Shown here in pieces: positions 1-64,000 of a DNA stretch of 64,000 nucleotides. Positions within the stretch are counted from its first letter, which is position 1. The number at the start of each line of letters is the position of its first letter. A program made the position numbers and the translations under genes. This stretch comes from Thermoleophilia bacterium. GTDB lineage: Bacteria > Actinomycetota > Thermoleophilia > RBG-16-64-13. The stretch lies in the NCBI GenBank assembly GCA_050943595.1, contig JBMNPM010000007.1, positions 6,288 to 70,287 on the forward strand, read 5' to 3'. Below the pieces are notes generated by a model. The model saw only the letters and a program-made list of their open reading frames with translations, made no database searches and had not been told where the DNA came from.

Positions 1-12
1 GCTGTACCGTTC

Positions 13-405
13 TTATGAGCCTTCCGGGCTCAACGATGAGTGGTGCTCTACGATCTTCCAATCACTCTCTGCCCATTGATAGACGAACGTATATCGTGCC
101 TCCACCGTGACGCGTCCTTCGTCCTTGCTGTCGACTTGGAAGCTGTAGAGTCCGGAGTTGACGGCGACACCATCCAGTACTCGTGTGTAGGCTTCCACGG
201 CCACACCGACGGGATGCTTCGGCAGAAACTCCCTCTCGAAGTATCCGCATATCTCCCGATGTCCTTTCTTGACGTCGCCACTGAACGTCGCGAGCAAGAT
301 CGCATCTTTCGCATAGAGCGCGGTCACTTGAGACGGGTCGCCGGTTTCTAAAGCTGCAAACCAGCGGTCCAGTAACTTCTCGACATCTTTGATGAGGCTG
401 CTCAT
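13..405 (-). CDS. SnoaL-like / NTF2-fold (DUF4440-like) protein. Likely start at MSSLIKD rather than the upstream ORF start.
   Basis: ~130 aa with the NTF2/SnoaL-like pattern (DVEKLLDRWFAALETGD...W). Start chosen at ATG 405. Confidence 0.45.
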   Translation of the reverse strand: MSSLIKDVEKLLDRWFAALETGDPSQVTALYAKDAILLATFSGDVKKGHREICGYFEREFLPKHPVGVAVEAYTRVLDGVAVNSGLYSFQVDSKDEGRVTVEARYTFVYQWAESDWKIVEHHSSLSPEGS

Positions 406-977
406 GAAGTCCCCTAATCTTGTGTTTGGAAGTGTATGGCTTGTAAAGCCGAACGTCTCACGCGTAGCCTGCGCGGGCTGCGGCTCCAAGCCACCACAGT
501 GGATTTGTCCCGTCCTGACGGACTGCATTATTAGGCTACATTGCACTGTACCTGATGTCGCTCCTCATAGGCCACAGGGGCGAGCTGTCGATAGAGCTGT
601 GTCGACGTCGACGGTTGTAAGTGGCCTCAATCCGGTGCTGCAAGCGCTCATGGAAGAGAGCGACCGTACTGACGCTCTCATGTATCCGAGGACTGAAGCC
701 GAAGATAACCAATGGATGGATGCGCACTGCGGTCAACAGCTCCTACATAAGGTCACCCTACCCGAGGTGGATCTTCCCATGAGCGAGACACTAAGGGAGC
801 CGGTGCGCAACTCTGATGTATCAAACCCCCGCTTCCAGCAGAAAGCAGGTTCGAATCAGGCAGACTCTCCAGGAAGCATGCAGAGAGGCGCGCTTCAGCT
901 GGAGCGCTACAATGCTCGACAATGCTATACGATCCATGAGTAATCTTATTATATTTATTATATAAGTGTGATGCCAC

Positions 978-2363
978 ATGAGTATTACTAATAAAACAGT
1001 CCTCTATTATTCGGTGCTACTTTTGTCGTTGTTTATTCTAGCAGTTACTCTCTGGTTGGTATCCGATAGTGGACATTCTTTTAACGAATTGCAAAAACGT
1101 CGCTATGAGTCACGATTGCTTGCTGAGGAGTTGCGACGCAGTTCTGACGACCTGACCCGCATGGCTCGTACTTATGTTATAACTGGTGATCCTCGGTTTC
1201 TTGAATACTTCAAAGAAATATCCGCTATTCGCAACGGGACATCACCACGTCCTGAGAATTATGAAAACATATATTGGGACTTCATTTCTGCTCATAAGAA
1301 TCATGACCGTAAGAGCGGGACAACGATATCTCTCATTGATAAGATGAAAGCCTTGAACTTCTCAGAATCAGAACTGAGTCTACTTCAAGATGCAAAAAGT
1401 CTTTCCGACGATTTAATGAAACTTGAAACTCGAGCATTCAATGCTCTTCAAGGCTTATACCAGGATGGTGAAGGCATCTACAGCGTAAAAGGAAAGCCTG
1501 ACACCATTCTGGCTCAAAATATCGTTTTCGGTGAGGCTTACTATCAGGCAAAATACAGAATTATGGAGAAAATAGACCAATTCTATAAATTACTCGATTA
1601 CCGTACAGAGAAAGAAGTAAACGATGTAGCGCAGCTTCAAAAGATATATCAGGCGATAGCTCTAGCGCTATCGATTATCATTATCGTGATGGTATTTATT
1701 GGTTACGGACTGATTAAAAAGGACATCATCAAACCACTTAATAAACTGTCCGAATGGATCAAGCAGATGCATAGTGGAGAATATAATTTCGATGCACGAG
1801 AATTCAGAAACAACGAAATAGGAATGATAGCCAATGCTTTTGCCGCTATGGCCTCTCACGTGTCGAGCAATATCTTTGACCTTGAGTATGTTTCCCAAAC
1901 AGATCCTCTGACTCAAATTAGTAATCGAAGCGCACTCGATAGGGCACTTATCAACGAAATGCAGAGATTCGAGCAGCACGGTACTCCCTGTTCAATCCTT
2001 ATTATGGACATAGATCATTTCAAGGAAATCAATGACCGCTACGGGCATCTCATCGGAGATAAGGTACTGGTAGAATTCGTCAAAGTATTGAGAGGTGCGA
2101 CACGACTGTCAGATATACCAGGACGGTGGGGTGGAGAGGAATTTATAGTTGTCTGTCCTAACACAGATCTAGAACATGGTAGAGCCGTTGCCGAACGAAT
2201 TCGGAAGCGTATCTCCCATCATAAGTTTGATGAAGTTGGGCATGTTACTGCGAGTATTGGCGTTAGTACGTTTGAAATAGGTGAGTCTCTCGAACAAACC
2301 ATCCAGAAGGCCGACGAGTTATTATATAAGGCGAAAAGCGAGGGTCGAAATCGGGTTTGCTGA
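978..2363 (+). CDS. Membrane-anchored sensor diguanylate cyclase (periplasmic sensor + TM + GGDEF, motif GGEEF, I-site RLSD).
   Basis: N-terminal TM, ~190 aa extracytoplasmic region, second TM, then GGDEF domain (DPLTQISNR...RWGGEEF). Gene is strongly AT-rich (~40% GC) in a ~63% GC context. Confidence 0.8.
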   Translation: MSITNKTVLYYSVLLLSLFILAVTLWLVSDSGHSFNELQKRRYESRLLAEELRRSSDDLTRMARTYVITGDPRFLEYFKEISAIRNGTSPRPENYENIYWDFISAHKNHDRKSGTTISLIDKMKALNFSESELSLLQDAKSLSDDLMKLETRAFNALQGLYQDGEGIYSVKGKPDTILAQNIVFGEAYYQAKYRIMEKIDQFYKLLDYRTEKEVNDVAQLQKIYQAIALALSIIIIVMVFIGYGLIKKDIIKPLNKLSEWIKQMHSGEYNFDAREFRNNEIGMIANAFAAMASHVSSNIFDLEYVSQTDPLTQISNRSALDRALINEMQRFEQHGTPCSILIMDIDHFKEINDRYGHLIGDKVLVEFVKVLRGATRLSDIPGRWGGEEFIVVCPNTDLEHGRAVAERIRKRISHHKFDEVGHVTASIGVSTFEIGESLEQTIQKADELLYKAKSEGRNRVC

Positions 2364-2765
2364 ATCGTTGTTGCACCTCGACTTTTCGTCGACCTGCGCT
2401 GGCAACTTCGTCTACCAGTTCCCCGGCCTGAAACGGAACGATTGCGGTGAGGCGTTTCGACATTCGGCGCGCCGGCACACCCTCAAGAAGATTGCCGCCG
2501 TCCTCGACCTTGCCCACTGCCTGTGCTGGGCTATGCGGCAGCCGACTTTGGCAGCATCCCCGAGCGTTTCATCCGCTACCTGACCGGACCTGCCTGACCA
2601 GGTGACGAAGCCGGCCTTCTACCTCAACACCTATGGACTTGTAAGCGCACGTACCGCATCTGACCTCATCGCGGCTGCGCTCAGCGCCGGCTTCACAGTC
2701 GTCGCCCCCACTTGCTTCGCATGCCGGAGTCGGCTCAAACTCATTGTTGGGCACACCGACCAGCG

Positions 2766-3695
2766 TCACTGTTCTCCAACGTAGTCGGTCGGCCAAGTCA
2801 TCTGCAAGACCAATCCACGCCCCTGGGACTTCCCGCGGTACATCAAATCGTCGGCAAGCCTGATGGCGAAGTCCGCGTCGATCGGAGGCTCCACGAAGGT
2901 GATCGCTCCGAACGTCGCTCCAACGTTCCAGCGCTCACCCATCTCCCTACCGAATGAACCAGCAACACGTGAGAGCGCAGTATGCGCTTCATCAGTCCCC
3001 GCTGCGCTCAACAAGAGACCGAACTCGTCGCCACCAAGCCGAGCAGCAGTATCGACAGCGCGAAGTTCACGCTCGATCGTCTCTGCAACCGCTTGAAGAA
3101 GCCTGTCACCCTCTGAGTGTCCGTGCGTATCGTTCACCTGCTTGAAGTGATCCAGGTCTAGGTAGGCGATGGTGAAGGGTTGCCCGTGTCTTCGGGACCT
3201 GGAGACCTCCTGCTCCACCCGCTCTCTGAAGACGCGGGCATTGGCGATGCCGGTCAGAGAGTCCCTGCGTGAGAGCGCACGCACACGCTCATGCGCCCTC
3301 CGGACAACGGCGACCAGCTCGTTGATGCTCAGGAAGAAGAGGAGCCGCACGGTCGTGTTCCAAGCAGGAATCCACTCCGCGGAGTACGTACGTCCCGTAG
3401 CTTCCAAGTAGCCCCAGATTACTGCCCCTGCGACCGCTGCCAAGCGGCCCGCATTCCGCGAGATGAAGGCGCCTGCGAAGAGCACCGGGAACAGATAGAA
3501 GACCGAGAAGCTGAGCTCTTCACCGGTGAAATAGTCGAGCAGGGCCACGAAGCCCAAGAGAAGTAGGCAGAGACCGGCTCGAACCAACAACGGTGTCGCG
3601 GCGATGCGACGTGCAAGAGAGGGCGCCCTGCTCGGGATTGCAGCCCGCACCGAGGATGGGCGGTCATCCGATCCGCTGTCCCGCGCAACCGCCAA
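2766..3695 (-). CDS. Membrane-associated diguanylate cyclase (GGDEF, motif GGDEF, I-site RAVD).
   Basis: Hydrophobic N-terminus, then DSLTGIANAR...ARLGGDEFGLLL...GKSQGRG. Confidence 0.75.
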   Translation of the reverse strand: MAVARDSGSDDRPSSVRAAIPSRAPSLARRIAATPLLVRAGLCLLLLGFVALLDYFTGEELSFSVFYLFPVLFAGAFISRNAGRLAAVAGAVIWGYLEATGRTYSAEWIPAWNTTVRLLFFLSINELVAVVRRAHERVRALSRRDSLTGIANARVFRERVEQEVSRSRRHGQPFTIAYLDLDHFKQVNDTHGHSEGDRLLQAVAETIERELRAVDTAARLGGDEFGLLLSAAGTDEAHTALSRVAGSFGREMGERWNVGATFGAITFVEPPIDADFAIRLADDLMYRGKSQGRGLVLQMTWPTDYVGEQ

Positions 3696-4005
3696 CCCGA
3701 CCTCCTTTGGCCGTAATGTCCTGGTTGTGCCTAAAGCACCGCGCGTAACCTGCGCGGACTGCAGTCTAGTGGATTGTACCCGCAGCGCCTTGGCGTGTCA
3801 GGTTGATGGGCTTGCTTGGGTAGGTGGCCACTTGATGCTCACTTCTGCGATCAGTGCCGTCGTTCGGCATCAGACTTCGATTCAACGAGAGCGCCGCCAA
3901 TGCGCCGCCAATGTCATGTAAAGAGAACGTCGGCAATGGCCCGGCTGGGACGGCCAAGCTTATGTGACCTTCGAGCCGGAGGCGGTTGATTACCGGCTGC
4001 CGTAG

Positions 4006-4215
4006 GATCACTATATCGGGGATGTGGAGCACGCTATTTTACATCTGATGTACTCGCGCTTCTTCACCAAAGCACTCTACAATTTGGATGTGGTCGGTTT
4101 CGAGGAACCGTTCAAGAACCTGTTCATCCAGGTGCGGAGCTACGTGCTCTTCATGGGCCCGGCTGAAAGCGGTGTCAAGTGGAGCGACCAGGGCGTCGAG
4201 AGGAGGCTACTGTGA
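4006..4215 (+). pseudogene. leuS: Remnant of leucyl-tRNA synthetase (leuS) C-terminal region.
   Basis: In-frame fragment [42 protein letters not shown] ... [12 protein letters not shown] matches the LeuRS region around HLLYSRFF...EPFKRLF and the WSEQGVEG segment. It is bounded by a stop upstream, and the KMSKS region is absent. Confidence 0.55.
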
Positions 4216-4796
4216 CCGGACAGAAGCCGAGGAAAGTGGTAGTGTGTCTATCAATCCGTGCGACGCTCCTTTGCTGCCTGGTGGCCCTCGCTACGGCTTT
4301 TTGTGCCTGCGGCGGCGAGGATGCCGAACCGGCGACCACCACGATCACTACGGCTGTGGAGCCCTCCTCAACCAGCACGACATCGACGACTGAGTTGCCC
4401 ACTGCTGCAGAGCCTCCTACGACCCCGCCCGCGACCGTCGCTATCTCGGCTGCAGCTTCGGTGTACGCGGAGGACCTGGGCGGGACTTCGCATCAGGACC
4501 AGACGCTGTACTTCGTGGTGGGTGCGAGTGTCGGTAGTGAGGAGGAAGCGCAGACCCTGCTGGACGAGGCCGGCATGAGTTTCGGCGATATGCAATCCTA
4601 TTTCATCGTGCAGAACTCCAGCAACTTCGACGGCATGGAGCCGGGCCACTGGGTGATCGTAGAGGCCTACCGCGACGAGCCTTCGGCTGAGAATCTCGAC
4701 TTCGGCCGCCGCGCGTTCCCCGACCTACAGGTGGTGAAAGCCACGGTGTTGACCGGTGACCCCATCCCCGTCTACGAAGAGATCATGGGACTCTAG
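4212..4796 (+). CDS. Secreted/lipoprotein of unknown function with Thr/Pro-rich linker.
   Basis: GTG start at 4212 preceded by GAGAGGAGG RBS. Signal peptide with Cys-containing lipobox region ([10 protein letters not shown]), TTTITT/PPTTPP linker, ~110 aa C-terminal domain. Confidence 0.5.
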
Positions 4797-4889
4797 TAGT
4801 CCCTGGGGTGTGTGGCCGTCCTCCTGCCCGGTCGGGAACCATCAACCACGAGGGCCACCAAATCTCTCAGCGTCGGCGCACAGTGGTGA

Positions 4890-5078
4890 GGAACTCTTAG
4901 GCTGGATGAAGAACACAGGCGGCCTGCGCAAGCTCCTGCACTGAGGACTTGAGAAGGTGAGCAGGGTCTTCATCTTGGCCTGCATGGCCTTCAACCTGGT
5001 GCGAATGGGTACACTTATGGCGGAGCCATCACTCCCGCCCGTTAGCTTATTGAGGCTGTTCATCGGCGTCGACTATTA
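4890..5078 (+). mobile_element. 3'-terminal remnant of an IS1182-family transposase gene (frameshifted).
   Basis: LGWMKNTGGLRKLLH/GLEKVSRVFILACMAFNLVRM reproduces the IS1182 transposase C-terminal pattern (GQIK.NRGFRRFLLRGLEKVS....L.C.A.NL.K) with one frameshift. No intact transposase. Confidence 0.5.
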
Positions 5079-5101
5079 ACACCCTGTTAGGGAGGGGCAC
5101 A

Positions 5102-5845
5102 ATGGGGCGCTTGACCCGCACACTCCTCGTTCTCGCGGCCGTCATCGTCATCGCCCTGGCAGCGTGGTTTGGCATGGGTTTCTTCGTCGCGCCGGCTACG
5201 GGTCCTGTGAAGAGTCAGGTCAGAGAGGTAAGTGACTTCAACACGTTGAAGGTCGACGGACGAGGTACGGTCGTCATCAGGGTCGACGACAAGCCGGCGC
5301 TCCGAGTCGAAGCCAAAGAAAGCGTTCTTGAAAGGCTGCAAACACATGTGGACGGCCAGGTGCTGAGCCTTCATGAACGGTGGGGATGGATGGGTGTCGC
5401 CTTCCTATTCGGGGACCCGAAGATCACCTATTACGTGACCGTGCCCACTCTCTCATCCATCGACCTAAGTGGGTCCATCGTCATTGGGACGGAAGGCGTG
5501 CTCGCCGCGGACAAGCTCAGTATCGACACGAGCGGATCCTCCAATGTGACCATCTCGGTGAACACCAGCAGCCTCACCCTGGATTGCTCCGGCTCGTCAG
5601 ACGTCGACCTCTCCGGCACTGTCGACAACCTAGTCATCGAAGCCAGCGGCTCGACCGATGTACAGGCGCGAGAACTCGTCACCCGTATCGCAACGATCGA
5701 CTGTAGCGGCTCCTCCGACATCCATCTGAACGTCAGTGAGCTACTGACTGTGAAGATGTCCGGCAGTTCAAATGTGACCTATCTCGGAAACCCGCAACTC
5801 AATACCGACTTGTCCGGATCAGGACGGGTCCGCGCAGTCCAGTAG
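5102..5845 (+). CDS. DUF2807 / putative adhesin head GIN-domain protein (membrane-anchored).
   Basis: N-terminal TM, then repeated SGS(S/T)D(V/I) beta-helix-like units (DLSGSIVI, DTSGSSNV, DCSGSSDV, EASGSTDV, DCSGSSDI, KMSGSSNV). Confidence 0.55.
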   Translation: MGRLTRTLLVLAAVIVIALAAWFGMGFFVAPATGPVKSQVREVSDFNTLKVDGRGTVVIRVDDKPALRVEAKESVLERLQTHVDGQVLSLHERWGWMGVAFLFGDPKITYYVTVPTLSSIDLSGSIVIGTEGVLAADKLSIDTSGSSNVTISVNTSSLTLDCSGSSDVDLSGTVDNLVIEASGSTDVQARELVTRIATIDCSGSSDIHLNVSELLTVKMSGSSNVTYLGNPQLNTDLSGSGRVRAVQ

Positions 5846-6164
5846 CCGACACAGGACTGCAGAGACGGCACCGCGCTCCCTGAGCGCGACCGAACAGAGT
5901 TCGTGGTGGGCCACCTGCACCAATTGCGCAGGACCGCTCCAGCAGCGCGACCATGCCCGGGATTTCATATGCCCGACCTGCGCCAGCGAAAAGAGGCAAC
6001 GGCTCCTCCGGTAATACCGGCCCAGGTGGCAGCCCTTGTAGATAACGGTCCGAGCCGGCCTGACGAGGGATCCACGCAGTAACCCGCCGAGATGGGATGA
6101 AGCTCTTGAAGATGCCTGGAAAGAGGGCGCATGTGCTCTCACATGGCGCAGGTTCATCAATGGA

Positions 6165-7169
6165 TCAGCGACGCCTACTATCCAGAAGGCGGCCCAAAAG
6201 CATAGCGAAACACAACGCAAGAGCGGAACTCGCCCACATTAGCCTGACGGCGTTCCGAATATCCGCGGAGCCGGCCGGCCGCCCCGACTCGCCGATGAAC
6301 GGAGCCGCCACCTCGCGGCCGTCGCGACTCACCGGTCCTCCCAAGCGCACCCCGAGGGCTCCAGCAAAGGCGGCCTCCGCCAAGCCTGCGTTCGGACTGA
6401 CATGTTTCCTGCCGTCAAGACGCACCGTCCGCATCACATCACCCCAACTTCGCCCGCGAAGGCCGGCGGCAAGCCCCACAAGCAGGACGCTCAACCGGGC
6501 AGGCAGATAGTTGGCTGCATCGTCGAGACGGGCCGACGCCCAGCCGAAACGGAGATAGCGGGCGTTCTTGTATCCGAAGGTCGAATCGAGCGTACTGATG
6601 GCTTTAAAGGCTACGGCAGCGGGAGCTCCACCTATCGCTGCATAGAGGAGCGGTGAAATCACCCCGTCGACCGTGTTCTCAGCTACGCTTTCCACAGCGG
6701 CTCTGGCCACACCGCTCTCGTCCAAGTCGTCGGTGTCACGCCCCACTATGCGGGCCACCGCCCGGCGGGCGCCCGGCAGGTCTTCCCGGTTGAGAGCCAG
6801 GCGGACGGCTTCCGCGTGAGTGGCGAGATCGCGTGAAGCGATGGCCGTATATATCAGGAGAATAGAGACGAGATCGCCGACACCCGGGTTTATTAGTCTC
6901 CCCCCACGCTCCAAAGCCATAGCAGTCGCTGTGCTGCCAAGAACAATTGCGGCAGCCGTTAAGACACCTGCGTTCCTCTCGTCAGATACGCAGCGACGCA
7001 TCGGCTCTTCGAGGGCGACGGCGGACCGTCCCATCAGCTCCACGGGGTGGGGCCATGAGAGAGGATCCCCGAGCACCAAGTCCAAGCCCCAAGCACACAA
7101 AACTCTCCCCCAGAGCTTCACGATCCTCTCTTCACGATCCTCTCTCTTCTGCAAGTAGATCATCCGCAT
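6165..7169 (-). CDS. cbiB: Adenosylcobinamide-phosphate synthase CbiB/CobD.
   Basis: WGLDLVLGDPLSWPHPVELMGR and membrane topology typical of CbiB. Last gene of the B12 transport/salvage operon. Confidence 0.8.
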   Translation of the reverse strand: MRMIYLQKREDREERIVKLWGRVLCAWGLDLVLGDPLSWPHPVELMGRSAVALEEPMRRCVSDERNAGVLTAAAIVLGSTATAMALERGGRLINPGVGDLVSILLIYTAIASRDLATHAEAVRLALNREDLPGARRAVARIVGRDTDDLDESGVARAAVESVAENTVDGVISPLLYAAIGGAPAAVAFKAISTLDSTFGYKNARYLRFGWASARLDDAANYLPARLSVLLVGLAAGLRGRSWGDVMRTVRLDGRKHVSPNAGLAEAAFAGALGVRLGGPVSRDGREVAAPFIGESGRPAGSADIRNAVRLMWASSALALCFAMLLGRLLDSRRR

Positions 7170-8271
7170 GCCGCCACGTCTTCAGGCCCATCGCGACGGC
7201 CTTTTCGTACAGCACCCGGTTCTTCACATTCGTCTCGCCGTAGTCCTGCAGGCAGTTGATCACCGCGTCGCACGACTCAAGGCGGGCTATCGCAACCTGT
7301 AGTGTCTCATCGCGGATCGTCGTGAAGCCCGGCTCGCTGATAACCTCAGTGGCCAGCTCTGCAGCCAACTGAAAATCGATATCGTTCTCATGCAGAATGC
7401 CGGTAACAAACGGCACACCCTGCTTCTGCAGCGCGCGATATTCCTCAATGCCCGTCCCGCCGCCGGCGATCACAAACACTCTCGCTTCACCCTGCGGTCT
7501 ACCCAGCTCAACGCTCCCGAACAGTGGGTTATAGCTGCCATCTACCAGATCATATAGCGCATGTATCAGCTCTCTCTTGAATATGTCTTTTGGCGAACCA
7601 TAGTGCTCAATGAACTCTCCCCTGACACACATCACAACATCCGAGATCTTCTGTGCCAGATCCAGTTCGTGCATGGACATGACGACAGCGATACCCCGCA
7701 ATTTGGCCATGCTGCGGAGGATGTCAAGGAGCTCGAGTTGATAACGTATGTCGAGAAAGGACGTCGGTTCATCCAGAACAATGATCTGCGGCTCTTGACA
7801 GATCGCCCGTGCCAGCAGGACCCTTTGCCGCTGCCCATCGCTGATCCGTGTGAAGTCCCTGTCCCGCAGGTCCCAGGTGTCGACCAATTCCATCGCTTCT
7901 CTGGTCTGCCGTTTATCATGCTCAGAGAGAATGCCCAAGCGCCCCGTATATGGGTAGCGACCGGTCGCAACGACGTCTTCACAGGTCATCAGTTCTGTTC
8001 TCAGCCTCTCGGTAAGCACCACGGCCACTTCGTGGGACATGTCTTTGTTGGTCATGTCCTCAATCGACCGATTATCGATATATACAGTGCCGTAGATACT
8101 CTTGAGGTACTTGGTGATGGTCTTCAGTATCGTAGTCTTCCCAGAACCATTCGGTCCAATCAAGGTGAGAATCTCACCGGCATTCAGCTGCATCTTTATA
8201 TTCTTGATCAGAGGCTTTCCGTCATAACCGACGGCCAGCTGATCCGTATAGAAGTAATACTGCTCGCTCAT
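7132..8271 (-). CDS. ABC transporter ATP-binding protein (FecE/BtuD-like) fused to an unassigned ~130-aa C-terminal domain.
   Basis: Walker A GPNGSGKTT, ABC signature LSDGQRQR, Walker B IIVLDEPTS, H-loop. Residues ~255-379 (RVFVIAGGGTGIEE...VPFVTGILHEND...) are not part of a canonical ABC ATPase. Confidence 0.8.
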   Translation of the reverse strand: MSEQYYFYTDQLAVGYDGKPLIKNIKMQLNAGEILTLIGPNGSGKTTILKTITKYLKSIYGTVYIDNRSIEDMTNKDMSHEVAVVLTERLRTELMTCEDVVATGRYPYTGRLGILSEHDKRQTREAMELVDTWDLRDRDFTRISDGQRQRVLLARAICQEPQIIVLDEPTSFLDIRYQLELLDILRSMAKLRGIAVVMSMHELDLAQKISDVVMCVRGEFIEHYGSPKDIFKRELIHALYDLVDGSYNPLFGSVELGRPQGEARVFVIAGGGTGIEEYRALQKQGVPFVTGILHENDIDFQLAAELATEVISEPGFTTIRDETLQVAIARLESCDAVINCLQDYGETNVKNRVLYEKAVAMGLKTWRHADDLLAEERGS

Positions 8272-9341
8272 GTGCGGTTTGCCCTACGCCTTCTAATCAT
8301 GACGTATAGCACCACCGGAGCACCAAACGCAGCCGTGACAGAGCTGAGGACCAATTCTGTCGGAGCAAATGCCGTTCTTGCTATCAGATCACACCCCAGA
8401 CAGAAGACGGCCCCTCCCAAGAAGCACGCCGGAATCATGACAATCGGCTTCGCCGTCTTCAAAGCGGCTTTTATCACATGGGGAACCGCAACACCAACAA
8501 ATGCGACAGGTCCGGCAAAGGCAGTCACACAGGCAGCCAACAAACTCGAGAGCACTACCAACATCACCCGGAACGCCCTGACATTGACACCCATACTCTG
8601 CGCATAGTTCTCGCCCAGCTGATATGCCCCGATAGGCTTAGACATCAAAAACACCACGACCGAGGTGACCAGCACTACGGCCGTCATCACACCGACATCA
8701 CCCCAAGCAATGCCGGAGAAACTACCGCGGGACCAGTTGTGCAGATTCACGATGTTGGCGTCGTCGGCAAAAGTGATCAGGAAATCGGTGATGGCGGAGC
8801 ATATGTACCCGATCATCACGCCACAGACAATCAACATCGACATTCTCGCCACTCTTCTCGCTATCAGGAGCACGAACCCCATCGAAAGCAGCGCGCCGGC
8901 AAATGCCGCCAGAACAAAGAATCCGGAGCTGACCGTCTGATACGCATCGAGCACCGTGATCATGACGATCGCGACCGTCAGCTTAGCGCCCGATGAGATT
9001 CCCAAGATATAAGGACCCGCGATGGGGTTGTTGAAGAAGGTTTGCAGCAAGAAGCCGGAAAGAGCCAGTGCGCCGCCCAAAACCACGGCGGCGATCAACC
9101 GTGGAAACCGGATCAGCCAAATGATCTTCCCCTCTGTTGATTCGCCCCCCTGCTCGATGATTGCCCGCCATAGTGTGCTGGGCGATAGCGAGAAACTGCC
9201 GAGGGTTATGTTAAGAACCGCCAGCAAAAACAACAGAATAACGAGGCATACAAACACGATGGCGATCCGTGACCGGATCAGCGCTTTCTCAGGAGTAACG
9301 GCAGAGATGTCGGCCTGCGCAGTGGAGTTCGCACGCCTCAT
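8268..9341 (-). CDS. FecCD-family ABC permease (BtuC-like).
   Basis: ~10 TM helices and conserved FecCD motifs (GPYILGISSGA, CGVMIGY). Stop/start coupled with neighbours. Confidence 0.8.
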   Translation of the reverse strand: MRRANSTAQADISAVTPEKALIRSRIAIVFVCLVILLFLLAVLNITLGSFSLSPSTLWRAIIEQGGESTEGKIIWLIRFPRLIAAVVLGGALALSGFLLQTFFNNPIAGPYILGISSGAKLTVAIVMITVLDAYQTVSSGFFVLAAFAGALLSMGFVLLIARRVARMSMLIVCGVMIGYICSAITDFLITFADDANIVNLHNWSRGSFSGIAWGDVGVMTAVVLVTSVVVFLMSKPIGAYQLGENYAQSMGVNVRAFRVMLVVLSSLLAACVTAFAGPVAFVGVAVPHVIKAALKTAKPIVMIPACFLGGAVFCLGCDLIARTAFAPTELVLSSVTAAFGAPVVLYVMIRRRRANRT

Positions 9342-10579
9342 TGCAACTTGTACATGAAAGACAGCTTCTCAAGATCATCGCCACCCACAAGCATCTGGTG
9401 GATGTCGGCAGTCATCAAACCGAGTTTTGTGGTCTCCTGATAGAGGTTCTGCTCGGTACACCATACGTTGCCGGTCTTAACAGCCTTAAAATCAGCCAGA
9501 AGGTTGCTCTTGCCGATGAGTTGATCAATAGTGAAAACTCCACCATCTATCGTACTATTGTATATTATGAAATCAGCATCCTTGGCCGCAGCATAAAATG
9601 CCTCAAATTCCATGGTAACAGTTGATGTCGCTACCGTTGGATCTCCCAACTCATCAAATATATAGTTACCCCCAGCAAGATCTATCATCTTGGTGACATA
9701 GTCTCCCGGCTTTCTGACGACTGCTGATCCCATAGAGTTGATATAGAAGAATGCCACAGTTTTGCCGGTATTTTCAAGGTTCGATACGGAATCCAGATAA
9801 TCAATTTGGTCGTTAAATATGTTCTCTGCTACGTCTTCCTTACCCATCAAAGCGGCATATAGCTTTATCCACTCTGTACGACCCAAAGGATGTTCTTCTA
9901 AACTCGATTGCTCAACGAGTACCGGGATTCCGATCTCCTGCAGTTTTTCCTTTACTTCGGGAGTATGATTGATCATGGTTGACTCGATCGCCAACCTACA
10001 GCCGGTCGCCAATATCAGCTCGTAGTCCGGCCTGCTGTATTTCCCCGCGTACAAAATGTCTCCGTCCTGCATAGCCGTCTTGGCGTTCTCCACATACCAG
10101 CCGTCGGCCTTGGTACCGGATAGTGCAATGGCATCCAATGAATCCAGGGCGTCAAACAGGCACATGGTAGAAGTCGCGACAAGATAGATGTGATCGACGG
10201 GCCGCTTTAAGATCACAATATCCTCATCGACATCATCCGGGGTATCGGCGTCTTCCGGAACAACCAGGAACCGATCCCCGTTCGATATCGAGATCAACGC
10301 GTATCCCCCATTGAAGTAGTCCACGCTGAAATTCTGTGCATATTCGAGGTCCATTGTGGATGTCGGCTGCCAACCGTTTCCAAGCGGATCTCTGCCTGTC
10401 GCGCCGTCATCCGGTGGAGCGCTGGAACAAGCGCTTAGCAGCCCCAGCAACATGAGGATGGCTAGGAATACGGCTACACGGGCTGCACGGGCTACACGTA
10501 TTCTCTTCACGATTCGGCGCTCCCTTCCCAGCGTACTTTCCGGCGTCGGGCGCGCACGAAGACACTCACTTGGTGCCAA
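9338..10579 (-). CDS. Periplasmic (lipoprotein) substrate-binding protein, class III (BtuF/FecB-like).
   Basis: Lipoprotein signal LLGLLSACSS and Peripla_BP_2-like architecture. Adjacent to the permease/ATPase genes. Confidence 0.7.
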   Translation of the reverse strand: MAPSECLRARPTPESTLGRERRIVKRIRVARAARVAVFLAILMLLGLLSACSSAPPDDGATGRDPLGNGWQPTSTMDLEYAQNFSVDYFNGGYALISISNGDRFLVVPEDADTPDDVDEDIVILKRPVDHIYLVATSTMCLFDALDSLDAIALSGTKADGWYVENAKTAMQDGDILYAGKYSRPDYELILATGCRLAIESTMINHTPEVKEKLQEIGIPVLVEQSSLEEHPLGRTEWIKLYAALMGKEDVAENIFNDQIDYLDSVSNLENTGKTVAFFYINSMGSAVVRKPGDYVTKMIDLAGGNYIFDELGDPTVATSTVTMEFEAFYAAAKDADFIIYNSTIDGGVFTIDQLIGKSNLLADFKAVKTGNVWCTEQNLYQETTKLGLMTADIHQMLVGGDDLEKLSFMYKLQ

Positions 10580-11465
10580 CCGCCTTTAATGTCTGGGAGT
10601 CGAAGTGCAGCGTATAGTCGATGAGGTGAGGCTGACTCATCGCGGTCGTGTCGGCACTCACTGCGAGATCCGAGTCGAGCTGAGAGACGGGGATCTCGAA
10701 TGTGGAGTTCCCCTCAGTAGTGGTGGGCAGGTATTTAATTCCGTCCACCAGCATAAAGTCGTAATTCGGGCTGCTCCACCTGATCACTGCCGTCATGTCG
10801 CCGCCCTCTATCGTAAGTTCAGTGGGACTCTGAATAGTCGCTCTTCCCGAGCCACCCTCCAGCGACACTTCAACCATGTACTGCCCATCCGCAGGCTGTT
10901 CGCCGGCGCTCTGCCCGTCCGTGGACCCCGCGGCAAGAGCCTCCTTGGGTATCGAGGAGGACTGGAACACCAGTACCCTGTCGTACCATTTTTGCTTCCT
11001 GATACTCCAGGCCGCACAGTCGATCTCCTTGTCGAGTGCCTCCACGGGCACCGTGTAGGTGTATTTGCCCTTGGCGTCTTCGACGTAATAGATGCACTTG
11101 TCGTCCGTGTCGGCCAACGCCTGCTCACCGGTGCCCATATAGAGCTTCTCGTAACCGTGGCCGCTCAACGTGAGCACTGCCGACATCTTTCCGTCCTTCA
11201 CGATGAGCTGCGCGTCGATGATCCGGAACATCGACGAGCTTGAAGAAACGGTGATGGCGTATTTACCATCTTTGATTTGGTCCCCATGAATCGGAACCAA
11301 TGCCGCCGCCTGCTGATCGGCAACAGAAGGGGCAACGGTAGTGGCAGTCGTGATGGTGGTAGTAGTCGTGGAGGAAGCTTCTCCGCACCCGGCTACGAAC
11401 ACTCCTATCAACAGCACGATCAGTATGGGAGTCAGTATCTTCTGTATGGTTGCCCGTCTTCTCAT
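10566..11465 (-). CDS. Surface lipoprotein with two tandem ~110-aa homologous domains; function unknown (candidate ligand-capture protein).
   Basis: Signal + lipobox (FVAGCGEAS), T-rich linker, then an internal duplication: DGKYAITVS...LIVKDGKMSAVLTLSGHGYEKLYMG versus DGQYMVEVS...LTIEGGDMTAVIRWSSPNYDFMLVDG. Confidence 0.5.
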   Translation of the reverse strand: MRRRATIQKILTPILIVLLIGVFVAGCGEASSTTTTTITTATTVAPSVADQQAAALVPIHGDQIKDGKYAITVSSSSSMFRIIDAQLIVKDGKMSAVLTLSGHGYEKLYMGTGEQALADTDDKCIYYVEDAKGKYTYTVPVEALDKEIDCAAWSIRKQKWYDRVLVFQSSSIPKEALAAGSTDGQSAGEQPADGQYMVEVSLEGGSGRATIQSPTELTIEGGDMTAVIRWSSPNYDFMLVDGIKYLPTTTEGNSTFEIPVSQLDSDLAVSADTTAMSQPHLIDYTLHFDSQTLKAVGTK

Positions 11466-11579
11466 TGCCCCTCCTTAAGAGGCTGCTGAAATACCAGGGC
11501 GCACACCATATTCCGAGGTGTGCGCCCTGGTCACCAATACTCCAACCAGCCGCCAATACTCCAGCTAGTGCCGGCTACA

Positions 11580-12542
11580 TCACTTCACGCCCTGGATCGC
11601 ATCCTTGACATGCTGAACGTAGATATCCTGGATCTCGTTGAACTGGCCAAGCCCCTCAAGGATGACCTCGACTTTAAAGCCCTCGGCCTCGAGAGTCGTC
11701 TTCCACGATCCCTCTTCATCGCCGGCCATGTCGTTATTGGCGTGGTCACCCGAGACCACCATAAGCGGCTCGAGCACTACCCTTTTGTATCCACCGGTCT
11801 TCGCAGCCGCGACGACATCGGTGAGTGTAGGAGTGCCCTCTACCGTGCCCACCAAGTAGTGGGGGTGTCCCGCCGCGGTGAGCTTGGTCTGAAGGTTACC
11901 GTACACCGCGTTTGCTTCGTGCTCCGTACCATGCCCCATGAATACCACCGCAGTACTGCCATCCATGTAAGAGGCCGTCCTCTCAGTGATGGACTTGATG
12001 ACCGCTGCAAAATCCTCGTCGCTGGTGAGTAGTGGTTTGCCTATTGCAACCTCGTCGAATTTGGTCTTGTACTTCTCCACCTCGGCCACCATGTCATCGT
12101 ACTCAAAGCCGTTCATCAAGTGGGTAGGCTGTACGATCACCGTCTTGATGCCGTCGGCCACGAGCTTGTCCAGCGCCTGCGTCACGTTGTCGATTTTGAT
12201 CCCGTCCCGCTCCGCAAGCTTGTCGATTATCATCTGCGCCGTGAAGGCCCGCCGAACCTCGTAATCAGGGAAGTTTTCCCCGATGGCCGCTTCGATAGCA
12301 CCGATCGTGATGTTTCTGCTGTCGTTGAAGCTGGTCCCGAAACTGACCACCAGTATGGCCTGGTCTTTCGCAGCCGCGGAGCCCTCGTCTTTTACCACTG
12401 TGGAACCCTCATCTTTTACCGCCGCGGCGCCCTCGTCCTTTACCGCGGAGCCGTTATCCGACTCGCCGCAACCCACGAGAACCGCGGAGAGCAGTACCAC
12501 TGCAATTGCAGCAATGATTCCGGCGATGATTCTCTTTTTCAC
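11580..12542 (-). CDS. cbiK: Sirohydrochlorin cobaltochelatase CbiK, exported (lipoprotein) form with (A)VKDEG triple repeat linker.
   Basis: CbiK fold motifs (LVVSFGTS, MGHGTEH, VSGDH) preceded by a signal peptide + Cys lipobox (LVGCGESD) and 3x VKDEG repeats. Confidence 0.7.
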   Translation of the reverse strand: MKKRIIAGIIAAIAVVLLSAVLVGCGESDNGSAVKDEGAAAVKDEGSTVVKDEGSAAAKDQAILVVSFGTSFNDSRNITIGAIEAAIGENFPDYEVRRAFTAQMIIDKLAERDGIKIDNVTQALDKLVADGIKTVIVQPTHLMNGFEYDDMVAEVEKYKTKFDEVAIGKPLLTSDEDFAAVIKSITERTASYMDGSTAVVFMGHGTEHEANAVYGNLQTKLTAAGHPHYLVGTVEGTPTLTDVVAAAKTGGYKRVVLEPLMVVSGDHANNDMAGDEEGSWKTTLEAEGFKVEVILEGLGQFNEIQDIYVQHVKDAIQGVK

Positions 12543-12864
12543 TGTTCCTCTCTTCTTCGTTCACGTTGCATTAGCCGCCTAAACTCTTTCTGTAGGAATC
12601 CACGCGTCCGTGCGTCAGTCCCTCCTTTCGACGGTGTCTGTGCCAGATCCGTCCCACCTGAGCAACTCCTGTGTCTAGTTGCTAAGCAAAAATCAGGAAT
12701 GCGCTTGGAAGAACCAAGACGAAACTGAAGAGCTCGAGATCATGCCTATGAGGCTGCTGAAAAACGAAGCCCCGGCTGCCAAACGGACGGTAATGGGGGG
12801 GATTCGGCGGCACTGAGCAACGTCTTTACGGCAACAACCACTCTCCGGATGTCACCGCCTTAAG

Positions 12865-13023
12865 AGGCTGCTGAAAAACGAAGCCCCGGCCCCCAGAACG
12901 CGCTGAGCAGCACGATAGTACGTCATCGGTTGCACGAATAGCGTTGCTATTCGTGCTCCCTCTATCCTTCTCTCGCGCGTGCTGATCGTGTTCTGGCGGC
13001 GAAGCGTCATATTTCAGCAGCTT
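12865..13023 (-). mobile_element. MITE-like repeat, copy 1 (TIR AGGCTGCTGAAA / TTTCAGCAGC; palindromic core).
   Basis: ~160 bp element, near-identical (reverse orientation) to the copies at 40651-40812 and 55091-55280. Inserted 4 nt downstream of the riboswitch terminator. Confidence 0.65.
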
Positions 13024-13026
13024 ATT

Positions 13027-13066
13027 AAAAAAATGGCGCCCTTGGGAATATCATCCCAAGAGCGCC
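13027..13066 (-). terminator. Rho-independent terminator (riboswitch expression platform).
   Basis: Minus-strand GGCGCUCUUGGGA-loop-UCCCAAGGGCGCC followed by U7. Confidence 0.7.
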
Positions 13067-13127
13067 GTATTCTGCCCTAGTCACCTAGTACCACACCCCT
13101 GATCTCGAGGGTATGCTTAGCCTCTCG

Positions 13128-13290
13128 CCTACGGGTAGGTATTCTGGCTCCCGGATCACTCTACCGGCTGCGCCTTCCCATCCCTGCGGACAGTGGCATC
13201 AGCAGCCTTCGTCCCCGATCACAGCGGCGGCACCGCGACGGACTCTCACCGTCTTCCCTTGTGGCTGTATTCCAGCCACCCGTAGCCACG
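13128..13290 (-). ncRNA. Cobalamin (AdoCbl) riboswitch.
   Basis: Minus-strand transcript contains AAGGGAAGACGGUGAGAGUCCGUCGCGGUGCCGCCGCUGUGA, B12 box GCCACUG, GGGAAGGC and AGCCAGAAUACCUACC. P1 CUACGGGUGG/CCACCCGUAG. Followed by a terminator. Confidence 0.85.
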
Positions 13291-13386
13291 CGTATTATTA
13301 ACATGCGGTCTGCAGTGCGTCAATATTCCACGCGCCCCCAGCCGCTCCATGAAAATATGAATCCGCCCGGCAGGCGCATAGGGTAG

Positions 13387-14949
13387 TCACAATCCCATCC
13401 CAACGATGGTTGCCAGCAGGTTCGTGTCAAGATAATCGGATATGTGGTCGGTGAGGCGGTCGATGGAGGCCGTGCCGGCCCGGACCGGCTCTCCGGAGGA
13501 TTGAGCCTCCGCTCTCGCCTTCTCCGGCAGGCCGGCCGTCCTCCTGAGACTATTGAGGAACCGGTCTCGCACGGCTAGATGATCGAACAGACCATGGACA
13601 TACGAGCCAAAGACTGTGCCATCGAGCGACACTGCACCTTCGTCATGAGAATCCCTGTCCGAACCTGCAGTTCCGACGTGGCCGCCTCTCTTCTTAAGAC
13701 GAAGAAGCGGGCGGGCGCTTGGCCCACGTCGGCTCCTTCCCATATGGATCTCATAGCCACTCACGGGCGTCCCTTCCGGGCCGATGCCGGCTCCTGTAAG
13801 CTCACCGGTCACCCGCACCGTCCGTTTGTCGCCACCGAAGACCGTCTCTATATCCAGCAATCCGAGTCCTTGAGCCGAGAAGACCGTTGACTCTACTCGA
13901 TTAGGGTCAAGAATGACCTTGCCCAGCATCTGATAGCCGCCGCAGATGCCCACCACCGGCACCCCCTCCGCCGCCTTTGCAACGATCGCGTCCGCCAACC
14001 CGCTCTCCCGTAGCCAGCGTAGGTCGTCGATTGTGCTCTTGGTGCCCGGAAGAATGATGGCGGCCTTTCCCTCGAGCTCACGGGGAGAGGTGACGAAAAC
14101 CACCGAGACATCCTGTTCGTCGGAGAGAGCGTCGAAGTCCGTGTAGTTTGAGATAAAGGGCAGTCGCACGACAGCGATACGGACGGCGGCATTAGGCTTC
14201 GTGCGTCTCTGCCGGTCTTCGATACCCAGAGAGTCCTCCTCGTCTCCTCTCCAATCACTCAGATAGGGGATCACTCCCAGGGTGGGGATAGCCGTCCGTT
14301 CTTCTAAGAAGCGAATGCCGGAATCGAGAAGGGACGCGTCACCCCGGAACTTGTTGATCACGAAAGCCCGCACCAGCGCGCGCTCCTCCGGTTCCAAGAG
14401 TTCGACCGTCCCGAAGAGTGAAGCAAACACGCCGCCCCGATCGATATCGGCGACCAGGAGTACTGGAGCCCGCGCATACAGGGCCACTTTCATGTTGACG
14501 ATGTCGTGGTCGCGCAGGTTGATCTCGGCGATGCTCCCCGCACCCTCCACCACGATCAGGTCGTTGGCCGCCCGCAGCCGATCCAGCGCAGCGGTGACCA
14601 CCGGCCAGACCTGTCTTTGATAGGCGTGATACTCCCGCACCGACATGTGCCCCACCGGCCGGCCGAGAACGATCACCTCACTGCCGGTTTGGGAGCTGGG
14701 CTTGAGGAGGATGGGGTTCATGTCCACGTGCGGCTCGATACCGGCCGCGTCGGCCTGGTAGGCCTGAGCCCGACCCAACTCACCGCCTTCGGCCGTGACG
14801 AAGGAGTTAAGGGCCATGTTCTGCGCCTTAAAGGGGGCAACCCGTAAGCCACGGCGCGCATACATGCGACAGAGCGCGGCGGCAAGAACGCTCTTGCCGA
14901 CGTGTGAGCCCGTGCCGGCCACCATGACCACCTGCGCGGGGGCGACCAT
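13387..14949 (-). CDS. cobQ: Cobyric acid synthase CobQ/CbiP.
   Basis: VMVAGTGSHVGKS nucleotide-binding motif and a GATase-1 C-terminal domain. Start ATG at 14949 (MVAPAQV) preferred over the longer ORF. Confidence 0.85.
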   Translation of the reverse strand: MVAPAQVVMVAGTGSHVGKSVLAAALCRMYARRGLRVAPFKAQNMALNSFVTAEGGELGRAQAYQADAAGIEPHVDMNPILLKPSSQTGSEVIVLGRPVGHMSVREYHAYQRQVWPVVTAALDRLRAANDLIVVEGAGSIAEINLRDHDIVNMKVALYARAPVLLVADIDRGGVFASLFGTVELLEPEERALVRAFVINKFRGDASLLDSGIRFLEERTAIPTLGVIPYLSDWRGDEEDSLGIEDRQRRTKPNAAVRIAVVRLPFISNYTDFDALSDEQDVSVVFVTSPRELEGKAAIILPGTKSTIDDLRWLRESGLADAIVAKAAEGVPVVGICGGYQMLGKVILDPNRVESTVFSAQGLGLLDIETVFGGDKRTVRVTGELTGAGIGPEGTPVSGYEIHMGRSRRGPSARPLLRLKKRGGHVGTAGSDRDSHDEGAVSLDGTVFGSYVHGLFDHLAVRDRFLNSLRRTAGLPEKARAEAQSSGEPVRAGTASIDRLTDHISDYLDTNLLATIVGMGL

Positions 14950-14965
14950 CAGTACTCGATCGCCA

Positions 14966-16444
14966 TCAGTACTCAATCCCCCGGCGCGCCCAGATGTCCG
15001 GATAGGGATGTTTATGAGCAACCATCTGCGTTACAAGGTCGGCGGCGGCGCACAGCTCATCCGGCGCATATCGGCCGGTGGCAACCACCTCCACATGAGC
15101 CGGCCGCTCCTGCAGCGTTGAGAGCACCGAAACGATATCGAGAAGACCGTAATGGAGAGCCACATTCAGCTCGTCAAGAATCACAAGGTCCCAATCGCCC
15201 GAGAACATCAGTTCGTGCGCACTGTTCCAGGCCTGCACCACCCCCCGCTTATCTTCACTGTGCGCCGCCCCACAAAGAAGCCCTGTCGAACGCGAGGCAG
15301 GACGGACTACATGGACTCCGGCCAGACGCAGCCCGGCCAGCTCACCGCTTTCGGTCCCGCCTTTGAGGAACTGGACCATGGCCACCGTCAGTTCTTGACC
15401 GCGGGCACGAAGCGCCAGCCCTACCGCAGCCGTCGTTTTACCCTTACCCTCTCCTGTATAGACCTGGAGAAGACCCCGGCTCAAGCGCTGACGGCCGTCC
15501 GCTTCAGCGCCGGCTGCGCCTGGTTCAAGTAAGGATGACCCGGCGCCGCTCAAAGAAGCAGAACCGAGGGACTGCGTGGAGTGCGGCCGGCACCCCAAGT
15601 GGCGCCCCAAGTAAGACAACAGCTCCTCAACGCTCCTGACGGTCCTTCCCGGTGCCACCTGGGTGTCAACAGCATCGCCCTCAGGCCGCGCCACTACAAT
15701 GGCGGCGGCCCCGGCCGCGCGACACGCTTCGAGCTTGGCGTTCAACCCACCGGCCTCACCACTCTCTTTCGTGACCAACACGCCTGCCCCAAGGTGGCGG
15801 AGAAGAGCGGCGTCTAACTCTGCTCCGGTCGGCCCTTGCATGGCCAGAATATCTGCGGGAGCCAGTCCAAGTTCGCGACAGTGCGCAATGGACTCCTCCA
15901 CCGGCATCACCCGGGCAACGAGACGCCTGCCGGCTGCTCGAACGGCCTCTACATAGGTACGAAGCGTGCGGGTGCCGACGGTAACCAGGATCGCACTCTC
16001 ACCCCCGCTTTCAACTGCACGCGCCGCGGCAGTAGCGGCATCGGGTACAAGCATCGCGTCCTCAGGAAGCACCACTCTCGGACGCTCCAAGCGAACGTAG
16101 GGGACACCTAAACGATCGCATGCTCCACGAGCCAATGCAGAAATCTGTTGGGCAAACGGATGGGTAGCGTCGACCACCGCCTCGCTGCTCTCCAGAAGCG
16201 TCTCCAACCCGATCTCATCAAGCGCGCCGACGCGCACCCGCAACCGCCCCAAACGAGAGGCATCCGCCCGCCGGAGATCCCCCTTGGAGACCTTAGAGGC
16301 CCTGGGGAAATCCTCTGCTGTGGTGTTACGAGCGAGGTCCGCGCCGTGTTCGCTGACCACACTGAGCAGGACGTCGTACCCTCGCTCTTGGAGAAGCGAG
16401 GCCGCCAAGCGGGCATCCGAAGTGCCACCCAGAAGAAGAATCAT
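14966..16444 (-). CDS. cbiJ: Fusion protein: cobalt-precorrin-6A reductase CbiJ/CobK (N-terminal) + cob(I)yrinic acid a,c-diamide adenosyltransferase CobA/BtuR (C-terminal).
   Basis: N-terminal ~250 aa match CbiJ (MILLLGGTSDAR...). C-terminal ~180 aa match CobA/BtuR (GLLQVYTGEGKGKTTAAVGLALRA...ILDELNVAL). Confidence 0.75.
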   Translation of the reverse strand: MILLLGGTSDARLAASLLQERGYDVLLSVVSEHGADLARNTTAEDFPRASKVSKGDLRRADASRLGRLRVRVGALDEIGLETLLESSEAVVDATHPFAQQISALARGACDRLGVPYVRLERPRVVLPEDAMLVPDAATAAARAVESGGESAILVTVGTRTLRTYVEAVRAAGRRLVARVMPVEESIAHCRELGLAPADILAMQGPTGAELDAALLRHLGAGVLVTKESGEAGGLNAKLEACRAAGAAAIVVARPEGDAVDTQVAPGRTVRSVEELLSYLGRHLGCRPHSTQSLGSASLSGAGSSLLEPGAAGAEADGRQRLSRGLLQVYTGEGKGKTTAAVGLALRARGQELTVAMVQFLKGGTESGELAGLRLAGVHVVRPASRSTGLLCGAAHSEDKRGVVQAWNSAHELMFSGDWDLVILDELNVALHYGLLDIVSVLSTLQERPAHVEVVATGRYAPDELCAAADLVTQMVAHKHPYPDIWARRGIEY

Positions 16445-17292
16445 GCCTTCTGTCTCCCAGACAAAAACTCAGCATCTTTTACCGAATAACCCCGCGTAGT
16501 CACCATGCGCCCATCGCGGACCATCGTAGCGGTGTTGCCGACGATGATCACAGTCCTCATATCCAGGTCGTCCTCCTTCAGGCACTCAAGGGTAGTGACC
16601 CTCACCGACTGGCCCTCACGCAGAGCGTCCCGGACCACACCTACAGGCGTATCTGCGGCTCTACCCGCGCGGAGAAGCGCCAGAGCGCGCCTGAGCGGCT
16701 CCACCCGCCGGCTGCTGCGCGGGTTGTAGAGGGCGATGACAAAGTCGCCGGCAATAGCGCCGTTCAGCCGACGCTCGATCACCGCCAACGGCGTGAGAAG
16801 ATCACTTAGGCTTATCACGGCAAAGTCGTTCATGAGAGGAGCGCCCAGGCAGGCGGCTGCCGCAGAGGCAGCGGTGATCCCAGGAACGATCTCTACTTCT
16901 ACACAAGACTTTACCGGAAGCAACTCCAGCACAAGACCAGCCATGCCGTAGATACCGGCATCGCCGCTGCTTATCATGGCCACATGAGAGCCCTGCAGAG
17001 CCGCCTCAATCGCCAAGGTCGCCCGCTGCACCTCCCTACGCATGCCGCTGCTGATGGTGCGTTTGCCGGCAATCAACGGAGCCACGAGTTGCAGATACGG
17101 CTGGTAACCCACCACCACATCGGCCGCTCTGAGGGTCGCCTCCGCTGCCGGTGTCAGGTGATCTCTTCCGCCGGGGCCAATGCCCACGAGCCACAGACAT
17201 CCAGGGCGAGAGCCACAGTGACTCCCTCCCGGACCGTCCGCGGCCCGAGCAGCTTCATCTCGGACCCGGCCAGCAATGCCGCCGGTATGCAT
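16441..17292 (-). CDS. cbiH: Cobalt-factor III / precorrin-3B C17-methyltransferase CbiH.
   Basis: LWLVGIGPGG...GDAGIYGMAG SAM-MTase (tetrapyrrole methylase) motifs. Annotated start overlaps cbiG; true start probably later (~17200). Confidence 0.8.
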   Translation of the reverse strand: MHTGGIAGRVRDEAARAADGPGGSHCGSRPGCLWLVGIGPGGRDHLTPAAEATLRAADVVVGYQPYLQLVAPLIAGKRTISSGMRREVQRATLAIEAALQGSHVAMISSGDAGIYGMAGLVLELLPVKSCVEVEIVPGITAASAAAACLGAPLMNDFAVISLSDLLTPLAVIERRLNGAIAGDFVIALYNPRSSRRVEPLRRALALLRAGRAADTPVGVVRDALREGQSVRVTTLECLKEDDLDMRTVIIVGNTATMVRDGRMVTTRGYSVKDAEFLSGRQKA

Positions 17293-18011
17293 ACTGCCGC
17301 TACTCCTGTCGTCGTTTCCACGAAGTTGGGGTGGCGCAGAGACTCCTGCAGATCTCGGATGCGTGAGCGGGACACCACGTTAAGGGGGACACCCAGTACC
17401 CGCGCAGCCTCATGAAGCCCAGGCTCGTCCGCCTTGAGGTCGATGGTGGACAGAGCGCGCACGTCTGCACGTGAATGACCCGAGCCGGCAAGCGCTTCGT
17501 CGATGGCCGCGAGAGCGCACGCAGCCGTCACCCCGCGCCGGGCGCCGATGCCGACTGTAACCCTCCGGCGGGCCTCACTTCCCGTAGTCACCACTGCCGT
17601 CCCGCCGGTAATACCGGCTATCGACTCGGCCAACCGATTGGCTCCTCCTTCATGGCCACTCAGCAGGCTGATCACGTACCGGCCGCTATTGTCTACCACA
17701 ACCACGGCCGGATCGGTGAGCTTGGACTTCACCCAAGGCGCGATGGCCCGAACCATGATCCCACTGGCCATGATCCCCACAATGGCGGCGTGATCATCCC
17801 AGAGCGTGCCCACGAAATTGGGCAGCCCTCCTTCATACGTCCTGACCTCCGGTGACCTGCTCTTTGATATCGATTTCTGCGGAACCCACAGGGTGATCTC
17901 CTCCCGTCCGGTCTCCCGGCACAGCCTCGGCACCAACTCTCGGCCTAGAGTCAGCCCCTCCTCGGACACAGCCAGGATCGTGATGGCCCCAGGTCGCTCG
18001 AAGCGGGTCAC
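17154..18011 (-). CDS. cbiG: Cobalt-precorrin-5A hydrolase CbiG.
   Basis: CbiG-like sequence (ITILAVSEEG...VVVDNSGRYVISLLSGHEGGAN) in cbi operon position. Confidence 0.75.
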   Translation of the reverse strand: MTRFERPGAITILAVSEEGLTLGRELVPRLCRETGREEITLWVPQKSISKSRSPEVRTYEGGLPNFVGTLWDDHAAIVGIMASGIMVRAIAPWVKSKLTDPAVVVVDNSGRYVISLLSGHEGGANRLAESIAGITGGTAVVTTGSEARRRVTVGIGARRGVTAACALAAIDEALAGSGHSRADVRALSTIDLKADEPGLHEAARVLGVPLNVVSRSRIRDLQESLRHPNFVETTTGVAAVCIPAALLAGSEMKLLGPRTVREGVTVALALDVCGSWALAPAEEIT

Positions 18012-18871
18012 AGCGCCTCTTCCTTCCCAGCCTCTTCCTCCTTAGCCTCTCCCTCCCCGGCCCGGTATCCGTGCGAGAAGCTGCGATCGTACAGCTTCGA
18101 AGGCCCCCCTTCATTGCGCAAGACCTCGCCGACGAGAATCATAGCGGTGCGATCGATGCCGGCCTCAGCCACCAAAGCCGCGATGTCTCTCAGCGTGCCC
18201 CGCACGATGCGCTGTTCGGGCCACGTGGCCTTGTACACTACGGCGACAGGAGTTTCTTCCGGGTAGTGCGCACGGAGGGAACTCACGATGTCGGCCATAT
18301 GGTCCGCCGAAAGGAAGATGGCCATGGTGGACCGGTGGGCGGCCAGATCCGCCAGTGCCTCGGTCTGGGGTACGGGGGTCCGCCCTGCTGTGCGCGTGAT
18401 AATCACTGTTTGCGAAACCCCGGGCAGAGTCAACTCAGTGGCGATGGCAGCTGCCGCAGCAGAGAAGGAGCTGACCCCGGGCACCACTTCGTAGGGCACC
18501 CCCTCCTCGTCCAGCCGCGCCATCTGTTCGCCTATGGCGCCAAACAGGCCGGGGTCGCCGGTATGCAACCGTACCACCTTCCGCCCGGACCTATGACCGT
18601 CCACCATAAGGGAGACGATCTCATCCAGATGCATCCCCGCACTGTCGTAAATCTCCACTCCGGATGAGGCCCACGTGAGCACCTCCTTCGGCACCAGCGA
18701 CCCTGCGTAGATGACCACATCGGCTTCCTCGAGGAGCCGCCTGCCCCGCACCGTGATGAGTTCGGGGTCTCCCGGACCCGCTCCCACGAACCAGATCACT
18801 CCTTCTCCCCCTCTATCGCAGCCCTGCGCTTCGCCAATACGGTCGTGAAGTAATCGTACGACCCGGCCCAC
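18008..18871 (-). CDS. cbiF: Cobalt-precorrin-4 C11-methyltransferase CbiF.
   Basis: VIWFVGAGPGDPELITVRG...VVRLHTGDPGLFG. True start likely near 18770. Confidence 0.8.
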   Translation of the reverse strand: MGRVVRLLHDRIGEAQGCDRGGEGVIWFVGAGPGDPELITVRGRRLLEEADVVIYAGSLVPKEVLTWASSGVEIYDSAGMHLDEIVSLMVDGHRSGRKVVRLHTGDPGLFGAIGEQMARLDEEGVPYEVVPGVSSFSAAAAAIATELTLPGVSQTVIITRTAGRTPVPQTEALADLAAHRSTMAIFLSADHMADIVSSLRAHYPEETPVAVVYKATWPEQRIVRGTLRDIAALVAEAGIDRTAMILVGEVLRNEGGPSKLYDRSFSHGYRAGEGEAKEEEAGKEEAL

Positions 18872-19515
18872 GAACGCAGGTCGCTGGTGTGGTCCGCCGC
18901 TGCCTGACCGGTTCTCCGCATTGCCACCGCATCGATTTCCAAACCAGAGACCAGATCGGCAAGGCAGTCGAGATAAGCAGCCGCCTTCATGAACACCACA
19001 TTGGGGATGGTTTCCAACCAGTGCTCCATGTCGTCGTTGGGAGCCTCTGACCAGATGAGCAGAGGCTCACGCCCCTGAGCAAGAGGAATACCCGCGGATG
19101 CAGCGCAGGCGGAGATGGAAGTGACGCCCGGGATGGTCTCCACAGGCACCTGGGGGACCTCCTCGCGCAGAGCCGCGGCTACGTACCCCCAGGTGGAGTA
19201 GAGCGTGGGATCTCCAAGAGTGATGAAGACTGCCGAGCGACCGGCGAGCGCCTCACGGGCCAACGATCTCGCCGTGCGCGCCCATGCCGCTTCAAGCGTG
19301 CTTCGCACTTCGGTCATGGGGAGTTCGGGCGTGACGATCTCACAGTCCGGTGGCAGATAGGGCCGAGCTATGTCGAGAGCCAGACTGACCCCGTCCCCAC
19401 GTGCACTCGGAGCAACCACTACATCTGCCGTAGCCAGCACCTCAGTCGCACGTACGGTGAGCAGCCCAGGGTCGCCTGGCCCCACTCCCACACCGTAGAC
19501 CATCCCCACGGTCAT
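18796..19515 (-). CDS. cbiL: Cobalt-precorrin-2 C20-methyltransferase CbiL.
   Basis: MTVGMVYGVGVGPGDPGLLTVRA... Start ATG 19515 overlaps the cbiT stop (ATGA). Confidence 0.75.
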   Translation of the reverse strand: MTVGMVYGVGVGPGDPGLLTVRATEVLATADVVVAPSARGDGVSLALDIARPYLPPDCEIVTPELPMTEVRSTLEAAWARTARSLAREALAGRSAVFITLGDPTLYSTWGYVAAALREEVPQVPVETIPGVTSISACAASAGIPLAQGREPLLIWSEAPNDDMEHWLETIPNVVFMKAAAYLDCLADLVSGLEIDAVAMRRTGQAAADHTSDLRSWAGSYDYFTTVLAKRRAAIEGEKE

Positions 19516-20216
19516 CGGGGACCACCCTCCCGGGCCTCGAAGGCGTCGCCATCGTTGAGGGACCCGGCCAGTTCGGCCGAGACAATCCAAACGGGGTTCA
19601 AAGCATCGAAACGCAACTGTCTGCCGACAGCCACGCCACGAGCGATGCTCGCCTGAATGCAATCGAATCCCCGCCACCCCTCTCCACGCAGACACGAAAC
19701 GGTAGAGGACAGGGTCTCCACACATACGCACGGGCAGATAACCATACCCCCGGGTGACAGGATTGACGGCAAAGCAGCAAGTATCTCCGCCAGGCGACCG
19801 CCACTTCCCCCCACGAAGACCCGGTCGAAGCAGCCCAATCCGGCCCAGGCATCCGGCGCTTCTCCCGCGATCACCTGCACACGCGCGGATGCCGGCCGGC
19901 CGTAGTGTCCCGACTGATGAAGAAGCCCAAAATGCTCCAAGCCAAAATGCTCTAGATTTGCCTGCAGGACGGCCAGCGCCTCTCGATCTCTCTCGATAGC
20001 CACGACCTCACCACCCGGGCAGAGCAGGCACGCCTCCACGGTCAGACTGCCGCTTCCCGCGCCCACGTCCAGCACCCGGGCGCCTGGATGCAGGCGCGCT
20101 TTAGACATGAGAAGGGCCCGCACCTCGGCTTTGGTCATGGGCACATCCCCGCGCACAAACTGGTCATCAGGTATGCCGAAAAAGCCGTCGCACAACGCCT
20201 TCCCGTCGACAGTCAT
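19512..20216 (-). CDS. cbiT: Cobalt-precorrin-6B C15-methyltransferase (decarboxylating) CbiT.
   Basis: SAM MTase motif VLDVGAGSGSLTVEA. Contains an in-frame 15-bp tandem duplication (HFGLEHFGL). Confidence 0.75.
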   Translation of the reverse strand: MTVDGKALCDGFFGIPDDQFVRGDVPMTKAEVRALLMSKARLHPGARVLDVGAGSGSLTVEACLLCPGGEVVAIERDREALAVLQANLEHFGLEHFGLLHQSGHYGRPASARVQVIAGEAPDAWAGLGCFDRVFVGGSGGRLAEILAALPSILSPGGMVICPCVCVETLSSTVSCLRGEGWRGFDCIQASIARGVAVGRQLRFDALNPVWIVSAELAGSLNDGDAFEAREGGPR

Positions 20217-22285
20217 GTCTCCTCCCTATCATCCATCTTGTAGGGATGATCCCCGTAGTTCAGTGATGGTCCCTGTGGGCCGGTGACGGTTCCCATGGAT
20301 AACGGTCCCTGTGGGCTGGTGTCGATGAGAACCACGGAGAGCGGGTCAAAGCGCCCGTCCGCGATCTCGGAGAGATTCCCTTCTACTACGTTTTCATCGG
20401 AGTAGCCGAGGCGCTCGAGAACAGTCATCCGACCGTCGATGCCGGCTTCCAACAGGCCGGCCGCCAGGGCCTGGGGATTGTGGGGAAGATCGGTAAGGGC
20501 GAGCACGCGGGGGTGCTCACAGACGGCGGCCAGCACCTCGTCAATGCCCCTGCCGTGCGCGCTTGCAAACCTAACGGCCTCCCAGCTGAGTCCAAGCCGG
20601 ACCAGCGCCAGCTGGAAGGAACTGATGCCCGGCACTACCTGCAAAGCGATGTCGGGAAACCGGCGGCGCAAAGTAGCAAGGATACCGTAGCAGCTGGGAT
20701 CGCCCGAGGCCACCACGACAACCCGCCGATGCAACCGGTCACGCACGGCGGCCTCCACGGCATCCATATCAGAGCCGATAACGATGCGCTCAGCCTGTGC
20801 AGGGGCGAAACGGTCCAGGTGACGCGCACCGCCCACCACCACATGAGCACGTTTGACGGCCTGCCATGCTGCGGCACTGGCATGCTCTTCCGCTCCCGGC
20901 CCCACACCAACCACAGTGATGCCCGGTGACCCACCCAACCTCGAAGTCACCAACGCTTCACGCAATCGCCCACTGCATCCAAGGACCAGGTCGTCATACC
21001 CCACCAGCAGGCAGTCGACCGGAGGCGGCACCCGGTTGGCGGCTCGCGCAGTTAGAGCGGCGCGTGCCTCCGACCTTTGGGCGGCCCGCTCCGCAATATC
21101 ATCCCAAACGTCGGTCAGCCCCGCTTCAGCCAACGCAGGTATGGCGGCCTCCACAGTGGGCAGCTCCAACAGGCGTCCAACCAAACCGGCGGGTGCACCC
21201 GCAGCCCCCGCCAGCGCGGCCACCGTCTCCAGGCGAGCGTCACCGTGGCGGCTGTGCGTGTCGAAGATGCCCGCCGCCACCTTCACCAGCTTCCCCACGT
21301 GTCCGACCAGCACCAGTCGCTCCACCCCGCGCTCTGCGCACACATCGATCAGTGCCCCAATGAAGTTAGAGCAGCGCACGATGGCGACCTCCGGTGCATC
21401 CAGTACCTTCTGGGCTGCACGCTCGCCAAACCCACCCGGAACTAAATAAACAGTGCTTACACCGGCAGCAAGAGCCACGTCGACCTGGGGGATGAGCGAG
21501 CGCAACCAAGCCTCCTCGGAGCGGGGAATCACCCGCCCGCTGGTTCCCAGGATAGAGAGACCTCCTGCAATACCCAAGCGCGGATTGAATGTTCTCTCCG
21601 CCAACTCCCGGCCTCCAGGGATGGTGATGGTAACGCGATAGCGCTTCTCCATCCCAGGGGATCCATCACCCAAAGAATGTGCCTCATCTAGAGCTTCCTG
21701 AAGCGCTTCGGCGATCATCCTTCTGGGGACCGGGTTAATGGCGGGCTCGCCCACATCGAGCTGCAGACCGGCTCGGGTCACGGTCCCCACCCCTTCTCCC
21801 GCCACGAACTGTACCGCCGGCAGACGGGAGGATACGGATCTCAAGGCGGCAGACTCCGGATCGCTGCAAGACCCGGCGCAGAGTTCGGTTCCCGATCCGG
21901 CGCTCAGTCCAGCGCCCGGTCCGACGCCCAGCCCCTCCGTCACTTCCAAGTCCACGTGCACGGTCACTCCATCCGTGACATCCGGGTCGTCCCCCGCGTC
22001 CTTGACCAACTCCGCCCATGCTCGACCCGGACCCGTGATCCCTGCCGCCTCCACGGGCAGAACGACCCGCTCGCCGCTCGGAAGCGAGATATCGACCGCC
22101 TCTACCGCTACACCGGCCAGGACCAAAGCCGCAGCCTTGGCCGCCGCCGCAGCACAGGTCCCAGTCGAGTAACCGGTTCGGTTCTTGCTCGTTGTAGTCA
22201 CTCCTTGTCTGCCATCCGCAGCAGTGCATTGACCGTCGCCGCCGCCAACGGACTCCCTCCCCGAGCACCCTCGATCGATATCCAC
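20213..22285 (-). CDS. cbiD: Fusion protein: cobalt-precorrin-5B C1-methyltransferase CbiD (N-terminal) + cobalt-precorrin-7 C5-methyltransferase CbiE (C-terminal).
   Basis: N-terminal region matches CbiD (RTGYSTGTCAAAAAKAA...ILGTSGRVIP). C-terminal ~200 aa match CbiE (ITVVGVGPG...VVVASGDPSCYG). True start probably near 22205 (just after the cbiC stop). Confidence 0.75.
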   Translation of the reverse strand: MDIDRGCSGRESVGGGDGQCTAADGRQGVTTTSKNRTGYSTGTCAAAAAKAAALVLAGVAVEAVDISLPSGERVVLPVEAAGITGPGRAWAELVKDAGDDPDVTDGVTVHVDLEVTEGLGVGPGAGLSAGSGTELCAGSCSDPESAALRSVSSRLPAVQFVAGEGVGTVTRAGLQLDVGEPAINPVPRRMIAEALQEALDEAHSLGDGSPGMEKRYRVTITIPGGRELAERTFNPRLGIAGGLSILGTSGRVIPRSEEAWLRSLIPQVDVALAAGVSTVYLVPGGFGERAAQKVLDAPEVAIVRCSNFIGALIDVCAERGVERLVLVGHVGKLVKVAAGIFDTHSRHGDARLETVAALAGAAGAPAGLVGRLLELPTVEAAIPALAEAGLTDVWDDIAERAAQRSEARAALTARAANRVPPPVDCLLVGYDDLVLGCSGRLREALVTSRLGGSPGITVVGVGPGAEEHASAAAWQAVKRAHVVVGGARHLDRFAPAQAERIVIGSDMDAVEAAVRDRLHRRVVVVASGDPSCYGILATLRRRFPDIALQVVPGISSFQLALVRLGLSWEAVRFASAHGRGIDEVLAAVCEHPRVLALTDLPHNPQALAAGLLEAGIDGRMTVLERLGYSDENVVEGNLSEIADGRFDPLSVVLIDTSPQGPLSMGTVTGPQGPSLNYGDHPYKMDDREET

Positions 22286-22827
22286 ACCAAGTCCGAGGCC
22301 ATGAGAGCGCTCTTCGATTCCGCAGCATCTACGAAGCCTACCGGCATCCCCACCACCAAGGCCGGACGGGCGACACCCTCGCGCGCCAGAGCGAGGACCT
22401 CGCGCAGACCCGTGGGAGCATTGCCTATGGCCACTATCCCCCCATCAAGGTGGTGGACCAGTGCCCGCATGGCAGTGGCGGCCCGAGTCCGCCCCGTCCT
22501 ACCGGCCTCCTTCGCCACCATCTCGTCCGCGATGGCACACAAGACTTGACCTCCCAGGCGCTCCACCCGGCCCCGATTGACACCCAGCAGCACCATCTGT
22601 GTGTCGGTGATCACAGTGACGCCCTGAGAGAGCGCTTCCACCCCCACTCTCATTGCCCGGGGATGGAATCGCACCATCGGCGCAAGCAACGGGTCGCCGG
22701 AGGCATGCACGAGACGCATCACCACCGGCAACTCCTCGGGGCGACAGCAATCCGGCGGCAGCAGCGAAGCGACGATCTCCATACTGCGCTTTTCTATGTC
22801 CTCGGGACCCAGCACAGCGTCTTTCAT
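22198..22827 (-). CDS. cbiC: Cobalt-precorrin-8 methylmutase CbiC.
   Basis: CbiC/CobH motifs (VHASGDP, ITDTQMV, IVAIGNAPT). Start ATG 22827 overlaps the cbiA stop. Confidence 0.8.
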   Translation of the reverse strand: MKDAVLGPEDIEKRSMEIVASLLPPDCCRPEELPVVMRLVHASGDPLLAPMVRFHPRAMRVGVEALSQGVTVITDTQMVLLGVNRGRVERLGGQVLCAIADEMVAKEAGRTGRTRAATAMRALVHHLDGGIVAIGNAPTGLREVLALAREGVARPALVVGMPVGFVDAAESKSALMASDLVWISIEGARGGSPLAAATVNALLRMADKE

Positions 22828-24314
22828 CCCCTCTCTTTTGATCGTTGTATTGGCAGACCTCCCGGTCTCGACTCTCCGTAGACCGCGCACCTGGCCAGCC
22901 AGTGATCCACAGCCCGAGGACGGCCGGCGAAGTGAAGGTGTATGCATGAGGCGAAGAGATCGCCGCTCACAAAACCCTCGGGGCACCCCTCAACCATATA
23001 GGCCGGTGAGCATCCGTGAAACCTACTCCGGTCGATAATGCAACGAGAGTAGCGAAACTCATGCCCTCGCAGCACATCACCGGCCCGCCCCAGCAGACAA
23101 TCCGCAGCAAGCACTCCCTCGCGATAGCCGACCGACTGCAGGCGTCCGTACACAGTGGCCCTCGCCGGAACCGCACCCACCAACCGATAGGTTGCGCTTT
23201 CGAGATCTGCGAGCGTTTCGGACAGATAGAGGAGCCCGCCGCACTCTGCGTAGGTGGGAAGACCGTCGGCGATAGCAGTGTGTATGCTCTCGATCAGGCC
23301 GGCATTGGCTGCTAGGGTGCCGGCGTGCAGCTCCGGAAACCCGCCCCCCAAATAGAGGCCTTCACACTCAGGAAGCGCCTCCGCCGTTAGGGGGCTGAAG
23401 GGGATCAGGGTAGCACCGGCGCGCTCCAGGGCCCTGAGGTTGTCCTGATAGTAGAAGGCAAAGGCATCATCGAGAGCCACCGCAATCCGGAGGCCACTCG
23501 CTTCTGGACGCTGCGCTGGGGAGAAAGCCGAGGCGGTCGTGCCGTCGACCCGCTCCCCCTTCGAGCTCGATGAACATGGGTCCGACGAACATAAGTCCGG
23601 CGGACATAGACCCGACGAACACCCTTCTCGCGCCACCTCCAGCAGACGATCGAGGTCCACGTGGGCCTCGACAAGCTCGGCCAACCTCCCCATGACCACC
23701 TCTACCTCGTTACCCAGCTCCCCGGCAACCACCAGCCCCAGATGGCGTGTGGGCAGCACGACCTCCGGCGCCGGCGGCACGAGGCCCAAGAGCTCCACCC
23801 CGGCCCGATCCAGAGCCGCGGCCACTGCGCCTAGGTCACGATGAGACCCCCAGCGGTTGAGAATAACCCCCGGCACATCCACACGGTCGTCGTACGTCCG
23901 AAAGCCCAGGGCCAGGGCACCCACACTGGCCGCGGTACGTGATGCGTCCACCACCAGAACCACCGGCACCCCCAGAAGGGCTGCTATATCGGCAGTACTG
24001 GTTGGAGTAACTCCGTCGCGATGGCCGTCGAACAGTCCCATCACCCCTTCGATGACGACCATATCGGCCACGCCTGTCTGCGATGCCACGGCCTCCTGCA
24101 CCGCCTCGCGGCCCATCATCCACAGATCCAGATTACGACCCGGTTGACCCGTCGCGAAGTGCTGGTAACCCGTGTCGAGGTAGTCCGGCCCCACCTTGAA
24201 CCCCTGCACCTGCAAACCGCGGCGTCGCAGCGCGGCCATGATGCCCAGAGCGACGGTCGTCTTGCCGTCGCCACTGCGCGGAGCCGCTATAACGACTGCC
24301 GGTGGCCGCCTCAA
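22824..24314 (-). CDS. cbiA: Cobyrinic acid a,c-diamide synthase CbiA.
   Basis: VIAAPRSGDGKTTVALGIMAAL, with a C-terminal GATase domain. Confidence 0.85.
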   Translation of the reverse strand: MRRPPAVVIAAPRSGDGKTTVALGIMAALRRRGLQVQGFKVGPDYLDTGYQHFATGQPGRNLDLWMMGREAVQEAVASQTGVADMVVIEGVMGLFDGHRDGVTPTSTADIAALLGVPVVLVVDASRTAASVGALALGFRTYDDRVDVPGVILNRWGSHRDLGAVAAALDRAGVELLGLVPPAPEVVLPTRHLGLVVAGELGNEVEVVMGRLAELVEAHVDLDRLLEVAREGCSSGLCPPDLCSSDPCSSSSKGERVDGTTASAFSPAQRPEASGLRIAVALDDAFAFYYQDNLRALERAGATLIPFSPLTAEALPECEGLYLGGGFPELHAGTLAANAGLIESIHTAIADGLPTYAECGGLLYLSETLADLESATYRLVGAVPARATVYGRLQSVGYREGVLAADCLLGRAGDVLRGHEFRYSRCIIDRSRFHGCSPAYMVEGCPEGFVSGDLFASCIHLHFAGRPRAVDHWLARCAVYGESRPGGLPIQRSKERG

Positions 24315-25432
24315 CGGGGCTCCCCATCCGGACGCAGTTCCTCCAATTTCGCAAACGCCGCCAACAGAAGCCGGTTCTGCGCAGGCAGCCGCGGACTTAT
24401 CCTGATGTACTGAGAAAGCCCGAACGATGAGCAGTCACGAACCAGGCACCCCTGCTCCAGCAGACGCCTCCTCACCAAAGCCGCATTCCTCACTCGGACA
24501 AGGAAGAATCCGGCATCTGAGGGGAGAACCGTCCACCCCTGAGCCCACAGCCCCAAGACGAGGTCGTCCCGGCCGCTACGCAACAGCCGGACGGCCTCAT
24601 AATACGCAGCCGGATCATTGAGAACGGCTTCCCCAGCAGCCTGCGCGCAGGCGTTGACGCTCCAGGGAGGCTTTGCAGCGCGAAGAGCCGCAGCCATCGA
24701 GTCGTGGGCCAACGCATAGCCCAGGCGCAGGCCCGCCAATCCCCACGCCTTGGTCATAGAACGAAGGACAACCAAATTCCCACGAGCCAGCGTGGTGGCA
24801 GTCCACTGGGGATATTCCAATAGGTCACAGTAGGCTTCGTCAAGAACAAACACGATCCCCGGAAAGCAGGCCACCAGCTCCTCGATGGCCTGCGGAGGGA
24901 CAGCCGTGCCGGTAGGGTTGTTCGGCGAGCAGAGCCAGCAGAGTTTGGGCAGGAATTGCTCGAGCGCGCGCACAAACGCATCCTCTCGATAGATAAACGC
25001 GCCCTTCTCCAAGAACAGGCGGTGTTCTATAAAAGACGCGCGGGCAATCACGGAGGCGACCTCATACTCGCCGAAGGAGGGGGCAAGGGAAAGAGCCACA
25101 TCTCCTTCGCGGAGAATAATCTGGGCGAGGAGGCGGATGAGTTCGGTGCTCCCGTTGCCCACCACCACCTGGGCAGGGTCTACGCCGTGCCGGATCGCGA
25201 CCGCGCCGGCAAAACCCCGCGCGTCGCGATCCGGGTAGGCCTCCAAAACAGCGCCCGCAATGGCTGCTCGAATCCTCGGCGAGACCGCCAGTGGGGATTG
25301 ATTAGCACTGAAGTCGATCACCTCGGTCCGCTCAAGACCGAGCGCCCGCAACTCAGCCTCGTCGATGCCTCCATGAACGGCAGGTGTCACTGCGAGAGGA
25401 GACGACCGGTTCGAGGTGAAGATCTGAATCAT
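24311..25432 (-). CDS. cobD: L-threonine-O-3-phosphate decarboxylase CobD (PLP class I/II aminotransferase fold).
   Basis: Aminotransferase-like with PLP lysine region (LRSMTKAWGLAGLRLGY) in the cob operon. Start ATG at 25432 (MIQIFTS...). Confidence 0.7.
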   Translation of the reverse strand: MIQIFTSNRSSPLAVTPAVHGGIDEAELRALGLERTEVIDFSANQSPLAVSPRIRAAIAGAVLEAYPDRDARGFAGAVAIRHGVDPAQVVVGNGSTELIRLLAQIILREGDVALSLAPSFGEYEVASVIARASFIEHRLFLEKGAFIYREDAFVRALEQFLPKLCWLCSPNNPTGTAVPPQAIEELVACFPGIVFVLDEAYCDLLEYPQWTATTLARGNLVVLRSMTKAWGLAGLRLGYALAHDSMAAALRAAKPPWSVNACAQAAGEAVLNDPAAYYEAVRLLRSGRDDLVLGLWAQGWTVLPSDAGFFLVRVRNAALVRRRLLEQGCLVRDCSSFGLSQYIRISPRLPAQNRLLLAAFAKLEELRPDGEPR

Positions 25433-25472
25433 GGGCAACGGCACCCACCGACCGCTCTGATTCCCTGATACG

Positions 25473-27752
25473 TCAACATATTTCTCCGCGCACACGTGCG
25501 GCAGCTTTGACCATATTCTCTAGTGAAGCGGTAGCTTCACACCAGCCCCGCGTCTTCAATCCACAGTCTGGGTTTACCCATACCCGTTCCGCCGGAAAGA
25601 CCTCAAGAATTCGGCGGATACGTTCCGCCATCTCCTCAACCGAAGGGATTCGAGGACTGTGAACATCCCAAACACCAGGACCGATCTCACGCGGATACTC
25701 TTGATCTAGGAATGTCCCAAGCAACTGCATACCACTACGACACGCCTCAATGCTAATGACATCGGCATCCATTTCAACGATCCAAGAAGCAATGTCACCA
25801 AAATCACCGTAACACATGTGGGTATGGATTTGCGTCTCATCTCTTACACTTGATGTGGCTATTCGGAATGCGTCAACAGCCCATCTTAAGTATGCGTCTC
25901 TGTCACAAAAACGAAGTGGGAGCCCCTCTCGTAGGGCCGGCTCGTCAACCTGGATGATACGAATACCTGCGGCTTCCAGGTCTTGGACTTCGTCTCGAAC
26001 GGCCAAGGCAACCTGTCGTGCCACATCCTGCCGGTCGATGTCGTTTCGCACGAAACTCCACTGGAGCATTGTCACCGGACCTGTGAGCATACCTTTGAGC
26101 GGCTTGCTCGTAAGTGATTGGGCGAACGTGATCCAACCAAGAGTAATAGCCTCCGGGCGAGAAACGTCTCCATAGATGATCGGGGGCTTGACGCATCGAC
26201 TGCCGTAGCTCTGTACCCACCCGTGCCGGGTCGTGCAGAATCCCTTCAGGTGTTCGGCGAAATACTCGACCATATCGTTGCGTTCCGGCTCGCCGTGAAC
26301 GAGTACATCCACACCAACCTGAAGCTGGGCCTCAACGATGTCGCGAATGAAGTCATACATGGCCTGCTCGTAGTCCGCGTGCAGCGTCTTCCCGGTCTTG
26401 TGCGCGTTGCGAATGCTGCGCATTTCCCGGGTTTGGGGAAAGGATCCAATGGTTGTTGTGGGCAGAAGGGGCAGTTGAAGAGCTGCCTGTTGCAGGGGAC
26501 GTCTCACCGCGTAGGGCTGGTTGCGGTGGAGCATATCTGCAGTGACGGCTTCACATCTCTGCCTGACATGTGGATCGATTGTGTTTGCCGCCTTCTGTAG
26601 ATAAGACTCGGCCTCCGGCTTCGCGGAGGAGACTTCGGAGGAAGCCCCGCCTCCTAGGTAGAGACTGTCCAAAGCTCTGAGTTCCGCACACTTCTGCACG
26701 GCAAAAGCCAGCATGGCGCTGATTGCAGGCTCGATTTCGGTCTCCTCGCCCAAATCCACGGGAACATGGAGGAGAGAACACGACGTGCCAAGCATGACGC
26801 GGTCGGTTCCCAGCGCCTGGGCAGCGTGGTCAATGTGCCGAAGGGCCGTGTCCACATCTACTTTCCATATGTTCCGGCCATCAACGAGACCAAGGGATAG
26901 CGCCGGTCCGCTTGGTAGCCGGTTTATTGTCTCGGTGAGCTGTCCCGGAGCTGAGACGAGATCTATATGAAGTGCACCCAGGCTTGGGTTACAAACCGCG
27001 TCGATATTCTCGTCCAAAGAGCCGAAGTAGGTGGCCAGCATCAGCTTCGCGGGGAAGGCGGCCCTGATCAGACGATCCAGAATCGAGGAGAAGCAGGCCC
27101 GCTCCTCTACGGACATGTGCATGGTCACGATCGGTTCGTCGAGTTGGATCCATTCCGATTTGTCACTGAGAACTCCCAGTATTTCTTCATAGGCTGCAAC
27201 CAGCGACTCGACATGGCCCATAGCGTCGCGGCCTTCGTCTATAACCCTACTCAATCGCAGAAAAGTCATGGGGCCGAGAAGCACAGGCTTGACGCGAATG
27301 CCTGCAGCTACGGCTTCGTCGATCTGGTCGACCAGTGAATGGCAGTCGGGTTGGTAGTGCCCTCGAGAGTCCAGCTCCGGAACAATGTAATGGTAGTTGG
27401 TATCGAACCACTTGGTCATCTGTAGAGCGTGGACACCATCGGAGTCCCGATCGCCCCGAGCCATACGGAAGTAGCTGTGCAGATCAATCAATCCGTCGCG
27501 CCGTCTATACCGCTCAGGCACGGCACCCAGTATCACCGCCGTATCGAGTACATGGTCGTAGAGCGAGAAGTCACCAACCGGCAGAAGATCGATTCCATGT
27601 TCTCTTTGGAGTCGCCAATTTTGCATTCTCACCATACGGGCAGATTCCCTCAGGTCGGCTTCCGAGATCTCGTCCGCCCAAAATGCTTCTAGAGCCAGTT
27701 TCAGCTCCCGTTTCTTACCGATGCGGGGAAAGCCGAGTGTGTGGGTTAGCAT
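25473..27752 (-). CDS. metE: Cobalamin-independent methionine synthase MetE.
   Basis: Two-domain MetE (MLTHTLGFPRIGKKREL...). Start ATG 27752 with GGAG RBS; overlaps the nrdG stop by 7 nt. Confidence 0.9.
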   Translation of the reverse strand: MLTHTLGFPRIGKKRELKLALEAFWADEISEADLRESARMVRMQNWRLQREHGIDLLPVGDFSLYDHVLDTAVILGAVPERYRRRDGLIDLHSYFRMARGDRDSDGVHALQMTKWFDTNYHYIVPELDSRGHYQPDCHSLVDQIDEAVAAGIRVKPVLLGPMTFLRLSRVIDEGRDAMGHVESLVAAYEEILGVLSDKSEWIQLDEPIVTMHMSVEERACFSSILDRLIRAAFPAKLMLATYFGSLDENIDAVCNPSLGALHIDLVSAPGQLTETINRLPSGPALSLGLVDGRNIWKVDVDTALRHIDHAAQALGTDRVMLGTSCSLLHVPVDLGEETEIEPAISAMLAFAVQKCAELRALDSLYLGGGASSEVSSAKPEAESYLQKAANTIDPHVRQRCEAVTADMLHRNQPYAVRRPLQQAALQLPLLPTTTIGSFPQTREMRSIRNAHKTGKTLHADYEQAMYDFIRDIVEAQLQVGVDVLVHGEPERNDMVEYFAEHLKGFCTTRHGWVQSYGSRCVKPPIIYGDVSRPEAITLGWITFAQSLTSKPLKGMLTGPVTMLQWSFVRNDIDRQDVARQVALAVRDEVQDLEAAGIRIIQVDEPALREGLPLRFCDRDAYLRWAVDAFRIATSSVRDETQIHTHMCYGDFGDIASWIVEMDADVISIEACRSGMQLLGTFLDQEYPREIGPGVWDVHSPRIPSVEEMAERIRRILEVFPAERVWVNPDCGLKTRGWCEATASLENMVKAAARVRGEIC

Positions 27753-28399
27753 GAAATAAAATCTCCTTCTGTGTGTGAGGCCAATGTCGATGACTGGGCA
27801 CACCACGGGTGCGGTGGTGTAACCGCGTTATGGATTTCCAAGAACGATTCGGCAGGAACAAGCGTTCGGATTTCTCCGATGTCCTGCGAAGAGAGAAGCG
27901 ACCTATCCCAAGTGACCCGGAATTCGTGCTCAATTCCGCTCTGGGCTATGAGGCTGATGCTCTCGCGTATAGGGACTTCCATCCCTTTTACTCCTGCCAC
28001 AAGATCATATTTGTCAAGTGGAGCTTTGATATCCATAGCTATGTAGGACAACAAACCCTGGGATAGCAGTTGCCTGAGAAGCTCCGGCCTGCTCCCATTC
28101 GTGTCCAGTTTGATATCAAAACCAAGCGCACGAATCAGATGGAGAAAGCGAGGTAGATCCTCCTGCAGAGTAGGCTCTCCACCACTCACAGTCACACCCC
28201 CCAGCCTTCCGACTCGTGTCTCCAGGCGGGCAAGTATGTTGCTTTCGTGCAGAAAGTTGTTGTGATGCGAGTGTCGTGGGATGAGTTGCCGATTGTGGCA
28301 GTAGGGACAACAAAAATTACAGCCCTGAACGAATATCACAGCGGCCACTCGACCGGGGAAGTCGGTGAGAGAGAAGGGGAGGAATCCGCCGATGTTCAT
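27746..28399 (-). CDS. nrdG: Anaerobic ribonucleotide reductase activating protein NrdG (radical SAM).
   Basis: FVQGCNFCCPYCHN radical-SAM cluster motif. Stop/start coupled to nrdD. Confidence 0.85.
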   Translation of the reverse strand: MNIGGFLPFSLTDFPGRVAAVIFVQGCNFCCPYCHNRQLIPRHSHHNNFLHESNILARLETRVGRLGGVTVSGGEPTLQEDLPRFLHLIRALGFDIKLDTNGSRPELLRQLLSQGLLSYIAMDIKAPLDKYDLVAGVKGMEVPIRESISLIAQSGIEHEFRVTWDRSLLSSQDIGEIRTLVPAESFLEIHNAVTPPHPWCAQSSTLASHTEGDFISC

Positions 28400-30600
28400 C
28401 TCTTTTGCCCAATCACATACTCTCTTCGTTTCAGAAACTCAGCCTGTTTTCCATCATTCCACTGACTCACAGGACGCAGATATCCCACTACTCGCGAGTA
28501 GACTTCCGTTGTCTTTCCGCACTGGGGGCAAACGGATTGTTCACCCACTAGATAACCGTGGTCAGCACAAATAGAGAAGGTGGGCGATATCGTGAAATAC
28601 GGAAGAGAATATTCTTGGCACACCGTGCGCACGAAAGCCTTGACTGCTCCGGGGTCGGGTGAAGCCTCTCCCAGAAAGACATGGAAGACCGTTCCCCCTG
28701 TATAGCGTCGCTGAAGGCCGTCCTGCAGGTCGAGAGCGGTGAATACGTCGCCACAGTAGTCCACAGGCAATTGGGTAGAGTTTGTGTAGAGAGCCGGACC
28801 TGTATCGATCTGAGAATCCGTCGGGTCTTGAGGTAACGATAGACCCAGCTTCTTCACCAACACCGCATCAAGACAAGCCAGCCGATGACCGGCACTCTCA
28901 GCCGGAGTAGCTTCAAGGTTGTAGAGATGACCGGTGTCTCGCTGGAAGCCGGCAAGCCGGTAGCGCATGTGGTCAAGTACTCGAGCTGCAAAAGCGAGGC
29001 CATTAGGTGTGCCGATGTCTGCGTCCAGCAGGTTGAGGCAGGCTTCGTTCATGCCAACGAGCCCAATTGTGGAGAAGTGATTATGCCAATAGCACCCGTG
29101 ACGCTCTTTGGCATCGCGAAGATAGAATTTGGAGTAGGGATAAAGATTGGCTTCCGTGTACTGCTCGAGCACCTTGCGTTTGATATCTAGGCTGGACCTG
29201 GCAATATCCATCAGCCGGTCCAGACGCCAAAGAAAATCCTCCTCGTCGTCGGCCAGAAGAGCAATTCTGGGCATGTTGATTGTGACTACCCCGATGGAGC
29301 CGGTAAGAGGATTCGCTCCGAATAGTCCCCCGCCTCGACGCTCGAGTGCGCGAAGGTCGAGACGGAGACGGCAACACATGGAACGAGCGTCATCGGGAGA
29401 CATGTCGGAATTGACGAAATTAGCGAAGTACGGGATGCCGTAGCGAGCGGTTGCCCGCCACAGTCCCTCCAAATGAGGGTTGTCCCAGTCGAAATCCGGG
29501 GTGATGGAATAGGTGGGGATGGGAAAGGTAAATGCCCGGCCTCGAGCATCTCCTTCAGCCAACACTTCCACTAGAGCCTGGTTGAACTGGTCCATTTCCG
29601 CCTGAAACTCACCGTAGGTTTCTTCCTGAAGTTCTCCTCCAATGATGACCGGCCGGCTGCGGAGCCCCTCCGGCGGGCGCAGATCCAGAGAGATGTTCGT
29701 GAAAGGAGTCTGGAAGCCCACACGAGTAGGCACGTTTAGATTGAACACGAATTCCTGAAGAGCCTGCTTGGTATCCGAGTATGTGAGACCGTCATATCGG
29801 ATGAAGGGCGCAAGGAGAGTGTCAAGGCTGGAAAACGCCTGCGCCCCCGCGGCCTCACCCTGGAGGGTGTAGAAGAAGTTGGCCACCTGCCCGAGGGCAG
29901 TGCGCAGGTGCCTGGCAGGACGACTCTCCGCCTTGCCGGCCACCCCCCGGAAACCCTCTCGCAGAAGATCCTCAAGGTCCCAGCCTACACAGTACGGAGC
30001 AAGAGTACCCAAGTCGTGCAGGTGAAGGTCACCCGACTCGTGGGCCTCTCTAATCTCCGAGGAGTAGAGCTTGTTCAGCCAGTAGACCCTGCTGACCTCG
30101 CTGGACACATAATTGTTGAGACCCTGTAAGGAGAAAGCCATGTTGCTGTTCTCCTTAACTTGCCAGTCGAGTTTGTCCAAATAGTTATCGACGAGATCAA
30201 GGTCGGCCTTCTGCGTCAGATCTCGTACGCGGGCGCGCTGGTCCCGGTAAACAATGTAGGCTTTAGCAGTCTTCTTGTAGGGGGAGGCAAGCAATACCTC
30301 TTCGACCAAGTCCTGGACCCCCTCCACCGTGGGAGTCTCACCCCCCAGCATGTCTCGAGCCAATAGAACTACTCGGGTTGAGAGGAACTTCGCAACGTCT
30401 CCATTGTCTTCACTGAACTCTCCGGTGGCCTTGCCCGCCCGGAGTATCGCTGAGGTGATCTTGGCTGTGTCAAAAGGAACCAGCCGCCCGTCTCGTTTGC
30501 GTATCTCGGAGAACGCAGGTAAGTGATGTATCTCCGCCCGAGAGGGCGCACAGGCCGGCAGATCATTGCAGGTTGGGTCCGATGTACCAAATGCCGTCAT
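28396..30600 (-). CDS. nrdD: Anaerobic ribonucleoside-triphosphate reductase NrdD (class III) with N-terminal ATP-cone.
   Basis: ATP-cone (VPFDTAKITSAILRAG); C-terminal Zn-ribbon CPQCG + glycyl-radical region RVVGYL. RBS GGAGAAGG before ATG 30600. Confidence 0.9.
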   Translation of the reverse strand: MTAFGTSDPTCNDLPACAPSRAEIHHLPAFSEIRKRDGRLVPFDTAKITSAILRAGKATGEFSEDNGDVAKFLSTRVVLLARDMLGGETPTVEGVQDLVEEVLLASPYKKTAKAYIVYRDQRARVRDLTQKADLDLVDNYLDKLDWQVKENSNMAFSLQGLNNYVSSEVSRVYWLNKLYSSEIREAHESGDLHLHDLGTLAPYCVGWDLEDLLREGFRGVAGKAESRPARHLRTALGQVANFFYTLQGEAAGAQAFSSLDTLLAPFIRYDGLTYSDTKQALQEFVFNLNVPTRVGFQTPFTNISLDLRPPEGLRSRPVIIGGELQEETYGEFQAEMDQFNQALVEVLAEGDARGRAFTFPIPTYSITPDFDWDNPHLEGLWRATARYGIPYFANFVNSDMSPDDARSMCCRLRLDLRALERRGGGLFGANPLTGSIGVVTINMPRIALLADDEEDFLWRLDRLMDIARSSLDIKRKVLEQYTEANLYPYSKFYLRDAKERHGCYWHNHFSTIGLVGMNEACLNLLDADIGTPNGLAFAARVLDHMRYRLAGFQRDTGHLYNLEATPAESAGHRLACLDAVLVKKLGLSLPQDPTDSQIDTGPALYTNSTQLPVDYCGDVFTALDLQDGLQRRYTGGTVFHVFLGEASPDPGAVKAFVRTVCQEYSLPYFTISPTFSICADHGYLVGEQSVCPQCGKTTEVYSRVVGYLRPVSQWNDGKQAEFLKRREYVIGQKR

Positions 30601-30734
30601 AGCCTTCTCCGTCGTTGTGGAGGCAGAGGCGGGAAGGCCAGGGGTAAACCAAGCTCCCAGGGCACTAGGAACCAGGACACCAGTGAGCCGACCGCCTCTC
30701 TCCCTCGAAGTTGCGGTAGCAGTGCATACTCTCG

Positions 30735-30915
30735 GCCGGTCTTCGGGCTTGTAGGCAGATCCGTCGTGAGACGAGGGGTTCTACTGGTCATCGCTTCCCA
30801 GCCCTAGTTGAGCCAGTGCTTAACTGATGACTTTCGTTCCTACTTACCGCTGCGGGGCAGCTCCGGAATTGCACCGGATTCCCGTGTGAATTGTGAAGCG
30901 TAGGCCACAAATCAC
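30735..30915 (-). ncRNA. Candidate cobalamin riboswitch (divergent variant) in the nrdD 5' leader.
   Basis: Minus-strand transcript contains GGGAAUCCGGUGCAAUUCCGGAGCUGCCCCGCAGCGGUAA (the GGGAA..CGGUG.AA.UCCG...CCCGC...GUAA core), AGCACUGG (B12-box-like), GGGAAGCG and CGGAUCUGCCUAC. A possible anti-RBS (GCCUUCC) lies before the GGAGAAGG RBS. Confidence 0.5.
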
Positions 30916-31178
30916 GCCGACAGCCATTACAGTTTATCCAGGCAAAGGGAGGGCAGTCAAGTATCGGAGGGCGGTTCGAAAAGCGGTCAAGTATCCGTTG
31001 TGGGGAATCCGTTATGGGAGATGCTCAGGCCGGCAACCCTTAGGCGACGCCGTCGGCCTCCACGCGCAACGGCGATCAACACGCATTGGAACAATTCGTC
31101 GCGCTCCGTCGCGCTCGTCAGGTGAGAGGGTTTGAGTAGCCGGGGAAGGCTCAGCTAGAAACAAATCTTGGAGAGTAA

Positions 31179-34100
31179 TTAGTTAGGGCTCCTATATGCT
31201 TCTTTATCAAGGAATTCTTCCAGCGCTTCTGGTAACAGAGGCCTTGAAAAATAGTACCCTTGTATTTCATCGCAAGCTATGTTTCTCAGAAAATCCACCT
31301 GCTCCTTTGTTTCCACACCTTCTGCTGTAATATCCGCCATGAGAGTTCTGGCCAACGAAATAATTGTCTCCACTATAGCAGCTTTCTTTTCCTTTAAATA
31401 GATATCATCTATGATACTTTTATCTATCTTTATTCTGTCAAACGGTATCGATTCCAGCCTATGTAATGATGAGTACCCCTTACCAAAATCATCTAACGCA
31501 ATGCCTACTCCCAGCTCTTTTAGGCTAGATAGTTTTTCAATTACATCCTCAGGATGTTCAGAGAATACGCTTTCTGTAATCTCCAACTCAATATACTTTG
31601 GGTCTACACGATTTCTACCTATAATTTCTGCAAAATCAAGAATGAGATCTTCTACTTGTAGTTGCACAATAGACAGGTTTACAGAAAAACGAAGAGGTGG
31701 AAATCCTCTTAAAATAAGTCTCTTGTGCTCTTGTAGTGTCTGCTCAAACACCCAGAGCCCCACATCATAAATCAATCCAGTTTGCTCTAGTATGGATATA
31801 AATCTATCCGGTGATACTCTTTTATTCCCATCAATAGTCCATCTGAGTAAGGCTTCAGCCCCGACGGTTTTTCCTGTGTCACAACTAACCTGAGGCTGAA
31901 ACTCCAGAAAAAACTCTTTATTCTGCAGTGACCGGAAAAGCCGGTTTGTGAAAAGAGTATTTTCAGCAATATGCTCTTCCAATTTCTTACTATAGAAAAC
32001 AATATCTTTACTCGTATTTTTCGCTTGAAATCCTGCCATGTCGGCATTCTTCAAAAGAGTATATGCATCCTTTCCATCATCTGGATACACAGATATACCT
32101 ATGTGGATAACAGCAAAGAGTGCTTCTACTCCTGTGTCCGCAACTACGGGATGAGAGAAAGAATCAATCAGAGTCTGTGCGCAATTCTCTACCTGCTTAG
32201 TATCTTCTACAGTAGGCAGAACAATAGCAAACTCTCCTTCAGATGACCGTGAGATATCGCAACATTCCTCCAGTAGATTCTCGATCATTGTTGCAGATTT
32301 TATTACTATCTGCTCACCTATACTATGACCAAAGGTATCTTTGATAATCCTCAGATTATCTATTTCAATACTTAATACTGCTAATTTTCCTGAATCTCTT
32401 CTGCTATATATTCTTTGATCCAGTACCTGTATCAACCTATTCTTATTTGCCAATTTTGTATCTTCATCGAAATAAGCAAAATTATACAGTTTTTCTTCAT
32501 CTAGGATCTTTCTCTTCGCATCTCCCAGTATGTTCGCTATAAGGCTTAAGAAGTATGCTTGACTCTCTCTGAGCTTTTCGTCAATCTTACTATACTGTTC
32601 AACGACAAGCACTCCTATTATATTTTCATCAAGCTCTATTGGCAACATATAATAGGAATTTATTCCTCTTGATGTGAAGAATTTTCCTTCATCCCCATCT
32701 TCATCAACGAAAACATTTTTGATGTCTTCGCATGATATAGGTTGTTTATGCTCAATCATAGATTCAACCGTGGGGAAAGCCGCAGCTTCAACCTTCACAC
32801 CCGGGGGGAAAGGAAGTGATTTAGTAGATCCATCCGCCGTATACGCATCAATAATCATTGCATATTCGTAATCCCAACCTAACTCAACCAAATATATTTG
32901 ATCAATTTTAAGTATTTCAGCAGTTGATTTTAGCATTCCACTGATTTTTGCTTTTATATTTTCATTATCAACCGAAATAAAGGAGCTTGAAATTTTTTCA
33001 AGCACTTCGTGTTCTTTCGCAAATCTTTGATATCCTTTTAACTTTGAATCATATTCAGTTGTCAAATATCGGACAAGAACATAAGAAAGTACAACAATAA
33101 CTATTCTTTTCAGATACTGAGTATCATCGATAACGGTATAAGCTTTCGGATGAGTTATCCAAAGAATAACTTGACTTATCAGAGTTATTCCTAAAAAGAG
33201 TAGTGTGTGGATTCTGCTATTAAGAATAATTGTATATAAAAGAAACACTACATATACTGCCCATATTGTTACTCCTCCAATATCAGCATCTCTAATTATG
33301 AAAAAAGACATGCCAACTATGCTTACTACAAGGAATAGAGTGTTCTGAATGTTGTCTTTTGCTGATATATAAGGTATAAATATTAAAAATGCACCTATAA
33401 CTATCACAGTCAAAGCGAGTGGAAGTTCATTTGCCAAACTCCCACTCGCAGTAAAGTATCCTAAAAAGAAGGACCCTGCCCCACCTGCCATAAATATTAC
33501 TGCTGCCGTCTGAAACAAACGCAATCGGCCTTTTTCTAGAGCAATGGTGGAGCCCATAGGCGAATATGTTGCCCTGGGTTTTTCAATAATAAAGCCGAAT
33601 TTCTTCAAGGTTTGAAATAAGACTATTGTGGGAAAGATTAAAAGTATAAGCGTAATTCTAGGAGTTTGGTATAACCCCAATGCACCGGGTAAAATATCAT
33701 TTATTGTTCCCACAACGAGGGGAAGCATTATGGCTATTAAAAAGTACTGCACTTGTCGCTTCATAGGGTTTTGAGGATCAAGTTTTTTCCACCAACGAAT
33801 AATTAATATAACCGCAGCGACTGTATATACAATGTAGTAAAAATTAATCCATATTTGCCCAATATTTGCGGGAAGAGAATTTCTCCATCCAAAATCGCTC
33901 GGTACCATTTCATATTGGTTCTCTGCTAAATACCCAAAGGGTGCAAACAGGAATATATTTATGAAAGTGGGAAAATAGACAATTATAAAGTTTTTAAAAT
34001 TGTTTACTTGATGTTTATTATTTGTTAGTATCAACGCAAAGTGAAGTAACAGGTTGTGGAAGATTCCCCATCCAAAAACAGAGAGGCACCTCCAAAAAGC

Positions 34101-34292
34101 ACTCGATTCCGCCGTCATTGCTGAGTTTGAAATAGAGTACGTGAATGCCCAAATTGCCATTGAGCTTGTTAATAACATAAATAGCCTATTGGTACTGCTT
34201 TTTATGTTGGAAACTATAGCATAGGGACCAAAGAGCATGTAAAAACAAGCGCAAGCATAGTACACAGCAGACATAATTAAGCTGTATTTCAT
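31179..34292 (-). CDS. Multi-TM sensor - GAF - degenerate GGDEF (SEGEF) - EAL c-di-GMP phosphodiesterase.
   Basis: ~12 TM N-terminal region, GAF-like segment, GGDEF-like domain with degenerate motif, intact EAL (EAL, DDFG(K/T)GYSS, QGY). Extremely AT-rich (~33% GC). Confidence 0.8.
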   Translation of the reverse strand: MKYSLIMSAVYYACACFYMLFGPYAIVSNIKSSTNRLFMLLTSSMAIWAFTYSISNSAMTAESSAFWRCLSVFGWGIFHNLLLHFALILTNNKHQVNNFKNFIIVYFPTFINIFLFAPFGYLAENQYEMVPSDFGWRNSLPANIGQIWINFYYIVYTVAAVILIIRWWKKLDPQNPMKRQVQYFLIAIMLPLVVGTINDILPGALGLYQTPRITLILLIFPTIVLFQTLKKFGFIIEKPRATYSPMGSTIALEKGRLRLFQTAAVIFMAGGAGSFFLGYFTASGSLANELPLALTVIVIGAFLIFIPYISAKDNIQNTLFLVVSIVGMSFFIIRDADIGGVTIWAVYVVFLLYTIILNSRIHTLLFLGITLISQVILWITHPKAYTVIDDTQYLKRIVIVVLSYVLVRYLTTEYDSKLKGYQRFAKEHEVLEKISSSFISVDNENIKAKISGMLKSTAEILKIDQIYLVELGWDYEYAMIIDAYTADGSTKSLPFPPGVKVEAAAFPTVESMIEHKQPISCEDIKNVFVDEDGDEGKFFTSRGINSYYMLPIELDENIIGVLVVEQYSKIDEKLRESQAYFLSLIANILGDAKRKILDEEKLYNFAYFDEDTKLANKNRLIQVLDQRIYSRRDSGKLAVLSIEIDNLRIIKDTFGHSIGEQIVIKSATMIENLLEECCDISRSSEGEFAIVLPTVEDTKQVENCAQTLIDSFSHPVVADTGVEALFAVIHIGISVYPDDGKDAYTLLKNADMAGFQAKNTSKDIVFYSKKLEEHIAENTLFTNRLFRSLQNKEFFLEFQPQVSCDTGKTVGAEALLRWTIDGNKRVSPDRFISILEQTGLIYDVGLWVFEQTLQEHKRLILRGFPPLRFSVNLSIVQLQVEDLILDFAEIIGRNRVDPKYIELEITESVFSEHPEDVIEKLSSLKELGVGIALDDFGKGYSSLHRLESIPFDRIKIDKSIIDDIYLKEKKAAIVETIISLARTLMADITAEGVETKEQVDFLRNIACDEIQGYYFSRPLLPEALEEFLDKEAYRSPN

Positions 34293-34519
34293 AAGTTCAT
34301 CTCTAAAGAATAAGGAGCCTGAACTACTAAAGAAGGATCACGTCCCGGCAAGTAGAGTGGAGGCTGTGGCGATGAACGATGCAGGCTGGAAGGGGTATTC
34401 CCTCCCAGGAGACTTTCAGTTTCCTCGTTTGAGGTCTCCCCCTTTGGTTCATATCGAAACCGGCTCCACCCTGAGCTTTCGCAGGCACAGCAGGTCGAAG
34501 GCAGAGTAGCTTCAGGTGA

Positions 34520-34900
34520 AGATGGCCTTAACCCGGGTATGCCCGGATGACGCAGCCCGTGTAGTTCGCCCCAGCCCTTCATCCAGCCAAAGGGCTGCTC
34601 CACCGGCCTACGTGAGTGCCGGCAGAGGAGGTGCTCACGAGAGAGGAGTCGACGGGGCTCGGCCCGGCCGCGCACGCACTCAAAGAACACCTCCGTCACC
34701 TCCCTACAGAACAACCGATCTCGATTGCGGCTGAAGGTGAAGATATGGCCCCACTCGGCACAGAGGTTGCCACGCAGAGGGCTCATCGCAGACAGCGCCT
34801 GGTTCACCATACGACGGATGAAGCGTAGCGGGTAGTCGGCCGGCACCCGATCATCGAGCGAAGCCAGCATGACCATGTTCTCCTGCCACCCTCCATCTCC
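34520..34900 (-). mobile_element. N-terminal remnant of an IS5/IS1182-family transposase (DUF772 region), internally deleted.
   Basis: DRVPADYPLRFIRRMVNQ...WGHIFTFSRNRDRLFCREVTEVFFECV resembles the InsH N-terminal domain (DHSTFSKNRDRL...FFAEV). No DDE domain. Lies between the two AT-rich GGDEF genes. Confidence 0.45.
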
Positions 34901-35241
34901 CCGCATCGCACTCTCCTTAGCCGTGATATGCAAAGAAAAGGCTATTTGAAGAGATATTCTACCCTGAACACCCCTCATAGGAGACAAGGGGGCCGGCGCA
35001 AATGATTTTCTACTAAAGCCAGGATGGCCCAGGAGCAAGCGGATTAACCCGGGACCATTGCACAGGTGGGAAGAGACGGGTGCAACTCAGATGCTGGACA
35101 CAAGAAGACGTAGACACAAGGGTGGGAGTGTGTTGGTGCTCGCCGCGAGCGTGATCGTGGTGCTAGTGCGACGCGCCGGCCCCAACCATAGTGAGGATCA
35201 AAGGCGACAAACTTACCAGCATTACTATGCTATCGACATAT

Positions 35242-36393
35242 CTAACGATATATCACCCTGTCTCTCCCCTCTCCTTTAGCCAAATAGAGGTTTGTGTCCG
35301 CAGCTTCCAGAAATTCAGAGTAAGAGATGCCCTTTACATAACTACTGAGTCCACCGGAAAGTGTTACCGGCTTACCGTGGCTCCATGCATGCGCCCTCAC
35401 CCGATCGCAAAGTGCCTGCACTATGGGCAGTGCTTCCATCGCAGTTTTGCCCGGCGAAAGCACCACAAACTCCTCTCCGCCATATCGACCGAAGATCTCT
35501 TCTTCTGTCAGACTGTCCCTCATGATCTGCGCAATATTGATTAGAACATTGTCACCATACTCGTGCCCATATGTATCATTTATTTCCTTAAAATAGTCGA
35601 TATCCAATATGCAAACCGTCAATTGCGATCCCGTATCGTACGACCGGCGCATTTCCTCGTCGATGCTCGCTGATAAGAAGCGGCGATTGTATAGGCCGGT
35701 CAGGGCATCGGTCTGTGAGATATGCTCCAAGCGGTTTACCAATCTCATCTTTTCATTATGCAACTTCGTATACGCATTCATAACCCTGTAAACTAAAATA
35801 GAACTAACCACTATACACATGGCATAGGTAAACACCAGATCCTCAAACTGTTCTTCACGGCCGGAATACGGTATAATGATATCCGGATAATGATATTCCA
35901 GCACGACAAATACAATCGACATTATCGATAATGCAGACAGCATACCAATGCGTACTGCTCCTTTGAAAACGAAAGCTACGCACAAAGCTCCCACGAGCAG
36001 TACAGGACCAGTGGAGCCGGTCGCCCCACCAATCGTGAACCATAGAAAAGGAATCAGAAGAAAAACAGAGGAGCCTACAACAATAAGGGCAGATCTATAC
36101 CAGCGCTTTGTGACTATACTATATATAGCGCATGAGATGTTCATCAAGATGTACAACACGTATACCGGCAATATAAGTATGCCTAGATCATTCAATATAT
36201 TATAGCCGATTCCGATCATGACCATAAGAAGACCGGCAGCGGCAGTGTATAGAAAAATATTGTGCTCTAGAGGCAAATCTTTAGTGTCAAAAAACTGAAG
36301 AACTCTTTTAAGCAAACTCATCCTTGTTGTTTTTACGGCGGTATTTTCTTCATTATCAGGTGCTCTCTTTAAGTTAGCTTGTAATAACATCAC
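35242..36393 (-). CDS. Membrane (6-7 TM) sensor diguanylate cyclase (GGDEF, motif GGEEF, no I-site).
   Basis: TM N-terminal half, then TDALTGLYNRR...GRYGGEEFVVL. AT-rich (~38% GC). Confidence 0.8.
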   Translation of the reverse strand: MMLLQANLKRAPDNEENTAVKTTRMSLLKRVLQFFDTKDLPLEHNIFLYTAAAGLLMVMIGIGYNILNDLGILILPVYVLYILMNISCAIYSIVTKRWYRSALIVVGSSVFLLIPFLWFTIGGATGSTGPVLLVGALCVAFVFKGAVRIGMLSALSIMSIVFVVLEYHYPDIIIPYSGREEQFEDLVFTYAMCIVVSSILVYRVMNAYTKLHNEKMRLVNRLEHISQTDALTGLYNRRFLSASIDEEMRRSYDTGSQLTVCILDIDYFKEINDTYGHEYGDNVLINIAQIMRDSLTEEEIFGRYGGEEFVVLSPGKTAMEALPIVQALCDRVRAHAWSHGKPVTLSGGLSSYVKGISYSEFLEAADTNLYLAKGEGRDRVIYR

Positions 36394-36680
36394 TTCTCCA
36401 TTGTCAAGATCACTTTCCTTAGGAAAAGGGGCAACAGCCGGTGGTCATTATCTTACTATCTGAACTGTCTTGGATTCAGTGGAGAATCATATAAGTAGCC
36501 GCATTCATTAAGACAATACAAGCAGATTCTTGCGTGGTGATCTGCTCGCAAGACGGATTGGTATTCCGATCTTAGTACATCTAGACAGAACTCACTCGAG
36601 GCTCGCTTGTTGAGCCCCTGGTGTCTATTCCACACGGTGTAGAAATCGAAGCGGGGCGGAAGTTCTCGACAGACCTCAGT

Positions 36681-36830
36681 GATGTTCTCGCTTCCCTTAA
36701 GATGCACTCCCTCGTACTCCACGCTTATCCACGCTTATCCACGCTTCTCGATGCTTTTCTACGCTTCTCGACGATTATCCACGATTCTCGACGATTATCA
36801 ACGGTTGTCGTTCGACAAATATATTGTCGA
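36681..36830. repeat. Array of ~12 head-to-tail decamers (NACGNTTNTC), including 4 DnaA-box-like 9-mers TTATCCACG/TTATCAACG, followed by an AT-rich near-palindrome.
   Basis: TTATCCACG at 36725, 36735, 36775; TTATCAACG at 36805; related TTCTCGACG/TTTTCTACG units at 10-bp phasing. Then GACAAATATATTGTCGATATTGTC. Confidence 0.6.
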
Positions 36831-37050
36831 TATTGTCGTCATCATTCGATGAAAACATTATCGGCCCGGAGCCCAAGTCGTCCATGCTGGTGGCGATGTC
36901 GCGAGAGTGGAGAGATCGGTTAAGTCCTCAGGGGTGGATAAGAGGTGGAGCGATGTGTCAGCGTCCTATGCTGGAAGACGCGCCCCTTGGGCGGCACTTA
37001 TCCGGCATAATACGGTGTAGTGGGCGCACGTAGCCTTCAAGGGAGGACCA

Positions 37051-37629
37051 ATGGTCAAGAAGAACATTGGCAAGAATTTCGATATCTGCCCGATGCCCGT
37101 AGTCATAGTGGGCACGCTCGTCGACGACAAACCAAACTTCATGACGGTCGCCTGGATCACCAAGCTCAGTTTCAACCCGCCCCTAGTGGGCATCTCGGTG
37201 GGCGCCAAGCAGCACTCCGTCAAAGGCATTCGCCAGAACGGAGAGTTCAGCGTGAACTACCCTAGCGTGAACGAAATGGAGTTGGCCGACTACTGCGGGC
37301 TCGTACACGGGTACGATGAGGACAAGACCGGCCACATCGACATCTTCCAAGGAACCCTCACCCACGCGCCTATGGTGCGCCAATGCCCTGTCAACCTGGA
37401 ATGCCGTCTCATACAGACCGTCGACCTAGGCGAGCAGTTCTTCTTCATCGGTGAGGTGGCCCACATGTATGCCAGTGAAAGGATCCTCAGCGACGACCAG
37501 GTGGACCTGGCCAAGTTCAGTCCATTCGTGCTGACCATGCCGGGTAACTCCTATCGGCCATTGGGCGAGCACATCGGTGATGCTTGGAGCATCGGCCGAA
37601 AACTCATGGAACAGCCTGCTGATTCATGA
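37051..37629 (+). CDS. Flavin reductase-like domain protein (FMN-binding split barrel).
   Basis: PF01613-like pattern (ICPMPVVIVGT...FMTVAWIT...VGISV). AAGGGAGG RBS. Confidence 0.65.
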   Translation: MVKKNIGKNFDICPMPVVIVGTLVDDKPNFMTVAWITKLSFNPPLVGISVGAKQHSVKGIRQNGEFSVNYPSVNEMELADYCGLVHGYDEDKTGHIDIFQGTLTHAPMVRQCPVNLECRLIQTVDLGEQFFFIGEVAHMYASERILSDDQVDLAKFSPFVLTMPGNSYRPLGEHIGDAWSIGRKLMEQPADS

Positions 37630-37759
37630 GTTGGCTCGGAAACTAACGTAACAGCGCGACCCGCACACAGATGATGTTGACAGGCTGAGGTGAAGCCGCG
37701 CACGGGCACGGCTTCACCTCAGCCATAGGCGCAGCTCGTCGCTCACGAGAAGAGAGACA

Positions 37760-38644
37760 TCACCACCCACGATGCTGGACAAGATCCTCACGCTGCAGAG
37801 AGCCGATCTCCAGGCCTGGCATGGCCTCCCCCAATCCGCGCGACACACGGGCCAGGATGCTGGGGTCCTGATAGTGGGTAGTAGCCTCAACGATGGCCTT
37901 AGCCCGTTGCTTGGGATCTGCACTTTTGAAGATTCCTGAACCGACGAAGATACCGTCGGCACCCAACTGCATCATGAGCGCTGCATCCGCAGGCGTGGCT
38001 ATCCCTCCGGCCGAGAAATTGACCACAGGTAGTCTCCCATTTTTGGCCACCCAGGCGACCAGTTCGTAGGGGGCCTGCATGTCTTTGGCCGCCCGGAAGA
38101 GCTCGTCCTCATCCATACCGGCCAAAGCGCGGACTTGGTCTGTAATGGCCCGCATGTGTCGGACCGCCTCGACCACGTTGCCGGTGCCCGCCTCTCCCTT
38201 GGTGCGGACCATGGCGGCCCCCTCGGTGATCCGTCTCAGAGCCTCCCCCAGGTTGAGCGCTCCACAGACGAAGGGCACCTTGAATTTCCACTTATTGATG
38301 TGGTGAGCATCATCGGCCGGCGTGAGCACTTCGCTTTCGTCGATGTAGTCAACGTCCAGGGCCTCGAGTATCTGGGCCTCCACAAAGTGACCGATGCGTG
38401 CTTTGGCCATGACGGGGATGCCGACCGCCTGCCGGATCTCCACTATTTTCTCGGGGTCGGCCATACGCGCCACCCCACCTTCCTTACGTATGTCGGCCGG
38501 AACGCGCTCCAGCGCCATGACGGCGCAAGCGCCTGCTTCCTCAGCCAGACGCGCCTGATCAGCCGTGGTGACATCCATGATGACCCCGCCCTTGAGCATC
38601 TCCGCGAGGCCCATCTTGACTCTGGGTGTTCCCTCTTCTTTCAT
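37760..38644 (-). CDS. pdxS: Pyridoxal 5'-phosphate synthase lyase subunit PdxS.
   Basis: [41 protein letters not shown]... The PdxS sequence is highly conserved. No pdxT adjacent. Confidence 0.9.
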
Positions 38645-38711
38645 TGCCGCCCTTTCGCTTAACCTTTAGACGCATCGCTATCAATCTTGCAGATTGAAGG
38701 AGTGCGGCATC

Positions 38712-38736
38712 AAAAAAAGCGTCCATCAGGACGCCC
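38712..38736 (-). terminator. Intrinsic terminator 68 nt upstream of the pdxS start codon (leader attenuator?).
   Basis: Minus strand GGGCGUCC-UGAU-GGACGC followed by U7. Confidence 0.55.
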
Positions 38737-39260
38737 AAATGGTAGAGGTAGACTCGCTTCCCTCCGCTGGCATCACCCTGCTCAGAATCGCAGGATCAGT
38801 GGCCGGACCATACTCTTGACAACGGCGCTCCCAGCCGCAAGAACCTTACCACGCCTGCCGCGACGCTGCCACCTTACAATACCCCGCTGGCACCCGGTCG
38901 CGACCCCACGAGGAACGGCTGCCTTCACGCACCATCCCCGCAGCCCCTAGGGGGATTCCCGAAGAGCTGAGCCACCCCGAATCCTGCCACCAGGTACACC
39001 GATACAGCCGATACAGCCACAGGAGCTCCATGAATCAAGAACTTCTTGTCCGGTTTTGACTTCTCCGCACCACCGTCATGGGTCACACCCCACACCTTAC
39101 CTCCATACCCACGCGCCCCCTCTGTCCGGCAGGCTCACTTGTATCAGACGGTGACTTGTATCAGACGGTGGGGTATTCGGGCAGTCCACGCAGGGATAGA
39201 CCATAATGTCTATAGTTGATTGAGTCGCAACCAGATCCGAGGCACAGAAAAGGACAGGGC

Positions 39261-39644
39261 ATGCGCGGTCTTCTCACTCGCTGGGCAATCACCGCGGCAG
39301 CAGTGGCTGTGGCTGCCTGGCTGGTACCCGGCATCTACGTGGAAGAGCCTCACCGCATCTGGACGGTCGTGCTCGTGGCACTCGTTTTAGGCTTAGTCAA
39401 CGCCCTCATCCGTCCTTTCGTCTCCGTCTTGACGTGCGGTCTCACCGTACTGACACTTGGCCTATTCACACTGGTGATCAATGCTCTCATGCTCTGGCTG
39501 GCCTCGTGGATCGCCGCTGAGGGCCTAGGGCTGGGTTTCCATGTCGACGGCTTCTGGAACGCCCTGCTGGGCTCTATCATCATCAGCATCGTCTCTTTCA
39601 TCGCCAGCACCTTTGTACGCGACAGACACTCCAGGAGAAGGTGA
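39261..39644 (+). CDS. DUF360 / phage-holin-4_2 family 4-TM membrane protein (YvlD-like).
   Basis: Characteristic sequence (VVLVALVLGLVNALIRPF...LTLGLFTLVINALML). Start ATG 39261 with AAGGA RBS. Confidence 0.65.
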   Translation: MRGLLTRWAITAAAVAVAAWLVPGIYVEEPHRIWTVVLVALVLGLVNALIRPFVSVLTCGLTVLTLGLFTLVINALMLWLASWIAAEGLGLGFHVDGFWNALLGSIIISIVSFIASTFVRDRHSRRR

Positions 39645-39665
39645 CCGCTGCAGAAGTGCGACCTC

Positions 39666-40625
39666 TTAGCGGGGATACAAGGGTCCAGCAGCCGCCGCCT
39701 CACTCAGCGCGCGCAGGTTCCGGCCCAATACCTTAGAGTAGCCGTCCAGATCAAGTGCGGCCAACCTGGTCCGTAGCGCCTCCGGCAACTCGTCGGCGGG
39801 CAGGTCTTGGAGAATCACATCGGTCTCGGCGCGATCGAATTCAGCCACCACTTTAGGCAACCGGCTGAAGGTGCGGTTGGCCGGACACAGAGCCTGGCAG
39901 CGCATGCAGCCCACCAGGCTATTGTGAGCACGGATGTCGAGCCACTCGGGCCATTCACCCTCACCTTCGTTGAAGAAAGCCAGGCAACGCGCCCCGTCGA
40001 TCACGGTGCCGTTCTCAGGGATGCAACCGGTCGGACATACGTGACTGCAGTTGCAACACGCCGGGCAGAGACTCAAACGCGGACTGCCCGCGAGTTGATA
40101 ATCCACGGCCCCCAGATCGGCATCGGTGCAGAAAACCTCCAGCCGCGCGAACGTACCCATGCCTCTAACATAGGTATGGTTGTTACGTCCATATCGAGCC
40201 AGGCCGGAATAGACGGCCAACAACTTGGCAGGACCGGTGGCCACCCCCACGGAAAAACCCGCGGGCTCCAGGATGGACCGCAGGACCCCCATGCAGCGCT
40301 CCCGCTCTTGGGTGTGGATGTAGGTGGGCGGGATGACGGCCTCCAACGGACCGCCCTCCAGATGAAAGCGTACCTTCACAGGCTGCGAAGACCACGCCAC
40401 CACTATGAGCGTGCGCACCGTGGAGACCTCAGCCGGGCAGGAGAAGGTAAAACTCTCACGATGCCCACCCTCGCCATACACAGTGTCGCTCAGCAGGCAC
40501 TGCTCACACAGGCCGGTCAATATGGCTTCCAGATCGGCTGTCAGCTCCGGACGGACGAGACGGTGATCGTAGCCGGCTTCGCGCAGGCTCCTGGCGATCT
40601 GGTCTCTGATCACGTCATCAGGCAC
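39666..40625 (-). CDS. QueG/RdhA-family 4Fe-4S protein (epoxyqueuosine reductase-like, cobalamin-dependent family).
   Basis: DUF1730-like motif KLLAVYSGLARYGRNNHTYVRGMGTFARLEVFCTD. Two cluster motifs CxxCxxCxxxCP (CPACCNCSHVCP) and CxxCxxxCP (CMRCQALCP). Confidence 0.5.
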   Translation of the reverse strand: MPDDVIRDQIARSLREAGYDHRLVRPELTADLEAILTGLCEQCLLSDTVYGEGGHRESFTFSCPAEVSTVRTLIVVAWSSQPVKVRFHLEGGPLEAVIPPTYIHTQERERCMGVLRSILEPAGFSVGVATGPAKLLAVYSGLARYGRNNHTYVRGMGTFARLEVFCTDADLGAVDYQLAGSPRLSLCPACCNCSHVCPTGCIPENGTVIDGARCLAFFNEGEGEWPEWLDIRAHNSLVGCMRCQALCPANRTFSRLPKVVAEFDRAETDVILQDLPADELPEALRTRLAALDLDGYSKVLGRNLRALSEAAAAGPLYPR

Positions 40626-40650
40626 AGAGACACCTCCTTACCCGACCAAA

Positions 40651-40812
40651 AGGCTGCTGAAATATGACACTTCGCCCCCGGAACGCGGGTCGGCACGCGC
40701 GAAAAAAGGATAGAGGAAACGCGAATAGCAGCGCTATTCGCGCGACCGATGAGGCACTATCGTGCTACTCAGCGCGTTCTGGGGGCTGGGGTTTCGTTTT
40801 CAGCAGCCTCCT
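40651..40812 (+). mobile_element. MITE-like repeat, copy 2.
   Basis: AGGCTGCTGAAATATGACACTTCGCC...CGCGAATAGCAGCGCTATTCGCGCG...GTTTCGTTTTCAGCAGCCTCC; ~85-90% identical to copies 1 and 3. Confidence 0.65.
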
Positions 40813-41013
40813 AACAGTAGTGATCCCAACATTTTCGCACAGGACCGGGTGGACACCACTGGTGCCTGCGAGAGTGCCTACGAGAACTGTCGTGGCGGCA
40901 TCGACGACGCGACGATGTCTCGTGGAGTCGCGTATTATCGAGAACGCTGCATACACATTCAAGCAGCCCGAACCACCTGTGACGTGAATCGACGAAAGAT
41001 TTAGAGGCCCCAG

Positions 41014-41652
41014 ATGCAACAGTCACCGCCACATCTTATCGGATATCCACTCACCTACAGCGTCGATTATCCAGACCGTCAGCTGGACCGGCTTACTACA
41101 GGACTGCGTTTCCTCTGGATCATCCCTATCGGGGTGATAGCGTCTCTGCTCGCCACCGGAACCATCTTTGGGGAGAACATATACTGGTCATGGCAATGGG
41201 CCTCCAGTGGAGTCGTCTTCCTACCTGCGCTCCTGATGATCCTCTTTCGTCAGAAGTACCCGCGCTGGTGGTTCGATTGGAATCTGCAACTCACCCGCTT
41301 TCTGGCGCGTGTGGGGGCATACGGCCAATTGCTTCGTGATGAGTACCCCTCCACCGACGAAGAGCAGGCCGTCCACCTGGACTTCCCCTATCCGGACGCC
41401 CAGCAACTCAATCGCTGGCTCCCTCTGGTGAAGTGGTTCTTAGCCATCCCTCACTGGGTGATCCTCTATTTTCTCTACATCGCTGTGTTCGTGTGCGTGG
41501 TGATCGCTTGGTTCGCCATCCTCTTCACAGGCAGATACCCGCGTGCGCTCTTCGACTTTGTGGTCGGGGTGAACCGCTGGGCACTACGTGTAGCGGCCTA
41601 CGCCCTACTGTTGGTGACTGACGAATACCCGCCGTTCTCGCTCTCTGAGTGA
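41014..41652 (+). CDS. DUF4389 domain membrane protein.
   Basis: Two TM pairs with a YP(R)W.FD...YP(R)ALFDF internal repeat, typical of DUF4389. Confidence 0.5.
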   Translation: MQQSPPHLIGYPLTYSVDYPDRQLDRLTTGLRFLWIIPIGVIASLLATGTIFGENIYWSWQWASSGVVFLPALLMILFRQKYPRWWFDWNLQLTRFLARVGAYGQLLRDEYPSTDEEQAVHLDFPYPDAQQLNRWLPLVKWFLAIPHWVILYFLYIAVFVCVVIAWFAILFTGRYPRALFDFVVGVNRWALRVAAYALLLVTDEYPPFSLSE

Positions 41653-41755
41653 GTGAAGCTGCGGTTCCCGGTCTGTGGAGGTGGCATGCATGGCCAAGGC
41701 GTCCGCCGGCGTGCGACATGCGAACGGACGCGCAACCGAACACCGTTGATGCCTT

Positions 41756-43402
41756 CTAGCGGAGGCCCCTCACCCGGTCGGCCAAGTCGGTGGCCGCCCG
41801 ATACAGGCCGGACCCGACAGTGATGCTGTCCCCGAACTCCAGGTGCCGGTCGGACTGCGCGTCGTATCGGGGCCAAGAGACGGCGCCCTCGCCGTTCGGG
41901 TCACCCGTAGCGGCAAACCTCGTCCAATAATCCATCATCGCCGCCGACAGGTCGCGGTCGGTCTGTTCGATGGTCCCCATCTTCGCAAACAACTCCGTAT
42001 TCCCGAATACATAGGGAATCTCAACGCCGTGAAAGGCGCCCAGGGGGTTGTTAAAGGGCACGCGACTGAATTGATAGAGAAAGACCCCCGGCGGCTGAGC
42101 GTTCGTCGCCGGTTCCGCAGCGCTCATAGCCCGAGCGGCAAACCGAGCGCTGGAGGCAAAACCCACCTCAGTGAGCATACGGCTGAATGCTCCGCTGATG
42201 TCCTGCGCGCCGTCGACCGGATACATCGTCAGCGCCTCCTGGACATGGGCTCCAAAGACCTTCTTCATCTGTCCTTTGTATGCAGTCGGATCTCCAGTGA
42301 GACCCTGCAGAAAGATGTTGCCCTCGTCCCGATTCGAACCTATTAAAAGGTCGACCTTCTGATAGCGGCCTTCGGCCCACAGGATAGTGGGAAGGTCGGG
42401 AAGCACGTAACCATCGGCCACCGGCTTCCAGTGCAACCCCTGCTCCAGGACATTCGTGGCAGGGAGTACGGCGGTCAGCAATTCCTCGGGAGTCTTGCTC
42501 CGCAACGCGGCGGCGACATCACCCGCACCGGCCACACCCAGACGCCCGGCCAAAGCCTCACCGGCGACTTCCGCCTCCTTGAGAGTGCCGTTGGTAGACA
42601 CACCAAAACCCTGATCGATCAGGATGCCGCTCTGTACAATCGCCCTCTGAAAGAGACCGTCGGCCAACGGGCTCACCAGTAGATCGAGGATGCTGATGGC
42701 GCCCGCCGATTCGCCGAAGACGGTCACCTTTTGCGGATCGCCTCCAAAGGCGGCGATGTTCTTCTGCACCCAGTGCAACGCGGCTATCTGGTCCAACAGG
42801 CCGTAGTTGCCTGAGCCTCCCTGGGCCGGCTCGGCGGACAAGGCCGGGTGCGCCAAAAAGCCCAGCGGTCCCAACCGGTAGTTGATGGTCACCACAACCA
42901 CACCACGGCCGGCCAATGTGGTCGCGTCATAGACCGCCATGGAGCCGGCCCCGGTCTCGAAGCTACCGCCGTGAATCCACACCATCACCGGCAGACGTTC
43001 CGTAGACGCCTTCGCCGGAGACCAGACGTTCAGATACAGACAATCCTCGCTCGTCGGCCCAACGGCGAGGTAGTCCACGCCGGCCTGGTCGGGTTGCGGA
43101 CAGGCCGGACCGAACGCCGTGCAGGCTCGATCATCGGTCCATGGTTCTACGGGCTGCGGAGCCCTCCAACGCAAATCGCCCACCGGAGGAGCGGCATAGG
43201 GAATACCCTTGAAGGACCAGATCTTCCCTTCGTGCACACCCGTAATAGGGCCACTCGCCACCTGGACCCGATCCAGACCCTGCTCATTACCACCGCAACC
43301 GACAACACCGGCCGCAAGCAGAGCAAGAACCAGGACCATCACCATGCCGCCCAACGGCCGCACGCCGGACGCCATCCTGCCGGTCGGCAACCACACTCTC
43401 AT
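41756..43402 (-). CDS. Carboxylesterase type B (exported; lipoprotein-type signal).
   Basis: GIPYAAPPVGDLRW, catalytic serine GESAGA, oxyanion HGGSF. Signal LLAAGVVGCGG. Confidence 0.85.
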   Translation of the reverse strand: MRVWLPTGRMASGVRPLGGMVMVLVLALLAAGVVGCGGNEQGLDRVQVASGPITGVHEGKIWSFKGIPYAAPPVGDLRWRAPQPVEPWTDDRACTAFGPACPQPDQAGVDYLAVGPTSEDCLYLNVWSPAKASTERLPVMVWIHGGSFETGAGSMAVYDATTLAGRGVVVVTINYRLGPLGFLAHPALSAEPAQGGSGNYGLLDQIAALHWVQKNIAAFGGDPQKVTVFGESAGAISILDLLVSPLADGLFQRAIVQSGILIDQGFGVSTNGTLKEAEVAGEALAGRLGVAGAGDVAAALRSKTPEELLTAVLPATNVLEQGLHWKPVADGYVLPDLPTILWAEGRYQKVDLLIGSNRDEGNIFLQGLTGDPTAYKGQMKKVFGAHVQEALTMYPVDGAQDISGAFSRMLTEVGFASSARFAARAMSAAEPATNAQPPGVFLYQFSRVPFNNPLGAFHGVEIPYVFGNTELFAKMGTIEQTDRDLSAAMMDYWTRFAATGDPNGEGAVSWPRYDAQSDRHLEFGDSITVGSGLYRAATDLADRVRGLR

Positions 43403-43529
43403 CGTCCGCCTCCATTAGGCTGTCCGCCTCCACTAGGCTGCTGGAAAATCTTACCCCCCAGCGGACTCCGCAATGGACGGGCTCCGGGCTCCGCGAGCCC
43501 CTCGATCACAGCCCTGCGCATCGGTCCCC

Positions 43530-43991
43530 CTACTGAGGGCGCCCAGCAGCCAATTCCTCTTCGGACGCCGACCGGATGTCGACGACTTCAACGTCGAAGT
43601 GCAGCCTCTTACCGGCAAGAGGGTGGTTGGCGTCGACCACGACGGTGTTCTCTTTCACCTCCACGAGAGTCAGGGGGAAGGTGCCGTCGACAGTCTCTGC
43701 AGCCAACTGCATCCCGGCATTCAAAGGCATATCCGGCGGAAACTTGTCTTTGCCCACCTCAAAGATGGCGTCCTGTTGGGTCTCACCATAGGCTTCGGCC
43801 GCTTCGACGACGATCTTAGACCGAAATCCCACGCCAACACCCTCAAGCGCCTTTTCCAGGCCGGGGACGATGTTTTCGTATCCATGCAGATAGACTAACG
43901 GAGTTCCGTTCTCACTCGAATCGATAGTATTTCCATCATCGTCGGTGAGCGTGTAGGTGAAGCTCACGACGGCGCCTCGGGTCGCTTGCAT
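43530..43991 (-). CDS. slyD: FKBP-type peptidyl-prolyl cis-trans isomerase SlyD-like.
   Basis: VVSFTYTLTDDDGNTIDSS...LVYLHGYENIVPGLEKALEG with an IF-domain insertion. Start at MQATRG preferred. Confidence 0.75.
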   Translation of the reverse strand: MQATRGAVVSFTYTLTDDDGNTIDSSENGTPLVYLHGYENIVPGLEKALEGVGVGFRSKIVVEAAEAYGETQQDAIFEVGKDKFPPDMPLNAGMQLAAETVDGTFPLTLVEVKENTVVVDANHPLAGKRLHFDVEVVDIRSASEEELAAGRPQ

Positions 43992-44234
43992 TGCGAAGTC
44001 CCTTCTCATAGGTGTTCAGCCAAGAGAGATTACTACATCGACGGACGCATCGTGGCCGGCAGGCCCATCCGCCGACGCCTCCGGCCCTCTGAATGGAGGC
44101 TCCGTCTAGATATACTGTATTTATCTCCCTGCGCCTCCAGCGACATCGCTCTGCCCCATCGACGCCGCGGGCTCATCCACCGGATGCCAAACGCACGGAG
44201 ATGGAGCACACAAACTAGGCGGGAGAGCGCAACA

Positions 44235-45503
44235 ATGAGCAAGGTCAGTGAGGGCGCCAATTACAAGTGGGTCATTCTGGCGGCCACAGTGTTGGTGGTC
44301 TTCGCAGCCCTGGGTCTCTCGCAGTTCAGCTATCCGGCCATCCTCCCGGCCATGCAGAAAGGCCTCCATATCAACAACACCCTGGCCGGTATCCTAGCCA
44401 CAGCCAATCTGGTGGGCTACTTAGGTATGGCCACCGTCGCAGGAGCAGTGGCCACCCGCCTGGGACCACGTCGCGTCATTACCGCCGGTCTACTGCTGGC
44501 CGCGGCCGGCATGGTAATCACAGGGGTCGCCAACGGCTTCGGGATGGCGGCAGCCGGGCGCTTTCTCACCGGCATCGGCAGCGCCACAGCCAGCGTTCCG
44601 GCCCACCTGGTCCCCTCCTTCTGGTTCCCACCCCAGCGGCGCGGAGTGGCCACGGGAGCGCTTCCACTTGGTGCCTCTATGGGCCTCGTCCTGTCCGGCC
44701 CTCTGGTGCCGCGACTCGTCAACGGCTATGGGGAGTCGGGGTGGCGAATCACGTGGTTCGTTCTGGCAGCCGTCACATTCGTTATAGCCCTCTTGGCCTT
44801 TGCAGTCATCCGTTCCCACGGGAGCCCGGACACAGAACAGTGTGCCCCTGACCACGCCGCCCCTGACCACGCCGAATCACGGGGGAGTCTGCGACACATC
44901 TACCTCTCACCGATCATCTGGCACCTGAACGCCATCTACTTCGCCTTCGGCTTTGCCTACATGACCTATATGACCTTCTTCACCAAGCGCCTTATCGCCG
45001 ATATCGGCTATACGGACGCAGGAGCGGGCCGACTCTTCATGGTCATGGGTCTTGTCAGCATCGTCTGCGGGACGCTCTGGGGTTTGGTCTCCGACCGTGT
45101 GGGCCGCAAGTGGGCGCTCACCATAGTCCTGGGACTACAGATGGTCAGCTACCTCATCTTCGCCCTGTGGGGAGAACCCACCGGCCTCACTTTGTCGGCG
45201 TGCATCTTCGCCCTAACAGCCTGGGCGGTCCCTGCCATCATGGCCACCGTCTGCGGGGACCTCGTCGGACCGCTGTTGGCCCCCGCCGCCTTCGGCTTCC
45301 TCACTGCCTGGCAGGGTTTGGGACAGGCGACAGGGCCCTACGTCGGCGGCGCCCTGGGGGATAGTCTCCCCACCTTCAAGACGACCTACCTAGTGATAGC
45401 CGCCATGGCCTTCCTTGGCATGATCGGGACTACGCTTCTGCGAAAAAAACCGGCAGAGGCCGAGACCACTCGTCCGACCACCGGCGCCGGAACCCGGTAT
45501 TAG
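44235..45503 (+). CDS. MFS transporter (12 TM).
   Basis: Start at MSKVSEG (44235). 12 predicted TM segments with the MFS loop motif (GRRVITAGLLL, DRVGRKWAL). Confidence 0.7.
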   Translation: MSKVSEGANYKWVILAATVLVVFAALGLSQFSYPAILPAMQKGLHINNTLAGILATANLVGYLGMATVAGAVATRLGPRRVITAGLLLAAAGMVITGVANGFGMAAAGRFLTGIGSATASVPAHLVPSFWFPPQRRGVATGALPLGASMGLVLSGPLVPRLVNGYGESGWRITWFVLAAVTFVIALLAFAVIRSHGSPDTEQCAPDHAAPDHAESRGSLRHIYLSPIIWHLNAIYFAFGFAYMTYMTFFTKRLIADIGYTDAGAGRLFMVMGLVSIVCGTLWGLVSDRVGRKWALTIVLGLQMVSYLIFALWGEPTGLTLSACIFALTAWAVPAIMATVCGDLVGPLLAPAAFGFLTAWQGLGQATGPYVGGALGDSLPTFKTTYLVIAAMAFLGMIGTTLLRKKPAEAETTRPTTGAGTRY

Positions 45504-45599
45504 TACCGAGTTTTATCCCCATTCGGCACACCATCAGGGAGCGTGCGATAATAGCTGACACTGTCACTCACTCTGAAGTGCTCATATGGAGGGTGTTTG

Positions 45600-45896
45600 A
45601 TGCCTAGTTGGATCGGACCGTGGGAAATCGCGATAGTGGTCGTTCTGGCCCTACTCATCTTCGGACCCAAGAAACTACCGGAACTCGGCTCCTCGCTGGG
45701 CCGTTCCATAACCGGCTTCAAGAAAGGCCTGAAGGAGACCAAGGAAGATGTCCAGGCGGCCATCAAGGAAGATGTGACCGTCGAGAGTGGCGCTGAGGCC
45801 AAGGCTCAGACCGCAACCCAGACCACGGCAGAAGCAACGACGACCGCTACAACGGCGGCCACCGAAGCCACACAATCTGAGAAGCCTCAAGCCTGA
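45600..45896 (+). CDS. tatA: Twin-arginine translocase subunit TatA/E.
   Basis: IGPWEIAIVVVLALLIFGPKKLPELGSSLGRSITGFKKG. Confidence 0.9.
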   Translation: MPSWIGPWEIAIVVVLALLIFGPKKLPELGSSLGRSITGFKKGLKETKEDVQAAIKEDVTVESGAEAKAQTATQTTAEATTTATTAATEATQSEKPQA

Positions 45897-45924
45897 CGAG
45901 GGTCTGACGAGCCTTATTTCACAA

Positions 45925-46025
45925 TAGGACTCCGGCCGGAGTCCTATTGTGCTCTCGCGCAGGTGACACCGGCCCTGCCCGCCGGAAGTATTACCGGGCC
46001 GGGCCCGGCCCGGTAATACTTCTCA
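45925..46025. terminator. Two back-to-back perfect hairpins between convergent tatA and serC (bidirectional terminator region).
   Basis: CACAATAGGACTCCGG/CCGGAGTCCTATTGTG and GAAGTATTACCGGGCC/GGCCCGGTAATACTTC inverted repeats. Confidence 0.5.
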
Positions 46026-46078
46026 CCTTCCGCTTCCGTCGGACCCGTTTCGGTCGCGCATTATTTATTTCATGCCGG

Positions 46079-47227
46079 TCAGCAGCCCTTGACCTCTGCG
46101 TAGGCCCAGTCGATCCAAGGGAACACGGCCTCCAGATCACTCTTCTCTACAGTAGCTCCGCCCCACAAACGCAGCCCCGGAGGTGCCTCCCGATAGGGGG
46201 CTATGTCGTGCCCAACTCCCTCGTTCGAAAGGAGACCAGTGACCTGCTTGGCCGCCGCAGCCCGCTCTTCGGCCCCCAGTGACGTGAACCAAGGATCGAC
46301 GATCTTTAGGCATATGGAGGTGCAGGAGCGAGTGCGTGGGTCTCTGGCCAGGAAGTCTACCCACTCCGTACGCGCCACCCATTCGGCCACAGCAGCCAGG
46401 TTGGCTTCGCTACGACGTATCAACCCGGGCAGCCCCCCTATGCGCTCTGCCCATCTGAGCCCGTCGAGAGCATCCTCTACACAGAGCATAGACGGGGTGT
46501 TGATGGTGTCCGCCGCAAAGACCGACTCCATAAACGCACCGCCCTTGGTCAATCGGAAGATCTTGGGTAGCGGCCACGGCGGCCGGTAGGTCTCCAGCCG
46601 CTCCACCGCGCGCGGACTGAGGATGAGTACACCGTGCTGGGCTTCTCCACCCAGTACCTTCTGCCAGGAATACGTCACGACATCCAATTTACCTATGGGG
46701 ACATCCATGGCAAACACCGCCGAGGTGGCATCGCAGATGGCCAGCCCTTCACGATCATCCGCTATCCAAGAAGCATCGGGGACGCGCACCCCCGACGTGG
46801 TGCCGTTCCACGTGAACACAACGTCTCTCGTCCAATCGACGGAGGTCAGATCGACGATCTCTCCGTAGTCAGCCGTGAGCACACGTACGTCGGGAAGCTG
46901 GAGTTGCTTGGTTATGTCGGTCACCCACCCATGCCCGAAGCTCTCCCAGGCCAATGCATCCACGCCTCGCGCACCAAGGAGCGACCACATGGCCATCTCC
47001 ATTGCTCCAGTATCGGAGGCAGGGACGACGCCCAGATAGTAATCGGCAGGCACCCCGAGAAGCGCGCGGGAACGGTCGATGACTTCCTGAATGCGCGCAC
47101 GTCCTTCCTTGGAACGATGCGATCTACCCACCAGCGCATCGGCCAAGACGGATGGACTCCAACCAGGGCGTTTGGCACACGGACCGGACGAGAAACAGGG
47201 GTTCTGCGGACGGATAGTGGGTCTCAT
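46079..47227 (-). CDS. serC: Phosphoserine aminotransferase SerC (class V aminotransferase).
   Basis: NFSSGPC-like start ([13 protein letters not shown]) and PLP-lysine region ([12 protein letters not shown]). Confidence 0.8.
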
Positions 47228-47415
47228 CGCGTGGCTACCTCGAGTCGGCTGTAAGTGTGAATCGAGGCAGTTTATACGGCGTGTCGGACGGCGTCAAACC
47301 GGACCACGCCCGACCGTCATTTTGGCCAACGATCGATTCCCGTGCGTCCACCATGACGCGAGACGAGTGCTCTGCTAGAATACTGGCTCGGCGTGGCGGC
47401 GGGTGGCCGTCCTTC

Positions 47416-47509
47416 GGAGAAGTGGCCGAGAGGCTGAAGGCGCTCGCCTGCTAAGCGAGTGAAGGAGTGAATGCTCCTTCCGAGGGTTCGAATCCCTCCT
47501 TCTCCGCCA
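47416..47509 (+). tRNA. tRNA-Ser (anticodon GCU), CCA encoded.
   Basis: GGAGAAG acceptor stem pairs with CTTCTCC; anticodon loop CUGCUAA; long variable arm; TTCGAAT T-loop. Confidence 0.85.
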
Positions 47510-47513
47510 CTAG

Positions 47514-47587
47514 GCGCCTGTAGCTCAGCTGGATAGAGCGTTGGTCTACGAAACCAAAGGTCATGGGTTCGAATCCCGTCAGGCGCG
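47514..47587 (+). tRNA. tRNA-Arg (anticodon ACG).
   Basis: GCGCCTG acceptor pairs with CAGGCGC; anticodon loop CUACGAA; GTTCGAAT T-loop. Confidence 0.85.
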
Positions 47588-47827
47588 TAAGAGAAAGCCC
47601 CGCATAAGGTGGGGTTTTCCTTTTCTTGCACCCCAGTGCGACCGCTCTACTTCTCGGAAGCGTTCCAAGCTCGTGCTTGGTAGATACCTCGCCGACTCAC
47701 CCTATAAAAGGCCACGCGGCGGCAGCGCGCTGCGTGTTGCCCCGCTATACTCATCTATACATTCCGTCCCGGCATGCAGATCGGACGGTGTGGCAGACAG
47801 GGCCGAACTCCTACAGAAGGATTCACC

Positions 47828-49930
47828 ATGGCTGAAGGTACCCAGGTATACAAGAGCACCTGCCGCATGTGCCACGGAGGCTGCGGGGTGCTTGTCCACG
47901 TCGAGGATGGGAAGGTAGTCAGGATTCAAGGCGATCGTGACGCCCCTCTCAACAAAGGCAGACTGTGCACTAAGGGAGTAGCAAGCCTTGAGCACCTCTA
48001 CAATCCTAACCGCCTTAAATACCCACTCAAGCGCGTCGGCAGGAGAGGTGAGGGCAAGTGGGAACGGGTCTCATGGGACGAAGCCCTTGATGCCATCACA
48101 GACAGAATCGACGACATCCGTAAAGCCTATGGCCCTGAATCGATCGCTATAGGCCAGGGAACGCAGAGGCACCACTTCTCTCACGTGGTGAACTTCGCCA
48201 ACGCTCTTGGTACTCCCAACTGGTGCGAACCGGGCGCCGCACAGTGCTTCGTCCCCAGGCTGCTCTCCTGTCTGCAGGCCTACGGTGATCTGCCCGTGAA
48301 CGACTACTACGGCGACGTGCACCCCGCCTGCATGATGGTGTGGGGTCATAACCCCATGGCGTCGAATCCCGATGGTGAACTCCGATTCGGGTTACGTGAC
48401 AGCCTCGCCAAAGGAACGAAACTCATCGTGATCGACCCTCGGGAGACCAGATTGGCCTCCCGAGCGGATATGTGGCTTCGCATCAGGCCGGGCACAGATG
48501 ACGCCCTCGCCCTGAGCATGCTGAACATCATCATTAAAGAGGGACTATACGACAGGGAGTTCGTCGAGCGATGGACCATCGGCTTCGATGCCTTGGCCGA
48601 GCGGGTTCGCGAATACCCGGTTGAGTGGGCGGAGACGATTACCTGGATACCCGCCGAACAAATACGAGCTGCCGCCCGGATGTACGCGCAGACCAAACCG
48701 GCCGGACTCGAGTGGGGGGTGGCCCTCGAACACACACCCAACTCCATGCAGACGGTCCGTGCCGTGTCCGTCCTTCCGGCCATCACCGGCAACATTGACG
48801 TCCCCGGAGGATGGATGCTGGGGATGCATCTCTTTCGAGACACCCCGGCCGACATCCCTCTGCCCAAGGAAGTCCTTGCCAGACGGCTGGGCGCCGATAC
48901 ATTCAGGGTCATGTGCGGAAGCGATGCCATGTTCCCCTGTGCCCACGTCCCTACGTTGTTCAAGGCCATGCGCACAGGCGAGCCCTATCCCATAAAGGCC
49001 TTCCTGGTCTTCGGCAACAACTCCCTGGTGACGTACGCCAACAGCAGGGAGGTGTATGAATCACTGCTCCAAGTGGACTTCTTCACCGTGATGGACATCT
49101 ATATGACCCCGACGGCAGAATTGGCGGACATCGTCCTGCCCGCCGCCACCTGGCTCGAGATCGACCAGGTCATCGGATACCCGTTCGTGGCCAACAATGT
49201 CGCCCAAGTGCAGCGAAAGTTCATGCAGATGTGGGAGTGTAGGCAAGACGAGGAGGTGCTCATCGATTTGGCCAGAAGGCTCCACCTGCAATCGGGCACC
49301 GAGCCACTGGAGGACTACCTCAACGGCGAACTGGAGCCGCTGAAGATGAGCTTCGAGGACCTCAAAAAAGTCGGATATGTCTCTGTCCCCATCGAGTACA
49401 GAAAGTACGAGAAGCACGGCTTTCGTACTCCCTCGGGGAAGGTCGAGTTATATTCCGGCTTCTTAGAGAGCCATGGCTACGACCCCCTCCCCTACTATGC
49501 TGAACCCCCGGAGAGTCCGCTCAGCACCCCGGAGTTGGCCAAGGAATATCCCCTCGTGCTCAGCACCGGGGGCAGGATCCCACAGTACTTCAACTCCGAA
49601 CATCGCAATAATCCCCGTCTGCGCAGGCAACATCCCGATCCCCTCGTGGAGATCAACACAGCCACCGCTGCCGAACTCGGCATCAAAGAGGGCGACTGGG
49701 TGTGGATCGAGACACCACGCGGTCGGATACAACAGAAGGCGAAGCTCACACAGATCCATCCCAGGGTGGTGTGTGTCGAGTTCGCCTGGTGGTTCCCCGA
49801 AGAAAAAGGGCCGGAATACGGCGTATGGAAGTCCAACGCCAACATGCTCACGAGCAATGCACCTCCCTACGATCCGGCGCTGGGAACCTATCAGTTGCGG
49901 GCCTTGCTGTGTAAGGTCTACAAGACTTGA
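47828..49930 (+). CDS. Cytoplasmic molybdopterin (bis-MGD) oxidoreductase, DMSO-reductase superfamily (acetylene hydratase / formate dehydrogenase-like clade; substrate unknown).
   Basis: N-terminal 4Fe-4S motif CRMCHGGCGV...C, MopB domain, C-terminal molybdopterin-binding beta-barrel. No TAT signal and no in-frame TGA. Confidence 0.8.
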   Translation: MAEGTQVYKSTCRMCHGGCGVLVHVEDGKVVRIQGDRDAPLNKGRLCTKGVASLEHLYNPNRLKYPLKRVGRRGEGKWERVSWDEALDAITDRIDDIRKAYGPESIAIGQGTQRHHFSHVVNFANALGTPNWCEPGAAQCFVPRLLSCLQAYGDLPVNDYYGDVHPACMMVWGHNPMASNPDGELRFGLRDSLAKGTKLIVIDPRETRLASRADMWLRIRPGTDDALALSMLNIIIKEGLYDREFVERWTIGFDALAERVREYPVEWAETITWIPAEQIRAAARMYAQTKPAGLEWGVALEHTPNSMQTVRAVSVLPAITGNIDVPGGWMLGMHLFRDTPADIPLPKEVLARRLGADTFRVMCGSDAMFPCAHVPTLFKAMRTGEPYPIKAFLVFGNNSLVTYANSREVYESLLQVDFFTVMDIYMTPTAELADIVLPAATWLEIDQVIGYPFVANNVAQVQRKFMQMWECRQDEEVLIDLARRLHLQSGTEPLEDYLNGELEPLKMSFEDLKKVGYVSVPIEYRKYEKHGFRTPSGKVELYSGFLESHGYDPLPYYAEPPESPLSTPELAKEYPLVLSTGGRIPQYFNSEHRNNPRLRRQHPDPLVEINTATAAELGIKEGDWVWIETPRGRIQQKAKLTQIHPRVVCVEFAWWFPEEKGPEYGVWKSNANMLTSNAPPYDPALGTYQLRALLCKVYKT

Positions 49931-50068
49931 TGAGTCGGAGAGCAAAGATGGCCCTGCCGGTCATCACGCCGCCCTCACGGCCGGCTGCCCACGATACAAT
50001 CACCGCCGGCGCCACTCCATGTCTAGGCGCCGGTTCGTTCAATCGCAGTGACCGTGGAGGGAGCTCGC

Positions 50069-53000
50069 ATGCCTAGGCGTCCCGATATCCGCAAAGTGCT
50101 CATCATCGGCTCCGGTCCCATAGTCATCGGTCAGGCCTGTGAGTTCGACTACTCCGGCACGCAGGCCTGCAAGGCGCTGCGTCAGCTGGGGTATGAGATC
50201 GTCCTCGTGAACTCCAACCCGGCCACCATTATGACTGACCCGGTGATGGCGGACGAGACCTACATCGAGCCCCTTAACCTGCAGACTCTCGCGAGCATCA
50301 TCGCCACTGCCAAGCCGGACGCCCTGTTGCCCAACTTGGGCGGGCAGTCCGCCCTCAATCTGTCTTCCGAGCTGTACCGCGAGGGAGTACTGGCCGAGCA
50401 TGGAGTGAGCATCATCGGAGTGGGGCCCGACGCCATTGAGCGGGGCGAAGATAGACTGGCCTTCAAGGAGGCCATGACCAAGCTGGGCATAGGCATGCCA
50501 CGCAGCGAGATCTGCTACTCAGTGGAACAGGCTACCGAGGTAGCCGGCGAGCTGGGCTATCCCGTGGTCGTCCGGCCCGCGTATACAATGGGAGGCACCG
50601 GCGGCGGCATCGTCTACAACCGCGAGGACCTGCGAATGATCGCCGAGCGAGGCATCCGTGCCAGCCTGGTCGGCCAAGTGCTGATAGAGGAATCGGTCCT
50701 TGGCTGGGAGGAGCTCGAACTCGAGGTAGTCCGCGACGCCACAGGTCAGATGATCACGGTCTGCTTCATCGAGAACGTCGATGCTATGGGAGTGCACACG
50801 GGCGACAGCTTCTGCACGGCCCCCATGCTCACCATAGCCCCCGCTCTGCAAGAAACATTGCAAAAGTACGCTTATGCCATCGTCGAAGCCATCGAAGTCA
50901 TCGGGGGCACGAACATCCAGTTCGCGCACGACCCCCGGACGGGACGAGTGGTGGTCATCGAGATCAACCCGCGCACCTCCCGCTCCTCTGCACTGGCCTC
51001 TAAAGCCACCGGCTTCCCCATCGCCTTCGTGAGTTCGCTACTGGCCGGGGGCCTGACCCTCAACGAGATCCCCTACTGGCGTGACGGTACCCTCGATAAG
51101 TACACCCCCTCAGGCGACTACATAGTGGTGAAATTCGCCCGCTGGGCCTTCGAAAAATTCCGCGGCTCCCGAGATCGCCTGGGCACCCAGATGCGGGCCG
51201 TCGGTGAAGTGATGGCCATCGGCAAGAACTATAAGGAAACCTTTCAGAAGGCCATACGTTCTCTCGAGACAGGCCGCCACGGCCTGGGCTTCGCCAAGGA
51301 TTTCCACACCCGTTCGCTCGACGAGCTCCTGTCCGCCCTCACCGAGCCCAGCAGCGAGAGACACTTCCTCATGTATGAGGCGCTACGTAAGGGCGCAACG
51401 ACGGAGACGCTTTGCAAACGCACAGGAGTCAAAGCCTGGTTCATCGACCAGATGCGCGAGTTGGTGGAACTCGAAGAACTCATCCTCCGTCACCGACCCC
51501 CTAACGCAGCCGCCGGACCCCACGCCGACACGGAAGGCGATGCTCAGGCCATCGACGGCTGCACGGAGGCCGATTCCAGCCCCATCCTCCCCAACGACCT
51601 GCTGATCAAGGCTAAGAGGGACGGGTTCGCCGATGCCTATCTAGCCAAGCTCCTCGGAGTATCTGAGGCACGCATTCGTGCCCAGCGCACGGCTTTGGGG
51701 CTGATTCATGGCTACGAAGCGGTGCCGGTGAGCGGAGTGGAGAATGCAGCCTACTACTACTCCACCTACAATGCCCCCGACTCGGTGCCGGTGAGCAACC
51801 GGCGCAAGATCATGGTGCTAGGTGGAGGCCCCAACCGCATCGGCCAGGGAATCGAGTTTGACTATTGTTGTGTGCATGCCGCCTTTGCCCTACGCGACGC
51901 CGGCATCGAATCGATCATGGTCAACTGCAATCCCGAGACCGTATCCACCGATTACGACACCTCCGACAAACTCTACTTCGAGCCCCTCACCATCGAGGAC
52001 GTGCTCGCCATCTACGAGAAGGAACGGCCCGAAGGGGTCATCGTGCAGTTTGGCGGACAGACGCCACTCAACCTGGCCCGCCGGCTCGAGGAGGCGGGTG
52101 TGCCCATCATCGGCACCTCACCGGAGACCATCGATCTGGCCGAGGACCGCGACCGCTTCCGTAGCATCATGGCCCGCATGGGCATTCCTATGCCCGAGGC
52201 GGCCATGGCGGTATCGTTGGATGAAGCGCGGGCGGCCGCAGATAAGATCGGCTACCCGGTCATGTTGCGCCCCAGTTACGTGCTGGGCGGCCGGGGCATG
52301 GAGATCATCCACGACGAGAAGATGCTGTGTGAGTACATGGCGGCCGCCGTCGACGTCTCTCCCGAGCGCCCCATCCTCATCGACAAGTTCCTGGAGGACG
52401 CCATCGAATGTGAGGCCGATGCTCTGGCCGACGGCACCGACGCTTTCGTACCCGCAGTCATGCAGCACATCGAGTATGCAGGAATCCACTCGGGCGACTC
52501 GGCCTGCGTTATCCCTCCGGTGAGCATCCCCAAAGAGCACCTCGAAGTCATCGAGGACTACACACGACGTATCGCCACCGAGCTGGGCGTGGTGGGCCTT
52601 ATGAATATGCAGTACGCGATCCGGAACGGTACCGTCTACGTGCTTGAGGCAAATCCACGGGCCTCTCGCACGGTCCCGCTGGTGTCGAAGGTCTGTAATA
52701 TCCAGATGGCCCGCCTGGCCACAGAACTTATGTTGGGAGCCAAGTTGGCCGACCTGGGCCTCGAATCCCGAACCATCCCCTACTACGGGGTCAAGGAAGC
52801 GGTATTCCCGTTCAATATGTTCCCAGAGGTCGACCCGGTCCTGGGGCCCGAGATGCGCTCGACAGGCGAAGTGTTGGGCATAGCAGATTCATTCGGACTC
52901 GCCTTCGCAAAATCCCAGGAGGCGGCGCAACAGTCCCTGCCCCTCGAAGGCACAGTACTCATCACTGTGGCCGAACGCGATCGGGAATCGATCCTGCAGG

Positions 53001-53359
53001 CAGCGCAACAGTTCCACGCGCTTGGTTTCACCATCCGGGCCACCACGGGCACCAATGCTTTCTTGCTTCAGCACGGTATTCCCGCCGACCCCATACTCAA
53101 GCTCCACGAAGGTCGGCCGCACATCGAGGATGCGATCAAGAGCGGTTCCATCCAGTTGGTTATCAACACACCGGCAGGCAGATTCAGTGAGTACGACGAC
53201 TCTTACATCCGCAAGGCCGCCATCCGCCACAAAGTACCCTACATAACAACACCCGCCGCAGCCACAGCAGCCGCCATGGGCATCAAGGCCCGCAGGAACG
53301 CAGAAAGGCGGCAGGTCTGTTCGCTGCAGGACTATCATCGCACCTTAGGATGCTGCTGA
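50069..53359 (+). CDS. carB: Carbamoyl-phosphate synthase large subunit CarB.
   Basis: Duplicated ATP-grasp halves (IRKVLIIGSGPIVIGQACEFDYSGTQA ... KIMVLGGGPNRIGQGIEFDYCCVHA) and an MGS-like C-terminal domain. GGAGGGAG RBS. No carA upstream. Confidence 0.95.
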   Translation: MPRRPDIRKVLIIGSGPIVIGQACEFDYSGTQACKALRQLGYEIVLVNSNPATIMTDPVMADETYIEPLNLQTLASIIATAKPDALLPNLGGQSALNLSSELYREGVLAEHGVSIIGVGPDAIERGEDRLAFKEAMTKLGIGMPRSEICYSVEQATEVAGELGYPVVVRPAYTMGGTGGGIVYNREDLRMIAERGIRASLVGQVLIEESVLGWEELELEVVRDATGQMITVCFIENVDAMGVHTGDSFCTAPMLTIAPALQETLQKYAYAIVEAIEVIGGTNIQFAHDPRTGRVVVIEINPRTSRSSALASKATGFPIAFVSSLLAGGLTLNEIPYWRDGTLDKYTPSGDYIVVKFARWAFEKFRGSRDRLGTQMRAVGEVMAIGKNYKETFQKAIRSLETGRHGLGFAKDFHTRSLDELLSALTEPSSERHFLMYEALRKGATTETLCKRTGVKAWFIDQMRELVELEELILRHRPPNAAAGPHADTEGDAQAIDGCTEADSSPILPNDLLIKAKRDGFADAYLAKLLGVSEARIRAQRTALGLIHGYEAVPVSGVENAAYYYSTYNAPDSVPVSNRRKIMVLGGGPNRIGQGIEFDYCCVHAAFALRDAGIESIMVNCNPETVSTDYDTSDKLYFEPLTIEDVLAIYEKERPEGVIVQFGGQTPLNLARRLEEAGVPIIGTSPETIDLAEDRDRFRSIMARMGIPMPEAAMAVSLDEARAAADKIGYPVMLRPSYVLGGRGMEIIHDEKMLCEYMAAAVDVSPERPILIDKFLEDAIECEADALADGTDAFVPAVMQHIEYAGIHSGDSACVIPPVSIPKEHLEVIEDYTRRIATELGVVGLMNMQYAIRNGTVYVLEANPRASRTVPLVSKVCNIQMARLATELMLGAKLADLGLESRTIPYYGVKEAVFPFNMFPEVDPVLGPEMRSTGEVLGIADSFGLAFAKSQEAAQQSLPLEGTVLITVAERDRESILQAAQQFHALGFTIRATTGTNAFLLQHGIPADPILKLHEGRPHIEDAIKSGSIQLVINTPAGRFSEYDDSYIRKAAIRHKVPYITTPAAATAAAMGIKARRNAERRQVCSLQDYHRTLGCC

Positions 53360-53446
53360 CAGGACTATCTGCCCACAGCGTACGAGAGTCCGCTATGACT
53401 TTATGCACTATCCGATGTTTTTATTCGCAAATCTGCAGGAAGATAC

Positions 53447-53650
53447 TTGACAGGCGGATGTGGATGAGTATACTGATATAAGGAGTCCCAAGAGATCAGA
53501 CGCAGCATCTGACAAGCTTACAAAAGGGGCCCGTGGAGGAAATGCGGAGACAAATAGCCGCAAAGTACGCAGAAGCGGGAGCAAAGTAAGACTCAGCGAC
53601 ACAGCGACAGATGCAAAGCGAGTTCACTTGGGACTCTCCATTTTTACCCA
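53447..53650 (+). ncRNA. Candidate orphan small RNA (consensus promoter, closing helix, U-tract).
   Basis: TTGACA-16 nt-TATACT promoter (53447-53474). 5' GGAGUCCCAAG pairs with 3' CUUGGGACUCUCC, followed by AUUUUUA. No ORF or downstream same-strand gene. Confidence 0.35.
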
Positions 53651-53781
53651 TATTTGTGCCCACACCTCCTTCATTGATCGCCGAATCACTCAAGCCCCTG
53701 CAGTAGTCCGCAGCCGCGCAGCCGTGATCTCGAGTGAATCGCCGGCCGTTCGATCACATCGTCAGGGGCAGCACATGCCGA

Positions 53782-53997
53782 CTATATGTCGTCCTTGGTC
53801 TTGTATTTGCGACTGAGGGCCAAACCGGCGGCGACCAACACAAGAGCGAGCACAATCATACCTATAGAGAGGCTGATCGGCAGAGTACCGATCCACGCCA
53901 CTCCCATCCCAATGACCGCTCCGACGATGAGAAGGAAGACGCCCAAGCGGTCGAGTTGCTTGTTGGTTGGCCTCTTCGTCTCGCCCCCCTCGGTCAC
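53782..53997 (-). CDS. Small two-TM membrane protein (71 aa), hypothetical.
   Basis: Two clear hydrophobic helices (VFLLIVGAVIGMGVAWI and IGMIVLALVLVAAGLAL) with a K-rich C-terminus. Confidence 0.35.
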   Translation of the reverse strand: MTEGGETKRPTNKQLDRLGVFLLIVGAVIGMGVAWIGTLPISLSIGMIVLALVLVAAGLALSRKYKTKDDI

Positions 53998-54137
53998 TGT
54001 TGAACCCGGGAAACCTACCAGCGCGCAGACCCGCCGTCAACCCCTTCGACCCCTTGCCTCAGAGGCCTTTCTCCCGTGCCCCGCAGGCCCTCCCTAGACG
54101 CACAGCACGCACAGCAGGTTATAAAGCAGGAGACAAA

Positions 54138-55040
54138 CTACTCGTCATCCCACCCGGCGCTACCCTTGTCGTCAGCGGTATACGCAAGGATGTTCTCAAC
54201 CTCGCCGGCCGACAGGGGCGGATTCCGAGCAAGCATGAGCGCAATCACCCCGGCAACCACAGGCGAAGCGAAAGAGGTGCCGTTAGAACAGCCGATGTCC
54301 CACCGGGAACCGCTCCCCTTGTCATATGTCGCCATGTGCTGGCCTGGCGCCACAAGATCGAGTTCCGAACCATAGCCATCGTTGCCCGCTGCAGCTACAA
54401 CTATGGCTCCGCGGCGTTGCGCGTGCTCAATCTGTGAACCGGCATAATCTTCGCCTTCCAGTCAACCCCCGCTATACCGATAGCGTTATTCCCTGTCGCA
54501 GCCAAGATTCCGGCTACAGCCCGTTCCGTGGCCTTCCTTGTCATTCCAATACTGGTAGGCAGAGCTACCATAATAGACGCTGTAAGGACTGACCACCCGA
54601 CCGGCAAAATCGGTGAGTTGGGCTAGGCCAGTATCAATGACGGACACCGTCACCGAGGTAGAACCGGTCGTAAGATCCCATGCCGCTGGAAGACCAATGG
54701 CGGCAGGCCCCCACTGCTTGGCGTACAAAAGGGGTGAACTTGACCACCAACCTGTCTGCTGCGGCCGGCGCTGGCTCATCAGCCGAGTAGAGCTGCGCGC
54801 TCACCAGCGACTGGGGGAGTCGCGAAGAACAGATAAATCGGCAACCTGCCCCGATACGCTGGTGATAGCTTCACCAGCCGGGATATCTCGTGCCGGTAGG
54901 GTTGCCAGATTTGGTACAGATAGAGCCAAAGCAGGCGCGGCCATTCCGCACACCGCCACTGTGATAGCCAGCAGGCAGGCGAGAGCAATGCTGGAAACAA
55001 AGGCGCCGCACAACCATCTTAGATTGAACAGCTCACGCAC
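54138..55040 (-). pseudogene. Subtilisin-like (S8) serine protease pseudogene split over three frames.
   Basis: Signal peptide (54801-55040 frame); Asp motif VSVIDTGL and His motif HGTG (54486-54779 frame); AAGNN (54401-54607 frame); Ser motif GTSFASPVVAGVIALM (54138-54353 frame). Confidence 0.65.
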
Positions 55041-55090
55041 CCTTCCCCTACACTGCTCCCGCCTGAAAAAATCATCGAATCATAGCCTTA

Positions 55091-55280
55091 AGCGGCTGCT
55101 GAACTATGACGCTTCGCCGCCGGAACACGATCAGCACGCATCAGCACGCGCGAAAAGAGGAGAGAGGGGGCGCGAATAGCAGCGCTATTCGCGCGACCGA
55201 TGACGTACTATCGTGCTGCTCAGTGTGTTCCGACGGCCGGGGTTTTGTTTTCCAGCAGCCCCCTATTTTCAGCAGCCTCC
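55091..55280 (+). mobile_element. MITE-like repeat, copy 3 (right TIR partially duplicated).
   Basis: AGCGGCTGCTGAACTATGACGCTTCGCCGCC...CGCGAATAGCAGCGCTATTCGCGCG...TTTTCCAGCAGCC..TTTTCAGCAGCCTCC. Confidence 0.65.
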
Positions 55281-55307
55281 TAAGTGGCAAGAACCGGGCC
55301 AGCCCCC

Positions 55308-56630
55308 TTACCTATGCAGCAAATTGTAGAGCACCAGGCATACCTCCCCACGGGTAGCCGACTTAAAGAAATTGTAGTTAGGGCCAATACCCTCCAGGCC
55401 GTTAAGCAGTCCGGCATAAGCGGCAGTGCGGGAGAACGGGTAATGGGTGTTGTCATATCTTGAGAACGGAGGCGTGTAGTCCCTTGGAGGATCCGCGATA
55501 CCGGCAGCCCTCGTTACCATAGTAATGAGCTGCGCCCGAGTAATGTTGCCGAACGGATCAAACTTTGTCGGGGTCTTGCCGACAGTAACGCCACGCGCTG
55601 CACACACCGCCACGTATTTATCGGGATAAAGTGGGTCGTTCGCGTCAAGTCCACTTGGCACATCGGTAAAAGGACATGCATTCGCTTGAGACACCGGGTA
55701 TCCCATGGTCTTCACGATCATCTTTGCGAACTGCTGCCGTGTGACAGACGAGTTGGGCTGAAACGTTCCATTAGGAAAGCCACTGATTATCTTGCGGTCC
55801 GCCAGATCATTGATCTGCCGGAAGTAGCGGTGCTGAGAAGTTACGTCGCTGAACTGACCGTCTTGATATGTAGATCCTGATCTTGAGTAGGTCGCGTACC
55901 CATCGTCTGGCAGATCATCCGAATAGTAGTTATTGGTACCTTCGTAGAAACTATACATAAAGAAATTAAAACTAAGGGGCGACCCCAGATAGGAAACCGG
56001 CACCCAAATCAAAATGGAATGACCATCAGAGAGTTCCGTGTACCCCACTTCTCCTACAGTAGACCAGGTATTATCGTCTTCTGAAGGAGTCTTTACTAGA
56101 GTGGCAATCCAATCACCATCACTACCGTCACTTTCTATAAAAATGGAGTAGTCAGAACCCAGATTTATTGACGGCCAATAATCGCCAGTGCGGGGGTTCT
56201 TATCAACATCAAGACAGATATCCACATATTCATTATCTCCAATCCCAACAAAAGGATCGGCAAACTCGATTAAAAAGTTATATGTAGAATCATCCTTATC
56301 GTAAGCAATCTCCAGACTACTAAAGTCTAGTGCCAGGGAGACGTCTCCATCAGAATCGTAGTATGCCTGGATATCCTGATAGTCCTCCTGGATATACCGT
56401 ATACTGTTCTGGGCAGATAGAGTTGACTTTTTGGATAGCTTGGAAACTCCAGGATGATCAGAAACCGCTGATAACTTAGACTCAAAGCTCTTAATGAGAG
56501 AGTGAGGTACGGTACCGGCAGACGCCATGGAAGCTGCTTCAGCCTTCGGCTGAACGAAAACAAAAGCACTCAAGAGCAACATAGTGCAGCAGGCAACCGC
56601 AGCTATAATCCAATGACAAGCTTTTTTCAT
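55308..56630 (-). CDS. Cell-surface protein with C-terminal SLH (S-layer homology) domains.
   Basis: Signal peptide, then three SLH repeats (FSDVTSQHRYFRQINDLADRKIISGFPNGTFQPNSSVTRQQFAKMIV; FTDVPSG...; ITRAQLITMV). Lower GC (~48%). Confidence 0.7.
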   Translation of the reverse strand: MKKACHWIIAAVACCTMLLLSAFVFVQPKAEAASMASAGTVPHSLIKSFESKLSAVSDHPGVSKLSKKSTLSAQNSIRYIQEDYQDIQAYYDSDGDVSLALDFSSLEIAYDKDDSTYNFLIEFADPFVGIGDNEYVDICLDVDKNPRTGDYWPSINLGSDYSIFIESDGSDGDWIATLVKTPSEDDNTWSTVGEVGYTELSDGHSILIWVPVSYLGSPLSFNFFMYSFYEGTNNYYSDDLPDDGYATYSRSGSTYQDGQFSDVTSQHRYFRQINDLADRKIISGFPNGTFQPNSSVTRQQFAKMIVKTMGYPVSQANACPFTDVPSGLDANDPLYPDKYVAVCAARGVTVGKTPTKFDPFGNITRAQLITMVTRAAGIADPPRDYTPPFSRYDNTHYPFSRTAAYAGLLNGLEGIGPNYNFFKSATRGEVCLVLYNLLHR

Positions 56631-56895
56631 AGAAACCAGCTCCTCCACTCGTTGGTAATCCGGTCCCAAGAGACAATATCCTAGCTACTCATGCTACACC
56701 GACAGCACAACAAAGTAAACAGCGCCCGGTCGGCCTCTTAGTGTTAACTAAAACCCGGCCTCACATCAAAAGCAGAGCCGTGGTGTCGGTTGATGCGGCG
56801 AGATAGACCAACGATACGGGTAGCCCAACATGGAACCTTGTGCCCCGCGCCCCTCGGCGCTGCACCTGTTCTGTCGCCTCATGCAGCCTCCTCCG

Positions 56896-59211
56896 TCAGC
56901 TCCATGAGCTGCCGTCCGCCCTAATAAGCATCGTAGCCGCCGCCAAGCGGCTGATGGCCTCCTGGGGAGCCAGGTTGCCGGCGGAGGTGCCGCGGGTGAT
57001 GCCCTGACGTACGGCGAAGGCCATCTCATCACGCAGGGAGCTGCTCACGGCAGCGTGGTCACCGAAGGTGGCCAGGGTGCTGGTGATCTCGGCTTCGGTC
57101 ATGGCGGCAAGGTCGAAGCCGGCCTGGGAGGCCACCCGGCGGGCGATGATGGCCAGAGCCTGTTCTCGGGTGATAGTGATATCGGGAGCGAAGAGACCGT
57201 CACCGATGCCGTTTACCAACTGTGAGGCGTAGGCCCCCTCGATGTAGCCGAAGTAGAAGTGGTCCGCAGGCACGTCGCTGAAGGTGGCGGTGGTGGGATG
57301 AGTCTCTGCGATAGCGAAGGTGGCGGTGGCCATCTTCACAAACTGGGAGCGGAGGATGCTCTGGTGCGGCCGGAAGGTGCCGTCCTCATAGCCACGGGAG
57401 ATCCCCGCCAGCTGGGACAAGCTCACACCGTAGCCGGAGAGGGTGTCTGCGGAGAGGTCGGACCAGGAGGGAGCGACCGCAATAGTGACCCCCACAACAT
57501 TCTCAATCACAACGTCAGACCGGGTCAGGCCCGGGCAGTAGATGCGTAGCGGCCGTACACTCCCTTCGACACGTTGGCCGCTTTCGAAGGCGTCATAGGC
57601 CACGAAGCACCTATCCTGCTCCTCGGGGCCGATCACGCGACTGCTGTCAATCACTCCGTTGCCATCATCCACATGAACAGTGACCCCTCGGCCGCCGGCG
57701 GCACCAAATCCCATTGACGACAGCACCTTGGTGAGCGGAACACCAACCACGTTGTGCGTGAAGTGGGCATCGCCTTCCGACCCGAAGTAGGATGTGTGAT
57801 AGATGCCCAGGAGGGCTATGTCCGATAGACTGATGGTCTTGCTCGTACTACCCTCGGTGACTTTCAAGGCGGGCACATCCGACCCCGCTCGAATCTTGCA
57901 CGTATCCTTGACAAAGCCGCAGTTGTTAGCCTCCGTGGCATGCGTCTGTCCGTAGACAAACAGAGGACTCGGCTCAGCCACGGCGCTGGTTGCGGTGGGA
58001 AGCACCACGCTTGGGTCGGGATGCAGCGCCGTCCTTGCTTCGGCGCTGTAGAAGACCAGCATCGGGCCCACGGCGGCACCCACGGTTCCGTCCGGCGCGA
58101 TGTAGTTGCGGCCTGTTCTAACACCGAAGGCATCGTTGACAAGATGGGCGTACGCGCGGCCTCCCGCCACCGCCTCCACGACCATGGGACCGCCAGCCAC
58201 GTCGACCCCTAAGGCAGACAGGGTCACCCCCAGATCGACACCTTCCACCAGGCTATATGTGTACTCCGGGGTGCCGTGGTTGTGATAGGAGGAGTAGAGG
58301 ATGGGCTTTTCAGTCCACGAATTGCCCAACCCCAAACCGTTCACACTCCGCGTAGCTTTGATGAAGTCCACCTGCGCCTTATCGAGATACACAAAACTGC
58401 CCAGCAGCCCCTTTCCTTGACTTATCCCGGTCCCTCCGATCACCAATCCGGCCGTCGCCGGCGACAATCCACCCAGATCCACACCGTTGCTACGCGCCAG
58501 TTCCACTTTCGGCAGCGGGACTGCCGACCCATCCGCCTGGGTTATCCGCAGAGCGGTTGTTCGTTCCATGTAGACCGCACCGTCACCGGCACCTGCAGCT
58601 TGGTCCCCACCTCCCTTTCGAGCAACGCGCAGATACGAGGCGGCGTACGCAGCAGAGGAGTCGGGGTCTTCAGTACTGAGCCTCGCCTCCGATACGTCGT
58701 TCACTCTCGTTGCCAGCATGTAATGATGACGTGCGTAGTCCTTTGCCTCACCCACAGAAAACGCCTCGTTTTGAGCACCATCGTCGGTGATAACCGTGAT
58801 GCGGTAGTCATCCTGTAGCGTCATATTCAGTGTTTCTTCGATGCTCGATAACACATCGCCCAGCCTTATACCCCAGCAGCTGTCCAGCCTTATGGCCCAG
58901 CCGCCACCTTCAGTATCCACGTTTGCATATACCTGGCTTTCCCATCTGCCGGCAAACTTGTAGCCCGCAACCCCGTTCATATCTCCCCAGGTATAAGGCA
59001 GTACCACGTCTCCAATGCCGACATTCAGCACCACGGCATCGTTCGCCGGATCAGCAGCCGCCACGTACGTAGATTTACCTAGAGCCGAGGGCACGTGTCC
59101 AAGTACCATCACGAGCATCACAACCAAAATGGCGCCGCCGGCGCGCACCGCCAACGCGACAAACCGCCGACCGACGCTGCTGCCCCCTCTGCTCACCTCA
59201 AGCTCCTTCAT
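56896..59211 (-). CDS. Large exported SLH-domain protein (candidate S-layer / cell-wall-anchored surface protein).
   Basis: Signal peptide; ~550 aa Gly/Thr/Val-rich beta-rich region; three C-terminal SLH repeats (FSDVPADHFYFGYIEGAYASQLVNGIGDGLFAPDITITREQALAII). Confidence 0.7.
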   Translation of the reverse strand: MKELEVSRGGSSVGRRFVALAVRAGGAILVVMLVMVLGHVPSALGKSTYVAAADPANDAVVLNVGIGDVVLPYTWGDMNGVAGYKFAGRWESQVYANVDTEGGGWAIRLDSCWGIRLGDVLSSIEETLNMTLQDDYRITVITDDGAQNEAFSVGEAKDYARHHYMLATRVNDVSEARLSTEDPDSSAAYAASYLRVARKGGGDQAAGAGDGAVYMERTTALRITQADGSAVPLPKVELARSNGVDLGGLSPATAGLVIGGTGISQGKGLLGSFVYLDKAQVDFIKATRSVNGLGLGNSWTEKPILYSSYHNHGTPEYTYSLVEGVDLGVTLSALGVDVAGGPMVVEAVAGGRAYAHLVNDAFGVRTGRNYIAPDGTVGAAVGPMLVFYSAEARTALHPDPSVVLPTATSAVAEPSPLFVYGQTHATEANNCGFVKDTCKIRAGSDVPALKVTEGSTSKTISLSDIALLGIYHTSYFGSEGDAHFTHNVVGVPLTKVLSSMGFGAAGGRGVTVHVDDGNGVIDSSRVIGPEEQDRCFVAYDAFESGQRVEGSVRPLRIYCPGLTRSDVVIENVVGVTIAVAPSWSDLSADTLSGYGVSLSQLAGISRGYEDGTFRPHQSILRSQFVKMATATFAIAETHPTTATFSDVPADHFYFGYIEGAYASQLVNGIGDGLFAPDITITREQALAIIARRVASQAGFDLAAMTEAEITSTLATFGDHAAVSSSLRDEMAFAVRQGITRGTSAGNLAPQEAISRLAAATMLIRADGSSWS

Positions 59212-59466
59212 TCATCCGTGTACCCGGCGCTGTTCTCTGTCCACCGACATATCCCCCGCGTATCAAGGGCAGCAGGAGACAACCGGCAGAGCCGCATTAT
59301 ACCTCGCTTAATATAACGACGGCGATCCAATCTCTTCACGCCCTCCCGTTGGTGTCAATGGAACTCTGCATCGTCTACGCCGACAGAGGGGTATGTGAAG
59401 TTAGGTCTCTCCCCTCAGGGGTATTATTGGAACGAGTCCAGGCCGAGAAAGAATGAAGGAGAGACC

Positions 59467-59766
59467 ATGAAGACCAAACGGTGGGCCACCCTCTCGGTCG
59501 GCAGCAAAGTGGCCCTTGTCCTGACGGGCGCACTGCAGGTAGGCCTGCTGGCGGGAACCCTGTGGGACATCGCACACCGATCCTCTGCAGAAGTCCGCGG
59601 AGACAGGCGCATGTGGGTCGGATTGGCGTTCATCAATTGGTTCGGTCCGCTGGCTTACTTCACCATCGGCCGCAAAGAAGGGCTGGTGACCCTCGCGAAG
59701 CGCTACTGCCCCATCCGACGCTCAGAGCGCACGAGCGGCGGCGAGATGGACACGGGCCGGGCTTGA
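59467..59766 (+). CDS. PLDc_N-domain small membrane protein.
   Basis: LWDIAHR...RMWVGLAFINWFGPLAYFTIGRK is the PLD-nuclease N-terminal (PF13396) pattern. Confidence 0.6.
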   Translation: MKTKRWATLSVGSKVALVLTGALQVGLLAGTLWDIAHRSSAEVRGDRRMWVGLAFINWFGPLAYFTIGRKEGLVTLAKRYCPIRRSERTSGGEMDTGRA

Positions 59767-59852
59767 CCGGACCTATGCCACCCACAGACAGAGGGGGATC
59801 GCCACGCGCAGCGGCGATCCCCACTAGGCAGGCCGCGGACGATGCCCGCTTC

Positions 59853-60314
59853 ATGACACTCGCCATCGAGGAAGCCCGCTGGGCCGCTGAACAAGGTGAA
59901 GTCCCCGTAGGAGCCGTCCTCACCATCGATGGAGCAGTGATCTCTGCCGCCGGAAACGAGCGCGAACGGCGCCACGATCCCACGGCCCATGCAGAGATGT
60001 TAGTGCTGCGACAGGCGGCCGAGCGACTTGGGGGATGGCGGCTCCACGAGGCCACCTTGTACGTGACCCTCGAGCCGTGTGCCATGTGCGCCGGGGCCAT
60101 CGTCTTGGCCCGTATCAAGCGGCTTGTCTACGGAGCCGACGACCCCAAAGCCGGAGCGGCCGGCTCGATCTTCAACATCGTCGAGCATCCAGCCGTCAAT
60201 CATCACCCCGAGATCAGAGCCGGCTTCATGGCCGCCGAGGGTGCTGCCGTGTTACGAGAATTCTTCGAGAGTAAACGAGACAACAAGGGACCCTCACATG
60301 TCGCCTCTCAATAG
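59853..60314 (+). CDS. tadA: tRNA-specific adenosine deaminase TadA.
   Basis: CMP/dCMP deaminase zinc motifs HAEM and LEPCAMCAGA. Confidence 0.85.
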   Translation: MTLAIEEARWAAEQGEVPVGAVLTIDGAVISAAGNERERRHDPTAHAEMLVLRQAAERLGGWRLHEATLYVTLEPCAMCAGAIVLARIKRLVYGADDPKAGAAGSIFNIVEHPAVNHHPEIRAGFMAAEGAAVLREFFESKRDNKGPSHVASQ

Positions 60315-60544
60315 AATGTCCGCGGCTCCAGCCAGACCGCGCACAAGTGAAGAGGACTGCCAAGTCGCGCAACGGGGACTCGCCGTGGCAACCATCTGAA
60401 AGTTCCGCCTGGTCCGTCCGGTCGGTCCCTCAGTCCATGCGCAGGCCCCGTCTGATGCTCGAGTCCTGCCGCTTCAACCGCGAATCGGCTACAATCGCTC
60501 TGCGTTGCGCGCGGCTGTACGAAAGGCCCGCCAGGCGCCCATGT

Positions 60545-60633
60545 GGAGAGGTGGCAGAGCGGTTGAATGCGGCGGTCTCGAAAACCGTTGGGCCGTGCAA
60601 GCGGTCCCGGGGGTTCGAATCCCCCCCTCTCCG
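60545..60633 (+). tRNA. tRNA-Ser (anticodon CGA).
   Basis: GGAGAGG acceptor pairs with CCTCTCC; anticodon loop CUCGAAA; long variable arm; GGTTCGAAT T-loop. Confidence 0.8.
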
Positions 60634-60972
60634 CCTCGTCACCACCTACCCAAAAGTCACCTGCCGATATTAAAGGCAGGAGCTCTCAGCAGGGCCTTGG
60701 AGGAGATTCCGAGCCCGCGAGGGTGCAGGCGTCAGCAAGACAGTCCCTTCGGACAGGGGGCCGCGCCGGTGTCATCGAGTAAGAACACTATTGTGACGAG
60801 ATTAAGGAAATCGTAGGGCAGTCATGGGCGGGGCATTCGACAGTACGAACGAACTCCAGCATCCCAGAGGTGAACAGCCGCGTACGTAGTGTCGCTCCGC
60901 CTAGAGGCTGCCGAAGGGTACCGAGTGTCACAGCCGCTCGCTTCTGGGCGATTCGGTGGCTGGGTGCAAAAA

Positions 60973-63747
60973 CTAGAAGGGAGTGGGGGTAGGAAGGAGC
61001 ATGTGATGCCTCTGGATGGCCGCCTCTTCTTCCTCAAGGACCCCGAGGAAAGCCTCGACCATATGTGGATCGAGCTGGGTGCCCATCACTCTCCTGAGCT
61101 CGGCCTTTGCATGATAGGGCGAGAGTCCCTTGCGGTAAGGGCGGTCGGTAGTCATAGCAGAGTAGGAGTCTGCGACGGCCAGAATCCGTCCGAGCAGGGG
61201 GATCTCCTCCCCTTTCAGGCCCCGCGGGTATCCTTTACCATCGTAGCGTTCATGGTGTGCACCCACTGCACTGGCAACCTCCTCTTGGTTGGGCATCCCC
61301 TGGACGATGAGTTCACTCAAGGTTACGTGGTGCTTGACCACCTCGAACTCCGTGTCGCTCAGCTTGGTGGGTTTGCGCAGGATGTGATCCGGCACACCCA
61401 GCTTACCCACGTCGTGGAGGAGTGCAGCCGTTCTCAACAAGTGCTGGGTGTCGGGGGGGAGCCCCAGCTTGGCGGCAAGAGCTACGGCGTATACGGCCAC
61501 ATCCTCAGAATGACGACGCGTGTAGTGATCCTTGCTGTCTACGGTTGTCACCAGCCCGTCGAGTACGGAGAAACGTGCGAGCGCCGTCTTGTGGTCAATG
61601 TCGTCGTCGCTGGAAGGCGTGACGAAGCCCCTCCCTTGTTTCTTGGAGCTGTATAGGTTGGCATCTGCGGCGGCCAATATTTCCGCCGGGGTTTGCCCGT
61701 CACAGGGGAAGGTCGACACACCGTAGCTCATCTGGATCGATGTGGTGCGGCCATCATCGACCATGTAAGGGCTGTCTTTAATATAAGGGCTGTCTTTAAT
61801 AGTGGTACGGAGGCGGGCCAACACGTTGAGGGCGACATCGGTGTCGGTATCGGGGAGTACGATGATGAATTCATCTCCACCTAGACGGGCGATGATGTCA
61901 TTGGGTCGGAGTGAGGTGGTGAGAATAGCGGCTATGCTCTGCAACACTCGGTCGCCGACGACGTGTCCGTAAGCCTCGTTGAAGCGCCTGAAGTCGTCGA
62001 TGTCGATTATGATCAGACTGAAGGTTGAGCCCGAATGGCTACAACGTTCCACCTCCCGATCTAAGTATCTGTTCAGGCCACGGTTATTGAGAAGGCGGGT
62101 GACGGAGTCGTGTTCGGCCAAGAATTGAGCGTGCTCATAGCGGCGGACGTTATCCAGGACTCCGGCGATCTGTGAGGCGACGGTGTTAACCAGCATCCGC
62201 ACCTCCTTCTTTGCACCGAAGTCGGGATCTGTGCTGACTAGACACAGGGCTCCCATATTGACATCTCGTGAGATGAGCGGCGCCACGATCACCCTTTCGA
62301 AATCGACGCTGGGACGAGGGGGAATACTGGAGTGATCTTCCCCTCGGGTGATATGTGGGATGTCGAGACAAACCACTGACTGCTCGGTCGTGGCGACCTG
62401 CAACTCCTCCGAGGTTTCCAGCAGGTCTCGGAGCGTCTCCCAGGATGCGTGGGAGAAACCGTCATTCTCGAGAAGCTTCGCCTCGCCTTGGTCGGTGCGG
62501 ATCCACAGAGTACCGGCGTCTGCACCCACGATCTTGCAGGCCAGTCTCGTGCCGGTATGGAACACCCCGATACTGGTGGTGCAACGGGTGATTACCATCG
62601 CCATCGTGCTTATGTAAGTCAGGCATTCCTTCTCGGCGATCAACTCTGCCGTTCGTTCGATGACTCGATGTTCGAGCTCATTGTGGGACTCTTCCAGGGC
62701 CAGTTCTGCCGTTTTATGGGCGGTGACGTTGCGGAGTACCAAGATGGCCCCGCAGATATGGCCTCGGCTGTCACGGAGCGCAGAGACATTTCTGTCGTAG
62801 TATTCCCCCTCGTGCTTCCACTCGCGCACTTTGTCGTTGTTCCCTTCGGGGGCTTGTCCCGTAGACATCGAGCAGGGGGGAGCCATGGCCATGAGTTTAT
62901 CCAACGGCATACCCGCTGCATCAGTCAGCTTGGTGGACAGCAACACCTCAGCCGCCGGATTGATGTAAACGCATCGCTGCATGGTGTCGGTGACAATAAG
63001 GGCATCGCTCATATGTCTGGTCACGAACTCTCGGGCCACGGGCGCGATGTCCAGTAGCCGGTAGCGGATAAAGCCCCAATAGAGGACAATTCCTACCCAA
63101 GCGAAAAGGGCGGGAGCATAGTTGATGGATTTGGGCGGCATGCCGTAGGTGTAGATGGCGTCCACCGTCAGAGGCACGATCGCGGCTGCCATCAGGGCAA
63201 AGGACTGCCGCTTGTAGAGACCGATTTCGCTGACAAACAGCACGATTAATACCACGAAGCCGGCCAGCATCAGGGTGTAATTGTAGGTGGAATCGACCCA
63301 CCACCATATGCCCCGGGTGCCGTGTAGGAGCAGATGGTCTCCGACCCTGTCCATGGCGAGCGAGCTGAAGATGAGCCCGTGTTTCTCGTTGGTCCATACG
63401 AGGATCTGGGTGACGACCGGAAGGGCACAGAGCCCCATCAGCATCTTTGACTTTGAGATCCTCGGTTGGACTCGTCCCGAGTACTGGGCCGCGAATATGA
63501 GCCAGGCGACACTAAGGGTGCTCGTGCCGATGAAGGAGAGTTTGCGAAAGAGCACGGCCGCTCCCAGACTGCCCGAGATCAACTCCAGTGCGGTCGTCCA
63601 GGCCCATATCGCACCGCCTATGGTGATCGCCGCCAGCGCAGTCGAGCCGGCTAGATGTCTGCGTCGTAACGCGAACACACCCACAGTGATCGATATCACG
63701 CCGGCCAACAGCATGAGGTGCATGTTGGTATTCGTCTGCCAAGTCAT
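60973..63747 (-). CDS. 7TM receptor - PAS - GAF - GGDEF - HD-GYP bifunctional c-di-GMP signalling protein.
   Basis: N-terminal 7 TM (7TMR-DISM-like), PAS, GAF-like, GGDEF (RLGGDEF, I-site RPND), C-terminal HD-GYP (LHDVGK...HHERYDGKGYP). Internal tandem DSPYIKDSPY. Confidence 0.85.
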   Translation of the reverse strand: MTWQTNTNMHLMLLAGVISITVGVFALRRRHLAGSTALAAITIGGAIWAWTTALELISGSLGAAVLFRKLSFIGTSTLSVAWLIFAAQYSGRVQPRISKSKMLMGLCALPVVTQILVWTNEKHGLIFSSLAMDRVGDHLLLHGTRGIWWWVDSTYNYTLMLAGFVVLIVLFVSEIGLYKRQSFALMAAAIVPLTVDAIYTYGMPPKSINYAPALFAWVGIVLYWGFIRYRLLDIAPVAREFVTRHMSDALIVTDTMQRCVYINPAAEVLLSTKLTDAAGMPLDKLMAMAPPCSMSTGQAPEGNNDKVREWKHEGEYYDRNVSALRDSRGHICGAILVLRNVTAHKTAELALEESHNELEHRVIERTAELIAEKECLTYISTMAMVITRCTTSIGVFHTGTRLACKIVGADAGTLWIRTDQGEAKLLENDGFSHASWETLRDLLETSEELQVATTEQSVVCLDIPHITRGEDHSSIPPRPSVDFERVIVAPLISRDVNMGALCLVSTDPDFGAKKEVRMLVNTVASQIAGVLDNVRRYEHAQFLAEHDSVTRLLNNRGLNRYLDREVERCSHSGSTFSLIIIDIDDFRRFNEAYGHVVGDRVLQSIAAILTTSLRPNDIIARLGGDEFIIVLPDTDTDVALNVLARLRTTIKDSPYIKDSPYMVDDGRTTSIQMSYGVSTFPCDGQTPAEILAAADANLYSSKKQGRGFVTPSSDDDIDHKTALARFSVLDGLVTTVDSKDHYTRRHSEDVAVYAVALAAKLGLPPDTQHLLRTAALLHDVGKLGVPDHILRKPTKLSDTEFEVVKHHVTLSELIVQGMPNQEEVASAVGAHHERYDGKGYPRGLKGEEIPLLGRILAVADSYSAMTTDRPYRKGLSPYHAKAELRRVMGTQLDPHMVEAFLGVLEEEEAAIQRHHMLLPTPTPF

Positions 63748-63837
63748 ACTGTCCTACCCGTCCACGAGCGATTCTATGACCACCTTCGGCGTTGGCGAAG
63801 CTTGACTTGAGCTGTTCGTTGGTTGACATGGAGTCAG

Positions 63838-64000
63838 ACTGTGATGAGATTCAGCACCACGGCATCGTTTGTCGGATCAGCAGCCGCCACGTACGTAGAC
63901 TCACCTAGGGCCGAAAGCACGTGTCCGAGCACCATCACGAACGTGTCAAGGGCGGCAGGAAATCTGTAGGACCCATTATAACTTCTCTTCATATAATAAT
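63838..64000 (-). repeat. Duplicated promoter + 5' coding cassette of the SLH gene 56896-59211 (start codon region deleted).
   Basis: 63838-63940 is ~90% identical to 59020-59110 (encodes VMVLGHVLSALGESTYVAAADPTNDAVVLN), and 63950-64000 resembles 59260-59330. The window ends inside the repeat. Confidence 0.6.

Follow-up and report, generated by a model that had tools for sequence, protein, structure and literature searches.

Rearrangements at the sap locus are inversions between oppositely oriented homologues, and slpA/slpB of Lactobacillus acidophilus is another example of S-layer switching. Bacterial genomes also hold gene-fragment pseudogenes, left behind where a duplication is followed by deletion. 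In Campylobacter fetus, the sap locus accounts for S-layer antigenic variation with a conserved 5′ region (PMC3887049), while the rnk-citT module of the Escherichia coli long-term evolution experiment (LTEE) is a case of promoter capture by tandem duplication (PMC5918244). Here, we compare with these systems a locus from the metagenome-assembled genome of a Thermoleophilia bacterium (GCA_050943595.1), in which the promoter and part of the 5′ coding region of a gene for an SLH-domain protein recur upstream of a gene for a GGDEF/HD-GYP protein. The window, that is, the whole stretch of DNA that was analyzed, comprises 64,000 nt (positions 6,288–70,287, forward strand, of the 112-kb contig JBMNPM010000007.1). 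A sequence-only reading of it had proposed that the copy is a cassette for S-layer expression switching or, alternatively, a recombination scar. Our analysis favors the scar: with a probability of about 0.8, the copy would be the decayed remnant of a local ~4.8-kb segmental duplication and not a working recombination cassette.

The SLH proteins and the partial copy

Pfam searches and inspection of the translations recovered tandem SLH domains and hydrophobic N-terminal leaders in both the 453-aa and the 771-aa proteins (Table 1). The triple SLH repeats earlier ascribed to both were found as three stretches in the 771-aa protein, but the 453-aa protein has two that score. In the latter, the SLH region occupies the C-terminal 180 aa, a signal-peptide-like N-terminus is readable in the translation, and the N-terminal domain has no family match in Pfam. 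The true start of the 771-aa ORF is likely a GTG at 59196, giving 766 aa, and the identical 766-aa protein bears the NCBI title 'SLH domain-containing protein [Thermoleophilia bacterium]' (P0048). Its domains predict a wall-anchored protein with a triple SLH module like that of Bacillus anthracis Sap/EA1 (PDB 3pyw, 6bt4), and the module gives weak sequence matches to the SLH domains of solved S-layer proteins; unlike in Sap/EA1-type wall proteins, it is C-terminal. The ~550-aa N-terminal module, which had no match in Pfam or the PDB and for which AlphaFold gave a low-confidence model (mean pLDDT 49.5), is 49–64% identical to proteins from Firmicutes and a Methanobacterium, a conservation across phyla that is unlike the typical fast-evolving lattice domains. 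In these homologues, dockerin, Flg_new, Big_5 or CFI-box anchors take the place of SLH. Because the module occurs elsewhere with such other anchors, the naming of the 771-aa protein as an S-layer protein is unproven; interchangeable anchors point to a functional module and away from a lattice, without settling the matter.

Table 1. Features of the SLH–GGDEF region in window coordinates (strand as annotated)
Feature	Position	Strand	Remarks
453-aa exported protein, C-terminal SLH	55308..56669	-	Pfam SLH E 1.6e-19, 2 scored stretches from residue 273
771-aa SLH protein, predicted wall-anchored; donor of the duplicated fragments	56896..59211	-	Pfam SLH x3, E 9e-22
Donor coding fragment	59020..59114	-	nt +98 to +192 of SLH ORF; end of signal peptide and start of mature protein
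Segment absent from copy	59115..59258	-	Distal 5′UTR, RBS GAAGGAG, start codon, signal-peptide N and H regions; from alignments
Donor promoter and proximal 5′UTR of SLH gene	59259..59356	-	-10 box TATAAT at 59296-59301; local alignment to copy about 74%
Small PLDc_N membrane protein	59467..59766	+	Pfam PLDc_N E 1.7e-4; JGI called 99-aa gene; inside proposed unit
tadA-like tRNA adenosine deaminase	59775..60314	+	Pfam MafB19-deam E 1e-38, dCMP_cyt_deam_1 E 2e-29; JGI 179-aa gene; inside proposed unit
tRNA-Ser(CGA)	60545..60635	+	ARAGORN; Rfam tRNA 57.7 bits; inside proposed unit
924-aa 7TM-PAS-GAF-GGDEF-HD-GYP protein	60973..63747	-	Pfam HisKA_7TM-PAS-GAF-GGDEF-HD_5
44-nt direct repeat, right copy	63711..63754	-	GGDEF gene -7 to +37
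Probable native GGDEF upstream DNA, 91 nt	63755..63845	-	Motif TCAAGCT-N8-GCCGAA at 63785-63805; promoter-like TCGCCA-16-TAGAAT at 63771-63798 (promoter scan)
Putative remnant coding fragment	63846..63940	-	No start codon or RBS of its own; JGI called 52-aa ORF across fragment
Putative remnant promoter and proximal 5′UTR	63942..64000	-	Runs on ~32 nt past window; TATAAT intact at 63975-63980, facing GGDEF gene
44-nt direct repeat, left copy (stub)	equivalent of 64033-64076 = L003 5136-5179, just outside window		Overlaps stop codon of ABC ATPase gene

The two coding fragments align by blastn over 95 nt, ungapped and with 89.5% identity (E = 1e-31), close to the ~90% first noticed and confirming the repeat as real and far beyond chance. 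The duplicated piece had been described as the first ~100 coding nucleotides; it is in fact nt +98 to +192 of the ORF. Within the window, the promoter-like piece aligns at 75% (59259–59316 with 63942–63996; E = 0.01 on its own), and in the longer contig, where the donor side extends to 59356, at about 74% over 99 columns, collinear with the coding piece. Also as first described, the start-codon segment is missing from the copy: ~144 nt of the donor have no counterpart there, including the RBS, the start codon and codons 1–32. The SLH fragments are spaced 4826 nt apart as a direct repeat, both on the same strand, and the longest perfect run common to the two copies is 27 nt. The suggested search for further copies of the 59020–59330 segment yielded none: blastn detected two copies only in the window and no other within 5 kb beyond it, and a HMMER search against 1.84 billion protein representatives retrieved the 52-aa ORF of the remnant as the only extra copy.

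As an outgroup, we used a homologue with 77% identity (L010), in which GTATAATG of the donor promoter piece is conserved. Each copy is 75.8% identical to it, and the lineage-specific changes split 4:4 between them, falling mostly on third codon positions in the functional copy and on positions 2, 1, 3 and 1 in the remnant, a distribution that shows no coding constraint on the latter.

Three assemblies (L001, L002 and L003) share this arrangement without change, the repeat structure being present in contigs of JGI 3300060803, JGI 3300060823 and the Logan assembly of SRR31066172; compared at the assembly level, these data sets, from different samples or assemblers, show no structural variation at the locus. 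Over 17,105 nt, L003 and the window align with 0 mismatches, and L003 adds 5.2 kb past the window edge. L001 displays an abrupt shift in divergence near the locus. Reading on beyond 64000, as had been proposed, uncovered an operon coding for an FtsX permease and a LolD/MacB-like ATPase (a MacB-type ABC transporter) in place of a complete SLH paralogue, and neither an SLH gene nor a silent cassette occurs in the 5.2-kb extension.

A probable tandem duplication pared by deletions

The gene beside the copy has the 7TM-PAS-GAF-GGDEF-HD-GYP make-up initially assigned to it (GGDEF, E = 5e-41; HD_5, E = 1e-38, in Pfam; 'GGDEF', 'HD' and 'GYP' are readable in the translation). By its domains and signature motifs, we predict a c-di-GMP turnover protein of the GGDEF/HD-GYP type, the start codon of which is confirmed by alignment with orthologues (MTWQTN.. 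versus MAWQSN..). Of the DNA immediately upstream, 91 nt have no other match in the window and contain the motif TCAAGCT-N8-GCCGAA; picked out post hoc, it has a single occurrence in the 64-kb window, against an expectation of 0.05, and all GGDEF orthologues examined have one copy of it upstream as well. Because of this orthologue-conserved motif, we regard the 91 nt as probable native upstream DNA of the GGDEF gene. They adjoin nt +192 of the SLH fragment in the same orientation, so that SLH +192 | GGDEF -98 would be a novel junction. At the far end of the copy, the SLH promoter piece is directly preceded by a stub of 44 nt from the start of the GGDEF gene (90.9% identity to the native sequence; E = 7e-11). 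Read toward the GGDEF gene, this stub is thus followed by the SLH promoter, the SLH 5′ coding piece, the native upstream DNA and the gene itself.

As the first three of these fragments stand in their genomic order, and the spacing of the SLH fragments equals the length of the proposed unit, the structure fits a trimmed tandem duplication and lends support to the recombination scar that had been offered as the alternative. We propose that the unit was a 4826-nt segment with one end 98 nt before the GGDEF/HD-GYP gene and the other at SLH nt +192, carrying the GGDEF/HD-GYP gene, the tRNA-Ser, tadA, the PLDc_N gene, and the promoter and 5′ end of the SLH gene. Its tandem duplication would have created the SLH +192 | GGDEF -98 junction, after which the upstream copy would have been pared by three deletions. 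One, of ~4.3 kb, would have eliminated nearly the whole redundant GGDEF-to-PLDc_N block except for the 44-nt stub; another, of 144 nt, the RBS and start codon of the SLH gene together with codons 1–32; and a deletion or rearrangement on the left would have placed the ABC ATPase gene next to the stub. What survives (the stub, the SLH promoter piece and the SLH coding piece) amounts to about 230 nt and would be drifting neutrally. Duplication and trimming are thereby indicated on structural grounds. The stub and the coding piece differ from their counterparts by 9% and 10.5%, respectively, and are of similar age; the 26% of the non-coding piece is higher, as it should be if neither of its copies is under constraint.

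A simple tandem duplication does not account for the left end: it should have left a further 84 nt before the stub, but these are missing, with no residual homology in a shuffle test, and the model therefore has to include an extra deletion. Furthermore, the GGDEF orthologues (53–56% identity) adjoin an aminotransferase gene and not an ABC operon, which implies a more complex rearrangement history of the region.

Promoter capture as a possible outcome

The scar has the topology of a promoter capture, with an intact -10 box pointing at the GGDEF/HD-GYP gene; an SLH-type promoter would now face this surviving gene from ~220 nt upstream of its start. As in rnk-citT (PMC5918244), a tandem duplication of a few kilobases places a distal promoter and a truncated 5′ end before the second proximal copy, a trace of the first proximal copy is left on the 5′ side of the captured promoter, and the fragments are one unit length apart. 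Here, however, the redundant upstream copy is nearly all deleted and the fragments are ~10% diverged, and the event is therefore old and trimmed; the LTEE duplication is recent, unstable and was shown to activate citT, whereas the present promoter is a putative one.

It is possible, if doubtful, that the remnant was retained because it functions, the captured promoter driving or co-regulating the GGDEF/HD-GYP gene, a role compatible with origin by tandem duplication. Besides the rnk-citT-like topology, this would agree with the survival of TATAAT, which is also conserved in L010, with its orientation toward the GGDEF gene and the lack of a terminator-like site between them, and with the removal of the pieces that would yield a truncated signal peptide while the promoter was kept. 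However, the remnant no longer has the upstream TTGGA element that the SLH gene shares with L010, the promoter piece is the remnant's most diverged part, and the GGDEF gene retains its own upstream motif and promoter-like site. By our estimate from the observed divergence, a 6-nt -10 box would survive by chance in ~4 of 10 cases, which makes its presence unremarkable, and no RNA structure signal was found in the would-be leader or the remnant (z = +1.9). We rate as somewhat less probable still the fuller scenario of a long-fixed natural promoter capture, wherein selection would have removed the redundant copies and a toxic signal-peptide stub but kept the promoter, with c-di-GMP turnover co-expressed with the wall protein.

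Other explanations for the copy

An unlikely route to the same structure is a templated insertion, in which the ABC ATPase and GGDEF genes were once coupled via an ATGA overlap and an MMBIR/FoSTeS-like template-switch or break-repair event copied the two SLH 5′ pieces and the 91 nt into their junction, duplicating 44 nt of the target. The ATG of the left stub does overlap the TGA stop of the ABC gene exactly, as in coupled operons; the ends of the 44-nt repeat are sharp, with no homology detectable further upstream; and short imperfect repeats (TTGATACGC / TGTGATGCTC) occur at the internal 144-nt gap. Nevertheless, the orthologue-conserved motif marks the 91 nt as native upstream DNA and not filler, and none of the GGDEF orthologues shows coupling to an ABC gene. 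Homology of the ABC ATPase stops near residue 225 of 253, and the rest of it may be no more than an extension to the first stop codon. The collinear order and the 4826-nt spacing, moreover, follow directly from a tandem duplication.

Far less probable is S-layer phase or antigenic variation, by which the promoter/5′ cassette would recombine with the expressed SLH gene and switch or silence the surface protein. The appeal of this reading lay in two copies of an SLH promoter and 5′ coding segment within 5 kb, a likeness to the C. fetus sap locus, where a surface-gene promoter and conserved 5′ region likewise recur over a short distance, and known systems do use such 5′ regions (PMC3887049). It did not hold up. 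Against the sap locus, the present one has no paralogue family but a single full gene and a start-less fragment of ~190 nt, and there is no partner SLH gene or silent cassette before or after the copy, which is flanked by the ABC operon upstream and the GGDEF gene downstream. Recombination between direct repeats would not invert a promoter but excise 4.8 kb, and with it the GGDEF/HD-GYP gene, tRNA-Ser(CGA) and tadA, the last of which is essential in E. coli and B. subtilis. The substrate for such exchange would be the 95-nt coding piece, with its 27-nt longest identity, and a promoter part of about 74% identity; no recombinase was seen among the called neighboring genes. The copy itself lacks an RBS and start codon and appears free of coding constraint, the locus is invariant across the three assemblies, and the S-layer identity of the 771-aa protein is itself unproven. 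The hallmarks of sap/slpA-type systems, namely interchangeable full-length genes, inverted 5′ regions, a dispensable interval and a long near-identical substrate, are thus absent. Least credible is an assembly artefact, in which SLH 5′ reads would have been chimerically joined upstream of the GGDEF gene: the sequence does come from a metagenome assembly and the divergence of L001 shifts nearby, but the structure recurs in all three data sets, which therefore argue against a misassembly, and the copy is ~10% diverged from its donor, as mis-joined reads would not be.

Implications

With the decayed tandem duplication as the preferred account, the remnant is an ordinary instance of a gene-fragment pseudogene: like others that arise from duplication and deletion, it is short, start-less, apparently drifting neutrally, collinear with its parents and flanked by the stub of a neighboring gene, the sole notable point being the promoter among the survivors. 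The result has little import beyond this genome and removes a false lead, in that no S-layer switching system is present at the locus. It does provide a tidy natural example of a tandem duplication after long reductive decay, down to a stub, a promoter with a 5′ piece, and a preserved junction. The anchor-swapping ~550-aa extracellular module of the 771-aa protein may outrank the repeat in biological interest. If the captured promoter were active, it would link c-di-GMP turnover to the expression of a wall-anchored protein, and the locus would parallel, in nature, the rnk-citT capture seen in the laboratory and illustrate on a small scale how the regulation of c-di-GMP genes can be rewired.

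A partial copy of the SLH gene upstream of a c-di-GMP signalling gene

Using repeat finding and blastn searches of the window against itself, we recovered an ungapped 95-nt match (89.5% identity, E 1e-31) between 59020-59114, in the gene for the 771-aa SLH protein, and 63846-63940, upstream of the gene for a 924-aa GGDEF protein, together with a weaker collinear match of 59259-59316 to 63942-63996 (75%, E about 0.01). The repeat thus exists beyond chance, its coding piece near the ~90% identity that the sequence-only reading had given for the whole copy. That reading had taken the first ~100 coding nucleotides to be duplicated; the repeated piece instead spans nucleotides +98 to +192 of the SLH ORF (reaching from the last part of the signal peptide into the mature protein), and a segment of ~144 nt, including the RBS and the first 97 coding nucleotides, is absent from the copy, which bears out its claim of a deleted start codon. 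Its domain assignments also held: three SLH stretches lie in the 771-aa protein, two were scored in its 453-aa neighbor, within a 180-aa C-terminal region, and the 924-aa protein has the architecture HisKA_7TM-PAS-GAF-GGDEF-HD_5, with GGDEF and GYP motifs in the translation. Genes for c-di-GMP signalling proteins are abundant in this lineage: four more occur in the 64 kb, and two of the proteins have the same HisKA_7TM sensor module.

The source contig (locus L003; JGI 3300060803 Ga0591958_0000295, 112,310 nt) has 0 mismatches to the window over 17,105 nt and continues for 5.2 kb beyond the window edge at 64000 (subtracting an L003 position from 69212 gives the window position; on L003 the genes run on the + strand). 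Since the same arrangement was recovered in two further assemblies, L001 (JGI 3300060823) and L002 (Logan SRR31066172), with all three identical across the locus, it is not an assembly artefact. Past the window edge lie genes for an FtsX/MacB-type permease and a LolD/MacB-like ABC ATPase; the L003 extension has neither an SLH paralogue nor a silent cassette. Between the ABC ATPase gene and the GGDEF gene the pieces follow one another, 5' to 3', as a stub copied from the GGDEF gene start (90.9% identity to L003 5458-5501, E 7e-11), whose ATG overlaps the ABC stop codon as ATGA, then the promoter piece, the SLH coding piece and a 91-nt segment. As a separate observation, the contigs L001 and L003, from two samples, differ by 23 substitutions and 3 indels, every one of them inside a stretch of about 470 nt just outside the window (L001 30-500 and L003 4368-4831, in the 5' half of the ABC ATPase gene), and show no difference over the 3,550 nt that follow; this step in divergence points to a breakpoint of strain-level recombination or to a chimera of assembly.

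Coordinates of the remnant, of the genes around it and of further features in the window
Feature	Window	L003	Remark
ABC ATPase gene	outside	ends 5146	
Stub, copy of GGDEF gene start (-7 to +37), 44 nt	64033-64076 (equivalent; outside)	5136-5179	
Remnant promoter piece	63942-64032	5180-5270	about 74% vs SLH promoter and proximal 5'UTR (9856-9953)
Remnant SLH coding piece, 95 nt	63846-63940	5272-5366	
91-nt segment	63755-63845	5367-5457	no other match in window
GGDEF gene	63747 downwards	from 5465	start confirmed by orthologue alignment
S8 peptidase locus	54138-55040 (-)		
S8 signal-peptide ORF	54801-55040		
S8 D-T-G/H-G-T-G piece	54486-54779 (-)		
S8 further piece	54401-54607		
S8 G-T-S-F-A-S-P piece	54138-54353 (-)		
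c-di-GMP gene	978-2363 (+)		HAMP-GGDEF
c-di-GMP gene	2766-3695 (-)		GGDEF
c-di-GMP gene	31179-34292 (-)		7TM-GGDEF-EAL
c-di-GMP gene	35242-36393 (-)		GGDEF

A candidate history of duplication and deletion

This anatomy would be accounted for by tandem duplication of a 4826-nt unit (L003 5367-10192). Such an event predicts a junction of SLH +192 with GGDEF -98, a 4826-nt spacing of the SLH fragments, as seen, and, upstream of the junction, the order GGDEF-start stub, SLH promoter and SLH 5' coding piece. The upstream copy would later have lost about 4.3 kb between GGDEF +37 and the SLH promoter, 144 nt between short imperfect repeats (the SLH RBS, start codon and the N and H regions of the signal peptide), and its left flank.

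The nature of the 91-nt segment bears on the junction. Orthologues of the GGDEF protein were found at 53-56% identity, none of them closer, and lie in a different gene neighborhood, and the regions upstream of their genes have a common motif, TCAAGCT-N13-GCCGAA. The pattern TCAAGCT-N(6-15)-GCCGAA occurs once per orthologue locus, always upstream of the GGDEF gene, and exactly once on both strands of the 64-kb window (0.05 expected), at 63785-63805, inside the 91-nt segment; the motif was noticed post hoc, the chance of its placement in this stretch being roughly 1e-5 to 1e-4. Because the orthologue motif lies inside it, we take the segment to be native GGDEF upstream DNA, and the junction at SLH +192/GGDEF -98 is therefore the novel one. 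The presence of TCAAGCT-N8-13-GCCGAA both here, on the minus strand, and in the orthologue loci L004-L009, despite the low protein identity, is an observation in its own right; it could serve as an operator or a promoter element, and in the window it overlaps a -35-like TCGCCA.

The weak point of the proposed tandem duplication is the left flank: upstream of the stub no homology to the 91 nt was detectable, with 1466/2000 shuffles scoring as well in local and 1678/2000 in global alignment. As this flank is unmatched and the upstream neighbor of the orthologues is a different gene, coding for an aminotransferase, an insertion by replication template switching that duplicated 44 nt of the target is a possible variant of the history. 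Both models describe recombination scars; this fallback explanation of the sequence-only reading is supported, and is now specified, most probably as a duplication/deletion history at SLH +192/GGDEF -98.

Compared with an outgroup, the 77% SLH homologue on L010 (a 6.4-kb contig with no more than 130 nt upstream of the gene), the SLH gene and the remnant both show 75.8% identity, against 89% between the two; by these identities the duplication is younger than the split from L010 and old enough for about 10% divergence. Polarizing eight differences with L010 placed four on the functional gene (three at third codon positions) and four on the remnant (codon positions 2, 1, 3 and 1), and from the latter positions the remnant is not maintained as coding sequence. 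Two other candidates were rejected: a functional 34-52-aa peptide for the lack of an RBS and for remnant-specific substitutions that are mostly non-synonymous, and a structured leader RNA for the folding of L003 5244-5480, less stable than that of shuffles (z = +1.9). Rfam searches of 54000-64000 (E <= 1) recovered only tRNA-Ser and overlapping sub-threshold hits; neither copy matched a riboswitch or a leader family.

S-layer switching is not supported

Known switching systems depend on several full-length homologues whose 5' regions are conserved, and on an inversion or a replacement after which the genome is still viable. S-layer phase or antigenic variation through a promoter/5' cassette, as the sequence-only reading had suggested, is not supported here: the copies share at most 27 nt of perfect match, the interval between them holds tadA, tRNA-Ser(CGA) and the GGDEF/HD-GYP gene, no recombinase is found among the neighboring genes, and the three assemblies do not differ across the locus. 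Self-blastn found no third copy in the 64-kb window, and when the SLH N-terminus was compared exhaustively with 1.84 billion protein representatives by HMMER, the search recovered only the cluster of the query itself, orthologous modules (~50% identity), two repetitive matches of low identity and, as the one additional copy, the 52-aa remnant ORF. In C. fetus a single sap promoter serves the locus and only the sap homologue directly downstream is transcribed (PMC3887049); in contrast, the remnant is a same-strand direct repeat with neither a start codon nor a gene behind it.

The 771-aa SLH protein and its neighbors

The 771-aa protein, encoded at 56896-59211 on the minus strand, is an SLH-anchored exported protein, named 'SLH domain-containing protein [Thermoleophilia bacterium]' by NCBI in a 766-aa call. 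Its annotated ATG (59211) sits inside the best RBS, GAAGGAG, and the GTG at 59196, 6 nt downstream of this RBS, is the likelier start, in agreement with the NCBI length. The leader carries a Tat-like GRRFVAL. The N-terminal module of ~550 aa (residues ~40-575) gave no match in Pfam or PDB by sequence; it is 49-64% identical to proteins of Syntrophomonas, other Firmicutes and one Methanobacterium, so that it spans Actinomycetota, Firmicutes and a methanogen, with invariant Cys, His and Tyr positions. The anchors among 23 aligned proteins include Flg_new (8), dockerin (7), SLH (6) and Big_5 (4), with CFI-box-CTERM instead in one Methanobacterium protein. That the module is conserved while its anchors are exchanged suggests that it may serve an extracellular function rather than build a lattice. 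Two homologues gave marginal Oxidored_molyb matches, and an AlphaFold2 model from 23 homologues, with a mean pLDDT of 49.5, was of too low a quality for a fold search.

Beside the SLH genes, a gene for a subtilisin-like S8 peptidase is split among at least four ORF fragments that differ in frame, where the JGI call is one 65-aa Peptidase_S8 fragment only; it is probably a pseudogene. On L010 (ENA ERZ778039), adjacent SLH-protein genes (131-2419 and 2536-5052) have an identical ~190-aa SLH region, which could reflect gene conversion between neighbors or assembly collapse; in the second the SLH module is mid-protein, and the domain after it has a faint Oxidored_molyb match.

Possible promoter capture

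In topology the scar resembles the rnk-citT module from the long-term evolution experiment with E. coli, where a promoter was captured by tandem duplication (PMC5918244). The SLH-type promoter of the remnant points at the GGDEF/HD-GYP gene, its -10 box TATAAT (63975-63980) is intact and is kept in L010, and no terminator-like site lies between the remnant promoter and that gene. However, of all the remnant pieces the promoter piece has diverged most, the upstream TTGGA element is lost, and the GGDEF gene retains its own motif as well as a promoter-like site, TCGCCA-16-TAGAAT. On balance, we consider it unlikely that the captured promoter functions for the GGDEF gene. The scar is of an ordinary kind, with promoter capture a modestly interesting possibility.
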